Part shown: positions 1 to 64,000 of the stretch, in pieces
Layout: each line of letters opens with the position of its first letter
How positions within the stretch are numbered: position 1 is the stretch's first letter
Source of the DNA: Blastocladiella emersonii ATCC 22665
Taxonomy: Eukaryota; Fungi; Blastocladiomycota
NCBI GenBank assembly: GCA_025594325.1
Contig: JANHCV010000008.1
Location: 434,001-498,000, forward strand
Length of the DNA stretch: 64,000 nt
Reading direction: 5' to 3'
Notes under the pieces: model-generated
Databases searched by the model: none
The model's input: the letters and a program-made list of their open reading frames with translations, nothing else
What the model was told of the DNA's origin: nothing
Translations under genes and position numbers: made by a program

Positions 1-1488
1 CGCAGAACTCGGTGGGCCCGCAGGCGACGTCGCGGGCGTCGGGATATCCCCGAGCGGGGCGTGCGCGGACCCAGGCGTCGAGGACGATGGCGCGGACGCG
101 TGCGAGTGCGGGTGGACGGGGAGGGCGGGTGGTGGCGGGAGCGAGGACCGGTTCTGGTGGTGCGGCGGGACGTGCAGCTCGTGGATGTGCAGCGGGAGCG
201 GGGACAGGCCGCGCGCGGCGACCCCGGACTCGGCGTGGCGCACGGCGTCCAGGTACGAGTTGCGGCGGTCGGCGTCGTCGATCGTCTCGGCGGCGTGCTG
301 CTGGGTGGCGAGGTCCTCCTCCTACAACGCGCAAATCCGAAGTCAGTACTGGGCGGATCCGAGCAAGAGCGAGAGAAACGAGCGTACCAGATCGAACCGC
401 GGCGCCGCCTCGAGCAGCTCGCGCACATGCGGGTACTTGGCCGCATAATCAATCGCGGACCACCCATCCCCATCCACGCGGTCGGGCGCCGCGCCGTACT
501 CGAGCAACGTCCGGACAACCGCGACATGCGCGTCGCGCGCCGCGTACATGAGCGCGGTCCCGTTCTGCGCGTCAGGCGCATCCACCGCGGCGCCGCGCTC
601 GAGCATGCGGCGCACGTAGTCGTGTTTCCCGAGGTACGCCGCGAGAATGAACGGCGAGATGCCGTGGATACACGCGTGCGGGCGCTCGAACTCGGCGGGA
701 TCGGGCGTGGCGTCGACGAGCAGGCGGAAGATGGCCACGTGGTACGGGTGCGTCTGCGAGACGAGCGGCACGTTGTCGGCGGTGATTTCGAGGGCGTCCA
801 CCCCAAAGATACACGCGACGAGGGGCGTGCGTCCGCGCGAGTCCGTCGCCGCCAAGTCTCGCCCGAGCGTGCCCTCGCAACGCATGCGGTCGAGGATCGC
901 GGCGACGGCGCGCACGTTGCCCGCGAGAACCGCCAAAACGAGCGGCGTCGCCTCGTACGCGCACGCCGTCTCCGGGTCGTGCGATTGTTCAGAGGAGCGC
1001 AGCGAGACGTGCGACCCCGCGGAGAACGGGGAGAGCGTGTCGGCCGAGTACCACGGGAACCGCGACCGGATATCGTCGCCGTCGAGCCCGAGGTCGTCGG
1101 TGCCCGCGGCGCTGAAGGCGGGCGACGAGATGGGCGGCGTCGGTCGCACGCTGGGCGAGGCCCCAGTCCACGACTGCGCGCTCGCGCGGCGCTGGCGCGG
1201 TCCAGAGGCGGCGGAGGCGAGCGGCGACGGCGGGACGGGCGAGAAGGTCACGCTGTTTCCCGACCCCCTCGCGCCGGCAGCAGGCGAACGCGGCGATCCC
1301 ATGGCGGGCTCGGCGCGCTGGCTGCGACCATTTGTCGCCGTAGATGGTGGTGGTGGTGGTGGAGGTGTGGATGCGGCCGAGACCGGGTCGCCACCGCCGG
1401 TGCCGTGCCGCGGCGAGCCCGGCGAGCCCGGCGGCGGGCCGTGGTGGTGGTGCAGCGCGGCCGCGCGCGGGTGGGCGGGGTGATGCAT
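1..1488 (-). CDS. Ankyrin-repeat protein, runs off the window at its 3' end; intron about 322-387; start uncertain (ATG 1488 or further upstream)
   Basis: ORF 343..1653 has ankyrin repeats (TPLVLAVLAGNVRAVAAIL, GRTPLVAC, GISPFILAAYLGKHDYV, GTALMYAARDAHVAVVRTLLEYGAAPDRVDGDGWSAIDYA). A GTACGC..CTGAC..TAG intron links to a Pro/His-rich exon that stays open to base 1. Confidence 0.75.
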
Positions 1489-2471
1489 CAAGTTGCGTGT
1501 GTGTCTGCGATGTCGTCGTGGTGTGGGGGATTCGGGGCGGCGACGTGAGCGAGCGATGCGGCGCGCGTTCCGTTCTCTCGCTCTCCCTTGCAGCAGCTCA
1601 CCGCTGACGATGGAAGCCGCGAGGATGGAAGCGCTACACGATGCAGCCAGCACGTCGGGTCGGGTCGGGTCGGGTCAGTCGGCGTCGTCGACGAAGGTCG
1701 TGCGCACACTCGAGCGCGAGCGAGCGCGCAAGTGGAGCCGAGCCGGCCGCGCGGGTCGCCGCCCTGCACGCCATGCTGCCCGCGGCACGGAAATACTCGC
1801 CCGTAACGGCGTCGGCCTCGCGTTTGCGACAGCAGTCGGGCATGAGGCGGACGGCGACGGCAGCAGCGACGGCGATAGAGTTGTCTCAGGTCGCATCGAC
1901 CCCTGAGGCGCGGCGCGCTGCGATGGAGAAGCTTCGTGAGTGAGCGAGCCGTACCAACGAGAACTTGGTCGGCGATGCCGACGGGAGGGTGGTCGCAGTG
2001 TTGGCGGTGTTGGGGGCGGCGACGGTCGGTCGGTCGATCCGCGGTCGGCGCGCGTCGCGAGTCGTGCGGGCGGGGCAACTGGGCTCGCCGCGCTACGTCG
2101 GTCGCGGAAGGCGAGCGATACTTGCTAGCCCCTCACTTGAACGAGAGCGAGAGAGAGTGCACTACCCTCGCCGTGCACCACCCTCGCCGTGCGGGCCCAG
2201 ACCCTCGCGCGCGCTAACCTTGCGGCCTGCCCGTGCCCGTCCGTTTGCTCCCCGATCAAGTGGCCCGGCCCTTCCACGAAGCAGCGGCGGCGTCGTCGTC
2301 GATGCGGCGTGACGCGCCCCCCGGGCTTGCCAGCAGCCGCTGCTTCGCCACCGCGATCGCCCGCGCGCCACGCCCGCGTCACCGTGACGCGCCCCTCCCC
2401 CTTGTCCCTGCCGCCCTGAGTTCCCGCGGACACGCACCGGTCAATCAAAACTTTTGTTCCTCCATCATCAT

Positions 2472-5287
2472 CTACGGATCGAACATGAGCGCCGCCGCGG
2501 GCCCCGCCGCCGCACCCGCGACCGTCGTTCCGGGGAACACGATCCCGCACCGGTTCGCAACGGCCGCGGGCGTACCATGGGCGCGAACATGCCCGAGCGT
2601 GATCCACATTTCGCTGGCGCACTCGAGCCGGCTCACCACCGTGCCGCCCTTCCACATGACGGCGCGCGGGTCGAGGTCGCGCGGCGGCGGGGTCACACTC
2701 ACGAGAATATCGCCGCCTGCCGCGGTATTCACGAGGTGCGTGACGGGGATCGTACGCTTGAGCCGGTCCTCGAGGACGCGCGTGGCGAACCCGGGGACGC
2801 GCGCGCCGCCGCCCACCAGCAAAATCGACGCGTACTGGCGGCGGATCCGGTCGTCGGTGCGCGTGCCGTGGATCAGCGCGTGGATCGCCGCGTCGAGCGG
2901 GGGCGCGACCCACGTGCGGGTGTACTCGTCGACGGTCAGCTTGGCAGGCGCGTCCACGTCCATGCTGTCCTCTTCCTCTTGGTCGTCCGCGTCGTCACCG
3001 ACCCCGCTGTCGATCCCGGGGAACTTGAACCCGCTCGCGACGCGCTTCTTCTTCTTCCCGACAACCTCCTGGTCCTCGCGCAGCCGGTCAGTGTACATGA
3101 GCTGCGCCGTGAGCGCGCACCGGTGCGCGAGCCCCGCGGGCGTCGCCGTGGGCTGTGCGGGCTGGCCCCACGCGAGCACGCCGGGCCACGGCGTCGGGTG
3201 CACGAGCGTCGACGGCCACAGGTTGCCGACGGTCGGCGCGTACGAGTAGCTGAGCATGCGCGCGTGCCGGTTCAGGTCGGCGAGTTTTTGCGGCAGGTTG
3301 GGGACGGCCGACGGGTAGAAGAGGGACTACACACGCGATCACAGTGAGCCACATTCCCGCGACAGTGAGAAAAAGAAAACCGTACCAGCGGCGCGAGGTA
3401 CAGCTCGGCGTACATCTTGGTCGCGTACTTCTGCGTGACACGCCCGGGCTCGCGCACGTACACGTCGACGACCTGGATCGCGAGATCCCCTTCATTCGCG
3501 GTACACCACTGCTCCTTGATCCCCTCGACGAGCTGCATGAACCGCGGCGGGACGCCCCCACCCACAACACTCGGCTCGAGCACCGCGCCGCCGCCGGGGA
3601 CGTGCCGCGCGAGGGGCGTGCGGTTCTCGCGCATCAGGTCCCACAGGACCTGCGTCACGTCGTCCCCACCCACGAGGATCCGCGCGGCGTCAACGACCTC
3701 GCCATTCTCGATCACCGCCACGGACGTCGCCTGGGCGCCGATATCCACGACGCACGCGGACGAGAGCCCGGCGCCGAAACACGCGAGCTGCGACTCGTGC
3801 CCGACGAGCGCCGAGTGGCACCCGAGCGAGTCGAGGACGACGCGCAGCAGCTCGTCGACGGCGCGGTGGTCGAGGAGGTCGGGGAGGACGAGCACGACGC
3901 GGGTCCGAGAACGCGCCGCGGCGTCCGCGACCCCCAACTCGACGCGCAGCACGTGCTCGAAGACGGCGGCCACGTCGTGGTGCCACTCGGCGAGCGACGC
4001 GTAGTCGCGCGTGTTGACGGATTTCGCGCGGAACGGGTGCACCACCGCGTACTGCGTGCGCGCGGCGTCGTCGAGGTCGAGCGCGGGCTGGCCGACGATC
4101 ACGTCGGGCGATTTTCCCGAGATACCGACCCAGTCGACGTGGAACGGGTCGTTGATCGCCGACACGCTGACGGCGCGCGCGCCCTGGTTGAAGCTCTGGA
4201 CCATGGCCGCCGCGTTGATGGGCGTGCGCAGGTTGCCGTCGCGGATCTTGCCGCGCAGGTGGTCTTCCATGGCGGCGCGCGCGGCGGTCGCGAGCGGGTT
4301 CTCGGCGGCAGCGGCGGAACCGGCGGCTTCGCGGTCAGCGAGCTCGCGCGCGGCAGCAGCGACGGCGGACCGCGCGGCATCGGGCCGGAGACGCCGCGCG
4401 AGCACGTTGGGGACGACCTTGGGCACCACGTCCGTGCTGAACCCGGCGCGCACGTACCGCGAGCCCGGGTGCAGGACCACGATGCGGGGCTCGTCCTCCT
4501 CGTCGTCGTCACTCCCATCCTCGTCGTCATCCTCGACCGTCGTCGCAGGCGGCACGATCGGCTCCGGCACCGCGATTGGCGCCGCGGCCGCCGCCGCCGT
4601 CTCCGCGACGCGCTGCCGCTGCCCCTTGGTCATCTTGCGCCGCTTCGTCCCGCCCGCGACCCCCGTCACCGCCATCTGCACGCCCTCTTCCCCACCCCCA
4701 CCATCCAGCATCCGCGCCGGCAACACCTCCTGCGCCGGGTGCGCGAGGAACCGGGACGTGACATTCCGCGTCATATCCATATTCGACGTGACGACCGCGA
4801 ACCGGTGGAACCGCAGGTCCGGGTCGATCGGCGTCCCCGCGGGCGCGTGGCTCGCCACGTACGTGTGGTTCTTGCGCGTCAGTTTCTTTGAGGTGGCGGC
4901 GGCCGCGGCGGCGGCGGCGGCGGCTGCTGCGGCAGCGGCGGCGGTGGCGGGGAGGGGGAGGATCGAAGGGGTGGTGGAGGTGGAGGTGGTGGACTCGGGT
5001 TTTAGGACCGAGCGGAGGAGCGACGGCGTCGACGCGGCGGCGGACGTCGAGTCGGCCGCGCCCGGTGCGGAGGGGGTCGGGGTCTCGCTGCGCAGGAGCG
5101 ACGCGAGCGACGTCGAGGATGGAGCGGGCGGCGGCGACGTGGCGGGACCAGTCGCGGTGGGCGAGGCGGACGCAGCGGCGGCGGCGGGGTCCTTGAGCAG
5201 CGCGCGCAGGCTCGCGGCGGACCGCCCGCTGCCGCCCGAGGCGGACGACGAGGAGCCGCGGCCGCGTTTCGAGGGAGATGGCGGCAT
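2472..5287 (-). CDS. ARP8: Actin-related protein 8 (INO80 complex); intron about 3329-3383
   Basis: IVVLHPGSRYVRAGFSTDVVPKVVPNVLARR, ACVVDIGAQATSVAVIENG, SILLVGGGARVPGF and MWKGGTVVSRLECASEMWI are Arp8-type actin-fold motifs after a long low-complexity N-terminus. ORFs 3272..5287 and 2472..3257 join across a GT-AG intron. Confidence 0.85.
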
Positions 5288-5363
5288 GCTGATGTTTAGC
5301 TAGAGAAGGGTGGGGGTGATCAACCAAAACTGCGCGTGTGTATGCGACCAAAGCAACCAAAAC

Positions 5364-8300
5364 TCACCGAATGTCCTTGCGCGAGAACCAGTCCGAGACG
5401 ACGCCGAACCCGTCGTCGGCGTGTTGCAGCTGTTACGTTGCAGGGAGTGGTGGTGTGGTTGTTGCCACGAGATGCATTCGTTGCGGGAGAAGCGAAGAGT
5501 GGGCGTGCGAAACGAGCCGAGCGTCAGTCACCTGTTATCCGAGCGCGTCTCTCACCCAATGAACCCGTACCTGGGCATAGAAATCCTCCCCCGCCTTGGC
5601 CGCGAGCGTCTTCTTGAGCGCCGCGACGCGCCTGTGCTCGCGGAAGCACTTTGGGCACTGCTTGGCGCTGCTGGCTTCGTTGAGGCACCTACACTCAACC
5701 GCGGCGTCAGCAACGCCCCCCTCCTCCGCCTTCACCCATGCGAACGTACCGAACGTGGAACGAGTGGCGACAGAAAAAGTGCGCCGTGGGCAACGCAAGC
5801 GGGGTGTTACACGCGGCACACGCCGTGACCTGGAACGTGACGGGTTTCGCCTCGAGCGCCTCGATTTCGCCGTGCATCCGCTGCGTCTCGCCCGCGTACG
5901 TCGCCGCGAGCGACTCGTTCTCGGCGACGACCGCGCGCGCCGCGTCCATGTGCGCCGCAAACACGCCGCGGACGAGCCCGAACCGGATCGCCGGGTTGCG
6001 CGCGAGCACGCCCAGGACTTGCACGGGCGTCAGCGCTTTCGCGGCGTCGATGTGCGCCATCACGTCGCGCAGGTCCGATTCGCGCACCGGGTCCGTGCCC
6101 GCCGTGTACGCGAGGACCGCCGTCCACAGCGCCGGCGCATCCTCGGCGGACCCGTGCTCGCGGACGATCCGGACCATCTCGGCGACATTCCCCGTGAGCT
6201 CCATGTGCACGTCGATCATTGCGCGGGCGTCGCCGCGGCGCGCGTGGAGGTACAGCGTCGCGTGGACCCAGTACCTTGCGCGCGCCGTCATGAGCGCGCG
6301 GTCGGCCGCGACCCGCGAGTCGGGGTGCTTGAGAACCGCCATCGCCGCGTCCGCGTCGGGGCAGCTATCGAACGCCGCGTTCCACACGCCCGCATCCGCC
6401 GCGACCACCGCGCGCGCGCCCGGGTGGTCGAACAGGACGAACCGGTAGAACGCGTGCAGCTGGCTCGACTGCTGCGGCGGGTACAGCCGCGCGAGCGCCG
6501 TCACCTGCGCGAGATCGAGCGTGCCGGCGTCGGCCGCCGCCGCGACGACCGTCTTGAGGAGCTCGGTGGCCGCGCCGGGTCGCGCCGCGATCAGCGCGCG
6601 CCCGAACTGCCGCACGAGCGCGAGCCGCGTCGCCGGGTCGCCCGCCATCTCGGACGACCCCAAAAACGCGAGCGCCGCGTCCGCGTCGTGCGTGCGATGG
6701 ACCAAAATCTGCAGCCGCAGGTCGTGCTGCGCGTGGCGCGTCGCGAGGTCGAGGGCGACGTCCCACAGCCCGCCGGCGACGCAGCACCGGATCGCGACCT
6801 CGACGTCAAACGGCAACTCGGCGTTCCCGCGCACGAGGTCCGCGAGCGCCGCGTGGTCGCCGGCCCGGATCAGCGCGTGGAACAGGAGCTGCGTGTGGTC
6901 GGCGGTCGCGACGCCGCGCTCGTGCAGCGTCTGCAGGTACGCGACCAGCATCGGCTGCGCGTCGGGCCGCGACGACAGCTTGCGCACCACGCGCGACGTC
7001 TCCCACCGCCCGATCGTCGCCTCGTACTCGCGCAGCGCGCCCGACGTGTCGCCTTGCGCGAGCAGGTGGTCCGCGTACGCGCCGTGCAGGTCGGCCGCGA
7101 CGGCGCCCGCGCTGGGGCCCGCGAGGGCGATCGCCGTCGTGAACAGGTGTTCCTGGACTAGCTCGTCGAGGCGCATCGCGAGGGGCTTCTCCTTGAGCCG
7201 CGCCACCGCGACCGTCTCCTCGCTGGCCAAACCCGTGTCGGCGAGCACCAGCAGGTTGGCCCCGGCCGCCGCCGCGACGCACCGGACGTGCGCGAACCGC
7301 GCCACGTGCACGCACAGCCGGTGCTCGAGGTGGTACACGGCGAGCGTGTCGCGCTGCAGGACCTCGTCGGTCGCGATCACCGCGAGGTACGGGGACGGCG
7401 CCCCCGAGATCTCGGGCGCCAGGTTGAGCCACGCAATCGACCGGATCGCCGACGCCCCATCGTCGCCGACCGCGTACGCCTGCCCGCGGCCCGATTCGGC
7501 GCAGAACACGACGAGCGTCTGGTGCTGCACGACGAGCACCTGGCTCCCGCCGCCCTTGGGGAACGGAACCGGCGGGACCACCGCGCCCGCCTCGGCATCG
7601 AGCGCCACGAGCTGGTCGCGCGGCGTCACGCAGTAGACCGCGCCCGCGGTCGTCACGAAAAAGCACGACCCGGCGAACGCGAGCCCCGTGACGGGGTCCG
7701 CGTTGTTCTCCTCGCGCAGCACCACGGGTTTGCCCGCGGGCCGCTCGCGCAGCACGTCGCCGCGAAGGAGGACGAGTGCGCCGGACGAGAAGCCGACGAG
7801 GATCGCGGGGGCGGCGGGTGGGAGGGATTGCGCCACGTGCGTCACGTAGCCCAGCGGGTGCAGGGCGGGGTTGCTCCCGCTCGTGGCGGTGCTGGTGAGG
7901 GAGAGGCGGCGTAGCGCCGAGGCGGCGGTCAGGGACGCCGGCATGCGCAGGTCGCGCACGATAGTGAAGGGCGCGTGGATTGTGTCGAGCGACTGGGACG
8001 TGGTGGCCGTCGGGTCGTAGCGGACTACGCGGATCAGCGGCGCGCCGTCGGGCTCTTGCTACACGGGGACGCGGCGTTAGTGCGCGAAGTTGAAAGGAAC
8101 GAAGAAGAAAACGCACAGCAGCAACCAGCAGCGTAACCGCCGCCGCCTCATGCTTGGTATGCACGCGCATCGCGACGCGCGGGTCGGCGACCACCGTCAC
8201 CGCCGTGATCCGCATCCCGTCATCGACCGCGGGAAAACTCTCGACGCTGACGGACGACGAGACACCTCCGCCCCCGCCCCCGCCGGCGCGCGGCATCGCC

Positions 8301-8521
8301 GAGCTGGCGACGTGCAGGTTCCCGCTCGCGTCGGCGAGGACCACGAACCCGTGTGCGGCGACGGGGGTGCCGGCGACGAGGTCCAGCTCGCTGCACAGGC
8401 GCGCCAGGTCGTCGCCCGCGCCGCGGAACGGCGTGTGGCACGCGTCGAAGAAGGACACGGTGCGCCACCCGGTGCTCGCGGCGGCGGCTGCGGCGAGCGC
8501 GGCGTCGGTGGTGGTGGACAT
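5364..8521 (-). CDS. VPS11: HOPS/CORVET subunit Vps11 (beta-propeller, CHCR repeat, RING-H2); introns include 8059-8116 and two near the 3' end
   Basis: N-terminal GWRTVSFFD; LHGAYADHLLAQGDTSGALREYEATIG; RING TACAACNTPLALPTAHFFCRHSFHVR|CLNE...CPKC; C-terminal LQHADDGFGVVSDWFSR. The introns are canonical GT-AG and keep the frame. Confidence 0.92.
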
Positions 8522-8747
8522 GGAGAGGTGTTGGTGTGGGTTTATAGAGCGCGAAGCATGGAGTCCCGCGCCGGGGTTGGTGGGCGGGGGAGGGGGAAGA
8601 GCGAGCGAAGGTTCCGCGGCGAACGCGAGCGCGTGGCTGGCCGGCCGGAGCTGCCACGTCCGTCGCGTCACGCGGATGTAGCCGGCGCGTCCTTGATCAC
8701 AAGGTTTGCGCGTCTCCCGAACTCTTCGCGAGTCGCGTGCGTGATCC

Positions 8748-9745
8748 GTGTTCCCGCGATCCGCCGCACCAGGAGTTCAAGCAGCCATTCTTGACCACGT
8801 TCTCGCCAACGTGTCCGTGATGGACGCGGCCATGAACGGAAACATGCCCGCGTTGCGGCTGTGGATCCACTCGGGTCGCAATTTCGCCTCTTGTCCGTAC
8901 TACGTCTTAAGTCTAACTCGCGGGTCGCGTCGAATCGTTTGACTTCCTCCGACGGATGCGGTTGGATCGTGGGCCGGGGCTGGGCGCGGCGAGGGTGCTC
9001 ATAGACGTGCGTTCCAAAGACGGTGACGAGGCGGGCCTGTCGATACAGTTCAATTCGGACTTTGGCCTGACTCCGTCAACTGTCTCCTCACTCTGCGCAG
9101 GGTCTAGGCTCAAACCAAGCGCCGGGCGACATTTACGCTGCCACGCTTGCGGAAGGCATTAGGCGAGGGTGTTTCACCTTGAAGCCCTCGTCGATGCGCT
9201 TGACTAGTGTCGGCGCCGCGGTTCTTGCCGATGCGTGCGCCAGTCTGGGGCAGTGTGTTTGCAGCGTTAAGCTTTCATTGATTGGTCTCACGGCTCCGAT
9301 CCTCGCTGCCATGCAACTCCCAGCCACGGTACGGGAGATCACCCTCGCAAAGTGCTTCCTGGCCTACCGCAGCAACGAGATCCACGGTGCCTGACTTCCC
9401 GACTCGGTAGAGGGGCTCCAGATCATCAGCAACCGTTTCGCGCCTCGCGGGTCGTCGAGCTTTCATCGCGTGCTTCCCCGGTCTCAGAAGCGGCCCAGGA
9501 TCGTCTATAGCAGCTTCGGACCGACTGGGATCGACGACCCTTTCGCGCTGCAACCCGCGCGGCGAGGGGCTTCGCACCCTTCTCGGCTCTCTCCGCGGAA
9601 GACTCGCCAAGCTGATTATCAAAGGTTGCGCCTCGACTGCCGTCGAGGCCGCGATCCTCGCTGCCAACATGCCCTCATCACTCGCCACGAGCGCGTAGGT
9701 ACTTGTGCCACTCGTAAAGCGAGTGTCTGCGTCCGTCCATGATCC
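8748..9745 (+). pseudogene. Decayed member of the LRR family found at 31.5-37.6 kb
   Basis: AAMNGNMPALRLWIHSGR resembles SALRLWKASGR. SMRLTSVGAAVLADACASLGQCV...PILAAMQLPATVREITL resembles SMRITSWGAARLRTAFSSTKQAV...PVIAAMGLPSTLKELSL. GA*LPDSVEGL (TGA 9392-9394) resembles GSWLPDSIERL. Broken by stops and frameshifts. Confidence 0.7.
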
Positions 9746-10688
9746 CCGTGGGCTTGCGCGCGGAGCCAGCAGGTTTGAGGACCAAGCCGAGGTGATGCGC
9801 GCGTACACGGTCCAAACGTGGGCAGGCAGTCCGTGCACAAGCCGCAGCCTTGATCTCGTGTCTACGCGTTGCGATTCCCGCCCGCGGGACGTGGTCAGCG
9901 CGCTTGAGCGAGAGAATGACCGGGTCGACGGCGGAAGCCTTTACAGGTCGACGGACCGTGGCGTGAAAGTCGCTGCGGTGAACGCAACGCACTCTTGACC
10001 GCGAGACGTGGCAAAGGCGCCGAGCCCGCTCGGAAGTGCACGAGCTTGGACGGTGAGAAGAGTTGCGGATTGTTCAAAAGTGATTCATGGAGGGCGAGGC
10101 AGGGAGCAAGAACCTGCGGGCGGGGTTGTGGCGGGCTTTCGATCGGGCGCCTCGCTTGCGGCGAAGCTGGTCGACGGAGCATCACCTGACCCATCACATG
10201 ATTTCTCGACGCGTCTCTCACCGTATGAACCCGGTCTGCTTCGGCCTCTCCGCTGTTTCGCTCCTTGAAAAAGCCAGGACAGCAAGTACGCAACGCGAAA
10301 TGCATCAAGTCTATTGCTCGCATCGCGTCCATAGCGTTACTTCGCCACCCTAAAAATGCATGGCCACAACTCACAATAGGTCCCAAACTAGAGCGATCCG
10401 CGACCCCGCGCACGCGTCCGATAGCGTCACCGCTTTGAACGCGACCGTCGCGACAAGAACACGCGTCGGAACGCGTCCCGGCTTGCGTCGACACCTCGCA
10501 GCGCTCGGCCCTCCCGCCCGGGTTCTCAGGGCGCAAGCGCGCAGCGGGCGGGAGAGAAGAGCGCGCGCGCAAAGGCTGCCGACGCGAGCCGACGCGGACG
10601 ACGCGCGTCAGATGTACGCGAACGAGTCGGAAGAATGGGCGCCGATGTGTTCGCGCGGTCACGGACCGTGAAAACGAATGGGACCCGA

Positions 10689-11518
10689 TTAGGCTATGGC
10701 GGTCGCGAAAGTCAGTCTCAGTCGTGAACCTGGAAAAGATCCAGCGCAGCGTACCTTGCAGAGCAGCACGTTCGACTTGGGTGCAATCAGGGTGTTGGTT
10801 TGACAGCGTGGACGCGCGAGCACTGCAGAGGTGATAGGCTCTCGACCTGGTGTGTTTTGTGTGAACTCGACAAGGTATTTGCAGTGGCGAGGATGGACGA
10901 GTTCTGCCGTTGCGACGAGATGCAGCAAACGGTTACTGCGCGGGTGCTAGACACAAGGACGAGCGAACATAGCTCGCATGCGGATCAGAGTCAGTCCAAC
11001 GAGGTAGGTCCCGCGGAGCAAAGCTTCCGCCAGCGGTCACGCACCAACGAGCACGGCTGGTGGACCTCGGTCCAGTGACGCTGAAAGTACTCGCAACAGA
11101 ACAATCGCCCTGCGTGAAATCGCGTCCATTCGACAAGATCGGGCTAAACTCGCAAGTCGTCAGAGCCAACGCACACTCGTGCTGCGGCGGTGCGGCCCGT
11201 ACCTCGCGCTGAGCGTCAGCTCCCTTTGCAAGAGCTGCAATGTATAGATTCTGGCGCGAAGCTCAAATTGAGAGCGACGCTCTGGACTCGACGACGACTT
11301 CATCGTGGCGAGGTCCCACTTGAAGCGTTTAGGCCGCGGGACCCGGCTGTTTTCTCTCCAAGCTCTCTCAACTTCTCAACGCCCCAGATCGAGTCGAGAG
11401 AGTGCATGCCCAGCCAGCGGGTAGAGTTTAATATGGCAGTGATATCATGATTCCGTTGCGGGAGCGAGAGCGGCCACGAGGCGCGCGTTGACTTCACCCC
11501 TCTCCTCCTCCCACTCAC
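10689..11518 (-). pseudogene. Possible decayed ORF of unknown family
   Basis: One minus-strand frame reads protein-like across several stops (..AISRRAIVLLRVLSASLDRG..*PLAEALLRGTYLVGLTLIRM..*..LLHLVATAELVHPRHCKYLVEF..). No recognisable motif. Confidence 0.2.
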
Positions 11519-11590
11519 GCGTGAGAAACTTGCTAGTAAAAATTCCCGTTATATAACATCGGCCTCGGCCATCATCTACTCCTGATACTA

Positions 11591-13966
11591 CTAAATATTC
11601 CCCCCAAACAACTTACTCACGCGCGCCTTCATCTTGGACGCGATCGGCGACTTGGTGTGCATCCGCGGCGCCTCGACCGCCGCGGCGACAGGCGGCGGCG
11701 CGGGGACCACGGGGCCGAGGCTTTCGGACACGCTGTACCGCGCCGCGATCGCGTCGCGCCGCTGCTGCTGCTCCTGCGCCGAGACTGCGGCAGCAGACGC
11801 GGATGCCGACGCGGACCGCGGCGGGAGCGCAAAGGGCATCTGGCCCGCGGACGACTGCGCGCTCGCGACACTGACCGTGCTGCCCGGCGGCGTCCCGGCG
11901 ATCCGCGGCTGCTGGCCGAGGTACGGCGACGTCGCGGGCGACGACCCGGCGGCCGACGATGGGTGCGGGTGGCGGTGCGGCGCGTGCGCAAGTGCGGGCG
12001 ACATGTACTGGTTGGACGCGCGCTGCGCCTGCTGCGCCTGCTGTTGTTGTGGGTGCGGCGGCTGCACGCCCGCGGCGAGCGAGGGCGACGGCGGGGTCGC
12101 GGGCGGCAGGTCGGACCCGAGACTGCTGACGCCGTTGGGCAGCGGCGCCGAGACGAGCGCCGGGTGGATGAACGGGCGCACGTGCGGCGGCAGGTGCGCG
12201 GCGGGGTTGGGCGCCGGCGAGGAGGAGGCGGGCGGCGGGAGCGGGCCGAGATTGGTGGTGCTCGGCGGCTGCGCCGGCGGCTGCGTCACGATCGCCTGCG
12301 GTGCGCCGCTGGCCTGCGCCTGCTGCTGCTGCTGCTGCTGGGCAAATGCCTGCTGCTGCTGCGCGTGCTGCTGGACGAGCCGCTGCGCCTGCGTCATGGG
12401 CTGCTGCAGCTGCTGCTGCGGGTGGGGCGGGGACATGGCGGCGGCCACGACCTGCGGCGACTGGACCATGGGCATCGCGAGGCGCTCGCCGACGTCGCCC
12501 GCGGCGGCCGTCGAGACGGACGCGACCGAGGACGCGGGTACGGCGGCGAGCGGGGCGGGGGCGGGGACGGGCGACGCGGCCGCTGCGGCAGCTGCAGTGG
12601 GGCCTCCTGGCGGCACCGCGTGCTGCATCGGGACCGGTGGTGCGGGCGACCCGGCGCCGCTGCCGCCGTTTTGCTGAGCCTTGATCCGCGACAGCGTTGC
12701 CGCAAGGACCGCGGCCTGCTCGGCGTGCGACATGCCGCCGTTCTCGGGGACAGGGATCGAGCCGGACGGCGGGGTTGCGCCGCGCGACGCGGGCGACGAG
12801 CCATTCACTGACCCCGCGGCAGCGGCGGCGTGGAAGTGCGGGTGAGCCTGCTGCTGCTGGATCTGCATGAGCTTGGCGAGGACGGCGTTGAAGACGAGGT
12901 CGTGCGGGACGTTGGGCAGGGTGAAGGCGCGGCTGAGCACGTCCGTGTCGAGGGCAGCAAAGTCGATGGCGGACCACACGGCGTGCAGCTCGTCGGGCGT
13001 CAGCGGGCGTACGATCGCGCACGTGCACAGGGATTCCTGCGACTCGTCGTCGTCGTGTTCGGTGGACGAGTCGGGCGCCGGCCCGTGCGGGTGGATCAGG
13101 CACACGCGGTGCGCCGGGTCGACGTTGCGGTCGACGTAGAGGCGGACGAGCTCGAACCGCTGGGCGGCGTCGAGCCGGCACTGCGGGTGGCCGAGCAGGT
13201 GCAGGAACGCCGGGACGGGGAGGTGCGGCAGGGCGTCCCAGCTGGCGGTCGCGTCCATGATGCCGCGCGCGGTCGCGGGGTTGAGGAGGACCTCGACGAT
13301 CTGCGCGACGAGGTCGTGCGCGTTGAACTGGACGGCCGACGGCAGGATCGCGGCGGGGTCGGCGACGACGAACCGGCCGAGAATCGACGTCGACAGCTGC
13401 AGCAGGTCGGCAATCCCGAGGTCGCGCGCGGCGCGCGTCATGCCGAGCACGTTGCGCGGGTGCACGTACGCCTGGCGGCTGTACATGTAGTCGACGACGG
13501 CGTTGGCGACGGCGTGCGGGTCGTGCGCGAGGAACGCGGCCAGGTCGAGCTCGGTCGCCGCCGGGTCCTCGAGCAGCGCGGCGCGAAGCACCGCCGACGC
13601 CGTCGCCAGCACCATGCGGTGCGCGCGCACCACGGACCCATCGGGCATGCGCAGGTCCAGGTCCGCAAAGTGCCCGCCGGCCTTGAGGTCCAGCATCACC
13701 GCGTACACGTCCTTGCAGTGCCGGCACCGCTCGAGCCGGCCGCCCATCGACTTGCCGCCCGTCGGACCGCGGCCGAGCAGGCGTGAGCCCGCGGCGCTGC
13801 CCGCGCGGCCAGAGTAGGCGGTCGTGGCGGCGGACCCGGGCCGGCCGACTTCGGCAGCCGCGGCGAGGTTGCCCGCGCTGACGCTCGCCGAGATGCTGAC
13901 GCTCGGCCTGAGCCCGCCGCCGCCTCCGATGGGCGGGGCCGAGTCGGCAGAGGGTGTTCCCATCAT
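11591..13966 (-). CDS. BTB/POZ (BACK-like) protein with a long Q/P/A-rich C-terminus
   Basis: HFADLDLRMPDGSVVRAHRMVLATASAVLRAAL...VVDYMYSRQAYVHPRNVLGMTRAARDLGIADL is a BTB domain. Likely start MMGTPS at 13966 inside the 1296-aa ORF. Confidence 0.8.
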   Translation of the reverse strand: MMGTPSADSAPPIGGGGGLRPSVSISASVSAGNLAAAAEVGRPGSAATTAYSGRAGSAAGSRLLGRGPTGGKSMGGRLERCRHCKDVYAVMLDLKAGGHFADLDLRMPDGSVVRAHRMVLATASAVLRAALLEDPAATELDLAAFLAHDPHAVANAVVDYMYSRQAYVHPRNVLGMTRAARDLGIADLLQLSTSILGRFVVADPAAILPSAVQFNAHDLVAQIVEVLLNPATARGIMDATASWDALPHLPVPAFLHLLGHPQCRLDAAQRFELVRLYVDRNVDPAHRVCLIHPHGPAPDSSTEHDDDESQESLCTCAIVRPLTPDELHAVWSAIDFAALDTDVLSRAFTLPNVPHDLVFNAVLAKLMQIQQQQAHPHFHAAAAAGSVNGSSPASRGATPPSGSIPVPENGGMSHAEQAAVLAATLSRIKAQQNGGSGAGSPAPPVPMQHAVPPGGPTAAAAAAASPVPAPAPLAAVPASSVASVSTAAAGDVGERLAMPMVQSPQVVAAAMSPPHPQQQLQQPMTQAQRLVQQHAQQQQAFAQQQQQQQAQASGAPQAIVTQPPAQPPSTTNLGPLPPPASSSPAPNPAAHLPPHVRPFIHPALVSAPLPNGVSSLGSDLPPATPPSPSLAAGVQPPHPQQQQAQQAQRASNQYMSPALAHAPHRHPHPSSAAGSSPATSPYLGQQPRIAGTPPGSTVSVASAQSSAGQMPFALPPRSASASASAAAVSAQEQQQRRDAIAARYSVSESLGPVVPAPPPVAAAVEAPRMHTKSPIASKMKARVSKLFGGNI

Positions 13967-14337
13967 GATGGTGTGTGCAGATTGTATCAAGTGCTGTAGC
14001 GAGAAGGGGGGCGTCGATGCATGGGGGGTCGGCGTCGGTCGCGAGCGGAGAGGGGGCGGGAGGCGCCTCGCTCTCAAGTAGGGTGGCTCGGTGCGCAGAG
14101 TTGCAGGCACTGCCGCTGCGACGACGACGGGAAACCGGTGGTTGCTGGCGGGCAAGGTGCAAGGCGAGGGAGAGAGGACGCCTTGAAGGGCGGTCGGCGG
14201 GTGGCACGGCGCTCGGTGCAGCGGCTTGCTGCGGCCCCCGCCATCGACGCTCGTTCTTGTTCTCTTCCCCGCGCCTCTATCGAATCGATGCCGAACACTA
14301 TGAAAAGAGTTTCTATGGTTAGGATTAATACATGCTA

Positions 14338-15889
14338 CTACTGGCACCACACCTTGAGCGTGCGGTCCTTGGACCCGGAGCAGGCGCGGTCGCCCGACGG
14401 CGACCAGTCGACGGCGTACACCTCGTCGGCGTGGCCGGGCAGGTCGCTCTTGAGCTTCTTGGTGCGCAGGTCCCACACCTTGCACGTCGAGTCCTTGGAC
14501 GACGACAGCAGCAGCCGCTCGTCGGCCGAGAACACCACCTGGTACACGGCCCCGACGTGCCCGCGCAAGTTGAACAGGAACGCGCCGCTGTGCCCGTCCC
14601 ACACCTTGACCGACTTGTCGAACGACGCCGACGCGATCCGGTGCCCCGACGGCGAGAAGGTCACCTGGTTGACCAGCGCCTGGTGGCCCGTCATGCGCGT
14701 CACCGCCTGCTTGCTCTCGGCCGGCTTCCACAGATACAGCGTGAAGTCGTCCGACCCGGACACGAGCCGCTCCGCGCCCTTGTGGCCCGTCTCGTACCGC
14801 TCGCGCGCCGCCGCGGCCGCCTCGTCGGGCGTCGCGAACTTGCGCGGGCCGGTGTGGTCGTGCGCGCCCGTGCGCAGCAGCGTCTCCGACGACAGCGCCA
14901 TGGTGTTGACCCAGTGCCCGTGGCCCGCCAGCGTGCGCACCAGCTTGCCGTCCGTGTCGTCCCACACCTTGATGGTGCAGTCGCGCGACGCCGTGTACAG
15001 CAGGCCCTCGCCGCCCCACTTGACGCACGTGATGGACTTGGTGTGCTGCGCCACCGTGTACAGCGTGCGCTTGATCTTGGTGTCCCACACCCGCACCGTC
15101 GCGTCGCGCGACGACGACGCCAGCCGCACGCACCCGGCGTTGCGGTGCAGCGGCTCCCACGCCAGCGACGTGATGGCGTCGCGGTGGCCCTTGAGCACGG
15201 CCAGCGGCGCCACCGTGCCGTCCGACTTGCACTTGGCCCGCGCGTCCCACAGGCACACGGTCCCGTCCATGCCGCCCGACGCAATCACCTTGCCGTCGGG
15301 CGACCACGCCACGCACAGCACCCACTTGGCGTGGCTCTTGAGCGTCGCCCGCGGCGTCGACGTGGACAGGTCCCAGATCCGCACCGTGTTGTCGCCCGAC
15401 CCGCTCGCCAGCGAGAGACCGTCGGGCGAGAAGTGCACCGACAGCACCTCGCCCGTGTGCCCGCTCATGGTCGCGCCACACCGCGTCACGGCGCGGACGC
15501 GGAACAGCGACTGCGGCTCGTACACGATCACGATGGTCTGCTCCGTCGACTTGCCCAGCTTCTGCACCACGTCTTTCGCCAGGCTCTCCACCACGTCCGT
15601 GTTGTCAACGTAGAAGTAGTACTTGACCAGCTCCGCGTCCTCCTTCTTCCCCTCCTATACGCACACGCGGTCGCGCGGGTCAGCGTCGTGTGGTCGGGGG
15701 GTACGTGATCGCCTTCGCGTAGAGCAGTACATTTTCCATCAACTGGTTCAGGACTAGCTCGAGCTCGTTGGCCGTCGTGCCGACGGGCAGCGACATGGGC
15801 GGGAACGTCACGTCGCCATCCTTGCTCTTGAACTGCGCGACGATCTGCTGCGTCGTCGTAGCCGCGGGTGCGGATGCTTTTGATGACAT
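14338..15889 (-). CDS. RSA4: Notchless/Rsa4 ribosome assembly factor (NLE ubiquitin-like domain plus WD40 repeats); one intron about 15657-15727
   Basis: IVAQFKSKDGD...LELVLNQLMEN|...YYFYVD (NLE domain); IVYEPQSLFRVRAVTRC; GHTGEVLSVHFSPDGLSLASGSGDNTVRIWD; LVSGSDDFTLYLW; LPGHADEVYAVDWSP..SGSKDRTLKVW. Confidence 0.95.
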
Positions 15890-16260
15890 GGTGGTGGTTA
15901 TGTGCTTCGTTACGTTGCGTGACGTGGTTGGACTTGCTGGTCAGCAACGGAGCAACCCGGCTTGCGCGAGAGGGGTGGGAGAGAGTCGCGCCTCTGTGAT
16001 TCGAATCGCGTGGGGTCACGTGACCTGTTGCCGTGCATCCCAGACCCTTGATCGTTATCATGATCAGCTGTGTCCCGTACTCGTTAAATATCTGTTGCAT
16101 TTCTTGCGCCTTTTAAATGCCTTGGAAGGGCTTACAAGCGCGACGAGAAGCGTCGATCGATCACGTGCGGATGAGAGACGCGTTGATGGACATGGCAGCC
16201 ACTCCATCCCTTGCGCTCGACTCGTGAAAATGAGTACTGTGACCTCGCTGGTCCAAAAGC

Positions 16261-16750
16261 TTGCGTAAGGGTCGACCTTGCCGATGCCTGGCCAAAACCG
16301 TGCCACCAACGTGTGCGCCCGCGCGGTCGCTGACTGGCGCAGCCAGACTACTCGCGTCGTTCTCGCGACTGCAGCTCAGCTGTAACCATGTTACGAAAGA
16401 CAGAGCAGCTGATCTCGCCGACATGAGTCCCATAGCACTCGACCGGCGGAATCGCTCAGGCAACGCGATCAGCAACGGCGGCGCAGCGGCGATCGCGGCC
16501 CAGATGTTAAGGGCGCACGGTAACTTTGCGAGGTGCACGATGGCCGACGCAGTTGAATCTACGCTCTCTACCGTAATTCTGCTTGTGTTCGCCAGACTGC
16601 GTATGTATAGGGACAGGGTCGGCCTGAGCGCGGTCGGAGTGCAGAATCTGTCGCGGAACGCGGAGCGTATGGATGCATTAGATGCCTGTGACAAAACCTT
16701 TGCGCATCTGCGTGGCCTCTTCTACTTGTGCTGGGTATTGTGGACGACGT
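16261..16750 (+). pseudogene. Degenerate RNI-like LRR remnant, in frame with the downstream Gag-like ORF
   Basis: FSRLQLSCNHVTKDRAADLA and LDRRNRSGNAISNGGAAAIAAQM match the LxLSxNxIxxxGAxAIA repeat pattern. Confidence 0.4.
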
Positions 16751-16908
16751 GGAACGACGTGGAACGGCGTGGGACGCTGCGTGAGATGCTGCGCGAGACG
16801 CGAGACGTGTCGATCAATCACATGGGCGTGCGTCATCCAGCGCCACTTGGCTCCCGAGACCGCGCTCTTGCTTCTCCGCTCCTTGAAGATACGACCCCTG
16901 CATGCGCA

Positions 16909-18351
16909 ATGACAGCGAATGAAAATGAACTTGCTGCAACGGAATCCGCAGATACTGTTCAGTCAGCTTACGCGGCGCCAGACTCTCCTGGCGAGGTCCC
17001 TTTCTTGCTGAACTCTGTGACCGTGCGACTGCAATACTTTCACGCGACTCTGTCCCATCGCCTCGCGTCCACACCGCCGCTGATGGGTCAGCAGGTTACC
17101 TTCCCAACGGGCCCATGGATGCCAGCCGCGACGGCGCCCACCATGCATCAATGGTCGCGATCCCCAGCGCGTGAGACCATCGAGGCGAGCCAAAAGCAAG
17201 CTTCTCGAACTCGCTTTCGCTCTCGCTCCCGCCCCCGTTCTACTTCCCGCAATCGATCTCGGTCGCGTCGCCGTCGCAAAGACAGCGCGTCCCCGCGGGC
17301 CAAGCGTGACATCTCGCCCCCGCGACCAAGCCGTCAGACCCGAGACTCAGCCCTTTCCCCAACTGTTTCGAACAACGAGCTCCGCCGCCGATTGGAACGC
17401 TGCCGCCCCTTGGCCAAATTCGATCCGTGCGGCCCCGAGCTTTCCTCACGGTTTCTCAGTCGCGAACTGGCCCGCTTCGTCGACGACGTTGCGTCCATGT
17501 GCGGTCCTGGGAACGTATTCCGCGGGCTCCTCCTCGCGCGTACCGAACTCGTCGTGCTGCCTGTCTACGCTTGCTACGCCATCTATTTGCGGCCCGACAT
17601 GAGCGATGCCGAGGCTCGCCGCGCGTTTCTCGACACTTTTGATCCGCAGCGCCAACCCGCCTGGCTCCGCGACTGGCGCGAGCTCGCACGTCGCCACCAC
17701 GAGTCGGTTGAGACGTTTGCCGAGCGGTTTCTTGACCTCGTTACAAACGCGATTCCGCGTAACCAAGTCGACCAGGTGCCGCACCTCAGTGCCCTGCTTT
17801 TGGACAAGCTTGGCCATGACTGTCGCGACATCGGGATTTCGACTGACGTTTACAACCGCCTCTGGAAATATCGCGCAACATTCACCTCGTTCGCGGAGCT
17901 TGCTCACAAGGCCTCGCGCGCTTCGAATATTCCCGCTCCCGCGCCGGCGGTGTTGCCGGCGCCGCCGCTGCGGGACTCGGACCCGCCGCCGTCAGAGTCT
18001 CTGGAGCAACTAAACTGTCCGCTTTGCACTGCTTTCAACAAGCAACCCCTCTATGTCCGTCGCCACCGGCTTGAGTCGTGCGTGCGCCTCCGCGACACCC
18101 AGCCATTCATTACTGCGCTCGAGTACTCTTTCTTCCTCAAAAAGATTGCAGTGCCGATCACGAAGACGCTGTCTGACGAGGCCCTGCGCGAGCTCTTGCG
18201 CGGGTATTGCGCCCGCTTCGAAGCGATGGCCCGCCCAGACCACCACGTGCTTGAGGCGATCATGTACCTTCGCGCAACTGAGCATCTTGAGCCGGGCACG
18301 CTGCAGTTTATTTGGAGGCAGATGCGAGCGATTTGGAGAGGGAAACGATGA
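16909..18351 (+). CDS. Gag-capsid-like protein 1 (480 aa): N-terminal helix, RS tract, Ty3/gypsy-type CA-like domain, CX2CX12HX4C knuckle, helical C-terminal domain
   Basis: AKFDPCGPELSSRFL...MSDAEARRAFLDTFDPQRQPAWLRDWRELARRHHESVETFAERFLDLV...LLDKL...TFTSFAELAHKA follows the retrotransposon-gag pattern. Knuckle CPLC-TAFNKQPLYVRR-H-RLES-C. AATAAA at 18375-18380 just after the stop; no pol downstream. Confidence 0.65.
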   Translation: MTANENELAATESADTVQSAYAAPDSPGEVPFLLNSVTVRLQYFHATLSHRLASTPPLMGQQVTFPTGPWMPAATAPTMHQWSRSPARETIEASQKQASRTRFRSRSRPRSTSRNRSRSRRRRKDSASPRAKRDISPPRPSRQTRDSALSPTVSNNELRRRLERCRPLAKFDPCGPELSSRFLSRELARFVDDVASMCGPGNVFRGLLLARTELVVLPVYACYAIYLRPDMSDAEARRAFLDTFDPQRQPAWLRDWRELARRHHESVETFAERFLDLVTNAIPRNQVDQVPHLSALLLDKLGHDCRDIGISTDVYNRLWKYRATFTSFAELAHKASRASNIPAPAPAVLPAPPLRDSDPPPSESLEQLNCPLCTAFNKQPLYVRRHRLESCVRLRDTQPFITALEYSFFLKKIAVPITKTLSDEALRELLRGYCARFEAMARPDHHVLEAIMYLRATEHLEPGTLQFIWRQMRAIWRGKR

Positions 18352-18529
18352 GTCTGGAACTCTTTATTGAATGAAATAAAAATACACATCGATGAAAGCA
18401 TGTTAGGGCGGCACCTCAAAGCGACTCCTTGAGCGAGGCTGCCCAGAGGCGGAACGCGACTGCGCTGCTCTTGCTCGCGCGCTCAATGAGAACGCGTCGA
18501 ACAGCGGGATCAGCGAGAACGGGGCCGTC

Positions 18530-20005
18530 CTACATGGCGCGAAGTAGGGCGACGCGCTGATCGGACTTTAAGTCGTAAACGATCCACCGGGCAAGTTCGG
18601 CTGACATGATCCACGGCTCGCCGCGCAGCGTTGTCACCTTTTGCGCAAACTCGGGGATCAGAGCGCCGTCGCGTTTCGAGACGATACACTCAATGACAAG
18701 CACCATGGTCAGCCCATGGCCGTTGACGCCGTACAGATGCGCGTCGCGCGGATAGCCGGCCATGTCAAAGTTGGAGGCAGGTGTAACGACGTCAAGGAGC
18801 TGTATGATCTGGTCGACTCCAAACGAGTCCAGGTGCAGAATCCTGTTCCAATAGTACCCAACGCGGTGTGCGTGAAGTGCATCGGTTTTGATGAGTCGCC
18901 GATTCTCAGCCATGGTACTGCAATGAAGGGCGTCCCATTCGGACTGTGAGGCGGGGACGGTGCGCGAAACCCACGGACCCTTTTCCCGCCACATCGACGG
19001 TGTCAACGGGCACCAAGGAAGCTGCTGCAACGCCGCGACAAGCACATCCGGCGTCCAGGAGCTGGAATTAAAAATCGGAAGACAATTGGCCACGACACTG
19101 GGCGACATCTCGACCCAACGGAGATCGCGAATAAACGTGTCCAACTTGTCAATCGAATCGATGGTGAGATCCGAGAGCGTACGTCCAAGTATGACGTCAG
19201 TGCTCGGGTAGCAACCGTGGCCCAAATTGATGATTTGCAACACCTGGCCAAACTGCCAGCGCATGTTAACCGCCCCCGCTTCATTGTGGCGAGGGAGGAG
19301 CTCCACCACGCGCCTGCGGACCAACTCGAGGCTGCTGACAACCTTGAACGGAGGCACCTTGTGTTCCGAAACCGTGGGCTCAAAGCTCACATGTACGCGA
19401 GCGAGCGCCAAAAGGTCCGCGGCAACGCAAGGTAGAGGAGCATTTGGCATTCCAAACGACTTGTGGCGAAGGGTGTTGAGCACGCTATAGAGGAGAGCAG
19501 AGCGGGAAAGGCCAGGTTTGCCAGCTGTGCTTGCACAATGCAGGATGAACTTGAGGCAAAACGCCCGACCCTGGAGCAGCACGCCGCGCGCTGCAAGCGC
19601 CCTGAATTTGCTCGAAAACAACGTCCCGACGTGCCTGAGAAGCAGGTTTTGAACGGTTTGAGGCGGCAAGTGCGGACAGTTGAAGACGTCCATCTCGCTG
19701 GCTTGATGTTGCAGGCAGTGGTCGAACTTGGTTTGAGAACTTTTGCTACTGTCGCTGGGCTCGGGAACTATATCTGACAACCCAAGCAGAAAGCAAAGTG
19801 CCGAAGGTGCGCGCGCGAGACAAGCTGCGTGCTGAAGATCTTCGTATTGCTCGTGAGTGATAGGCCACGGTCCGCCAGCCCAGTCAGAGAGTGCGTTCCA
19901 GCGGGGATCGGACTTGGCCACGTCCTGGCGAACCAACACACGGGCGACACTGAAAAAGTCGCACCCAAGGGCAAGCGAGTGGGTGGGGGTGCAGTTCGAC
20001 GTCAT
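18530..20005 (-). CDS. Orphan protein X (491 aa from MTSNC), function unknown
   Basis: Long uninterrupted ORF in a lower-GC block with a balanced globular composition. Converges on Gag-like 1; minus-strand AATAAA (TTTATT 18363-18368). Confidence 0.6.
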   Translation of the reverse strand: MTSNCTPTHSLALGCDFFSVARVLVRQDVAKSDPRWNALSDWAGGPWPITHEQYEDLQHAACLARAPSALCFLLGLSDIVPEPSDSSKSSQTKFDHCLQHQASEMDVFNCPHLPPQTVQNLLLRHVGTLFSSKFRALAARGVLLQGRAFCLKFILHCASTAGKPGLSRSALLYSVLNTLRHKSFGMPNAPLPCVAADLLALARVHVSFEPTVSEHKVPPFKVVSSLELVRRRVVELLPRHNEAGAVNMRWQFGQVLQIINLGHGCYPSTDVILGRTLSDLTIDSIDKLDTFIRDLRWVEMSPSVVANCLPIFNSSSWTPDVLVAALQQLPWCPLTPSMWREKGPWVSRTVPASQSEWDALHCSTMAENRRLIKTDALHAHRVGYYWNRILHLDSFGVDQIIQLLDVVTPASNFDMAGYPRDAHLYGVNGHGLTMVLVIECIVSKRDGALIPEFAQKVTTLRGEPWIMSAELARWIVYDLKSDQRVALLRAM

Positions 20006-20422
20006 TGCAGCCGCGGCAATAGTTTGGCATGAGCTGTCTAAACTGGTCCAGATGGCCGCGAGAAAGTGCAAAGGCTGGCTGAAGCCAAGGGCGGGCGGAC
20101 CAAAGCGAGAGCTCGCTGACAGCCGAGCGACAAGTTGCGCGAAGGGCGAGGGCCGCTTGCACATCGAGGTGCTTTGCAATCATGGCCTGCAGTTCAAGTA
20201 CACGTGACCGCGTTGCGCCACAGTCACCGGACGCGTGCGACCCCGCCCGCGTCACGCGCGTCACGCGCACCGCGCCGATCTCCTTTGTCATCGCCGCGGA
20301 CCGCCTCACCTCACCGAGCGACGCGTCGGCCCGCTCACATCGGACGACGCGCCTCCGCATCCCCTCTCTCTCTTGTTCCTTTGACCAGTTGCTAGTATTA
20401 GCCACCACATACAGCCTGTTGT

Positions 20423-20496
20423 CCTCTCGTGAACCTCCTCACCGTCTCCTCTTGTGAACCTCTTCACCGTCCCCTCTTGTGAACCTCTTCTCCGCC
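20423..20496. repeat. 25-bp tandem repeat, 3 copies
   Basis: CCTCTYGTGAACCTCYTCACCGTCY at 20423, 20448 and 20473 (third copy slightly diverged). Confidence 0.9.
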
Positions 20497-20784
20497 AAGA
20501 TCGCACGTCCATCGTGCCGGGCTTCCCCCCAGCCGAGTACGCTTCAACTCCTGCAGCTCTTGCGGCAAGTTAAATAGCATAACGGTTTCGTTCATGGTGT
20601 GTTTGCATCGCGGGATCTCTGGTCGTGGGAGCGGCGGCTCGCGCTCACACCCAAACAGCGTTTTGAATCCGACGCCGCCACGTGCACGTCAGGAAGTGGC
20701 GCAGCGCGACCCTGGTCCAGTTCGTTCTCGCTGCGTTGCTGCAAGCAGCCCTAGCTCATAATCGATTCGCGCCGGCTACTATAT

Positions 20785-22212
20785 TCACTCCTTACGCGGT
20801 CCGAGCCCAAACTTTCTGTACATATCCGTGACGCCATTCCAAACTGGGACAAGGTGCGAGCTGAGCATCTGCTCAGGCATGTCCGCGAGCGCCGCGAGGA
20901 ACATGCTTGCGTAGCGCAGCGCCTCGGCGTCCTTCATCTCGGGCAGCGTGGCCGACACCTGGATCGTTCGCGCCAAGTACTCGCGGGAGAGGTCCACGAG
21001 GACGTTGTACGACGTGCTGTACGTCCTACTCGTAGGCGGGAACGTGTCAAGCAGGCGCAAGCCGGAGATGATGGAGCGCTTGAGCCGGTCAATGTCGCGG
21101 GCCCGCGAGCATTTCACAAGTGCGTGTCCGAGGGCATCGTGGCGCAACGGCGGGAACTTGTTGCAATAAATGCAAGGCGGCCGCGCGACGGACGTCGGAT
21201 CGGCTCGATACCGGGTGCTTGAAGCGGATCGGTTCCTGGATGAAGAGCGCGAGCGAGTTCGGGAGCGAGAGCGAGTCCGGGAGCGAGAGCGAGTCCGGGA
21301 GCGAGAGCGAGTCCGGGAGCGAGAGCGAGTTCGGGAGCGAGAGCGAGTTCGGGGGCGCCGGATCGACTTCTTGAGACGCGGATTAGATTCAGTCGCGGCC
21401 GAATTGGAAATCAGCGGGTCACCAAGGCGGTTCTTGATGTTAATGATCGACATGTGCGGCATATCAACGAGCGCGACAATTTCGGGGTACCTCAACGCGG
21501 GCAGATACGCAAGTTTGTCGAGGTAGATTCGCTTGATGTGGGATAGTGCGAGCATGCCCAATGTGACCTCGGATTGCCGCAGCATGCGCCATGCTCGATT
21601 GTGAAAGTTGTTCAACGAGGACCGAGGGCTTGGCATCAGATCAACCCATTTCTGAGCCCAAAGCGGGCGCTGCTCGGCATGGACTGCGCGAGTGAACGCC
21701 CGCCTCGTTGACGTGTCAGAAAACTTGGGGTCGACCAAAAACGTGCACGCCAGGTAGTTGTCCCGCGACATGCAGTCCCGCGCAAGAAGCACCAGCTCGG
21801 CGAGAGGCTGTGCAGGCGCGAGCGCGTGCAGTGCATCGAGGAAGCCGCTTGGAGAGTCAATAGACACGCGCCCGTCGGGCGCGGGGAGACGGAAAAGTGG
21901 AGCGTGATGGCGATTCCGGTCATCAAGCGAGAGAGCGGACGGCGGCGGCGGCACTGAGCGGGCGACTTCGCGCACACGAGGGTCTGTAAGCGAAGCCGAT
22001 TCGCCGGGGCCTTCTGCAGCTGCCAGCCGCGTCCGGAGTGCATCACCGATTGTCTGAAGTCGGCTTTCGAGTCGCTGATACAATGCGACTGAGCACAGGA
22101 CTCGCTCCGCTGGATCGGCATGCGAGCTTGGCGGGTGATCGCCGCCCGCGAAATTCATACGCGGGTCGCGCGGGGTAGGGTCTAACGTGTTGCATAAAGT
22201 CATTTGATTCAT
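20785..22212 (-). CDS. Gag-capsid-like protein 2 (start ATG 22212 or 22158)
   Basis: LLARDCMSRDNYLACTFLVDPKFSDTSTRRAFTRAVHAEQRPLWAQKWVDL..SSLNNFHNR..YLDKL aligns with Gag-like 1 (LLAR..Y.AC..P..SD...RRAF..QR.P.W...W.L..S...F..R..LDKL). Knuckle CIYC-NKFPPLRHDALG-H-ALVK-C; RS tract. Confidence 0.7.
   Translation of the reverse strand: MNQMTLCNTLDPTPRDPRMNFAGGDHPPSSHADPAERVLCSVALYQRLESRLQTIGDALRTRLAAAEGPGESASLTDPRVREVARSVPPPPSALSLDDRNRHHAPLFRLPAPDGRVSIDSPSGFLDALHALAPAQPLAELVLLARDCMSRDNYLACTFLVDPKFSDTSTRRAFTRAVHAEQRPLWAQKWVDLMPSPRSSLNNFHNRAWRMLRQSEVTLGMLALSHIKRIYLDKLAYLPALRYPEIVALVDMPHMSIINIKNRLGDPLISNSAATESNPRLKKSIRRPRTRSRSRTRSRSRTRSRSRTRSRSRTRSRSRTRSRSSSRNRSASSTRYRADPTSVARPPCIYCNKFPPLRHDALGHALVKCSRARDIDRLKRSIISGLRLLDTFPPTSRTYSTSYNVLVDLSREYLARTIQVSATLPEMKDAEALRYASMFLAALADMPEQMLSSHLVPVWNGVTDMYRKFGLGPRKE
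21245..21352. repeat. Coding 18-bp tandem repeat, 6 copies, encoding (RTRSRS)n in Gag-like 2
   Basis: GAGCGAGAGCGAGTYCGG at 21245, 21263, 21281, 21299, 21317 and 21335. Confidence 0.95.
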
Positions 22213-22270
22213 TGGGGGTATGGTTGTGAGCGAGGGGAGTGGTAACGCCGACCCCCCTTCGACCTGTCCT

Positions 22271-22318
22271 TGCGGGGCTTTGCCCAAGCTATAGTGCGGG
22301 GCTTTGCCCAAGCTATAG
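22271..22318. repeat. Perfect 24-bp tandem duplication upstream of Gag-like 2
   Basis: TGCGGGGCTTTGCCCAAGCTATAG twice (22271-22294, 22295-22318). Confidence 0.95.
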
Positions 22319-24441
22319 GCGCTGCGATTTCGTTTTGACGCTCGTCACGCGACCCGATCACGTTGCTCCCAATGACATCACTCCCCGTGTCGCGTTGCGC
22401 CACTTCGCTTCGGCTCTCGCTTCCGCTCCGCTCCCCTCCCGCATGCTCCCCTCAATCGATGAAGCTGATTTACTCCATGCAATGAATCTCATAAATTATG
22501 AAATCGACGGCGGGCTGGTCCTGTCCCACCTCGGCGCTTTTGGGTGGCGCTCGCACGGCGACTGGCTGTGCTCGACTTGGCCGTTGACTTGAGTTTTCCG
22601 CTGGCACCGCTTTTGCACTCTGCTCTTGCTATTGCACAAGTGCTGCTTAGGCGAGCTCGCCGAGTGGAGCAGCGTATTGTGGGATGCTTTCATGGTACCT
22701 GGGCCTTTCAGTGCCTTGTTTCCCGTGGTGACCCAGGCTCAAAGGCGATGCTCTTTGTGTTCTAGTTCTTCCCCTTGTGTCGAAAAACTCGTTTTTCTTG
22801 ACCGCCGTTGCCGCCACTATACCGCCGTTGTGCCCGCCCAGCGAACCCTCGCGTCCTGTTCACTTGCCAAGGGACGTCGTGCCAAGCGAGGGTTGTGCAA
22901 CCAAGTCGCTTAAACCCTCGCGACGAGCGGTTACGCGGTATCTCTGCTTCGGCGGCCTGGGATGCGAACTTCATCACGAGCGAAGCGCACATCTGGCTTT
23001 GCTCCAGCGCAATCACGCGCGGCTCATCTGCTGCGCTGCTGGCCGCTTCTTACCTCGACCCCTGCTACCTGCACAGCGGCGAAACGTGTTATCGATTCAC
23101 TAAGAACTCCTTGTCAAGGTCTACCGAGCAACTGGAGGCGAGAGAAAGTCGGCTGAGCAAACCGTCGCAACCGCGGTTGGAACCGTTGATGCTAGCTTTC
23201 CACCAACGGGCGTGCGTCAGTACAATTTTGACAATCCTCACGTTCTCCGGGGTTTCGCACGACGATGAGGATTGCTCCGTCAGCAACTTTCATCAGGCGA
23301 ACAAGAGCGAGACAAAGCGCTCCGCTCATGCGCGCATCAAGACGTACACGATATCCATCCATCTGCGCTAGAGTGTCTCGTGTCGCTGTCAACGACATCC
23401 CGTGGCACCGTAACTCGCATCGACCTTTCGCGATCCTTCCACCATAGATCCGCTTCATCCGAGCTCTGTTGTTCCCTGCCCAAGGAGGCGAGCTCACGCG
23501 AGGTCTCGAGCTGGCTCAATGCGTGCGACGCGAAGGGAATCATCGTTGGTCGCGTTCTTAGCGGAAAATCGACGCGTTAGTCGAGATCGAGTCTTCGCGT
23601 GCATTCGTTGTGCATGATACATTCTGTTAGTTCACGATCGCCGACTGCTTTATTTTCGGCTCATTCAAAACACCAGCATGCTCTTACGAGCGAGTGGCTC
23701 GCCTTGACGCGTCTGTCACAAATCCGATCTCAGTTGCCTTGAGCGCGCTGGAACTACGCGCTACGTGCGCGTATGCTGCATTGGGGCGATGTTGAGAGTA
23801 ATCGGCGCCCACAATCAAGTCGCGCTAGCGCTCGATCAAAGCCACCATCACTCGAGCCAGTTTGTGTTTGTGCGCGCTTGATCGCAACTCGCTGCTCAAG
23901 GAGTCACTCCCGCAACTTGAACAACGATCCGTTCAGCGACCTTCAGCTATCTCCGCCACGTCCGTAGTCGACTTGATCCACCTCAAGAGCAGGAAGACGC
24001 ACAAAAGCGCGAAGAAGGCGTGTTGCGACGGCCCCAACGCGTGGATCTGACGCGTCGCGACGCTTTCTTTGAAGCCCCTTTGAGTGCTGCGAGTCCGAAG
24101 CATGATATCAGTCCGCGCTACATCTGAAGCGATTTCAGTGTCCCTTAGTTCATAAATCATGCAGTTCCTTGCATCACGCGTCAATCGCGCGTCTGTAGTG
24201 CCAGGTGATCGCAGCGAGAGGGCACTTGGGCAAAGCCCCGCACAGTTGACACCCGAACGAAGTGAGTGGTGGAGGTACTGGCAATTGAAGTCTCCAGATT
24301 GCGTCACGTGTTCTCGAAACGCGTCTCGCACCTCCCGCCTTCGCGGCACAACGCGCCAGTGCGAGTTCCTCGCGCACGCCGCGCGAGTTCCACGATTATC
24401 ACGGTTGCCATCCAGTTGCACAACCAAGTTTATTCGCTCCG

Positions 24442-25297
24442 CTACCCAAGCCCGTCACTGTGGTGGTGGTAGTACTTTCGCGTAACGCCCTTCCACACTG
24501 GCTCAATATGCGAGCGATACATGTCGCACGCCATGTTCACGAGCGCAGCAAGGAGCAGGATCACGTAGCGCAGCGCTTCTATATCCATCACCGCGGTCAT
24601 CATGGTCGTTGCTTGGTCCGTGCGCTGCGAGTACTTGCTGGATAGCGCGGCGAGAGTCGTGAACGACTCGCTTCACGTTCTGCGCTCGGGTGGGAAGGTA
24701 TCCAGAAGCCGCAAACCAACGAGTATTGAGTGGACAAAGCACTTGACGGCTACCTTGACGCTGGTGGCAATGTCAAACAACGAGCCGCGCGACTTGCACT
24801 TGGGCGGAAACGTGTTGGGCGCTGCCTGACAAGCACACGTCGTCGAAGATGGAGCAGAGGAAGCGCGCGCAGTCGCTGAGCTGGAAACAAGTAAGGTCGG
24901 TGTTTGGCCCAACGCGCAGCGGCGGGAACTCGACGGGGAGGCGGAAGAGCGGCGCGCGAGTGCGGATCAGCTCCTCGATGCAATGTGATGGCGATGGTGT
25001 AAGCGAAGAAAGCGGTGCCGGAGTAGGACGAGGCGGCGAGCGGCTCAGGCGATCCGCATCGGTTGCGTGGCCCACCACGCACGCAGCCAACCTCGATTCA
25101 ATCCCGACGCGGATCGTGTGTAGACGAGTCTCGAGCCTCTGGAACAACAAGTCGTCGTCCGAGTGTAGGGGCGTCCGCGCTGGATCGTCCAGCGGGGCGG
25201 CGGCCAGGACCAGCGCTGGCGGCGGGCCGCGCGAAGCTGCTTCGCTCGCCGTTGAAGGCTCAATACATGGTAGATTGCACGTAGTCATGAGTTTCAT
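24442..25297 (-). pseudogene. Gag-capsid-like copy 3: internally deleted, frameshifted, with an in-frame stop
   Basis: LFQRLETRLHTIRVGIESRLAA and APLFRLP match the copy 2 N-terminus. After a junction near 24840 it resumes as NTFPP...SILVGLRLLDTFPPERRT*SESF...DIEALRYVILLLAALVNMACDMYRSHIEPVWKGVT, matching the copy 2 C-terminus (SIISGLRLLDTFPPTSRTYSTSY...DAEALRYASMFLAALADMPEQMLSSHLVPVWNGVT). TGA at 24673-24675. Confidence 0.8.
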
Positions 25298-25501
25298 TGT
25301 CGGCCATGCGCTGGAGGTAACAGGAGAGAGGGGCACTCGGGTCGCACGCGCTCGCCAACGACGCGCTGAGCGACGCGACGCGTTTCACCTCGCGTCGCCA
25401 TCTCCACGGCACGTAGCATCGCAGGATTCTCCCTCATGACCGAGCTACGAGACACGACCAACAAGCAAACTATAGATATACACCCTCCACAACCCCCGTC
25501 C

Positions 25502-27298
25502 TCAAATCGACACGGGCCGGTACACGACCGTGGTGACATGCTTCTTGCGGTACCGCGCCGTGATCGCCACCGCCATCACCCCATCCCGGATACTGCACGC
25601 GTAGAGGTGGTTGAGGACGACGTGCGGCGGGACGGGCACGCTCTCCTCGTCGGGCCGCGCTGCGTTGAGGAGCACCTTGGTCAGGTGCGCGGGGAGCGCG
25701 GGCGGCTCGACCACGGGCTCGCCCGTGGGGCCCAGCGTCACGACGAACCCCGTCGGCGTGCCGGTCCCGTTGCTCGCGGCCGCGGCGGCGGAGGCGGAAG
25801 AGGCGGTGGGCGGGTGCGACGCGAGACGGAGCAGCGCCGAGGTTGAGGGCACCTGCGTCGAGTACTCGCCCGGCGGGGACTCGCCGAGCGGCGGCAGCGG
25901 CGCCTGGTTCGCGGACGACGGGGGCGGGGTACTGGTGCCGAGCGGTGGCGGGGACGCGGACGCGGACGGCGACGCAGAGGTGCGTCCGTTCCCCGCGAGC
26001 GCCGATGCGCGCGGCGGGAGCGGGTTCGGGACACTAGCCGAGAACGGTGCCGCGGCCGGGACCGCCGCCGAGGTCGCAGGTGCCACTGGTTGGGCGACGG
26101 GCACCGGCCGCGCGGCCGCCGCGACCGCTGCCCCCACGAACGCAGCCGCGGGGACCGACGATGCAGGGACCGTCTGGGCCCTCGCGCGCCCACCCGCACT
26201 CGCCACCTCGCCCACAGGCGACGGCGCGAGCGGCGGCATCTGGACCTCGACAAAATTGACGAGGTTCCCGTCCTCGTCCTGCGCCGTGGGCAGCTGGCGG
26301 CAGCACCGCCACTCGTCGTCGACGATGAACTTGAGGCGGTAGACGCCGGGCGCGAGGGCGAGGGTGACGGCAAAAGTCGGCCGTTTCTGGTTGTCGTCGT
26401 TGCCGCGGCGGAGCGGTACCTTGCTGCGCCACTGGTTGAAGGTGCCCGTGATGTACACGGCCGACGGGACGTCCGACGGCGGGCCCGTCGCGTGCGGGTC
26501 GGCGAGGGTGTCGACGACGTACCGGATCGTGGTCGGGACCGTTGCGGGGGCGGTGGTGGCGGGGGCGGGAGTCGGCGCGACGCGTGGGGACTTGGCGGCG
26601 GGCGCGGGCAGCGGCTCGAGACCCTGCATCTGCTGCTGCTGCTCCTTCTGCTTGCGAATCGCGGCCGAGAGCGCCGACTCGCCCGACGCGCCAGCCGTCG
26701 GGGATAGGGGGGACGGCAGCCGCATATTCGCCGCCACCGCGAGCCCGTCGACGGACGGCAGTTGTGGCGGCGACAGCATGTCCGGGTACTCGCTCGGCTC
26801 TCCGGGCGTTGCGCCACCCGCCGTCGCGGCGTCGGGCGGGAGCGCGAGCAGGGGCATCCCCGTAGCCGGATCGAATGCGCCCGCCGGTCCCCCAGCGGCG
26901 AGATCGAGGTCCGGCATCATCATCCCCGTGGCTGCGGCCCCGCCGGCGTGCGTCGTGGTCGACGCGTACGATAGCGGCGACCCGACGAACGGCGACGCGC
27001 CCATGAGCCGCTGCGCGGCGGCGGCTGCCGCGGGCATCGGGATCGGCGCGGGGCTCGCGGGCTCGTAGTACCCAGGATTCGGGATTCGCGGCGACGGCAG
27101 CGCGATGGGCTGGGTCGGTGGCGGGCGGCCGTTGGCGAGGTTGAGCGGGGCGGGGCGCGGGGACGCGCGGACCGCGGGCGAGGCGCTGGCGGACGGGTGG
27201 CGGCGCGGCGAGAGCGGGCGGGAGTCGCCAGTGGTGGAGGGAGGGAGCGGCGAGGTGCCGTCGTCGAGTCCCATGGGCGAGGATGGCGAGTTGCCCAT
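25502..27298 (-). CDS. AMPK/SNF1 beta subunit (Sip2/Gal83 family)
   Basis: N-myristoylation start MGNSPS (27298); CBM VYITGTFNQWRSKVPL...LAPGVYRLKFIVDDEWR...DGNLVNFVEV; C-terminal ASC domain PPALPAHLTKVLLN...PPHVVLNHLYACSIRDGVMAVAITARYRKKHVTTVVYRP. Confidence 0.93.
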   Translation of the reverse strand: MGNSPSSPMGLDDGTSPLPPSTTGDSRPLSPRRHPSASASPAVRASPRPAPLNLANGRPPPTQPIALPSPRIPNPGYYEPASPAPIPMPAAAAAAQRLMGASPFVGSPLSYASTTTHAGGAAATGMMMPDLDLAAGGPAGAFDPATGMPLLALPPDAATAGGATPGEPSEYPDMLSPPQLPSVDGLAVAANMRLPSPLSPTAGASGESALSAAIRKQKEQQQQMQGLEPLPAPAAKSPRVAPTPAPATTAPATVPTTIRYVVDTLADPHATGPPSDVPSAVYITGTFNQWRSKVPLRRGNDDNQKRPTFAVTLALAPGVYRLKFIVDDEWRCCRQLPTAQDEDGNLVNFVEVQMPPLAPSPVGEVASAGGRARAQTVPASSVPAAAFVGAAVAAAARPVPVAQPVAPATSAAVPAAAPFSASVPNPLPPRASALAGNGRTSASPSASASPPPLGTSTPPPSSANQAPLPPLGESPPGEYSTQVPSTSALLRLASHPPTASSASAAAAASNGTGTPTGFVVTLGPTGEPVVEPPALPAHLTKVLLNAARPDEESVPVPPHVVLNHLYACSIRDGVMAVAITARYRKKHVTTVVYRPVSI

Positions 27299-27702
27299 GC
27301 TCGCGGCGGCGGCGGTAGCGGGTGGGGGTGGTGGGGGAGCGAGCGGTGGCGCGTCGGCGGTTACGGGAGGCGGTGGGAACGCGGCAGACGGGCCGCTGGG
27401 TGATGGCGAGGACAGGGACGAGGTTGGTGGAGACGCCAGGGCGGACACTCACGCGGAGGGGAGGGAGGGAGGGAGGTGGGAGCGGGAGGCGTCGCCGCGC
27501 GTCGTTAATGTCGCGGGAGAAGGCCGCAAAGATCGGTCGGCGGTGAATCAAGTGCGTTGCATGGGGTTGCCGGTGCGGCAGCGTCGAGGTGCGCGAGTAT
27601 TACATGCGCTTTGGGAGGGGGCGGTCGTTCGAGGTCGGCGCCGACTTTTCGGAACTCGTCATCGTCGCGTCACGTCCCCCCTCTCTCCCCTTACATTACG
27701 CT

Positions 27703-29224
27703 ATGAATCACCCACCAATGCATCTCAAAACCGCAAGAGACCAGTTCCCGCAACGCGCCGCGCAGATCGCCGCGCTCGAGGCGTACCTCGCCAGCGTCCG
27801 TCGATTCCGCTCCGCCCTCCCCTCGTCCCTTCTCACCAACTTTCCCGCTGGATAGCCGTCCCTGCCCGTCCCGTTCCCCATCTTCGTCTCCGGGTCCGAG
27901 ACCACGGGCAAGTCGGCCGTCCTGCGCGCCGCGGCGCGCGACATCAACGCGGCCCGCCCGCTATCCGCCGCCTACGTCTCGTGCAAGACGGCCTACTCGG
28001 CCAAGCTCGCCCTGTCCAAGACCGTGCGCCAGTGGAGTTCGGGGAACGATGTCAAGGTCGACTCGCTGTGCTCGTTCGTGCACGCCGTCCAGGCCGCGGT
28101 CCCCGCCAGCGACGCGTTGCAGCGGTGGATGGTGCGTGCTCTCTCATCCGCTGGACTTGACGCGGGCCTGACTGAAGCTTTGTGCGGGTAGATCCTCGAC
28201 GACGCGCACTACATGCTCGACTGGGGCGCGCAGTTCGTCATGGCCCTGGTCCGCGCCATTGAGCTGGTACGCCCGCTCCCTCCCCACCCCCACCCCGTTC
28301 CTTCACTGACCCCCGCTCCAGACCGAACGCAACCTCGTTCTCGTCCTCGTCTCGACGCGCGACTGGCGCTCCTTCTCGTCGACCTCCCCGATCCTGCCCC
28401 TGACCTTCCCGCCGTACACGAAACCCGAGCTCGCGTCGATCCTGCGCGCCATGAACGCCGCCGCGATCGGGCCCGACCCGGACCCGCTGTTCGACGTGCT
28501 CGCCGAGGCCCTCATCGACAGCGTGCGCCAGTGCTGCACCAACCTGCTCGAGTTCAACGCCGGCCTCGCGCGCCTCTACCCGCGCGCGCGCCAGCTCGTG
28601 GCCGACGACGAGGTGCGGCCGAACCAAATCGCCAAGCTGTTCGCGATTCTCAAGGAGGATATCTGGTCGATCGCCGCGGGGCTGTTCTCGGGTCACTCGA
28701 CGGCGGTCGACACGTACGACCGGCCGGGTGTCACGCCTGCCGCCGCTGCGGCTGCGCGCCGCGCGGCGGGCACCACGGGAAAGGAGCAGGACCTGCCGAC
28801 CGTGACCAAGTACCTCCTCGTCGCGTCGTACCTGGCGAGCTACAACCCGGCGTCCGTCGACCGCCAGTTTTTCGCGCGCGGGCGCGACCCGACGGCCGTC
28901 AAGAAGCGGCGCACCGAGGCGACCAAGGGCAAGAAAACCACCATTGCGCCGGTCCGCCAGCAGCTGCTGGGCCCCAAGGCGTTCCCGCTCGAGCGCATGC
29001 TCGCCATCTTCTACGCGATCGCCGACGGGAACGTCGACCACGCCGAGGACGTGCTGAGCCAGGTCGCGACGCTCGTCGCGCTGTGCTACCTGACCCGCGT
29101 GAGCGCGAGCGACGCGCTCGATAATTACCGGCTCAAGTGCAACCTCGCGTACGACGCCGTGTTCCGCATTGCACAGTCGATCCGGTTCAATATCCAGGAG
29201 TGTCTCGCGGACGTACACAACTGA
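27703..29224 (+). CDS. ORC5: Origin recognition complex subunit 5 (three introns)
   Basis: Spliced exons give FPQRAAQIAALEAYL|PSLPVPFPIFVSGSETTGKSAVL (Walker A), ILDDAHY, LTFPPYTKPEL and the ORC5 C-terminal LPTVTKYLLVASYLASYNPASVDRQFF...LLGPKAFPLERMLAIF. Confidence 0.9.
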
Positions 29225-29241
29225 GATATACAATTAATCTA

Positions 29242-30289
29242 TTACGCGAGTTCCGCCGGCGGATTCAGCGGCTCCGCGGGCCCGCTCCACCCGTAATTCT
29301 CGGCGAACCAGTCAACCATGGCCGGCACGCTCGTGCACACGTTGAACCGCTTCTTCTCCCACCCGCTCATGTGGTGCGCGTCGAGCATGTACATGAGGTG
29401 GTGGTGGATCACAAACGGGTGCGTCCCGCACCGCAGCGCCAGGTCCAGGTACCGCCGCGCCGCCTCGACGGGTGCGTGCGCGTACCCCGCGAACAGCGCC
29501 GGGTTCGCCAGCAGCCCGCGCGCCGCCATCACACCGTCGACCTTGGTCGCCGCGACGATCCGATCGGCATCTCCCAATGAAAAGACGTCGCCGTTGGCGA
29601 CGACGGGGACCGAGACCGCGGCCTTGACGGTCGCAATCGCGTCGAGGTTCACGGGCTCGGTCGACTTCTGGTGGCGCGTGCGCCCGTGCACCGTGATGAA
29701 CTCGGCGCCCGCGGCCTCGGCGCGGCGCGCGAGCTCGACCGTCTCGCGCACGTCGGCGTGCACGCGGATCTTGACGGTGCGCGTGATCTCGGGCGCGCGC
29801 CGGCGCAAGGTGGACATCATGTCCGCGATCAGGTCCGGGCGCTCCATCAGGTACGCCCCGATCCGGTCCTTGTACGCCCACTTTTGCGGGCACCCGCACT
29901 ACGACGTGGAGACATAGTCAGGCCCGTTCTCGTGGTCGAACGCGGCGCAGGCGTACATTGACATCAACCGCATCGACATAAGGCCCGGCCAGCACCGCCG
30001 CGGACGCAAACTCATCCGCATTCTTGGCCGCGAGCTGGAGGACCACGGGCCCGTCGCTCGGCAGCGTGGTGAACTCGGAGTCGCGCGCGAACGGCGACGC
30101 CACGAACACGTCGGCCAGGATCATGGGCGTGTACGCAATGTCCGTGTTGTACCCGCGCACCAGCTCGCGGAAGGCGAGCTTCGAGTACCGCACCATCGGC
30201 GCGCACACTTTCACGTAGTCGCCCGCGGAGCGTTTCGCGTCGAACAGCGCGAGGAGGTCGGTTTTTTGCCGCGGGAATGGTGGGTTCAT
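29242..30289 (-). CDS. DUS4: tRNA-dihydrouridine synthase (Dus4-like); one intron about 29895-29958
   Basis: KVCAPMVRYSKLAFRELVRGY..DIAYTPMILADVF; VDAVDVN|CGCPQKWAYKDRIGAYLM; VKIRVHAD; FITVHGRT; VANGD; DGVMAARGLLANPALF. Confidence 0.9.
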
Positions 30290-30491
30290 TTGTTTTACGT
30301 TTGTGTGGGTGGTGGTAGGGGAGAGGGGACGCGAAGGAAGGAAGGACGCATTGCGCCACACTTGAAAGGGTGTTGATTTGACGTCACGCCGCGTCAGCTG
30401 ACCCGTGTCGACGCGCCTCGAAACCTTGAGGTGAGTTGCAGGTGGCGCTCCGCGACCTTTCTCTCTCCCCTCACACGCAACACAAGTAACA

Positions 30492-31289
30492 ATGACATCG
30501 TATGGACAGAAGCTACCTGCCGAAGTGATCGAGGACATCCTTGTGCGCGCCGTCCGGCTCGATCGAACCCTTGGCAACTACTCGAACTACCTTGCCGTGC
30601 TCTCGCCGCCGAGTCCAGCACTTGTCGCATTTGCGAGAAAGCGACTCGAGTTCTACTCCTACAGCCTTTTCCACCCCACCATGGACGACGGAGCCAACCT
30701 GCCCCTCCTCGATCTGTGGGTGAGCATTGGTTTGCCGCTCCCCAAGAACGTTAATCGAATGATCGAAAACGCGTGCTCGATGGGCCAAGTCGATACGCTT
30801 GACTGGCTTGCGCGCGCGTACGGACCAGAGCTCACGTACACGGCCGATGCCATGGACATGGCTTCCGCGAATGTACAAACGCGCGTCCTTGACTGGTGGG
30901 TCGCGTCGGGATACCCGCTCAAGTACACCGGCCGCGCCATCGCGTACCCGGCGTCTGTAGGGCGGATGGACTCGCTTGTGTGGTGGCGCGACTCAGGGCT
31001 CAACCTCGCCGGGAAAACGGACGCAGCAATCGACGCCGCGTCAGGAGCGGGTCGTGTCAATGTGCTCGAGTGACTCGTCCACGAGTCGGGCTGGCCCGTT
31101 GTGTACTCGAAATCGGCCGTTGACGCGGCGGCGTCGGCGGCAAAGATGGACGTGCTGCTCTGGTGGAGCAACTCGGGCCTCCCAATCAAGGGTTCCAACA
31201 AAGGAATCGGCACCGCGCGGCAGTTCCGGCATCGCGCAGTTGTTGATTGGTGGGGCGAGGTTGGGCTCCCGGATCCTCAGCGAAAGTAA
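30492..31289 (+). pseudogene. F-box-like plus ankyrin-like (WWxxSG repeat) protein with one in-frame TGA at a Trp position
   Basis: N-terminal KLPAEVIEDILVRA. Repeats AMDMASANVQTRVLDWWVASGYPLKY, LVWWRDSGLNL, AIDAASGAGRVNVLE*LVHESGWPVVYSKSAVDAAA..LLWWSNSGLPIK. TGA 31071-31073, after which the frame continues to 31289. Confidence 0.75.
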
Positions 31290-31534
31290 GTGAAGTGGGC
31301 CAGAATAGATTCTGTGATGCTGATCGAACTCAGATGGAGCAGGTTGAGTAGCCGGTCAGGCGAAGAATTCGGGACGACGCGATGCAGTGCCGCCGACGTC
31401 AGGGTGGGACGAGCGCCACTCACGTGGAATGACCAACGCGTCACGGCAACAGCTTCGCTGAGCGCAGTAAGCGTTGCAACAGTTATTTTTAGTTCGTCCG
31501 CGAAATAGACCTCCTTTCCTGTCATCCACCTGAT

Positions 31535-33241
31535 TCAAGCGCTTGCGCCTCGCGAAAGCGCAATCGGGTCAGCTCTTGTTAAAAGTGCGGTAGCGCTCGC
31601 CAAGGTGCTCTCGGGGAGAACGCGATGGAGGATGTAGACCGTGAGGACAAAGGCGATCGCTTTCAGCATCATGACGCCAAACGAATGCGCATCGGACCCG
31701 AAAAACGTGGACCCGAAAGGCGAAACATCGCTGACAACGTTCCCGCTCAAATCGATTTCGGTGACCGTCGATGGGAGAATGTCCAGCAGCTCGGTCGTTT
31801 GCTCCTCGCTGAGACCGCAGTGTGCGAGCTCGATACTCGTGAGTGTCGCAGGCATGTGGAGCGCGAGGAGCTCCGCGGACTCGACCGTCAGCGGCGTGCC
31901 GTTGAGAACGAGTGTGATAACACGCGGCGGTAGACACGGCGCGAGAACAACGACGGCATCAGAGCTGCACTTGTTGAACTCCAAGCAAAGGTGCGCGAGC
32001 GAGTGGGGAAGCACGGGCGCAAGCGCAGTAATGCCATCGTCTCCCAGTTCGCATCGTCCCAGGTTGAGATGCGTGAGGTTCTGTGGCATGTGAGCAGCAA
32101 GTCGCTGGCCCGCGTGTGTCCCAATCCGCGTGTCGTAAAAGTTGAGCTCGCGAAGGGAGGCCGGAAGTTGCTCAAACAGTATCTCGATTGCCTCATCGGT
32201 AAACTTGGCGTGGGCAAGGTTTAGACGCGACAGTCCGTGCAAAATTCGTTGCGCGAACGCCGTCGCTGTCGCGCAAGTCCAAAACCCGCCTTCCGCGTCG
32301 AGCTTCTCGAGGCTGAGCGGCAAGTTGCGCACAAATTCGAGAATACACTCGGACTCCTTGAAGGCCGTGCCGAAATCGGACCACCACGAGAGCTTGAGCT
32401 CCTTGAGCGACGCTGGAAGGTGAGCCAGGAACTGCAACGAGTCCGGCTCGCCGAGGATTTCGTCTGCCAGATGAAGCCGCTCAATTGAGTCGGGAAGCCA
32501 TGACCCAATGATACTCGTAGTTGCGCGCGGGATCCAGCGGCCGCTCAGCGAGAGCTCCTTGAGCGTGCTGGGAAGGCCCATGGCGGCGATGACGGGAAGT
32601 GCGACGAAGGAGCCGGCAAAACCGGCCGACGTGACGGCCTGCTTTGTACTCGAAAAAGCGGTGCGAAGGCGAGCGGCGCCCCAGCTCGTGATGCGCATGC
32701 TCTCGATTGACAAGGTAGTGATTTTTCCCGACGCGACTTTGGCGGCAGACCGAGCGGCGACAATTTCCCCGGCTGGCCGACCCTTGAGCTCATCCCGTGA
32801 GTCCAGCGCAGCTTGCGTCAAAGCATACCAGTCGGCTGACAGGTCGAACAGCACGTTGAGCTCGGGTTGATGGAACCGTTTCATGAACTTGAGCCGGCCC
32901 GAATCGCGCCACCACTCTACGGCCGCGATTCGGCCAAGTTTGAAGGCCTTGCTGATGGTCGGCGCGGGGCGCTGGAGAACAAGCGGGCGGCCCGAGGCCT
33001 TCAACATAGACAGGACGCAAAGGAGCCCGGCCTCGGTGGCGCGCTACAAGCTTATGGACTGAACAAGCCGTGATTCGATGGCGCGGTAGACTTGAGGCGC
33101 CGTCGCACGCGGGAGGACGCGAGAATAGCGCCCGAGAGCTGCGAGATCGGCGGGGTCCGTTGCGAGCACGGCCTCCACCAGAATCTGCTCAATGATGGAG
33201 TTGATAGCCAAGCAAGAAGTGTTCATGACGGGCGAGTTCAT
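31535..33241 (-). pseudogene. LRR family copy A (F-box-like N-terminus, WWxxSG unit, RNI-like LRRs) with one in-frame TAG
   Basis: ORFs 33044..33241 and 31535..33007 share one frame: QSISL*RATEAGLLCVLSMLKASGR versus copy B SAISLEHATKLSLVSALRLWKASGR. LRRs LPASLRELNFYDTRIG, LTHLNLGRCELGDDG, LPSTVTEIDLSGN. Confidence 0.8.
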
Positions 33242-33455
33242 GGGTAGTGCATGATACGCGAATACATTGAAAATGTGCGTGGGGAGAGCGAGAACCGCTC
33301 GTGAGGCGACACGTTGCTTTCACCTCGCTTCCTGTCCCTGATCAGCACTTGCCGCTCCCGCAACGCATGAACCGCTTTATGACTTGATGCAACGGGCGTG
33401 CAAGCATGCGCCGTGAACACTTTCACTCGATCGTCACGATCTTCCAGTGGGACAG

Positions 33456-33662
33456 CTATCGAGGTGGCGACTTCCGCTTGGGAGCACGGTAGACTGCGGG
33501 GGCGGATGCCCGAGGGAGGACGCGGGCGTAGTGCGCGAGCGCGGCGAGGTCCGTCCTCTCAGTCGCGTGCACGGCGTAGACGAGAATCTGCTCGATGACC
33601 GAGTTGACCTTGAGGCAAGAGTCATTCATGGTTGCTTGATTCATGGGTGACTCATGATACAT
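33456..33662 (-). pseudogene. 5'-only fragment of the LRR family
   Basis: MNDSCLKVNSVIEQILVYAVHATERTDLAALAHYARVLPRASAPAVYRA matches the N-termini of copies A and B, then diverges and stops. Confidence 0.8.
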
Positions 33663-33841
33663 GAATGCATTCAATGAATGCGTTGCCGAGGTACGGGAGG
33701 GAGAACCGATGGCGAAGACATCACCTGAACCATCACGCCGCCGTAGCGTCGGTTTGCGGCATGCGAACAAACAGTTGCGGTCGCGGGCAGGCCGTGAACC
33801 GATACAGGTACTCTCAGGTAGTCGAACCAAATATATTCAAA

Positions 33842-35440
33842 TCATTCGCAATAGTATTGGACCTCGCAGCCCGGGAATTTGGCCTCAAAATAATCGTGTG
33901 CCTCAAGGCCCTTCTGGCCTCCGCCGTAACGTGAGACGATAATGCGCTTGAGGTTGCCAAGTTTGAACATATCCGCCGCGTAAAACGTTTCCTTGTGAAT
34001 TGGGTTGCCGCGCAGATTGACTTCGGCAACTTCAGGCGGGAGGCGCGAGAGCAGCGTGATCGCAAGACTGTCGGACAAGTAGCTGTCCTCAAGGTTGATG
34101 CGGATCAGCGACGCGGGGAGATGGTGCGCAAGTTGCTTGATGGCTTCGACCGTCAAGGGCGTGCCGCCGAGATTGAGCTCGATCAAGTTAGGAGGAAGGC
34201 GAGGCCCTAGCGCGGCGATGATGTCCGAGTTGCACAGGTTGTATTCCAAGTTGAGAGTTGTAAGAGAGGCCGGAAGAACATTGGCGAGGGCAGTCAAATT
34301 CTCGCTGCCCAAGCTGCAGCGCCCGAAGTTAAGCTCGCGAAGTGTGGGTGGGAGATGCGTGAGAAGGACCTTGAATCCACCGGGGGTAAAGCTTGCACCG
34401 GCCAGATTGAGACGGATCAAACTTGGTAAGACGCGTTGGGCAAACGTGGTTGCGATTGCAGTGGACCAGAGACCACCCTTCGCGTTGAAAATCTTGAGGG
34501 TACCCGGGAGGTAGTGCACGAACTTGAGAATACAATTTGACTCTTGTTTTGAAGTCCAGCCAAACTTGGGCCGCCAAGCAAGTTTGATTTCCTTGAGCGA
34601 CGCGGGAAGATGGGCCAGGAATTGCAGCGAGTCCGGCTCGCCGTACAAGTCCTCAGAGAGGTGAAGCCGCTCGATCGAGTCGGGAAGCCACGGGCCAGTG
34701 ATAAAAGTCGTTGGGCGTGGGATCCATCGACCGCTCAGGTCGAGCTCCTTGAGTGTGGCGGGGAGACCCATCGCAACAATGTCGGAAAGCGCGACGAATG
34801 ACTTGGAAAAGCTGGCCGCAGTGACTTTCTGGTTCGGACTGGCAAACGCTGCGCGGAGGCGAGCGGCGCCCCACTCGGTCATGCGCATGCCGTCCATGGA
34901 CAGGGCAGTCAATTTGCCCGAAGCGATGTCGGCGGCGGACTGAGCGGCAACCATGTCGCCCGCCGGCCGACCTTTGAGTTGGTCAAGCGGGTCGAGCGCG
35001 GCCTGCTTCGTGGCATACCATTTGGGCGATTGGTCGAACAGGACGTTGAGCTCGGGCTGCTGGAACCGCTGCGTAAACTTGATCCGACCCGAGTCGCTCC
35101 ACCACCCCACGGCCGCAAGCTGACCTGACGCATATGCTTCCCGAAGCAGCCTTTCGGGGTCCTGGAGCAGGAGCGGGCGGCCCGAGGCCTTCCACAGACG
35201 CAACGCGCTCACTAGACTGAGTTTGGTGGCATGTTCGAGAGAAATCGCTGAAAGTACGCGATTCTCCACGGCGCGGTAGACGGCCGGGGCGGATGCGCGT
35301 GGGAGAACTCGAGCGTAGTGCCCAAGTGTGGCGATGCTGTCGGCCGCGTGCACGTTGGTCGCGTGCACGGTGTCGACGAGAATCCGCTCGAGAATCGATG
35401 GGACGTTTAAGCAAGGAGTATTCATGGTTCCGTGATGCAT
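33842..35440 (-). CDS. LRR family copy B (apparently intact, intronless)
   Basis: Uninterrupted ORF: MNTPCLNVPSILERIL..., AAVGWWSDSGR, LPATLKELDLSGRW, LPPTLRELNFGRCSLG, LPASLTTLNLEYN, LPPEVAEVNLRGNPI. Confidence 0.8.
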   Translation of the reverse strand: MHHGTMNTPCLNVPSILERILVDTVHATNVHAADSIATLGHYARVLPRASAPAVYRAVENRVLSAISLEHATKLSLVSALRLWKASGRPLLLQDPERLLREAYASGQLAAVGWWSDSGRIKFTQRFQQPELNVLFDQSPKWYATKQAALDPLDQLKGRPAGDMVAAQSAADIASGKLTALSMDGMRMTEWGAARLRAAFASPNQKVTAASFSKSFVALSDIVAMGLPATLKELDLSGRWIPRPTTFITGPWLPDSIERLHLSEDLYGEPDSLQFLAHLPASLKEIKLAWRPKFGWTSKQESNCILKFVHYLPGTLKIFNAKGGLWSTAIATTFAQRVLPSLIRLNLAGASFTPGGFKVLLTHLPPTLRELNFGRCSLGSENLTALANVLPASLTTLNLEYNLCNSDIIAALGPRLPPNLIELNLGGTPLTVEAIKQLAHHLPASLIRINLEDSYLSDSLAITLLSRLPPEVAEVNLRGNPIHKETFYAADMFKLGNLKRIIVSRYGGGQKGLEAHDYFEAKFPGCEVQYYCE

Positions 35441-35858
35441 GGGTAGTGTGTAATACGTTGTTTCATTCAGGTTCCGCGTGGGAAGAGCGAGGACCGCGTG
35501 CGAGGCGAACGCGTCGCTTTGAGGCCGGGTCGCGGCCCTGATCGCGTCCCACTCAACACCACTGGCACAAGACCGCACTCAGGAGCGTTATCACTTTATG
35601 CGACGAATTTTTCCATGCGTTCTGCGAGCATCCTGATCGGCGCGGTTACTATTGCCCCGGGTAGCACAGGATTCCAAGCGCGCCACGCGTACAACCTCAG
35701 TCACGCTCGCGTCGACAGTCTGAACTTGCCAGCTGGGGCAACTCTGAGGTTGATTTAGTGAGGGTAATTGATTCTAGAGACGCGGTACTAGCGTACAAAA
35801 TTCTCACTTGACCTCCGGAACTGGGCTCAAGTAATCATGTTTCATATCCAGTTATTAC

Positions 35859-37648
35859 CTAGCCTGCTCTTCGCGGCCAACCAAAACCTCGCAGTCGCCA
35901 GCGAGGTCCCCAGTAGAACTCGTTGAAAGCGCCGGCCAGGGACGTACCGCAACCTCTGAGGTCTAGCGACTTGATCTCCCCACGACAACAGAGTTCAAGC
36001 ATCTCGACAAGTCCAGCTACAGAAAATCGGAACCCGCGAAACGCGACTATGGTCATTGGACACGGGCAGGCGGCCAGGCTTTGAAGCGCGGGTTTGTTGT
36101 TGAGGCCGCACGAGGAAAGGTCCAGGTCGGTCAGGGTTTCGGGCAGGTGGTGCGCGAGCGCGCACGGCGAGTTGCCGCGCAGCAGGAGCGACGAGAGGTT
36201 CAGTAGATGGAGATCTTGAGGGAGATGCGGGATCAGAAGGCCAGCTGCGGCGTCACCAAACTTGTTCGAGCCGAGGTCCAGGTGACCCAGCATTGACGGC
36301 AGCACGGGTGCAGGTTCGGCGAGGCACTGGTCGTTGAGCTCGCAGCGAGCCAGGCCGAGATACGTCAGATTCGGAGTGAAGTTGGCCGCCAGCAGCGCGA
36401 CTGCATTCAAAGAAAGCTTGGGTGCCGTTCAAATCAAGCCGCTGAAGCGCTCTTGGGAAGCACGAAAGAATCGCGTCACCCACGTCGTGCGATTTGTACC
36501 AGTCATCATCGGCGAGTGAGCAGTTGCACAGTGTCAAGCTTTTGAGGTGACGCGGCATGCGTTCCACCATGATCTGGGCGTTCTCGCGCTTCCACCGAAC
36601 ATTGGCGATGGAGAGCTCAGTCAGGTTGGGCGGGATGCCGAGGGTCAAGTTTCGCGCGCTATCCCAGCCGAGCGGTGTAAAGGCACTTCCACGGCTGTGA
36701 GGATGAAATGTGTAGGACCGCAGCGAGGAGGGGAGGAAGCGCAGGAACTCCATCTCCCACGTGTGCGCCGAACGAGCGCGGAGTTCAAGCTGCTCGAGCG
36801 AATCGGGGAGCCACGGGCCCGGCTGCCGCTCCTTGAACCACGAAGAAAATGAGTCGGACGCATCGAGCCGCTTGAGCGTGTTCGGGAGCCCCATGCGAGC
36901 GAAAATAGCGTACGGCACACCGGATCTAACGAAGCTGGCCGAGATCACTGCCTGGCGCGGGCTGGCGAACGCTTCGCGGAGGCGGTCGGCGCCCCACTCA
37001 GTGATGCGCATTGATTCGATTGCTACATGTGGAAGCTTGCCCGAGGCAATCGCGGGTGCGATGCGCGCAGCGTACACGTCGCCGGGCGCGCGGCCCTTGA
37101 GCTCGTGGTCCTGGATTCGGGGCGAGCGTCGTGTGAGTTTGGCCAAGTTTTTTTTTCGGGTTAGGGCGGAGCGAGCGTACCGAGCCGAGTTCCGCCTGCT
37201 GGACGCGATACCACGCGGGATGCAGGTCGAGCAGCACGTTGATATCCTGGTAGCAAGCCGAGTCAAACGGTGCCGCGCCGCGTAGCAAACCCGTGTCGCG
37301 CCACCACTCAACGACACGAATACTACCTCCTGTGTACGCGGCAGTCACCGCTTCACGAAGGTCCTTGACGGGCGCGATTCGGCCGGACGCCATCCAGAAC
37401 TCGAGCGCGGAGAGGCGGCCCTGCGCGCTCGCAATGATAATCAACACAGTTGACGCGACGTGCTGCTCGATCGCGTGGAGCACGGCGGGAGCATTCGCCC
37501 GAGGAAGAACGCAGGCGTAGTGCTTGAGGCGAGGGTACTCCAAGTCATCGCACACGTCGGTCGCGAGCACGGCGTAGATCAGGATCCGCTCAATAATCGA
37601 GTGGACGTTCAAGCAAGCGGGGCTCATAGTCAAGCAAGAAGCATCCAT
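35859..37648 (-). pseudogene. LRR family copy C: one intron (37111-37180) and a 1-nt frameshift near 36418
   Basis: Splicing GTACGC..CTAAC..CCAG joins QAELGS|DHELKGR, collinear with A/B. Removing one G in CAA[G]CTTTCT restores GTQLSLNAVALLAANF and joins ORF 36253..37317 to 35859..36410. Confidence 0.75.
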
Positions 37649-37830
37649 GGCGACCTATTACATTTGTATCCCATACAAGCTGCGTTGCGTTGCGGGAGCG
37701 AGGACCGTCCGCGAGCGCCGTCGCCGTCTTGACCGCCCGCCCTCCCTAGCCCGCTGACCCCTCACCGCCTCCCCACCCCCTGCAACGCATCAACCACCGC
37801 CGCGACTCCGTGCAACGGCCCCGCGCCACC

Positions 37831-40008
37831 ATGAGCAACCTGATCGGCACCATGTACATCCCGCCGGGCAAGAAACGCCCCGGCGGTTCTGGGAGTGGCG
37901 GGTCGTCCGCGGGCACTCCCGCGCCAGCGTCCGGCACCTCGTCGTCGACGGGTATCCCTCCTCCCGCCGTCCCGCCGCCGCCGCCCGGTGTCGCGGCGCC
38001 CTACGCGCACTCGGTCGTCCCGCCGCCGCACATCCCAATGCCGACCGTCCCCGTTGGCGGCGGCGGCGGTGGTGGTGGACCGGTGATTGCAATCCCGCCG
38101 CCCGCGCGGCCTGCGCACCTCGCGCCCACGCGGTTCGAGACGCCGACGATTGTGCGACGAGGCAGCGGCGCGAGCGGCGCGGGGAATGTCGGGCGGCCGA
38201 AGAAGGCGGCGGTGCACGCTGCCGCAGCGTCGGGCAGCGGGTTCTCGCCCGCCCCGCCGTCCGTTCCCACGTCCGCGCCGATTCCCGGTGCCGCGTCCGC
38301 GCCCGCGGTACCCCCGCCGCCCGCCGCGAAGGCGAAAAAGGCCGCGGGCAAGAAGCGCGACTCGGGCGGCGACGACGGCGGCGGTGGCGCCGAGGACGAG
38401 GACGACGAGCACGCGGTGCCCGAGGACCACGTCCTGCTTCGCCTGCCGCACGACTCGCCGCTGACGCCGTTGTTCCGGGAAAAAGTCCGTTCGCGCGCGC
38501 CGCTCGACGACGTGCGCGTGACCTTCACGGACGCGCGGCACGGCACCTTCACGTTCGGCGACACGACGCTGCGGACGCGGCTCGTCGACCTGCCGACGGT
38601 CCTCGAGACGCACAAGTCGTTTGACAACAAGACGTTTTACAAGATGGGCGACGTGGCGCAGATGCTGCTCGTCGAGAACTTCCCGCCGCCGCCCCCCGGC
38701 ACGCTCCCCGACCCGAAGGAGAAGACGCTCCTGACGGCGTGGCCCGACGGCGTCGCGCTCCCGCTCCGCCGCGTCCGCCAGAAACGGTTCCGCCGACGTA
38801 CCGTCAACTCGCGCGCCGGCGAGATCGACGACGCCGTCGAGGCCCTCCTCCGCGCCGATTTCATGGCGGACCAGGTCGACGTCATCGAGGTCGATATCGG
38901 GCCCGACGGACGGCCCATGCGCCCGCCGCCGCCCGGGCAGAAAAAGGACGCGGCGCTGCACGTCCCCGCGAGCGCGCCCAACGAGGCCGCCAACCCGCCG
39001 CCCGAGCAGCTGCCCGCCGTGGCCGCTGCAACCGGCAAGCCCGACGACGCCATGGACGAGGACGAGGACGACGACGACATGTCGAACCTCGAGGACGAGC
39101 TCGGGCTCGAGCTCAGCCAGATCGGAGACCTGGCCGGGATCGACGAGGAGGACGAGGAGGACGACGACGACGACGATCTCGTGTCCGAGCTCGACTCGGT
39201 GTTCGCCAAGCCGTCGCAGCAGCAGGCGCAGAAGAAGAAGGCCGCGGCCGCGGCGTCGGGCGGCAAGCCCCGCGCCGGCGACTCGAGCGAGTCGGACGAC
39301 GACGAGGACGAGGATGAAGACGACGAGGATCTGGCGAGCCACACGGGCACCAGCGCGAGCGGGCTCGCCGCACCGCTCCCACCCACCAAGAAGCCCGCGT
39401 CCAGCACCGCGACGTCGCCCGCCCTCGCCGCCAAGCCCGCCGGGTCGGTCCCCGGCAGCAAGCGCGGCAGCGCGAAACCGACGCCCGCGGGGTCCGAGTC
39501 GGACGACGGATCCTCGTCATCGTCGTCGAGCGAGTCGGACAGCGACGAGGACGAGGAGGAGGACGAGGCCGAGGATCCCGCGGCGGCCGCGCTGCGCGGC
39601 GAGATCGACCAGCTGCGCGCGCGTACGGGCGAGATGCAGGACAAGGTCAACGCGGCGACCAACCCGATCCTCAAGAAGCGGCTCGAGGACACACTGCGCA
39701 AGCTGCAGGGCGAGCTCGAGGCCAAGTCGGCGCAGCTCGCGGCCATGGGCGGCGGAACGGCCAAGTCCGGCGGTGCCGCGGCGGCAGCGCCCGTCGTCGA
39801 CGACGATCTCGACAGTGTCGTGCCCATGGACGTGGACGGCGACGGCGACGAGGGCGAGCAGGACGAAAGCGAAGAGGACGAGGACGACGACGTGATCAGT
39901 GCGCTGCTGCCCCAGGCCGCGGCGGCGGCGGCGGGCGGGCACACGGACGGCGAGGAAGACGACGATATGGACCAGGACCGCGCGTCTGAGGCCACGTCCA
40001 TGTTCTGA
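37831..40008 (+). CDS. TAF7: TFIID subunit 7 with an acidic low-complexity C-terminal half
   Basis: TAFII55_N domain EDHVLLRLP...DVRVTFTDARHGTFTFGDTTLRTRLVDLPTVLETHKSFDNKTFYKMGDVAQMLLV; WPDGVALPLRRVRQKRFR; C-terminal coiled coil AATNPILKKRL. Confidence 0.93.
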   Translation: MSNLIGTMYIPPGKKRPGGSGSGGSSAGTPAPASGTSSSTGIPPPAVPPPPPGVAAPYAHSVVPPPHIPMPTVPVGGGGGGGGPVIAIPPPARPAHLAPTRFETPTIVRRGSGASGAGNVGRPKKAAVHAAAASGSGFSPAPPSVPTSAPIPGAASAPAVPPPPAAKAKKAAGKKRDSGGDDGGGGAEDEDDEHAVPEDHVLLRLPHDSPLTPLFREKVRSRAPLDDVRVTFTDARHGTFTFGDTTLRTRLVDLPTVLETHKSFDNKTFYKMGDVAQMLLVENFPPPPPGTLPDPKEKTLLTAWPDGVALPLRRVRQKRFRRRTVNSRAGEIDDAVEALLRADFMADQVDVIEVDIGPDGRPMRPPPPGQKKDAALHVPASAPNEAANPPPEQLPAVAAATGKPDDAMDEDEDDDDMSNLEDELGLELSQIGDLAGIDEEDEEDDDDDDLVSELDSVFAKPSQQQAQKKKAAAAASGGKPRAGDSSESDDDEDEDEDDEDLASHTGTSASGLAAPLPPTKKPASSTATSPALAAKPAGSVPGSKRGSAKPTPAGSESDDGSSSSSSSESDSDEDEEEDEAEDPAAAALRGEIDQLRARTGEMQDKVNAATNPILKKRLEDTLRKLQGELEAKSAQLAAMGGGTAKSGGAAAAAPVVDDDLDSVVPMDVDGDGDEGEQDESEEDEDDDVISALLPQAAAAAAGGHTDGEEDDDMDQDRASEATSMF

Positions 40009-40223
40009 TACATTGCCGTCGTTAACTGATACAGTTGGGCGAAAGGGCGAGGAAAGGGAGGGAGACGAAACGCGTCGCGCAACGGGTCACGCGTCGCCAC
40101 ATGACGCGCGCGCTCAACATTTTCCCTTTTCGCGGTTCGGTTCGCGCAGAGTTCCCACGCCTCGTCGCCGCCTTCGCCCCCCTCACTCCCATCCGTTGAC
40201 GCAAACGAACCGCAACCACCGCC

Positions 40224-43200
40224 ATGTCATCCAACAACGCGAACTCGGGATGGGACCGCCCGCTGCGCCCGCTCGCGGCACCCGCGCCCGCCCCCGTCGC
40301 CGCCCCCGCCCCGACCTCGCCCGGCGGCGCCAGCACGTCCGACGGTGAAGACGACGGCGAGTCTGACTCGTCGCCCGGTGACACGAGCAACGGCGAGGAG
40401 GAGGATGACGAGGAGGAGGAGGGGGCTGTTGACGGAGCAGCTGCCGTGCCGCTCGTCGCGGCGCCACCGACCTCGGCTGTTGCGCCTGCCGTCGCCGCGC
40501 CCGCCCTCGTTGCGCCTGCCGTTGCGCCTGCCGTTGCTTCGGAGCAGTTCGTTGCCGCCGCTCCGAACGGTGGTGAATTTGCCATTGCGGCACCCGTTCC
40601 CACGCCCGCTGCTGCTTTCGTCGCCGAGGCCGCCATCCCCGATGTTCCCATGGCCGAGGCCGTGCCGGCTGCTGCCGCCGACATGCTCATGAGCGAGGCT
40701 GCCACGCCCGCTGCTGCGCCCGCCGCCGACCTGACCCCCACCGCCCCGACCGGCGAGCCCTCGTCCGACGGCTCCAACCCGGCCGACGCCGTCCCCGCCG
40801 CCGGCACCGCCTCGTACAAGCGGCGCGAGGCCGCCAAGATCTTCGAGACCGTCATGCAGGTGCCCCGCCGCCCCGGCCTGTGCACGTCGGGCGACGCCAT
40901 CCCGATCATGGGTATGCTATTTCTCGCCGTCGTTGTCGTCTTCCCCGCGGGCCATGTTGCTACTTTATATGCCCCTGCCTCGCCCGCCATCTGCCCGCCC
41001 ACGCGCGCTAACCCCTCCTTCCCCATGTCCGCGCGCGTAGCCAACGCCTTTGCCGTGCGCATGCGCGACATCGACGGGTTCCTGTACCAGTACGACTTCC
41101 GCGTCGAGCCCGAGGCGCCCGGCCTGCGGATGCGCGCGCTGTTCGAAAAGTGGCGCGACATGCACTTCTCGTCGCTCGTCGCCGACCGCGCCACCGTGTG
41201 CACCTTCGAGGGCAAGCGCCTCATGTACACGTCGGGCCCGCTCACGCTGGTCCCCGGCGAGGAGCGCCGGTTCGAGATCGCCCTGCCCGGCGGCAACCGG
41301 CGCGGCGGCGTGGCCGGCGGGCGCCGCGGGTTCGAGCGCGTCTTCACCGTCAAGGTCCGCCTCAACTCGCGCCTTCCGCTGCGCGACCTGCACGAGTACC
41401 TCCACGGCACCGTCAGCCGCGAGCACTCGGTCTTCGCCTACACGTCGTCCATCGACGTGATCTTCCGCCAGGCCGCCACCACGCTGCTGTCGCCCAAGGG
41501 CCGCGTGCTCTTCGACCACCGCAACAAGACGTCGTCGGGCACCGGCATGGAGGTGGTCCCCGGCTACACGCAGGCGATCCGCACCGCCGAGGGGTCCGTG
41601 ACGCTGATCCTCGACGTGACCAGCTCGCTCTTCTTCGAGGCCAAGACGCTCGTCGACCTGCTGCGCATCGCGTTCGGCCGCAACGGGCTCAACTCGCTCG
41701 CGCCCGGCGAAATCGACCAGGCCGAGCGCGTGCTCCGCGGGTTCGCCGTGTTCCCCAACTACCAGCGCGAGCAGATGCGCCGCCCCTTCACCATCCACGG
41801 CATCACCCGGCTCCCCGCCAACGCCACCTACTTTAAGCTCAACGGCCGCGACCTCACCGTCGACCAGTACTTTTACCAGGAGTACAACCGCCGCCTCGAG
41901 TTCCCGAACCTCCCCTGCGTCATTGTCCAGGTCGGCGCCCCCGGCCGTGGCCGCGGCGGCGACTCGTCGTCGTCGGGCGGTGGCCCGCCCGTCAAGATCT
42001 ACCTCCCGCTCGAGCTGTGCACGCTCGCGCCCAACCAGAAGGTGACGCGGCCGCTCGGCCGCATCGACATCAAGTCGTTCAAGCCGTCGGCGCTGCGCCC
42101 GCTCGAGCGCGCCGCGCAGATCGAGCGCGCGGTGCGGCTCGTGTACGACCCGGCGCCCGCGCTCACCTCGGCGTTCGGGCTCGCGCCCGAGTTCAAGATG
42201 CTCAACATCGAGGCGCGCCAGCTCCCGCACCCGCGGCTCCTGTTCCACCCGTCGTCGCGCGCCCCGACCGCGATCCCCGTCGACGGCCGCTGGTCCATGG
42301 ACAACCACAAGGTGTACAACGGCGTCACGCTCGCGCGGTGGGCGGTCCTCCCCTTTGTCCCGTGCGACCCCGCGCAGATCTCGCGGTTCATTGCCCGGTG
42401 GGCCGGCATGATGCGCGACATGGGCATCCACGTGCCCAACCAGACGCCGCCGATCCTGCCGCCCGCCGACCCGAACGCGGCCGACATCGAGACGGCGCTC
42501 CAGCACGCGTACCTGCAGGCGGGCCGCGAGACCGAGCACCCGGACCTGCTCGTGTTCATCCTGCCCAACAAGGGGTACCAGCTGTACCACACGATCAAGC
42601 GCGTGTGCGATACCGTGCTCGGGGTCACCTCGCAGTGCGTCACGCTGCAGGTCGCCCAGCAGATGCGCAACACGCACATGGAGAACCTGTGCCTCAAGGT
42701 CAACGTCAAGCTGCCCGGCGGCACCAACGTGCGCGTCGACCCGGCGCTCATGCCGTGCGTCGCTGAGATCCCGACCATTTTCATGGGCGCCGACGTGACG
42801 CACCCGGCGCAGGAGATCCGGTCGCCCTCGATCGCGTCGGTCGTCGGGTCCATGGACGCGTTCGCGTCGCAGTACGCGTCGGTCGCGCGCATCCAGCCGA
42901 TCCGCGCCGAGATCATCCTCGACATGGGCAGCATGGTGCTCGAGCTCCTCCAGAAGTTCTACGCGTCGACCGGCACAAAACCGCAGCGCATCATCTTCTA
43001 CCGCGACGGCATCTCCGAGGGCCAGTTCACGGACGTGATCCGCACCGAGGTCGCGGCCATCCGCAAGGCGTGCAAGGCGCTCGACCCGGTCTACGCGCCC
43101 AAGCTCACCTTCATCATTGTCCAGAAGCGCCACCACACCCGCTTCTTCCCTCGCCCGGGCGCCCCCGTCGACCTGCGCACGGGCAACCTCCTCCCCGGGC

Positions 43201-43535
43201 TCGTCGTCGACTCGGTCGTCACGCACCCGTTCGAGTTCGACTTCTACATCCAGTCGCACCTCAGCCAGCAGGGGCTCGCGAAACCGACCCGGTACAGCGT
43301 GCTCGTTGACGAGAACAAGTTCGCGCCCAACCACCTCGCCGAACTCTCGTACCGCCTCTGCTTCCTCTACCCGCGCGGGTCGCGGTCCGTGTCCATGGTC
43401 CCGCCCGCGTTCTACGCCCACGTGTGTGCGGCGCGCGCTAAGGCGCATGTGATTGACGGCGAGCGGAACGGGCAGCGGTTTTTCGCGCTGTCCATGGTCA
43501 AGCCCGAGCTTGAGAAGGCGATGTATTTCATGTGA
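40224..43535 (+). CDS. AGO: Eukaryotic Argonaute (N, PAZ, MID, PIWI) with an intact DEDH tetrad; 129-nt in-frame intron 40912-41040
   Basis: PIM|ANAF after splicing; YQYD; PAZ TVDQYFYQEYNRRLEFPNLPC...YLPLELC; MID GVTSQCV...NLCLKVNVKLPGGTN; PIWI FMGADVTHP (D), RAEII (E), FYRDGISEGQF (D), QKRHHTRFF, PPAFYAH (H). AATAAA 43562-43567. Confidence 0.97.
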   Translation: MSSNNANSGWDRPLRPLAAPAPAPVAAPAPTSPGGASTSDGEDDGESDSSPGDTSNGEEEDDEEEEGAVDGAAAVPLVAAPPTSAVAPAVAAPALVAPAVAPAVASEQFVAAAPNGGEFAIAAPVPTPAAAFVAEAAIPDVPMAEAVPAAAADMLMSEAATPAAAPAADLTPTAPTGEPSSDGSNPADAVPAAGTASYKRREAAKIFETVMQVPRRPGLCTSGDAIPIMGMLFLAVVVVFPAGHVATLYAPASPAICPPTRANPSFPMSARVANAFAVRMRDIDGFLYQYDFRVEPEAPGLRMRALFEKWRDMHFSSLVADRATVCTFEGKRLMYTSGPLTLVPGEERRFEIALPGGNRRGGVAGGRRGFERVFTVKVRLNSRLPLRDLHEYLHGTVSREHSVFAYTSSIDVIFRQAATTLLSPKGRVLFDHRNKTSSGTGMEVVPGYTQAIRTAEGSVTLILDVTSSLFFEAKTLVDLLRIAFGRNGLNSLAPGEIDQAERVLRGFAVFPNYQREQMRRPFTIHGITRLPANATYFKLNGRDLTVDQYFYQEYNRRLEFPNLPCVIVQVGAPGRGRGGDSSSSGGGPPVKIYLPLELCTLAPNQKVTRPLGRIDIKSFKPSALRPLERAAQIERAVRLVYDPAPALTSAFGLAPEFKMLNIEARQLPHPRLLFHPSSRAPTAIPVDGRWSMDNHKVYNGVTLARWAVLPFVPCDPAQISRFIARWAGMMRDMGIHVPNQTPPILPPADPNAADIETALQHAYLQAGRETEHPDLLVFILPNKGYQLYHTIKRVCDTVLGVTSQCVTLQVAQQMRNTHMENLCLKVNVKLPGGTNVRVDPALMPCVAEIPTIFMGADVTHPAQEIRSPSIASVVGSMDAFASQYASVARIQPIRAEIILDMGSMVLELLQKFYASTGTKPQRIIFYRDGISEGQFTDVIRTEVAAIRKACKALDPVYAPKLTFIIVQKRHHTRFFPRPGAPVDLRTGNLLPGLVVDSVVTHPFEFDFYIQSHLSQQGLAKPTRYSVLVDENKFAPNHLAELSYRLCFLYPRGSRSVSMVPPAFYAHVCAARAKAHVIDGERNGQRFFALSMVKPELEKAMYFM

Positions 43536-44039
43536 GATCGAGCGGGTGCGGATGCCAGAGCAATAAATATGAATGAGTTTGCAGTGACAGTTTCGTGTGC
43601 AAGTTGAGCGGAGTGAGCGCGCGAAGGCCGTGGCCACGATCAGGTCCCTGGTCGCGGATCTGCTCTCGGACGTCAGTTTGACGGATCAATGGGTCTCAGC
43701 AGCGGTGTGTGTTGCAAAGTTAGCAACAGCCGGCTCATCGTTGCGACCCACAAGGCGAATGAGGACCAGCGGAGTCCGCGGAGGCCGTGATGGCCGCAGT
43801 GATGCGAGCCGAGCCTTTCGCTTACCCTCACCAGCTACGTTGAGAAAGCTGTGATTAATCTATGTTTGCAGCATCTGCTTCTCCATGCTGTGATAAACCG
43901 TGTGATGGATGGAGTGACGACGGGCGTCACGCTGGCTCAGCTGATGCTGCTCCGTGTATGCGGCTCAGAAGCCCCACAAGTCCCGCTTCTGCAGCTTCGC
44001 CTTCTCCGCCATCCACGACCGCGTAATCACTCGCAAACC

Positions 44040-45704
44040 ATGAAGCAAGCCGACGAATCCGCCGATCCGCCCACGCTGGCCGACGCACTCGCCATGGAGT
44101 GCGAGTGCATGGCCAAACTCGCGTCGCCCGTGCGCTACATGATGAAGCTCGCGGCGTCGGGCGAACACTCGGACCTGCGCTTTGTCCTGTGCGGCAAGGT
44201 CTCGTACCCGCTGCACCGCGCCATGGTCGCCCAGAGCCCGCTGATCGCTGGGTTGCTCGGCGATGCCTGGCACGCGCCGACGGGCGGATCCTCGCTCCAC
44301 ATCCACTACGCGGTGCCCGACGACGACGAGAACGACGCCGACGTGATCTTCGAGCGCAGCGTGTTCGCGTGGGAGACGGCGGTCGTCGCTATGTACGGCG
44401 GGTGTGCGACGCTCCTCGGCGCGCGTATCACGATTCGGACTTTTCTCGACACGCTCAACGCGGGGATGCATTTCGGTACGGGATCCGCTGAGTGGGCCGT
44501 TGCAACCGCCGCTGACCGAGGCGCACGCTAGACCTTCCGCACCTCGTTGACGTCTGCTGCGAGTACTACCTCGGCCTGCTTTCCGCGCAGGAGGAATCTG
44601 ACGACTTTGCCGAGCTCGCCGCCAACTTACTCATGCGTTTCCCGGAGGGCCCGCCGTCGCCCGAGTTCATGGACCTGACGGCCAAAACCATTCAGCACCT
44701 GCGGTCGCTCGGCCCAAGCGAGTTCACGCGCGAGGTTCTCTTCCAATGCACGCCCGAACTGATTCGTCGCGTCGTACTCTCGCCCAGCTTCTTTATCTCT
44801 TCCGAGATTGACTACTTTAACCTGCTCTGCGATCTCAGTGTCGCGCCCGCGTCCATCATCGCCGCGGTCAGGTTCAGCAGCATGGCAGTCGAGGACGTCC
44901 AAGCTGCGCTCGGCTCGCTGCTAGCGAAGTCCAACCCGGCTTTCCGCATGGCCATCGAGGCTTCGGCGTTCGGGGCAACGGTTCTGCGCTCCGCGGTGCT
45001 TGCAGCTGAGCCGGGCGACACTCGGCTGTTTGACGCGGCTAGTGCCAGCGCCCATGATGGGCGAGAGTCGGAAATTGAGCTTGACGTGGACAGCGACGAC
45101 GAGGGCACCGTGCACGATGAAGGCGCGTGTCCGACGCAAGCTCTCATTGCTGCCGCTACGGCTCCGCGCCGCCATCGGCTCCGCCTCTCGATCTCGCACC
45201 TGCTCGACCCCAAGAGCGAGGACGTCGCGATGGATCTTGCGATGCCGCGGTTCTTTGGCGGCCGGCTCTAGAACATGCGCATCACGCGGCCCGTTGGACC
45301 TGACACCAGCACCGACTTGCTGATGATCGTCATGTACGATTGCTCCCTGCCGTTGCGCCGGCTCAAACGACCGCTAATCATTCCGTGTGACGCTGTGTAG
45401 GGGTCCCGAAGCCGCGCGGTGGGATCCCGAGTACCCGAGCCACTACCCGGACCGGCGCCAAGCGGTGGCCGTCCGCCTGCGCATGGTCATGTACGAGCGC
45501 CCCGAGGCGGACCCGCGTCCTATCTCGACGTGCTCGGGCGAGCTCAAGGAACGCGAGTCGACGCGCGTCGTGCCCATCGAGTGCTCGTGGTCCGAAATGG
45601 GATCCATGGAGAACCGCGAGGGATGGGTGTTCCAGCTCAACGATAAGTTGCCCAAGCGGGGCGGGCGCACGCTGGTGCAGTTCATGGTCGAGGTGGAGCT
45701 GTAG
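44040..45704 (+). pseudogene. BTB-BACK-MATH-like array copy 1; introns 44476-44531 and 45334-45400; single in-frame TAG 45269-45271
   Basis: SDLRFVLCGKVSYPLHRAMVAQSPLIAGLLGDAW (BTB). Spliced exons stay in frame to VQFMVEVEL* except PRFFGGRL*NMRIT. Confidence 0.8.
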
Positions 45705-45797
45705 TGAGTTGTGTGGTGTTCGTTGTTCGGTCATGAACTACTTAGCTTATGCATGGTTAATTTCTTGTGCTAAAGCAGAGTGCTGGGTAAACGAGTT

Positions 45798-45818
45798 GCG
45801 AGACGTGTCGATCAATCA
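45798..45818 (+). promoter_or_regulatory. Putative upstream element GCGAGACGYGTCGATCAATCA shared by BTB copies 2 and 3 and Gag-like 1
   Basis: Exact 21-mer at 45798-45818 and 16800-16820; one mismatch at 48662-48682; 20/23 variant at 16145-16167. The three main copies lie about 110-135 bp upstream of a plus-strand ATG. Confidence 0.5.
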
Positions 45819-45928
45819 TGTGAGTGTCATTTGATCCCGCGCCACACGTCCAAGTCGCGAAGCTCGGCTCGCTGAGCGCGGGTGGAGCTAGCCTCGCTCC
45901 CCCTAACCTTCTTTCAATGCCTGCAAAC

Positions 45929-47556
45929 ATGAAGAAACTTGATGCAACGGATGAAAAACTGCCCACTCTTGCCGAGTCGCTCACCACAGAATGCGACTGC
46001 TCCACGATGCACTCGCCGGCTATTCGGCACCTCCTAAGGCTCGCGGTCAGCGGTGCCCAGTCGGATCTGCGCGTCACACTTCGAGGCAAAGCTTACTCGT
46101 TGCATCGAGCCGTGCTCATTCAGAGCCCTTTCTTTGAAGCACTCCTCAGTGATTCTTGGCGCCCGGAAACGGAGGGAGGCGCCTTGAGCCTTGAGTTTTC
46201 CTTGACCGACGAGGACGGGAATCAAGTCGACGATGCGAGCACGATTTATGCCTGGGAAACCGCGATCGCCGCGGTATACGGTGCTTGCGAAACCCTTCTG
46301 ATTGCTCGAATGTCAAACACAAACTTGCTTGATCTTCTCGGCGCCGCGCTCTACTTTGGTACCACCTTGTCTGTTGCCTGCATCAACGGACTCGTCTGGC
46401 TCATTCGCATATCATTGCCATGTAGATATTCCGCAGCTGGTCAACGCATGCTGCGACTACTACCTGGAACAGCTTGCCGGTTGCTCGTCGTCCCCTGCTC
46501 CGCCTCCAGGGTCCTTCATTACTATTGCTGCCCGGGTGACTTTCTGCTCTACAACAACCGCCCCATCGGCGGTCGCCGCATTGCTCACCTATACGCAGGC
46601 TCATCTGGAGTTCCTGGGCCCACATCCCATCACGCGCGCCGTTCTTGCCAAGTGCGGCCCTGGAATTGTACCACGCATAGCTCTTTCTCCTGCCTTCTGG
46701 ATTTCCTCCGAGTTCAGCTATTTTGAGTTTCTTGTGGAGCTCAAGGTGGAACCTGCCGGCATTCTTGGAGCAATCAAGTTTGACATCATATCCGAGGACG
46801 ACTTGTTACGCGTTCTATCCAGCCCGCTCGCACTGCAGGATCCCTTTTTCCGCGCGGGCATGCGTACGGCCGCCTTCAGCGCGCATGAGCTTCGCGCCAC
46901 TCTGTTCAGAGCGAAAGAGGACGACATGTACTTGCCTCTGCCAGGTTACCCTGCCCCTCCGACAGAGTCTGAGCCTCTTGTTGGCTGCGATCGCGGCGCG
47001 AGCGAGCAGCTCCGTTCTAACGTGGCAGAGGCTCCAGTGGTCGATGCTATCATCTCAATTCGCCGGCACTGCTTGCGACTGGCGATGTCCTTCCAGCCCA
47101 CTTTGTACGGCCAATCCTTCAAAAGTAAGCCTATGTTTTTTGGTGGAATCCTTTATCGACTTTGGGCCACTCGACTCGAAAATTCCAACTCCTACAACAT
47201 TGAATTGAAAGGGTAACGTCGCCCTACAATTCAAACCAGCATCGTGTTTTGGAACTCACCGCTGTGGGCGCTGATGTAGGGTGCCTTGCTCACCGAGTAC
47301 TCCTGGTCCGTACAATGACCCAAGGAAAGTCATCGCTCAGCGCGCCGAGTTTGTCCTTTTCCATGCCAGCGGTGCTGTTACTCAAACCTGCACATCTCGC
47401 AAAAGTGCCCCCCGCATCAATCGACCAGCCCTACTTTGGTCCGAAGCTGGTCGGTGTACAAAGTTTGCAAGATGGCATGACACCTACACGCCCGCTCAAG
47501 TGCTTGTTGATGGCGTGCCTACGATTCGAGTCGTTGCGCATTTTGAGTTGCTGTAA
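45929..47556 (+). CDS. BTB-BACK-MATH-like array copy 2 (apparently intact); introns 46359-46425 and 47213-47279
   Basis: LPTLAESLTTECDC, SDLRVTLRGKAYSLHRAVLIQSPFFEALLSDSW, DIPQLVNACCDYYL, IRRHCLRL..PMFFGGILYRL, TIRVVAHFELL*. Both introns are GT-AG and frame-preserving. Confidence 0.85.
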
Positions 47557-47813
47557 GCTTTAAAACTGCATTCTCGTTGTTGGTGGAACCGAGCCAAAAA
47601 TTGCTCAACCTGGGAAGTGATGGTTTGATTACAAGTCTCAATGTCCCCGCCTTCAACTTTCCGCCGAGAGCATGATGAGCAGGTCGCAATTTATTTCCAA
47701 CTTACTTTAAGGGCGAAAATCAACGATTTAGTTGCTTGCTTGGGCACAACAATTGAGACCCGTTGAAATGCACACGAGTTGCGTGCAATACACCTCACTT
47801 TGCGTCGTGCGCA

Positions 47814-48173
47814 CGCACCCACGCCACTGGGACCATGCACCCTGAGTTCAAGCACACACGCGCACGCTGGCCCGACCGCGAGAAACGCGTCAGGCAATCA
47901 CGCGAGTGGCACGCGCCGGCGGCGCCACACGTCCAGTCACCGCCGGCGGACTGCCTCGCCGCGGGGTCGCACGCTCACCTCAAGCGAGCGTCTCCGCTCC
48001 CTCTGCTTTGGTTCTGGATCGCTGCTACTATTAGCCGTCGTTATACACCCTTCCCTCCCTTATGTGTCTCCCTCCGTCGCCGTGTCCATCACCGTCTCCA
48101 TCATCTCCTCAGCCTTCCGTGCATCGTGCTCAACCTTCCTCTCGCACCCACGCCACTGGGACCATGCACCCTG
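47814..48173. repeat. Perfect 31-bp direct repeat (47814-47844 and 48143-48173)
   Basis: CGCACCCACGCCACTGGGACCATGCACCCTG occurs twice, 329 bp apart. The second copy abuts the start of the truncated BTB-family fragment. Confidence 0.95.
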
Positions 48174-48590
48174 CGGAGGCATCAGCCGCGTTCTCAAGGC
48201 CGTTCGCGACAAGGATGACCCCGACACCTTCACTCTCCATTTGTGCGTCGGTGAAACTCACATGGCGCAGCTGGTCCTCACTCACCTTTTGCGCGTTCAC
48301 TAGGGAACACCAGAAATCTTGTTCATCAAGCCCGTACCAGGATCCCCGCAAAATCTACGCTCACCGAATTCGGTTTCTATCGTACCCTCATGCGATCCGG
48401 CCCGCACAGCCGTCATCGTGTTTGCTTCTTCAGGAAGAGCTCTGCGCACCACAAGCAACGACGTTTTCGGTCGATCCCGCTGCAGGCTTCGCAGAAGAAG
48501 ACGTGGGTTGGCAATGAAGTCAAACGCGCCAAAGTGAACGTCCGCGATATTCCGACGGTTCGGGCGGTTGTGTTCTTGGAGTTGCTATAA
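48171..48590 (+). pseudogene. 3'-only (MATH-like domain) fragment of the BTB array; intron 48243-48303; frameshift
   Basis: CGGISRVLKAVRDKDDPDTFTLH|LEHQKSCSSSPYQDPRK...EELCAPQ, then a frameshift to KKTWVGNEVKRAKVNVRDIPTVRAVVFLELL*, matching the last exons of the other copies. Confidence 0.8.
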
Positions 48591-48794
48591 ACTATCATTT
48601 TTCTTTTCGTTGAATTGGCGCGCCAGAAGGTGACGAAATGCGCACTGAACTCGGAGCAAGTGCGAGACGCGTCGATCAATCATGTGAGCGTCATCTGATC
48701 AGATCCCCCCTTCGTCGCCACAGCGCGCGACTGGGGGCGCCATCTGCGGCGCCGCCGCTTCTCCTCCCAAGTCCCTCCGCCAAGAACAGTTACC

Positions 48795-50418
48795 ATGGAA
48801 CAACTTGATGCAACGGATGGAAAATTACCAACTCTTTCCGAGTCGCTCACCACGGAGTGCGACTGCGTCGGAAAGTACCCGCTGGCCATCCGGCACCTCC
48901 AGCAGCTCGCACTTAGCGGCGACAAGTCTGATCTGACTGTCGTGCTCCGTGGTAACAATTATGCGCTGCACCAGGCTATGCTCGTCCAAAGCCCTTTCTT
49001 CAAGGCGTGTCTCGGCGACTCTTGGCAGGCTTTTGCTGATGTTGGTGGAATCGGCGCGCTAAACCTTGAATTTGCACTCTCGGACGAGGGCGACGGAGAT
49101 GCCGATGACATCGATTGCCGCACGTCGTACGCGTGGGAAACCGCTGTTGCCGCGATGTACGGCGCGTGCACCAAGATTATGGTCGCCCGGCTGTCGCATT
49201 CGAACCTTCTCGACATCCTTGACGCTGCCTTTTATTTTGGGACGTTGACTTGTCGAAACCGTTAAGACAGCAGCATTGATTCTAACCAACGTGTCATATT
49301 GTAGACCTTTCCCAGCTGATCGATGCCTGCTGCGAATTCTATCTCAACCTTCTCTCAAACTGCTCCTCTGCTCCTGGCCACCTCCCGACTGATTTTATCG
49401 CACTCGCTGCGCGCATGATGACCTATTGCGCTCAAAAAACTCTTCCGAAGCCCGTCGCGGATCTGCTCGCGCACACCATCGCACACCTCGAGTTTCTTGG
49501 CCCGCATCCCATCACGCGCGCGGTCCTTGAGCAGTGCAACGACCCCGCGCTCGTTGTCCGGGTGACATGCTCTCATTCGTTCTGGATTCCTTCCGAGTAC
49601 GAGTACTTCACGTTTCTCACCGAACTTAACGTGTCCGCTACCGACATCCTTCGCGTTGTCAAGTTTAACATTATGCCCGACACCAAGCTTCGCCGCGTGC
49701 TTTCCAGCCCACTCGCGTTGCGTGACCCGTACTTTCGAGCAGGCGTTCGCGCCGTAGCTTACGATGCCAACGAACTTCGGGCTGCAATCGTTGAGGCGGA
49801 TCCTGCATCAACACACTTGACTCAAGCAGGATACCCTGATCCACCTACAGAGAGTGAGGATTTTCTTGAAACTAAAGCCGATAGCGGCACCGAGGGTCAA
49901 GCACCAGCGCTCGAATCCATTTTGGCTGTCCGGCGGCATTGCTTGCGAATGACGCTCTCATTCAAGGCCGATTCTGCCGCCGATTTTGTTGAATCCGAAC
50001 CCGTATTTTTTGGTGGAAGTTGTCGTCGACTGCAAGCGGTGCGCGGCAAAGAAAATCCTGCTGATTTCAAATTCTTTATGTACGTATTTTTTTCAATGAG
50101 CGGCAGAACGTATTCTCACTTTTGCTCTGTTTTCTTAGCGAGCGCAACAAGGCAGGAGCCCGAGCCCCTTATGACGACCCACGTCTCAAAATAAGCGAGC
50201 GCTTCGAAATTCTCGCACACAGGGCCAACGATTCCGACTCGAAATTGACCTGCTCAATCCCAAGGGTGTTGCCCAACCTCTCCCGACCAAAAGCTTGGTG
50301 GTCCAGTCCGTACACCCTGACACTGGGGTTCGGTATGCATTATGAGTTCTCTCCCGCAAAGGCGCTCGTTGATGGTGTTATGTCCATCCGAGCAATTGGA
50401 TTTTTGGAGATGCTGTAG
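48795..50418 (+). pseudogene. BTB-BACK-MATH-like array copy 3; intron 1 (49240-49304) has a GG instead of GT donor; intron 2 50080-50138
   Basis: MEQLDATDGKLPTLSESLTTECDC... The exon frames are otherwise intact. At the conserved intron-1 position the sequence reads TTTG|GGACGT where paralogs read TTCG|GTACGG, TTTG|GTACCA and TTTG|GTACGA. Confidence 0.7.
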
Positions 50419-51978
50419 CAAATTTATTTTCACGATTCTTTTTCAGGCAATAAAATCATTTTGGAGGACGCATCAATGCTGGACGCAGCGATTTTGGTCT
50501 CGCTATTCCTGAGCATGACAGCTGCCCAGATTCGATGTTACTCACTATCGCGCCCGACCAATTGAATCCCTCGCCACATCCATTTTCACTCCGAATTTCG
50601 CGCTTGCCCACTTTCTGCTCGAGGGCGATGATCTCGGAAGTCGGCGGGCTTGCTCGCTCGGAGACAGAACGCGAGACGCGCCGAGATATCATGTGACCGT
50701 GATGCAGACCACCTGACCACGCGTCATGCGTTTTTTTTTACCCAAAACTCCGAGTAAATGCACATTGGGCGTATTTAAATGAGCCCTACCGTCTGTCCAC
50801 GCTCTCCGACTGCCAAGTCCTGTACAACCACTTGACCCTTTAGCCATGAACCAGACCAAGAAGCTGCCCACACTCGACGAGTCACTCTCGACCGAGTGCG
50901 AGTGCACCGCCAAACACCCGCCCGTTCTTCGCTCGCTACAGCGCTCCGCCATGACGGGTGTCATGTCGGACACGGCCGTCACGCTGTATGGCAAGCCGTA
51001 CGCGTTGCATCGCTTTAGACTCGCTCAGAGCCCGTTCCTCAAGGCGCTCCTCGATGGTGATTGGCACCCGACAGGCAAGTCTGACGCGCTCAGCGTCGAG
51101 TTCTCGCTGCCAAAGCCCGAAACCGACGGCACGGCCGTCATCCGCAACGACGCGCGCACCCTGCATGCATGGGAGACGGTCGTCGCCGTCATGTATGGGG
51201 CCTGCGCCAAGGGTGTGACTGCCCGCATGTCGTGCACCAACTTCACAGATATCCTTGACGCTGCACTTTATTTTGGTACGATTCGCTCGGTTTACGAGAT
51301 GCTTGTGCGTACCGTAACTGACCACGACTCCTCTACTCCAGAAATGCCCATCCTTGTCGACATGTGTTGCGATTTCTACCTACGTCAACTCTCCGGCATC
51401 TCGAATTCGGCTCCGAATGTCGACTATTTATCTCTAGTCGTACGCATCCTCGAGTCTGGCTCCCTCGCTATGGCATCGAAGCCGTTGAGGGAGCTTGTCG
51501 GTTACACCATCGCGTACCTCCTGGCACTAGGGCCACACCATGGCACTCTCGGGATCCTCCAGCAGTGCAACGCCAAGCTGGCTTCCCAGATCGCACTTTC
51601 GCCGCTGTTCTGGGCCGCGTCCGAGTTTGCATACTACGAGTTTCTCGTAGCTTTGAACGTATCCGCCGCCGATATCCTCCGCTCTGTCAACTACACCATG
51701 ATGTCCGACTACGAGCTGCGCTGCGTGCTCACCAGCACGCTTGCCCAGCGAGACCAGTACTTCCGGATTGGTGTGCGCGAAGCTGCCTTGACAAGCACGA
51801 ACTTTGCTCGAGCCTGTCCGAGACGAGCTCGAAAGAAAAGCGCTTGAATCGAGTCGGGTACCCTGCTCTCCCTTCTGAGACGGCGGGTGAGCCGGTTCTA
51901 CTCGGCGGCCAGGTTGCTCAGCAGGCTGGCGCAACGCCGGCTTCGAGCCAATCGCCAGTCACAGTGAAAAGGCACCCC

Positions 51979-52340
51979 GGTTATGAAATCGCCCTAACCC
52001 GCTCCTAACCCATGGTTAGGGTAGGTTAGCACCGCTTAGGTTTTTCGGAACGGTTAAGAAGGGTTAGGAGACCGGTTAGCGCGATTGAATCTCTAACCAG
52101 TCATGGTCAGGTTAGGATCGTGGGTTAGCGACGCGAGGTTAGGTCGTGGGTTAGCAACGACTAGAAGTCGAGCTAGCGTCGCGGTTAGCAGGCGGCTAAC
52201 AACTAATGAGCTTGTGGGCGCTTAGGCATAGTTTGACGCGCGACGAGGTTAGAGAAGCGCGACTAATCGCGACGAATTAGTGCGAGGTTAGCGCAGATTA
52301 GTATCGGAAGCGATTAGGAGCTGGTTAGCAGCTAATCAGG
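51979..52340. repeat. Left subterminal array of telomere-like GGTTAG/CTAACC motifs
   Basis: 15 exact GGTTAG/CTAACC hexamers (51994, 52005, 52014, 52024, 52062, 52074, 52093, 52110, 52123, 52137, 52149, 52183, 52247, 52286, 52323) plus GCTTAG/GATTAG/GGTTAA variants, irregularly spaced. Confidence 0.9.
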
Positions 52341-55259
52341 CTCGATACTGCTGAATATCATTCACTGACTCATCATGACGCGTTATTCGGCAAATCACGT
52401 ATATTGAGGTGATCGAAACAGCGACCACGCCGCTCGCGCCTGCGCACGCGTTCCACGCGTTGCGTCACACTCGCCGCCCGAAACCACGCCGCCCGAAACC
52501 ACGCCGCCCGCGATCGGCCGGTCTGCGGACACCGCACAGCCCGCGACCGCCACCCGTCACACGCCGCCGCTCCCCCGAGCAGCGACGGCGAACACAACGG
52601 CGAATACCGCCGTACTCGTCGGCCGCGACTCGCGACCGCCGCGTCGAGCCGAAACCAACCGCCATCGCGATGATGGCCAGGTACAGCTCGAGCAGCAGCG
52701 GCAAGCCGCGGCCGCGGACGTGGCGGCGGTCGCGTCCGCCCAGCACCACCGCCTAGTCGTGATGAGGAGAACACGTACATCGATATGCTTGAGCGATACC
52801 GGCTACAATTCACGGCACGCAGGACGTCAGTGAACGGTCCGAGGAGCGCGAGCGAGGCGCCTCGCGACGGCGGCCCGCAAACGAGGCCCGTGAGAGCGGG
52901 CTCCGCTCGCCAGCACGCTCGTCGAGATGCCACGAGAGGCATCGGTGGAGGAGGAGAGGAGAAGACACAGCAGCGTACGTACGGATCAGCGACCAGACGA
53001 GAACAGGCCGACCATGGTTGACATCGACCTTGACACCGACCTGGGACGATTCCGTTAACCTAGACAATGACGAGCGGACACAGTCCAGGTTAGCCATGAG
53101 TTCGGTTGGCCGACGAGACACACACGACCGTCACGGTCAAGCTGGGAGGAGGCGTACCCGTCGCCGTCACGTCGGCCGTGGCGCGCATGCTATACGAGGC
53201 GAATATCTAGACGAGGGGCGGCCGCGGGGGAGAAGAGTGCCTTGCTGAGCAGAGGGCGGGCGCGCGAAGCTTAAATACCGCCGCGGCGGAAGGACCCTCC
53301 CGGTCTCAGCAAGAACGCGAGCGAAGGGGTTCGAAACCTTGTTCGGTCCCCACGACGCGTCACGTGCAGATGACCGCCGCGTCCACAACTGCACGGCTGG
53401 CTCGCACGCCGTTGCACGAGTCATGCTACCCGTGTCGCAAAATCCTCAAAGGTTTTTTCAACACGACACAGAACTGAATAAGGCACTGCTTGCAACGTAT
53501 TTAACGGAAGAAATACAATCAAATGCGTCCAACTGGTGCCCTGGCGCTGTGTCGCGCAACGGCGACGCGGTCGCCCTGTTCACGCACCATCAGAGGGCGG
53601 GTAGAACAGCTTGTGCGACGGGACATCGGGATGCTCTGCGAGCACCTCGGCCTCGCGAATCCGGTCCTGGCGGTTAGTCTCGATGGTCGAGTCCGCGTGC
53701 CGCGCGGCCATGTCGAAGCCGAGGGTCGCCTGCTCGCTCGCGCGCACGTCAAAAGGGACGAGCATTCCCGCCATAGGCATCTCGGGCGAGGCCGCGAAAT
53801 GGTCGACTGCGACGACGGCCAGGCGCCGGTTCCCGCGCGCGTGATGCTGAGGTGAGGGCGTGGATGCGTCATCCTCACCAATCTCGGCGGGATGGTAGAG
53901 CGCAATCGGGCGCACCCGATCGATAAGGCGCACAATCTACACTCGTCCCTCGCGTGTCAGTCAACCGCGACAAAAAGACGCCCATCACGCGTCCACATAC
54001 CTTGGCGCTGCGCCACGAGGGGCGACGCCGCTTGACCTTGGTGACACAGTCGCCGACGACGAGCCTGAACTCAAACTGCAGCAGGTCATGCACCGACTTC
54101 TCGCGGTTGGCGGGGACGAGGCTCCCACACTGGCCGAGCTGCGCGACAAACTGATGCACCGGGTGAAACCTGCCCCGCCCTTGGCGCCGACGACGGATGC
54201 GTTGAAGTCCACTGTGCGTGGCGCGAGGCGCGCAGCTGTGCGTAGTAGGGCGCCATCGAGTCGGTATCGCGCGGTGGTCCCTCTAGATGCAGAACCGGTA
54301 CATGACGCTCCCGACGACTTTGCGTGGGCGATCTTCGGTCGCCGCCATGGTCGCTCAAGGGTACAGCATGGTAAGGACGTGCGCATGCGCGAGCCCCGCG
54401 GCGAGCAGGCACGCGGCGGCGTACAGACCCGCGGTGAGCGGCGGGGCGCGAGTATCGGCGCCCGTGGCCAGCTGGGCGTGCAGGACGGCAGCGACGGCGA
54501 GGAGCCTTTGGAGTACGTCGCGCAAGAACGAGGTGACGCGCAGGGCGGCTCAGCACATAGCGCGGTTGGCGGTGGCCAGGTCCGCCGCGACAAACAGCGC
54601 CTGGAGCCAGCACAGGGACGGCGACACGAGCGGGTACCTGGTGAACGGCGGAACGGGGATATCAAGGACAATCACAACGAAGTGCGGGAGGACCTGATGC
54701 AGGTCGCGGTCTCCCGCCGCGCTTTCCGTGTTGGCGTCCATTCACCTGGCACGCATCGTGATACCGCGCCTGTTACGGGAAACGCTCAGCAACAAGCAAG
54801 CGCTCACCGTCTTCTCGCGGCGCTGGAGCGCGGCCGCGCCAGCAACTCATGGCCTCGAGCTTGTGTCGGCGCTCGCGCGGTGCACGGGTTTCTTCGAGTA
54901 CGTCGGCCAGGTCTTTGCGCAGGTGACGCTCGTCAACGAGGTCGACTACTTGCATGACGACCTCGCCGACAACTTCCCCAAGCGGATCGAGATCGCGGGC
55001 GTGCGACGGATCGAGGAGCCCTTGGACGCTGGCGACGGCGCCCACCTGGCCCTTCCAGTGCAGGCCATCACGGCGCGCGTGTGCAGCGACCGGCGCTTGA
55101 CGCGGTCGGAGCGGCGGAGAACGGTCGAGGCGCCGATCACCACGGTGGACGCCACGACGACGCGGGCAAGCTGGATCGCGTGCGAGATCCCGACGTGGAC
55201 GAGCACATAGAAGGCGTTGCAACTAGTATACATGGTATATTCATTGAGTAACGGTGGGA

Positions 55260-55440
55260 GTGCTTAGGCCGAGGTTAAGGGAAGGGTTAGCGTGATGGAG
55301 TTGCAAACCGGGCCAAACTCTATCCTAAGCCGCACGCCAAGCTAAGCTTTCCTAACCGAGGTGCTAGCTCAGGGACTTTGGCGCGTGGCGCCGATCGCGA
55401 TCGCACCGCATCTAAGCCCGCCTAACCGCAGCCCTAACCT
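55260..55440. repeat. Right subterminal array of the same motif
   Basis: GGTTAG 55285; CTAACC 55352, 55422, 55434; variants GCTTAG, GGTTAA and CTAAGC (3 copies). Confidence 0.85.
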
Positions 55441-56231
55441 GGGTGCTTTTTCACTGTGGTGCTCAACGTTCTTGCCGCTCCACGCCGCCACTGGCTTTGT
55501 ATGACGCTCAACATTCAACCCGACTCCGCAAAACAGATGATTGAAGGCACTCCGGTTTTCTTTGGTGGCGTGACCCATGTTCTGCAAGCCGTCCGCAAGG
55601 CCGATCCTCCCAGGTTGTACCCGTTCCACATGTACGTCATCCCAAGGACGATGAACAGCGATGACTGGCTGATACTAACCGCGTTACAATCGGCCATCCT
55701 AGCATGGAGAAAGGTTCGACTACCACCAGTCCGTACTCTGACCCTCGCGAACTGCGCGCGATCCGTGTTTCGATCAACTCGTACACGTCAGTGACAAGAT
55801 CCGCCAGGAAGACGGTATGCTCGCTTCCCGAGTTCGAGCTGTGCGCGCCGCAGCCGCAGCCAGCCTGGTCACTCCCGATGAACTCGGGTAAGAAACTTGG
55901 GTATCGCGGCAACACCAATAAGCCGTACGAGGTCAAGTTTCTGGATAAGCCAATTATTCGTACGGTGGTTTACCTGGAGTTGCTGTAACGGCCGGCTGAT
56001 CGGAATGTGCTGATCTTGATTATATTCCACATCATAATGCTTTATTTCCTTGCTCAGGTAGCCTGCGTGCGACGTTAGACGCGTCAGACGTTGAAGGTTT
56101 GAGCAATCTTTCGCTGCGACGCTCGTTGTTGGTTCAGATGTCCAGTAATGCCGGACGGATAGAGCCAAAAACGTCACCTTTCCTCAAATAAAACCTTTAA
56201 TAGCACTCCGATCAAGAACAACACCAGCAAC

Positions 56232-58169
56232 TTACAACGGCCGCGACTTGGACTTGGCCTTCCCCGGGCTCCTCGCCGCCGCGGCCGCGGTCGCAGCAGC
56301 CCCGGCCGCGCTACTGCTCCCGCCCACCCCGAACCCCGCCAATGACTGGTTGACGGGCGTCTGCCACGCGGTCTCGTCGACCATCTCGGTCGAGATCTCG
56401 ATCCCGCCGACGATCCGGCTGCCCTCAAGCGACGCCGACGCCTCCTCGTACAGCGACCCGGACGCGATGGCCTTGGCGACGCGCCAGTTGGGCACCGCGC
56501 CGACGTGCGTCGCCGTCGACTCAATGACCTCGGGAAGACGTCCGCCATGGCCGCCAGCTGCGCCCGGCGCCGACGAATTCGTGGCCACGGCGGCCGCGGC
56601 CGCAGCAGCGAGGGCCACGTCAATCGTCGACGGACCCGTGTTGGAGTGGATCGCGTCGATCCCGAGAATCCCGAGCTTGCGCGTCCACGACGGGATCCCC
56701 GAGAGGCCCGACGGGTCGGACGCCGAGATGGTCCCGCGGCGGCTACGCACCCCCGCGAGCGTGGCAGGCGCGCCCGTACGATGACCGCCACCACCACCGC
56801 TATCGCCGAGCATGTCCCGCGGCGGCGTGACCGCGTACCGCGCGAGCGTCGTGAACTCGTCGTTGTACGACTGCGACGTGGACCGCGTGCGCAGCGAGCT
56901 GAGGTACAGGAGGAGCTGCGCGTACAGGAGCGCGGGCGGGTTCGGGAACATGCCTGCGGCGGACCCGACGGCCGTCGCCTGGATCAGCGACCCCGCTGCG
57001 TACAGCATCAGGAGCGCGCTCAGCAGCAGCCGGCCCTCCTCGCGCACGAACAACGGGTCGATGACGAGACGGTCGATGCGTTTCCGAGGGAGTGACGGCG
57101 ACGTGAGCGAGGGTGTCGAGAGGGACGTGGAGGAGGTGACCGAGGCGCAGCGCGCGGCGTCGGTCGGCGCGGGAACCGGGCCCGCCGGTCGCGGTGGGGT
57201 TGAGGTCGGGGCGGGTGACCGCGAGCTGCGCCGCCGCGAGAGACTATCCGCTGCCGCCGCAGCCTGGCCGTCGCGGTCGGCGGGCCCTTCGGTCAGGTTC
57301 GTCAGGAGCGGGGCGCCGCCCGACCGGCGGCGGCCGTCGGCCTGCTGCCGCGGCAACGAGAGCGGGCGCCCGGTAGGGGAGCTGAGCTGCTCGACGGACG
57401 GCGACCACGAGATGGAGCTCTGGCGGCGGATCCCGAGCGACGGCGACGGGGCTTTCGCGGCCTTGGAGATATCGGACATGGACACGGCTTCGCGGCCGCG
57501 CGATTTCGAGATGTTGGAGGACGGAGGGCGAGGGATGGATAGAGGTGCGGGCGAGTCCATGCCGGCGTCCGCAGCGATCGAGACGCGCCGGCGCGCGCGG
57601 ACCCGTCGCGCGAGCGAGGCCGCGAGCATGCCGCCGACGGCGAGCTCACACGCGGCCCAGAACCCGGCCAGAATGTACGTCGGCCACTTGACGCGGACCG
57701 CGTCCAGCTGCGTCAGCCGCGCGGTGCACGCCGACGTGTCCGTGTCCGAGAAGGCGTAGGCGAAGGCGAGCAGGATCCAGTACAGGATGATCGAGACGAT
57801 GCCCGCCGCGCGCGACAGCAGCATGGCAAAGTCCGGGCGGCCGCGGAACAGCACGTGTCCGCGGGAGACGAGGTACGTGATGCGGAACGCGTCCTTGACG
57901 GACCACACGAGGTCGGCCGCGAACATCATCGAGACCCGGCCGCACACCGTGAGCAGCGGCTGGGCGGTGGTCGCGGTGTAGTGGATGGCGAAGCCCAGCG
58001 CGTCGAGCGCGAGCATCCAGCGCAGCCAGCGGCGGTCAAGGTTGCGCTGCGACGGCGCGGCGTAGCGGGGCCGGTCGCCCAGCTCGAGCGCGACCGCGAC
58101 GATCAGCGTCGCGAACGAGACGAGCCCGCCGGCTTCGGCCAGCTGGTCCCGGATCGAGGTGGACGCCAT
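56232..58169 (-). CDS. Seven-transmembrane GPCR-like protein with a very long third intracellular loop
   Basis: Five hydrophobic segments in the first ~190 aa, a ~150-aa S/P/R-rich loop, two more hydrophobic segments, then a long S/G/A-rich tail. Cys at the start of TM3 (LTVCGR) and in the TM4-TM5 loop (SACTAR). Confidence 0.65.
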   Translation of the reverse strand: MASTSIRDQLAEAGGLVSFATLIVAVALELGDRPRYAAPSQRNLDRRWLRWMLALDALGFAIHYTATTAQPLLTVCGRVSMMFAADLVWSVKDAFRITYLVSRGHVLFRGRPDFAMLLSRAAGIVSIILYWILLAFAYAFSDTDTSACTARLTQLDAVRVKWPTYILAGFWAACELAVGGMLAASLARRVRARRRVSIAADAGMDSPAPLSIPRPPSSNISKSRGREAVSMSDISKAAKAPSPSLGIRRQSSISWSPSVEQLSSPTGRPLSLPRQQADGRRRSGGAPLLTNLTEGPADRDGQAAAAADSLSRRRSSRSPAPTSTPPRPAGPVPAPTDAARCASVTSSTSLSTPSLTSPSLPRKRIDRLVIDPLFVREEGRLLLSALLMLYAAGSLIQATAVGSAAGMFPNPPALLYAQLLLYLSSLRTRSTSQSYNDEFTTLARYAVTPPRDMLGDSGGGGGHRTGAPATLAGVRSRRGTISASDPSGLSGIPSWTRKLGILGIDAIHSNTGPSTIDVALAAAAAAAVATNSSAPGAAGGHGGRLPEVIESTATHVGAVPNWRVAKAIASGSLYEEASASLEGSRIVGGIEISTEMVDETAWQTPVNQSLAGFGVGGSSSAAGAAATAAAAARSPGKAKSKSRPL

Positions 58170-58859
58170 GGCGTGGGCGGCAAGGTTGCAGGTAGTGCTT
58201 ACAATTATGCGTGGTTCATGTGCATGGCACTGGCGGTAAGCTTCATTGACCCCGGGTTGTGCGAGAGCGCATTCGTTTATCCCGGCCCGATCGATCCCAG
58301 AACGACGGGTGGTCCCGACTCGTGAGCGGGTGACACCGGATATCAGGTTTGCGCCGAGTGCAAGGGAGACATCGGGTGGGTGCAGCCCATGAGCTTCGCG
58401 AACGCGCCCGAAGGGTGCGAGACGTGGCGGACGCGACCGTCAGGTGACCGCGTTGCGCCACAATTTGCCACGAGACGCGTTTCTCTGACGATGCAGTTGA
58501 TGGCTCAAGGTGCATCGAAGCATGATCCTAACTTCCAGCGGGTTCATGAGCGCACCGGCGGGACCCACAACAACCCGCTATCGCCCTGCGCGCGCGCGTA
58601 CTTGCCACGCTCAGCGAGGACCCGCTCGTGTTACGGCGATGTGACGCGCCGCAGAGTCGCCCGTTGAGGTGCAAGTCCTGCTTCTGCTCGAGCCTTCCTT
58701 CAAAGTCAGACTTGACGCGCGCCTAGAAGCTTATCGCCCTCAGCGGAAGTGCGCGGGAAGCAGTCATCGCAGGGTGAAGGCCTGGGCAAGGGCGACGAGT
58801 CCAAGCGCGAGGCCGCGCCGCCGCCCGCGCGTGAGCAGGCGCGCATCGAGCTTCGCGCC

Positions 58860-59115
58860 GCCCCTTGATACGGGCGCGCAGGAGGTCAGCGAGTGGTGCT
58901 ACATCGTGAACAGAAACCGTAGCGCCAAACCCGTCGCTTTCTCGCTGCTCGACGAGTACGTGTCCACGACCACATTCGCGCCCGTCACCGACTTCAAGCC
59001 CGAGTCAGCGCTCAGCAAGGCCATCAACGAGGTCGCCCCATCGACTTTGAAAACGGCTCGTGGAACCCGCCTCTTCGAAGCGCAGGAAGACTTTTATCCC
59101 CAAGTCCTCGCGTAA
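58860..59115 (+). pseudogene. Possible gene fragment of unknown family
   Basis: EVSEWCYIVNRNRSAKPVAFSLLDEYVSTTTFAPVTDFKPESALSKAINEVAP has host-like C/G-ending codons but no clear start and no recognisable domain. Confidence 0.25.
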
Positions 59116-59795
59116 GCAATGGTCGTGAGAGAGTCGACCGGTAGCCGAGCAAGCTGGACGCGTGCGGGATTCGGCGCTGCACCGCTCGCGCCGCAACGTG
59201 AAAGGTAGTTCAGCTGAAAAGTGGCCGACAGCAGGTGGTCGAGACTGCGACGTGTCGAAAACGTCGAACCCGTCAGCGGGAACAAGGGCTTTGGGTCACG
59301 GAAGCTCAATTCAGCAGCTGGCTCGCGAGTTGTCGATTCAAGGCGTGAGCAAGGCCGAAGTCGACCTGGCTTGAGACGGTGAAGGAAGGTCCACGCGGCT
59401 TAAAGAAAAAGGATGAAAGACTGGCAAAAGGTGGCAGACGTGGGGGGTAGGCAGGCAGTGGTGTCTTCGCTCGCCCGTTCCCAACTGCCATATCGCCGAC
59501 CCGACCAACCCAGCCTTGCATGATATTAATCGATAGCCACAGTCTTCTAAAACACGTTGCGCATAGTCCACGCACTCCATAAAGTGTGCGGGAAGCTCCA
59601 TGGGTCGAGAAGGGGGAGCGGGAACCGAAAGTTGAGCGTCAGGTGACGTGCGCCATCGGGCCGAAAACAAGTTTTTCTCTTCTCGCTGCTCGCAACGGTT
59701 CCCGCTCGCCAGTCCCCGAATACTGCAACGTAACTGCCGACGGATCGACCCGCGCGACTCGCTGCATCGTGCCCGCCGCCTTTATCGAAACCACG

Positions 59796-60401
59796 ATGCT
59801 CCGCTCGCTTGCTTCCTCTGCGCTGCGCGCCGCCGCGCCGGCGCTCGCCCGCCCCATGGTCCCCGCACTCGCCGCGCGCACGTTCGCGACGACGTCGGTC
59901 CGCGCGACGACGCACGTGCGGATCCAGCAGGAGGCGACGAACGTGGCGCACTACGACGTGGACGGGCGCAGCGCGCTGTTCGCCAAGTCGTCGGCGGACC
60001 GGCTGCGCGCGGGCAGCATTGTGCAGATCACGTCGCTGACGTCCATGACCAAGGGCAAGCCCGTGACGTTTGCCGGCGTGGTGACGGCGGTGCGCCACAA
60101 GGGCATTGACACGTCCGTGACGCTGCGCAACTACGTGCTCAAGACGGGTGTCGAGCAGACGTACAAGGTGTACTCGCCCATGGTCACCGCCATCAAGGTG
60201 CTCAAGCCCAACGCCTCGTTCCGCCGCAACAAGCTCTACTACCTGCGCGACGCACCCAAGCTCGTCAAGTGGGGCATGATCGACGACCTCGTCAAGACCG
60301 ACGCCAAGAAGGTCGCTGCCGAGGCTCAGGCTAAGGCTGACGCGGCTGCCGCTGCCCAGAGCGCACGGGGCAAGAAGGGCGCCAAGTCCAAGAAGGCGTA
60401 A
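59796..60401 (+). CDS. MRPL19: Mitochondrial ribosomal protein bL19m
   Basis: Presequence MLRSLASSALRAAAP; LRAGSIVQI...FAGVVTAVRHKGIDTSVTLRN....GVEQTYKVYSPMVTAIKVL...RRNKLYYLRD. Confidence 0.93.
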   Translation: MLRSLASSALRAAAPALARPMVPALAARTFATTSVRATTHVRIQQEATNVAHYDVDGRSALFAKSSADRLRAGSIVQITSLTSMTKGKPVTFAGVVTAVRHKGIDTSVTLRNYVLKTGVEQTYKVYSPMVTAIKVLKPNASFRRNKLYYLRDAPKLVKWGMIDDLVKTDAKKVAAEAQAKADAAAAAQSARGKKGAKSKKA

Positions 60402-60470
60402 CATGTTTCTCCTCTCTTCACCTCTTAGTCTTTGTCCCTCAACACCATACATGTATTCCGGTAATCTCCC

Positions 60471-62201
60471 CTACTGCGCCGTGGCCTCGGACGACGCACC
60501 GCCGCCTCGCGAACCGCGACCGCCACGTTTGCGCTTGGGCGGCGCGTCCCCACTCGCAGCAGCAGCACCGCCGCCCGCGGACATGGCCACGATTTGCGGC
60601 ACGGCTACGATTTGCGGCACGGGCTTCGCGCCCACCGCATCGCCCGTACCACCCGCGCCGCCCTTGTTCTGGCGCCGACCACCGCGCGGGCGGCGCTTGA
60701 GCGTGCCGCCCTCGCCGCCGTCCGCCCCCGCGGCATCACCGCCGCCGCCGGCCTGGCCCTGCTGCCCCGGCGGGGCATTCTGCTTCTTGGCCTGCTGCTG
60801 CTGCTGCCGCGCCTGCACCTGCGCCGAGAGCTGCGACATCTCCTCCTCCCACGGCGCGGGTTTCGGCGGCTTGGGCTTGCGCTGCTGCTTAGCCTTGCCA
60901 ACGGTAGCGGGTTCGCCGGGCGGAGCGGGAACGAGAACCGGGCCGGCGGTGGCGACGGGCACGGGGACCGGGGTCGTTACGCGAGCGGGAGCGGGCGCAG
61001 GTGCGGGCGACGCGGGGCCCGACTTGGGCTTGCCGCTGTTGTTCTGCTTCTCGGGCTTGGGCTTCTTGGGCGTCTTGGGCAGCGCCGGGTACGCCTGCTG
61101 CTGCTGCTGGTGGGCTGCGCCAGGGACGGCGGCGGGCGGCGGCCGCTGCGCGACCATGCCGGGCGTGAACACGGGTCCCGCCGCCGCCGCGGCCGCGGCC
61201 GCCGCCTGCATGATCTGCTGCTTCTTGCGCGCCTTGCTGCGGTTAATGTGCTCGACGACGAACGGCGGGATCCCCCCACCGCCGCCGCCACCGCCGCTGC
61301 TCGTGCCGTTGCCGCCCTTCTTCTTCTTCTTCTTTTCCTTTTTGAGCAGGCTCGGATCCGTGTTGCCGAACTCGTCCATGGTCGAGACGACGCTGAGGAT
61401 GGCCTTGCTCTTCGGGATGCGGCGCTGCCCCTTCGCGGGTTTGGGGGTGGCGGCGCCGGCGGCGGCGGCGGCGGACTGCTTCTTCGCGGACTCGGCGGCC
61501 TGCGCGGCAGCGGCAGCGGCGGCGGCTTTGCGGCGCAGGAACTCGATGAGCGGGGTCACGGTCGGGTCGTCGGGTTTCGCGTCCGCGTCCGCGTCCGCGG
61601 GCTGCGGCGGCGGCGAAGGTTCGGCGGCGGGCGCGAGCGCCGCGTCGGGGTCGTTGCGCGCCTGGACGAACGCGGCAAACTCTTCATCGTCGGCGATCGT
61701 GCCCTCGAGCGGGTCCTCGACGACCGGCACCCCCACCCGCGCCGCGTCGTAGATGCGCTGGTACAGGGCGTACTCGACCGTGACGGGGAACCGTGTGCCC
61801 TTGGCGTCGACGAACACGTGGCCGTTGTACGCGGCGGCGAACGTGGCGACCTCGCCGGGCGTGCGGAACCCGATCACGGCTCGGCCGTACCGCGCCGGCT
61901 TGCTGATGCCCGGGATGCCCTGGGTGGTGGTGGAAGAGGAGGTCGGGTGCAGCAGGGCGAGCGCGACGGCGCGGCGCGGGATGTGGCCCGGCGTGAAGGC
62001 GAGGTAGTCGACCGACTCGCGCGTCACGCCCACGCGCGCGAGGTCGGAGAGGAGGACGGATTCCGGCAGAGCGGGGGGAAGGTGGCGGACGACCACCTTG
62101 AGCCGGTCCGGCGGCGGCGTCAGCGTCGCGGGCGTGCCCGACCGCGTGCGCGGCGGCGTCGGCGCAGAGTCGCTCGGCAGGTCGGGCGATGATTGATTCA
62201 T
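60471..62201 (-). CDS. UPF3: Nonsense-mediated decay factor Upf3
   Basis: Smg4/UPF3 RRM: LKVVVRHLPPALPE...RAVIGF....VATFAAAYNGHVFVDAKGTRFPVTVEYALYQRI; GTIADDEEFAAF; TPLIEFLRRK; basic/Gly-rich tail. Confidence 0.9.
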   Translation of the reverse strand: MNQSSPDLPSDSAPTPPRTRSGTPATLTPPPDRLKVVVRHLPPALPESVLLSDLARVGVTRESVDYLAFTPGHIPRRAVALALLHPTSSSTTTQGIPGISKPARYGRAVIGFRTPGEVATFAAAYNGHVFVDAKGTRFPVTVEYALYQRIYDAARVGVPVVEDPLEGTIADDEEFAAFVQARNDPDAALAPAAEPSPPPQPADADADAKPDDPTVTPLIEFLRRKAAAAAAAAQAAESAKKQSAAAAAGAATPKPAKGQRRIPKSKAILSVVSTMDEFGNTDPSLLKKEKKKKKKGGNGTSSGGGGGGGGIPPFVVEHINRSKARKKQQIMQAAAAAAAAAGPVFTPGMVAQRPPPAAVPGAAHQQQQQAYPALPKTPKKPKPEKQNNSGKPKSGPASPAPAPAPARVTTPVPVPVATAGPVLVPAPPGEPATVGKAKQQRKPKPPKPAPWEEEMSQLSAQVQARQQQQQAKKQNAPPGQQGQAGGGGDAAGADGGEGGTLKRRPRGGRRQNKGGAGGTGDAVGAKPVPQIVAVPQIVAMSAGGGAAAASGDAPPKRKRGGRGSRGGGASSEATAQ

Positions 62202-62641
62202 GGTTGCTGCGTGTGGCGCTCGAGAGAGAGAAGAAACGAGCGAACGAACGAGCGAACGAGAGAAACGCGAAGTTCAGCAAACCGGTCACGCGGGCGACCT
62301 GCCACGGCTCGCGGCGCCGGCTGACCGCGTCGCGGGACGCGTATTTTTTCACCCGCCGAATCCGATCGGCCCGGATATCATCCCCCACCCCCGATGTCTC
62401 CGTGCCACCAAGCGCAATTACGATGCAACATGGACCGGTGCTGCTCCCCTGTGCGACCGCCTTTCCCTGCTCGCCGCAGGTGTCCCCCACCGCGAGCGAA
62501 CCGGATCGCAGCAGGAGCAGGAGTGAATATCTGAGCGGTTGAGCGGATCCAGCGGCCGGTTCTCCCCCCTCTCATAATCACCTCCAGTATCATCATCATC
62601 GCCACACTCGGAAAAACTACGGATCAAGCACTTCGTCGAGA

Positions 62642-63844
62642 ATGAGCCACCCGGACTCCCACCACGCCGCCATGGCGGCCACGGGGACGTGCATCTGCAA
62701 GCTGTGCGACTGCGGCAAGCACCGGTGCGGTCGGCCCGCGCTGCCGACGGTCGGCATGCCCATGGACTCGGCGACCGAGTACAAGGACCGGTTCCCGGCA
62801 CACCCGCTGCAGTACGCGGGCAAGAAGAAGCCGCCGCCGCACGTGGCCGGGTCGCACGCGCCCATGAGCAGCATGACCGAGAACCGCGAGCAGTTCACGC
62901 CCAAGGCGGTCCCCGAGCGCTTCAAGCCCGCCAAGCGCGAGTACCACCCGAACCTGGCCGCGCTCGAGGCCACCACGGGGTACATGGCCGACTACCAGCG
63001 GTGGAAGGACGCGCCGCCGCGCGAGTCGTCCAAGAAGCCCGAGGTGTACCGGCCGTCGGGCGCCTTCGACGGCATCACCACCAACAAGGCCGACTACCAG
63101 CCGTGGGCCGTCGCCCAGCGGTACCGCCACCCGAAGCAGGTGTATCACGCGAACCCGGCCAAGCTCGAGGCCGACAGCTCGTATAAGGCCGACTTCGCGC
63201 CGTTCCAGGTCAAGCGGCCGCCGCCGCGGCCCGCCGAGGTCTTCGTCCCGGCGCCCGAGGACCGCGAGTTCCGCACCACCATGAACCAGTCGTTTGTCGG
63301 GTTCACGGGCCCGCGCCCGCACCGCCGCGTCCAGGCGTACGTCCCGCCGGGCACCACCTTCGAGGGCATCTCGACCTCGCAGGCCGACTACATCCCGCGC
63401 CCGCTCGAGCCGCGCAAGTCGTGCAAGCCCGCGCCCTCGGTCCCGCCCGAGCTCCCCTTCGACGGCCGCACCGAGTACGGCGCCGTGTTCACCCCGAAAT
63501 CCAGCGTCCCGCCGAAACGCGTCCCGCTCGCCTACGTCCCGCCCAACACCGTCTTCGAGGGCATCAGCACCATGAAGGCCGACTACGGGTCGACAGCTGG
63601 TGCCGAGGGCCGCCGCGCCGACTTCGGCCCGCACCCCGTCTACCGCCCCGAACCCGACGACCGCAGCTGGGTCACCGAGACCCGCGACCAGCACGGCGTC
63701 AAGGACGTGCCCACGTGCCGCGCCGTCTGCGCGAAACGTGCCCTCGGCGGCAGCAAGACCGAGCTCCACCGCGAGCGCGACGGGCATATCTACATCTCGG
63801 CCGTCGCCCCGCCGCAGCAGGTCAAGCCCGGCCAGCGCATCTGA
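62642..63844 (+). CDS. SAXO: Stabilizer of axonemal microtubules (SAXO/FAM154 family)
   Basis: N-terminal CICKLCDCGKHRC; repeated Mn-type motifs (ATEYKDRF, TTGYMADY, FDGITTNKADY, FEGISTSQADY, FDGRTEYGAVF, FEGISTMKADY); C-terminal TCRA. Confidence 0.85.
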   Translation: MSHPDSHHAAMAATGTCICKLCDCGKHRCGRPALPTVGMPMDSATEYKDRFPAHPLQYAGKKKPPPHVAGSHAPMSSMTENREQFTPKAVPERFKPAKREYHPNLAALEATTGYMADYQRWKDAPPRESSKKPEVYRPSGAFDGITTNKADYQPWAVAQRYRHPKQVYHANPAKLEADSSYKADFAPFQVKRPPPRPAEVFVPAPEDREFRTTMNQSFVGFTGPRPHRRVQAYVPPGTTFEGISTSQADYIPRPLEPRKSCKPAPSVPPELPFDGRTEYGAVFTPKSSVPPKRVPLAYVPPNTVFEGISTMKADYGSTAGAEGRRADFGPHPVYRPEPDDRSWVTETRDQHGVKDVPTCRAVCAKRALGGSKTELHRERDGHIYISAVAPPQQVKPGQRI

Positions 63845-64000
63845 GTGGGTGAGTGAGTGAGTTGTATCGTGTATTGGCGTGATCTTGTACAGTTTGTGAT
63901 GTATCGGTAAGTTGTATTCGCAATGACTGAGATGAGCGACGCGTCGACGGCGGAGCACTTGCCCTCCCACGTCGCCGCAGCACCATGATAGAAGCCAATG

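Follow-up and report, generated by a model that had tools for sequence, protein, structure and literature searches.

The window (the whole 64 kb stretch of DNA that was analysed) contains, between positions 16909 and 25297, three homologous gag-like genes, of which copies 1 and 2 are intact and copy 3 is decayed (Table 1). Copies 1 and 2 share 24% identity over a 114-aa core (E 2e-6), with the C-terminal part aligning more weakly, and the start codon of copy 1 is backed by an N-terminal match to L003:2717-2968, in one of the three Blastocladiella emersonii loci described below. In copy 3, the pieces of which were searched separately, one large internal deletion has removed the core and the linker, and one frame change and two in-frame stops have accumulated; the remaining N-terminal and C-terminal parts both align to copy 2 (E 2e-7 for the former; 49% identity and E 6e-21 for the latter). 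The preliminary description of two intact genes and a deleted one that keeps both of its ends is therefore correct, and the AATAAA hexamer it placed about 24 nt after the stop of copy 1 is present within a nucleotide of that distance.

Table 1. Features of the gag-like gene cluster and its immediate surroundings (window coordinates).
Feature	Position	Strand	Remarks
23-nt upstream motif	16802..16824	+	ACGCGT-like box and CAYRTG box; 85 nt before copy 1 ATG
Copy 1, gag-like gene, intact	16909..18351	+	480 aa; ORF; core profile match 183 bits; weak Retrotrans_gag match
Copy 1, N-terminal helix motif	17026-17067	+	
Copy 1, Arg/Ser-rich tract	17152-17352	+	
Copy 1, helical core	17413-17880	+	
Copy 1, C2HC zinc motif	18016-18081	+	
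Copy 1, C-terminal helical domain	18082-18348	+	
AATAAA hexamer	18375..18380	+	23 nt past copy 1 stop
mid gene, second lineage-specific family	18530..20438	-	tail to tail with copy 1
Copy 2, gag-like gene, intact	20785..22212	-	475 aa counted from first ATG; core profile match 176 bits
Copy 2, C-terminal helical domain	20788-21108	-	
Copy 2, C2HC zinc motif	21109-21174	-	
Copy 2, Arg/Ser-rich tract	21166-21411	-	
18-nt repeat, 6.3 copies	21245-21357	-	inside copy 2 Arg/Ser-rich tract
Copy 2, core	21448-21906	-	
Copy 2, N-terminal helix motif	22021-22074	-	
23-nt motif, degenerate copy	24305..24327	-	just downstream of copy 3
Copy 3, pseudogene	24433..25297	-	N-terminal and C-terminal parts left; matches to copy 2

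The encoded proteins consist of an N-terminal amphipathic helix, a disordered, basic Arg/Ser-rich tract, a helical core of ~130-150 aa, a C2HC motif and a four-helix C-terminal domain. By coordinates, the Arg/Ser-rich tract lies before the core in copy 1 and after it in copy 2. The common N-terminal helix, core, Cys/His motif and C-terminal helices had already been proposed from the first inspection, and they are seen in both the family alignment and the structure model. The term "zinc knuckle", also used at that stage, does not fit: all 11 aligned members space the motif as CX2CX12HX4C and none as the retroviral-type CX2CX4HX4C, and Pfam gave no zf-CCHC match.

The cluster is flanked by Notchless-like and AMPK-beta genes. 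The window further includes housekeeping genes with few introns and a flagellar SAXO gene, which, together with the restriction of all relatives to B. emersonii, agree with the zoosporic fungus first suggested as the source. No tRNA gene and no Rfam family was found in it, and no homology was found for the stretch from 22.3 to 24.45 kb. The original gene list was incomplete in one respect, having overlooked the mid gene between copies 1 and 2. Its first ~115 codons are in a different frame from the remainder, reflecting either a single frame change or a short intron that was not predicted, and both reading-frame pieces were searched separately. The window copy has no match in Pfam (the F-box families included) or in the PDB, a word-index protein search returned no relatives of it, and the C-terminal ~450 aa resemble nothing known. 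Three of the five mid-family copies scanned, all three from B. emersonii, do match F-box or F-box-like models weakly at a single N-terminal position (E 5e-4 to 0.03; 14-20 bits against Pfam cut-offs of 20.5 and 24.3). Like expanded F-box families, the mid family is lineage-specific, multi-copy and clustered, with weak F-box matches in those three B. emersonii copies; it differs in that every such match is below the cut-off and the window copy has none. Gag-like genes adjoin members of this F-box-like family, tail to tail in three loci, and the copy 1/mid pair itself recurs in L003 at 38-41% identity and with the same upstream motif.

That motif, 23 nt in length, occurs eight times in the window, where 0.19 matches would be expected. 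Within the window it is found upstream of copy 1 and of genes from other families; the closest B. emersonii relative of copy 1 has it too, and in the B. emersonii loci it precedes gag-like, mid-like and fam44-like genes. The degenerate copy at 24305..24327 points into a 2 kb stretch without a recognisable gene, and a weaker form is found ~240 nt upstream of an Arp-like housekeeping gene.

Only four relatives were recovered from 1.84 billion representative proteins, all of them hypothetical proteins of B. emersonii, which bears out the earlier suggestion that the family is undescribed. Profile HMMs (hmmbuild, jackhmmer) served to locate further copies, and in three B. emersonii loci (L001-L003) at least 16 additional core-bearing ORFs were found, mostly unannotated and tandemly arrayed; one existing gene model fuses three gag-like copies. 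The window and the three loci together hold 18 core-bearing ORFs, seven of them consecutive in L003. Single-protein searches of metagenome and viral contigs yielded no relatives, and word-index protein searches with copy 1 or the family alignment returned nothing, with Arg/Ser words probably swamping the candidates. Pairwise core identity ranges from 12 to 66% (median 24%), and given the tandem arrays these are therefore old paralogues rather than young transposon copies. Reading frames of 260-520 codons remain open, at ~60% GC, in copies 1 and 2 and in most B. emersonii copies, although one L001 copy is broken, like copy 3. Crude dN/dS values among L003 copies are 0.28-0.50, with dS near saturation; by this crude measure the ORFs have stayed under constraint in the absence of pol and LTRs, one of the traits looked for in co-opted gag genes. 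Expressed sequence tags exist for B. emersonii (PMC9730499). The family is thus a set of real, lineage-restricted, host-like and fast-evolving genes.

The preliminary description had reported neither pol nor an LTR pair, and six-frame domain scans and repeat searches of the window were indeed empty. No protease, RT, RNase H or integrase domain was detected in six-frame ORFs of the 15.5-25.8 kb region or in the rest of the 64 kb window. There are no LTR-sized direct repeats in the window and no LTR-like ones in the three B. emersonii loci; an LTR element was rejected as the identity of the gag-like genes because no such repeats were found. The exhaustive search of 1.84 billion proteins returned no gag-pol polyprotein, and in the B. 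emersonii loci a weak rve ORF, ~6 kb away from one gag-like copy of L002, is the sole candidate for pol. Transposon-type ORFs, namely this weak rve match and helicases, do occur near some B. emersonii copies.

It may be asked whether the genes are simply decayed non-autonomous or solo-gag retrotransposon copies with no host function. Their multi-copy nature, the broken state of copy 3 and one L001 copy, the proximity of rve- and helicase-bearing ORFs to some copies, and a GC3 below that of housekeeping genes (0.68-0.70 for the gag-like genes versus 0.88-0.92) would all be compatible with this. However, neither pol nor LTRs were found in the four loci, no pair of cores exceeds 66% identity, and the copies are arrayed in tandem instead of being scattered as insertions. 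Their long frames remain open at ~60% GC with invariant Cys/His residues, the crude dN/dS is below 1, and the upstream motif is the same as in unrelated gene families. We consider decay of this kind very unlikely.

The low GC3 would likewise be compatible with an origin from foreign or mobile DNA in a broader sense, in which the genes were carried as cargo by a larger integrated element, giant-virus-like or otherwise DNA-based, that accounts for low-GC3 islands with multi-copy families. Such lower-GC islands do bear paralogous families, including FNIP/LRR genes, and helicase and integrase-like ORFs are present in the B. emersonii loci. Yet the islands are only 5-9 kb long and interleaved with housekeeping genes, six-frame scans detected no viral hallmark domain, no close relatives were found in viral contigs, and the weaker form of the motif precedes the Arp-like housekeeping gene. 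This origin appears very improbable at best.

The signal of Gag ancestry is weak, and every Gag match is below threshold. No match to Retrotrans_gag (PF03732) reaches the gathering score of 24.1 bits, the best one scoring 17.2 bits (E 0.006). Sub-threshold matches to this family, at 15-17 bits, occur in 3 of 15 cores and in one register, with copy 1 at E 0.006-0.013, and one of the 15 cores has a sub-threshold match to the PNMA family in Pfam (E 0.025). The closest B. emersonii relative of copy 1 has no Gag match in Pfam, and PDB sequence and profile searches returned no capsid. In three L003 paralogues, His_Phos_1 scores about as well as Retrotrans_gag over the same short stretch; as an identity it was rejected because the region is predicted to be all-helical and the match covers only ~40-60 residues.

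Structure comparison leads to a similar position. The model of copy 1 has a pLDDT of 74 overall (78-90 in the core) and ~10 helices; single-sequence AlphaFold of the same protein gave a pLDDT of 42. A Foldseek search with the whole model produced no match at E <= 0.001; the PNMA2 capsid and retroviral Gag proteins are seen only among the non-significant matches. The PNMA2 capsid (8rb3, 8uyo) ranks 23 and 43 in the PDB list at a non-significant E of about 2-3, and no other PDB match listed has a higher Foldseek probability. In BFVD, Gag models take ranks 14 and 32, and retroviral ones are among the higher matches of the viral set, again non-significantly; the Gag-related matches as a whole have E of about 1-3 and probabilities of 0.13-0.38.

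These results could be read as describing an orphan family specific to this lineage and without Gag ancestry, all-helical with a C2HC finger, that arose or diverged within the Blastocladiales and resembles Gag by chance over ~40-50 residues. The failure of any Gag match to reach a curated threshold, the equal fit of His_Phos_1 to the same short stretch, the lack of a significant Foldseek match and of any gag-pol polyprotein in the exhaustive protein search, and a zinc spacing closer to a classical finger variant than to a knuckle all agree with such an origin. Chance resemblance is less easily reconciled with the way in which Gag-derived families lead, or nearly lead, the weak matches in Pfam and in two Foldseek structure libraries, with the single register shared by the three Retrotrans_gag matches, or with a domain order that fits CA followed by NC. 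An orphan origin is quite possible, if on balance doubtful.

Our preferred explanation, held with a little less than even confidence, is that this is a host-resident, Blastocladiella-restricted, tandemly amplified family most likely derived from an LTR-retrotransposon gag that has long been parted from its pol and LTRs. The family is plausibly an ancient co-opted gag. The idea of a domesticated Gag family put forward at the outset thus survives in part: the genes are pol-less, LTR-less, undescribed, host-like and present in a zoosporic fungus, but Gag ancestry, for which all matches are sub-threshold, is not secured. By analogy, the order of core and then basic tract/zinc motif parallels that of CA and NC in Gag. 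In such a model, the proteins would self-associate through their helical parts, and the basic tract and zinc motif would bind nucleic acid. The family would turn over by duplication and loss, with copy 3 representing one such loss. Joint action with the neighbouring F-box-like proteins, in RNA handling or in countering retroelements, may also occur. In a more elaborate version, an early-diverging fungus would retain a tandemly amplified, capsid-derived family with an Arg/Ser tract and a C2HC finger, co-clustered with F-box adaptors and co-regulated with them via the 23-nt promoter motif; the two families would jointly guard against retroelements or viruses by pairing a capsid mimic with a ubiquitin-ligase adaptor. 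This version seems rather unlikely.

Compared with Ty3/gypsy-type Gag, the likeness consists of the sub-threshold, one-register matches in three members and of a basic tract and Cys/His motif that follow the helical core as NC follows CA. The B. emersonii family differs in its additional four-helix C-terminal domain, its Arg/Ser tract and its CX2CX12HX4C motif in place of CX2CX4HX4C, and it lacks pol, LTRs and a frameshift into pol. The animal PNMA, Arc and RTL/PEG10 genes are likewise pol-less and in part multi-copy host genes, and the PNMA model and PNMA2 capsid are among the best weak matches. However, none of these matches is significant, and co-option in this other lineage would be independent; a further contrast is that the B. 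emersonii genes occur in tandem runs of as many as seven, linked to F-box-like genes. Fv1 and Ty1 p22 are Gag-derived restriction factors, and the sole likeness to them would be the idea of a pol-less capsid-like protein that interferes with related elements.

Among fungi, Crtg12-14 are host genes that derive from gag and lack pol (Wang and Han 2021, PMC8321522). These single-copy genes of Dikarya have a clear relation to Copia or Bel-Pao gag (PMC8321522), whereas the family described here is multi-copy, belongs to Blastocladiomycota and has a faint relation to Gag, if any. A 2024 screen for fungal co-option uses a kingdom tree that does not include Blastocladiomycota, and no such family is described in the available portion of that work.

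If the family is not derived from Gag, it is an ordinary fast-evolving orphan family, mainly of use for improving the annotation of B. emersonii. If Gag ancestry is true, zoosporic fungi would have their first co-opted gag family, and gag co-option would reach deep into the tree of fungi. The three fungal co-options reported so far (Wang and Han 2021) are single-copy, and here the genes form tandem arrays. With Gag ancestry, the linkage to F-box-like genes would moreover provide a new setting for what capsid-derived proteins are recruited to do.

Alignment bears out the preliminary description of three homologous gag-like genes, two intact and one deleted, and the AATAAA noted after copy 1 is present 23 nt past its stop codon. 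Copies 1 and 2 share 24% identity over a 114-residue core, the helical central domain of the family (E = 2e-6), with a weaker match between their C-terminal parts. Copy 3 matches copy 2 in its N-terminal part (E = 2e-7), and its C-terminal part shows 49% identity (E = 6e-21); the loss of one large internal segment, a single frame change and two in-frame stop codons mark it as a pseudogene. The zinc motif, described earlier as a zinc knuckle, has the spacing CX2CX12HX4C, which is unlike the retroviral knuckle and is invariant in 11 of 11 aligned members. A gene of a second family (here called mid), absent from the earlier description, stands between copies 1 and 2. Three tandem repeats occur nearby: one of 18 nt (6.3 copies, 95% matches), which codes for the Arg/Ser/Thr run in copy 2; one of 25 nt (about three copies), located between mid and copy 2; and one of 24 nt, perfect and in two copies, directly upstream of the copy 2 ATG.

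Coordinates of features in the window and in L001, L002 and L003, the three B. emersonii loci around relatives of copy 1
Feature	Sequence	Position	Strand	Remarks
Copy 1	window	16909-18351	+	480 aa, intact
Copy 2	window	20785-22212	-	475 aa, intact
Copy 3	window	24433-25297	-	N- and C-terminal parts kept, core absent
18-nt repeat	window	21245-21357
25-nt repeat	window	20422-20494
24-nt repeat	window	22271-22318
mid	window	18530-20438	-
mid family	L002	11160-12993	-
mid family	L003	2-1408, 17982-19490	+
mid family	L003	3171-5054	-
fam44	window	43800-52000	+	tandem array, about four units
fam44 homologue	L001	15043-16559	+	3 kb from gag-like cluster
KAI9175498.1	L003	9392-13455	+	556 aa, three core repeats
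rve ORF, 996-aa Herpes_ori_bp-like helicase, PIF1-like fragment	L002; L003	850-2016, 3927-6917; 20736-21826	-, +; +
AMPK-beta	window	25502-27448
LRR_6/FNIP-repeat genes	window	31535-37650	-	tandem array, period about 2.2 kb
Argonaute/Piwi	window	40224-43535	+	15 kb from gag-like cluster
ORF-less stretch	window	22350-24300		about 2 kb
23-nt motif	window	16145-16167, 16802-16824, 45800-45822, 47882-47904, 48664-48686, 50673-50695	+
23-nt motif	window	10195-10217, 24305-24327	-	24305-24327 degenerate
23-nt motif	L001	14903-14925	+
23-nt motif	L002	9284-9306	-
23-nt motif	L002	11023-11045	+
23-nt motif	L003	3049-3071, 5032-5054	-

Copy 1, used as the query in an exhaustive HMMER search through 1.84 billion representative proteins, has four matches (E = 1e-20 to 9e-7, 28-33% identity), all hypothetical proteins from one 1.8 Mb contig of Blastocladiella emersonii ATCC 22665, which agrees with the zoosporic fungus proposed in the preliminary description; close relatives were not found in the metagenome and viral contigs searched. 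A core profile search recovers 18 core-bearing ORFs in the window and L001-L003. L003 has seven of them consecutively on one strand and L001 has five, one of which is split over two frames. Family members in these loci are mostly unannotated, and in the NCBI model KAI9175498.1 three distinct tandem ORFs appear to have been merged. In most copies the core is followed by the zinc motif and then by a tail of about 90-110 residues, and core identity between copies is 12-66% (median 24%). A crude Nei-Gojobori estimate gives dN/dS of 0.28-0.50 among the L003 copies, at dS values (0.8-2.4) near saturation.

The claim that no pol gene or LTR pair accompanies the cluster stands. Six-frame ORFs from 15.5-25.8 kb and the rest of the window have no match to protease, reverse transcriptase, RNase H or integrase models, and the window contains no LTR-sized direct repeats and no tRNA genes. 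No reverse transcriptase or LTR pair is present in L001-L003, in which direct repeats reflect coding similarity of tandem genes and short tandem repeats. In approximately 130 kb around 18 copies, no LTR-flanked or pol-linked copy is seen. A weak integrase-core (rve) ORF in L002 (E = 1.4e-4, below the cut-off) lies about 6 kb from one gag-like copy; this ORF, a Herpes_ori_bp-like helicase and a PIF1-like fragment lie near B. emersonii gag-like clusters, and may be the remains of DNA elements. These loci also encode a chitin synthase and an HMG-box protein.

Evidence for capsid identity is weak: the domain order fits and Gag families recur among weak matches, but none is significant. Copy 1 matches Retrotrans_gag at E = 0.006-0.013 (16-17 bits; cut-off 24.1), and two further cores do so at E = 0.022, also below the cut-off, all three in one register; one core matches the PNMA model (E = 0.025). 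Three close paralogues match His_Phos_1, an unrelated family, in that same short region at E = 0.01-0.09. Neither the core profile nor a copy 1 subfamily profile matches capsids among PDB sequences, and the C-terminal part of the gag-like proteins has no match. A single-sequence model of copy 1 reaches a pLDDT of only 42, while residues 165-480 modelled from a six-row alignment reach 74. In the latter, the core is predicted as about ten helices (pLDDT 78-90), followed by a low-confidence linker, the zinc motif and four C-terminal helices (pLDDT 77-90). Foldseek searches of the three-part model against PDB and BFVD return nothing at E <= 0.001; PNMA2 capsid appears at ranks 23 and 43, with probabilities of 0.30 and 0.20, and retroviral Gag is represented by two models, at ranks 14 and 32, all of them non-significant. 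Given the domain order and the top or near-top placing of Gag-derived families among the weak matches in Pfam and both Foldseek libraries, descent from Gag is plausible but unproven, with the chances close to even.

Homologues of mid directly adjoin gag-like genes in L002 and L003, and the two are arranged tail to tail in three places. Three B. emersonii mid copies have a weak N-terminal F-box at the same position (E = 5e-4 to 0.03), outside of which mid matches nothing; in the window copy, the first 115 or so codons are in a different frame from the remainder. The tandem family fam44 has no Pfam match. A 23-nt motif, GAGACGYGTCGnnnnATCAYRTG, consisting of an ACGCGT-like box and then a CAYRTG box, occurs eight times in the window versus 0.19 expected. 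One occurrence precedes the copy 1 ATG by 85 nt, and each fam44 unit has one upstream, among other sites; in the B. emersonii loci, the motif is upstream of copy 1's closest relative, another gag-like gene, a mid-like gene and the fam44 homologue. Genes of several lineage-specific families, in the window as in B. emersonii, have it some 50-250 nt upstream, and it probably serves as a promoter element common to them. One degenerate occurrence points into a stretch in which no ORF can be recognised and which has neither a Pfam match nor a paralogue.

The window is intron-poor, with GC of 56-74% in 2 kb bins, and its ordinary eukaryotic genes are single long ORFs. They include AMPK-beta, an actin-related protein, Dus, ORC5, UPF3, TAF7, VPS11 and a flagellar SAXO protein. 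An Argonaute/Piwi gene is complete in one ORF (ArgoN, PAZ, Mid and Piwi). GC3 is 0.59-0.71 in the gag-like, mid, fam44 and LRR/FNIP families versus 0.88-0.92 in housekeeping genes, a contrast that defines two compositional gene classes in the window. The multi-copy families sit in lower-GC islands at 16-25, 30-37 (the LRR_6/FNIP array) and 46-52 kb.

Three fungal gag co-options have been described; each is a single-copy gene from Dikarya (PMC8321522). In the available part of a 2024 fungal co-option screen, the kingdom tree lacks Blastocladiomycota and no such family is described (PMC10799480), nor is the family mentioned in the corresponding part of the B. emersonii genome paper (PMC9730499). 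With its tandem arrays of old, divergent and mostly open paralogues, its invariant zinc ligands, an upstream motif common to unrelated genes and a setting among housekeeping genes, the gag-like family behaves like host genes. In the mechanism favored here, its proteins would self-associate and their Arg/Ser tract and zinc motif would bind nucleic acid, possibly in concert with the F-box-like neighbors.

Follow-up and report, generated by a model that had tools for sequence, protein, structure and literature searches.

A CACAGTG-Ended Transposon Family in Blastocladiella emersonii: Probable Non-Autonomous CMC/CMCT Elements and the Putative Transposase of a Relative

Introduction

The CMCT clade of DNA transposons, in which Transib is included, is characterized by shared C(2)C and H(3-4)H motifs and by target-site duplications (TSDs) of 2-5 bp, and most of its lineages have 5′-CA..TG-3′ ends (Kojima 2025, PMC12730594). 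The Pfam family of the Mirage group is DUF1258, which lies near Transposase_21/CACTA (PMC3985635). In fungi, the terminal inverted repeats (TIRs) of CNEST elements are 33 bp long and begin with CACGG (bioRxiv 10.1101/2025.05.19.654958). The species genome paper of Blastocladiella emersonii makes no mention of transposons (PMC9730499). In the 64-kb stretch of DNA analysed here (the window), which belongs to B. emersonii ATCC 22665 (GCA_025594325.1), a transposon copy of about 3.5 kb occupies positions 51960-55458, and a relative of it on contig 13 (locus L007) carries a transposase gene.

Like Mirage, the Blastocladiella family has a 2-bp TSD, CAC-type ends and a DDE enzyme whose C(2)C follows the second D, and DUF1258 is the best match of the L007 segment from the second D to the CxxC motif; however, this match reaches only E=0.03, and the members of DUF1258 are described as animal, mostly nematode, proteins. 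With CACTA/EnSpm it shares 5′-CAC..GTG-3′ ends, short subterminal repeat arrays and a weak Transposase_21 match of the L007 enzyme over the first D and the IPGP motif, whereas the TSD of CACTA/EnSpm is 3 bp (PMC12730594) instead of 2 bp, the Blastocladiella ends read CACAG and not CACTA, and the Transposase_21 score lies under the Pfam cut-off. The Plavaka A and B lineages (Kojima 2025, PMC12730594) are similar in their fungal host and 2-bp TSD, and several Atlas neighbours of the L007 enzyme carry the Plavaka domain, but Plavaka ends are TGT..ACA (A) or CATCA..TGATG (B), compared with CACAGTG..CACTGTG here; the Plavaka model PF18759 gave no match at E<=10 in the L007 enzyme. ESTA/CNEST elements are likewise fungal, CMC-type (EnSpm-like) and provided with a 2-bp TSD and CAC-type ends, but their duplication is always TA, while it is GT or AC (and possibly GA) in Blastocladiella. 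Finally, Transib, ProtoRAG and the V(D)J RSS have the identical CACAGTG heptamer and also fall within the broad CMCT clade, with zinc-binding motifs in common, yet their 5-bp TSD, RAG1-core enzyme and 12/23-spaced nonamer are all absent from the Blastocladiella element.

Ends and Boundaries of the Element

Inverted-repeat comparison places the left TIR at 51960-51983 on the plus strand, where it begins with CACAGTGAAAAGGCACCC, and the right TIR at 55435-55458 on the minus strand, where the reverse complement begins with CACAGTGAAAAAGCACCC and its first 18 nt match the element end at L007 exactly. The preliminary description had given TIRs of 24 bp with 22/24 matching positions and a GT duplication, and both are borne out: the two repeats are complementary over 22 of 24 nt (92%), and GT stands outside both of them, at 51958-51959 on the left and at 55459-55460 on the right. 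In other copies the TIR is longer, 26 nt at 96%. Only 2 TIR matches occur in the whole window, compared with 0.05 expected by chance. Duplications of 3 bp and 5 bp were also tried on the flanks of the window copy, and neither fits. Assembled read contigs have loose ends precisely at 51960 and 55458/55459, and their depth within the element exceeds that of the flanks by a factor of 4-10.

Beneath both ends, the hexamer GGTTAG is concentrated; the element holds 21 of these hexamers, about 15 times the 1.4 that shuffled sequences would give. The left subterminal zone (51984-52335) contains 15 GGTTAG/CTAACC hexamers in both orientations, together with a 26-bp unit repeated 1.9 times at 52109-52159, and the right subterminal zone (55285-55439) contains 4. 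These arrays would probably serve as transposase-binding sites.

The insertion split one ORF of a tandem paralog array, namely its fourth copy, whose upstream half lies at 50846-51957 and whose downstream half lies at 55461-55794, both on the plus strand. When the element and 2 bp are excised in silico, a stop-free frame of 323 codons is restored, and it aligns across the junction without a gap to paralog copies 2 and 3. That excision restores the frame, as previously claimed, is therefore correct; that the frame fixes both ends to the base is not, because removal of 5 bp keeps the frame as well, and it is the other copies that fix the ends. The reading frame of the host ORF also shifts upstream, near 51.8 kb, and the ORF carries no gene annotation in the GenBank record. 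It gave no Pfam BTB match even at E<=10, so the label "BTB-4" used for it earlier is without Pfam support.

Other Copies and Age of the Family

A search for further copies, which the preliminary description had suggested, yielded two independent full copies in the same assembly with the same termini: L002 4839-8326 (3488 bp) and L003 4840-8325 (3486 bp), which begin and end at the same bases as the window copy. They are flanked by 2-bp direct repeats, AC in L002 and GT in L003; that is to say, the TSD is exactly 2 bp in three independent copies, within the 2-5 bp of CMC/CMCT elements, and each of the three has either GT or the complementary AC. The chance of a 2-bp flank repeat in three of three copies is about 1 in 4096. 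A GA duplication is possible in a fourth copy, as suggested by read contigs. The CAC-type form of CA..TG termini, CACAGTG...CACTGTG, is found in the window copy, L002, L003 and the right end of L007. A twin on contig 3 was rejected as an independent insertion, since it sits within a 3.6-kb perfect inverted duplication.

Identity among the copies is 97.3-98.7%, which supports the earlier view that the insertion is recent. The elements most probably belong to a young cut-and-paste DNA transposon family of B. emersonii, with about 4-8 copies of about 3.5 kb, and integration would proceed through a 2-bp staggered cut whose repair leaves the 2-bp duplication. The L003 copy is inserted inside a PlavakaB-type (CATCA..TGATG) element of the same genome, of which no empty-site version was found among the loci examined.

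Coding Content of the Window Copy

The strongest coding signal of the window element is a relic of the 3′ end of a transposase gene (54745-55210, plus strand), which comprises the last ~157 codons and the stop. In a local alignment, 155 window codons are 93% identical to residues 552-708 of the translation of L007:8426-10549. The window copy encodes no transposase and is a non-autonomous derivative, because only these last ~157 codons are kept, and it would be mobilized in trans by a full-length relative. Among 20 stop-free segments of the window element, in any frame, nothing credible was found for a transposase or another Pfam family.

The interior of about 2.4 kb (52336-54744) has neither a long ORF nor a family match and shows no similarity to L007 or to the rest of the window; no Rfam family was found in or around the element. 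Two hypothetical proteins are modelled by GenBank on the minus strand, one of 102 aa at 54355-54756, overlapping the relic by 12 bp, and one of 177 aa (H9P43_006710) at 53580-54303. Both models, H9P43_006710 and its paralogs included, lie inside transposon copies and are probably spurious. For the 177-aa product, homologues were found only among its own copies (5.8 billion proteins, length range 65-206 aa) and no Pfam family was found, its Atlas language-model recognition score is no better than that of shuffled sequences, and the first exon of the model consists of 4 codons; the model served only to retrieve further copies. The longest internal ORF (352 codons), for which a word-based homologue search returned nothing, not even a self-match, is probably non-coding. 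Exact look-up of 10 ORFs gave a record for just one, the neighbouring 645-aa gene.

A tblastx comparison hinted at a relationship between the interior and a PIF1-like helicase ORF lying upstream in L007. This was rejected, because the helicase protein gave no tblastn match better than E=1.1 and scattered matches of the tblastx kind occur throughout this GC-rich window.

Transposase-Bearing Relative

The 170-codon ORF adjoining the right end gave the match P0006 and hence locus L007; P0007, the second match of the representative search, was discarded as a low-complexity repeat protein from another organism. Window positions 54745-55458 (714 bp) are 94.7% identical to L007 10081-10800 (720 bp), including an identical terminal 18 nt. 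The L007 gene has about 1,240 codons, open apart from one 1-nt frameshift in a G run near L007 8460, and its long frames are 6760-8616 and 8426-10549. Along them, LNIDW, IPGPVEP, ACDIPA, CHFC, HYALH and FAFERW follow one another as they should in a CMC enzyme; the L007 enzyme has the CMC pattern D, D, C(2)C, H(3)H, E, which is absent from the window copy, the residue roles being assigned by motif pattern and not by alignment to reference enzymes.

Two Pfam models match the enzyme weakly: Transposase_21 over the part with the first D and IPGP (E=0.0025, 17.5 bits against a cut-off of 28.6) and DUF1258 over the part with the second D and CxxC (14.3 bits against a cut-off of 33.1). Its Atlas neighbours at 0.92-0.96 carry Plavaka or Transposase_21, with the Plavaka clusters at 0.92-0.94, and lower-ranked neighbours (0.88-0.89) carry DUF4218 or DUF1258; all neighbours with a Pfam family belong to CMC families. 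The predicted structure of the nearest Atlas cluster is linked to plant CACTA proteins. A word-based homologue search with the 708-residue piece of the transposase found nothing, and PDB sequence searches gave no relevant match. The AlphaFold single-sequence model of the transposase was too poor (pLDDT 39.8) for a fold search.

At L007 only the right end and the gene are present, and neither a left TIR nor a GGTTAG zone was found within 10 kb. Because of this missing left end and the frameshift, no complete autonomous copy, with both ends and transposase, has been seen among the loci examined.

Classification and Alternative Explanations

The element is most probably a non-autonomous member of a young CMC/CMCT family, moved in trans by an L007-type DDE enzyme. 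The CMC-type assignment had earlier been based on the termini together with the 2-bp TSD and subterminal repeats, and it gains support from the L007 transposase, which shares the element end and has CMC motifs, weak Transposase_21 and DUF1258 matches and CMC Atlas neighbours, with no match to RAG1 or Transib. The mobilizing enzyme would be an active DDE transposase of about 1,240 residues from the CMC/CMCT group (CACTA-EnSpm, Mirage, Chapaev, Plavaka and relatives). CACAGTG ends fit the CA..TG ends of most of the CMCT clade. The family is probably new, and very divergent within a known superfamily. That the L007-type enzyme founds a separate, deep-branching CMCT lineage in Blastocladiomycota, with RSS-heptamer substrate ends and a 2-bp TSD, is conceivable but rather improbable.

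Since the terminal heptamer is identical to the RSS consensus, and Transib lies within the same CMCT clade with C(2)C/H(3-4)H motifs in common (PMC12730594), the element could be regarded as Transib/ProtoRAG-like, with CACAGTG ends that are true RSS-like signals for a RAG1-core-like transposase. This is extremely improbable and largely refuted, because the duplication is 2 bp in three of three copies and not 5 bp (the 5-bp flanks of the window copy, CCAGT and GTGCT, do not match). Moreover, no A-rich nonamer stands 12 or 23 bp inside the heptamer, where the positions read GGTTAGGGC/CGGTTAGG-like; neither half of the L007 enzyme matches a RAG1 family at E<=10, the best Pfam matches of this enzyme being Transposase_21 and DUF1258; and there is neither a PDB sequence match nor a RAG1/Transib Atlas neighbour. 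It is scarcely more probable that the 3.5-kb unit is itself autonomous through novel small interior proteins (the 102-aa and 177-aa models) in place of a DDE transposase. Near-equal length and the same ORF pattern in all copies, the annotation of both models by GenBank in several copies, and minus-strand patches of coding-like codon usage would agree with such autonomy, but the 177-aa product has the shortcomings given above (no outside homologue, no Pfam family, a shuffle-level score, a 4-codon first exon), and the truncated tail of a large transposase gene inside the element is a hallmark of a deletion derivative.

More weight, though still well short of an even chance, is given to a CMC-type L007 gene in a family that is extinct, L007 being a dead 5′-truncated remnant and the 3.5-kb copies immobile fossils. 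The frameshift near L007 8460 and the missing left end, the differences of 1.3-2.7% between copies and the mutated left repeat of the window copy (22/24) point in this direction. Against extinction, a single 1-nt shift within a G run is the sole interruption of about 1,240 codons, no more than 6 differences are private to the window copy across its right 2.2 kb, and further full-length copies could exist elsewhere in the assembly.

Significance

A documented, recently amplified CMC-type family and its probable transposase are thus added to the Blastocladiomycota. The L007 enzyme is so divergent that curated models barely detect it, and it is therefore of use in broadening CMC/CMCT profiles and in the annotation of early-diverging fungi. 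The perfect agreement of the ends with the RSS heptamer is a curiosity, which fits the view of CAC...GTG ends as an old trait of the clade that gave rise to Transib/RAG, and a heptamer at the ends alone does not alter the picture of how V(D)J recombination arose. Should an active full-length copy exist, there would be a non-RAG, non-Transib enzyme that cuts beside CACAGTG, and it would then be testable whether recognition of the heptamer and cleavage of the hairpin type are older than the Transib/RAG branch.

Termini, Target-Site Duplication and Copies of the Element

The ~3.5-kb transposon at window 51960–55458 is bounded by inverted repeats of 24 nt (51960–51983 and 55435–55458, 22/24 identical), which are the single such pair in the window, and an 18-nt pattern derived from them has no further match in the 64 kb (0.05 expected by chance). 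GT lies immediately outside both repeats, and a direct repeat of 3 bp or 5 bp is not possible in these flanks. The element contains 21 GGTTAG/CTAACC hexamers, where shuffled sequence would give 1.4; 15 of them are in the first 370 bp and 4 in the last 175 bp. The 24-bp inverted repeats, the GT duplication and the subterminal repeats of the preliminary description were all reproduced when the window was re-examined.

An exact look-up of the neighbouring 645-aa ORF places the window on contig 8 (JANHCV010000008.1) of Blastocladiella emersonii ATCC 22665 (GCA_025594325.1), at about 434001–498000. Other copies were located via the GenBank models of a 177-aa product annotated in the element. One copy, of 3488 bp, is on contig 3 (loci L002/L005), and another, of 3486 bp, is on contig 8 (locus L003), ~490 kb downstream of the window copy. 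The termini fall at the same bases in all copies (window, L002 and L003), and, in locus orientation, L002 is flanked by AC...AC and L003 by GT...GT, like the window copy. The proposed 2-bp target-site duplication (TSD) therefore holds beyond the window: a 2-bp direct repeat is present in 3/3 copies, each time the GT:AC dinucleotide. A second copy on contig 3 is not independent, because it lies inside a perfect 3.6-kb inverted duplication.

In the assembled contigs of four DNA runs from one sample, the depth inside the element is 4–10 times that outside, and loose ends of read contigs are located exactly at 51960 and 55458/55459. The read contigs also contain the flanks of at least one copy in addition to those described here, at which a GA duplication may be present.

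The inverted duplication on contig 3 (L005 1–3587 and 5702–9288, JANHCV010000003.1) is 100% identical, with a spacer of 2.1 kb, and both arms contain a 409-aa gene as well as one end of a copy of the element. The arms probably extend past the locus, and the structure is due either to a recent palindromic duplication or to an artefact of the assembly. The window copy is a mosaic: it has 64 private differences from L002 and L003, 58 of them in the left ~1.25 kb (51960–53210, about 4.6% divergence) and 6 in the other 2.25 kb (53210–55458, about 0.3%), a distribution which suggests exchange between two subfamilies through recombination or gene conversion.

A second transposon (L003 4626–11968; JANHCV010000008.1, about 981.7–989.1 kb) surrounds the L003 copy; it measures 3859 bp once the insert is subtracted, has the ends 5′-CATCACAAAACCCGG...CCGGGTTTTGTGATG-3′ with CG flanking each side, and contains CAATTG-like subterminal motifs. 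No Pfam family was obtained for either of the two small gene models that lie head to head in it. PlavakaB has been described with CATCA..TGATG ends and a 2–3-bp TSD, and the ends and TSD of this host element fit that description (PMC12730594).

Insertion Site

When the element and 2 bp are excised in silico, two open stretches fuse into a 323-codon frame, and the fused protein aligns with the neighbouring paralog copies without a gap across the junction (SPVLNVLAAPRRHWLCMTL versus APALESILAVRRHCLRMTL). The restoration of the frame thus stands; the further claim that it fixes both ends does not, because the removal of 5 bp also preserves the frame, and the ends are fixed by the independent copies instead. 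The host ORF is copy 4 of a four-copy tandem paralog array (window 43851–51959 and 55461–55794), which had been called BTB-like; no Pfam match was found for the array even at E ≤ 10, and the label “BTB-4” is not borne out, a Pfam BTB match being absent at that same threshold. Besides the transposon insertion, the host ORF has one more frame change near 51.8 kb, and at least copies 2–4 of the array, the host ORF included, are without gene annotation in GenBank. Therefore, the host is best regarded as an unannotated member of the array, possibly already defective.

Coding Content and the Related Transposase Gene

No credible Pfam match was obtained from the stop-free segments of at least 88 codons in the window element, and the short-ORF pattern is common to three copies. 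Two minus-strand genes, both small and hypothetical, are annotated within the element in GenBank. One of them, the 177-aa model, falls in a cluster whose three near-identical sequences represent four GenBank gene models; apart from its own copies, the product has no relatives, and the recognition score that a language model gives it resembles that of shuffled sequence. The interior (52336–54744, 2.4 kb) was also considered as a relative of a PIF1-like ORF, and the initial similarity hint failed a direct test.

The codon-usage signal of the element peaks on the plus strand at 54775–55000, within a 170-codon open stretch reading toward the right end, and a read contig with a loose end at 54793 shows that a diverged relative carries this frame on upstream. 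When the 170-codon stretch was compared with 1.84 billion representatives by full HMMER search, one real relative was found, namely P0006, the 106-aa GenBank model H9P43_009142 on contig 13 (locus L007). L007 10081–10800 matches window 54745–55458 at 94.7%, and the match stops at an identical 18-nt terminus, with unrelated flank beyond. Upstream of the shared right end are two overlapping open frames, 6760–8616 (619 codons) and 8426–10549 (708 codons), between which the frame shifts once, by 1 nt, in CTTGGGTGCC; the combined reading from the first ATG at 6835 is about 1,238 codons. Of this gene, the window element has kept the final ~157 codons (93% identity), and it is a deletion or replacement derivative.

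Neither a left repeat nor a GGTTAG zone was found within 10 kb at L007, so no complete autonomous copy was found; upstream, a host F-box-like gene is present along with a repeat that carries a PIF1-like helicase. The PIF1-like helicase ORF (Pfam PIF1, E = 8e-21) occurs at L007 4740–6179, directly 5′ of the transposase gene, and at L003 271–1458, the repeat being common to contigs 13 and 8 at 97.5%, with no Rep or transposase visible in it in the DNA examined (L007 and L003). At its right end, the L007 element adjoins the annotated start of a 336-aa gene (CACTGTG, TC, then ATG at 10803); therefore, either the insertion replaced the entire upstream region of this gene or the gene model is an artefact.

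Classification of the Enzyme

The motifs of the L007 enzyme are arranged in the order LVLNIDW (first D), IPGPVEP, VSVACDIPA (second D), CHFC, HYALH and FAFERWNG (E), of which CHFC is the C(2)C motif and HYALH the H(3)H motif. Pfam gave Transposase_21 (E = 0.0025) for the first-D part and DUF1258 (E = 0.03) for the second-D/CxxC part, both below the curated cut-off; DUF1258 represents the Mirage group, which is closely related to Transposase_21/CACTA (Majorek et al. 2014, PMC3985635). In Atlas, a protein-language-model cluster search, the neighbours scoring 0.92–0.96 with a Pfam family are Plavaka or Transposase_21, and the lower ones (0.88–0.89) are DUF4218 or DUF1258. A sequence homologue was undetected in the word-based search or in PDB. 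The D, D, C(2)C, H(3)H, E order, the weak Pfam matches and the Atlas neighbours support the earlier assignment to CMC (CACTA/Mirage/Chapaev), and the element is a candidate new, very divergent family of this known superfamily in an early-diverging fungus.

Terminal Heptamer and Subterminal Repeats

CACAGTG is the RSS consensus. At the element ends, AAAAAGCACCC comes next, with GGTTAG hexamers after it, and on inspection of the sequence no A-rich nonamer is present 12 or 23 bp inward of the heptamer. Transib makes a 5-bp duplication, whereas the B. emersonii element makes one of 2 bp. Since the termini of the clade are already CA..TG, commonly CAC..GTG (PMC12730594), it is no great surprise that the other positions match the heptamer as well. 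Among fungal CMC elements, CNEST ends in CACGG and CNIRT6 in CACTG; CNEST has a 2-bp TA duplication (bioRxiv 10.1101/2025.05.19.654958), whereas the window, L002 and L003 copies duplicate GT:AC. It is plausible that recognition of CAC ends was inherited from a common ancestor across the clade.

The subterminal GGTTAG (51984–52335 and 55285–55439) is a permutation of TTAGGG, the canonical telomere unit, and no tandem TTAGGG dimer is found in the element. The telomere-like repeat of B. emersonii is AAACCT (AGGTTT) according to the genome paper (PMC9730499); therefore, GGTTAG is not the organism's own telomere repeat.

Proposed Transposition Mechanism

Judging from the family, a full-length relative would express the transposase acting on the element, which would bind the inverted repeats, with the GGTTAG arrays as probable additional binding sites. 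The element would then be excised by DDE chemistry and reinserted at a 2-bp staggered cut, preferably at GT:AC, whose repair would leave the 2-bp duplication. If the enzyme represents a separate lineage of CMCT, the wider clade including Transib, with an active copy, the significance of the family would rise.
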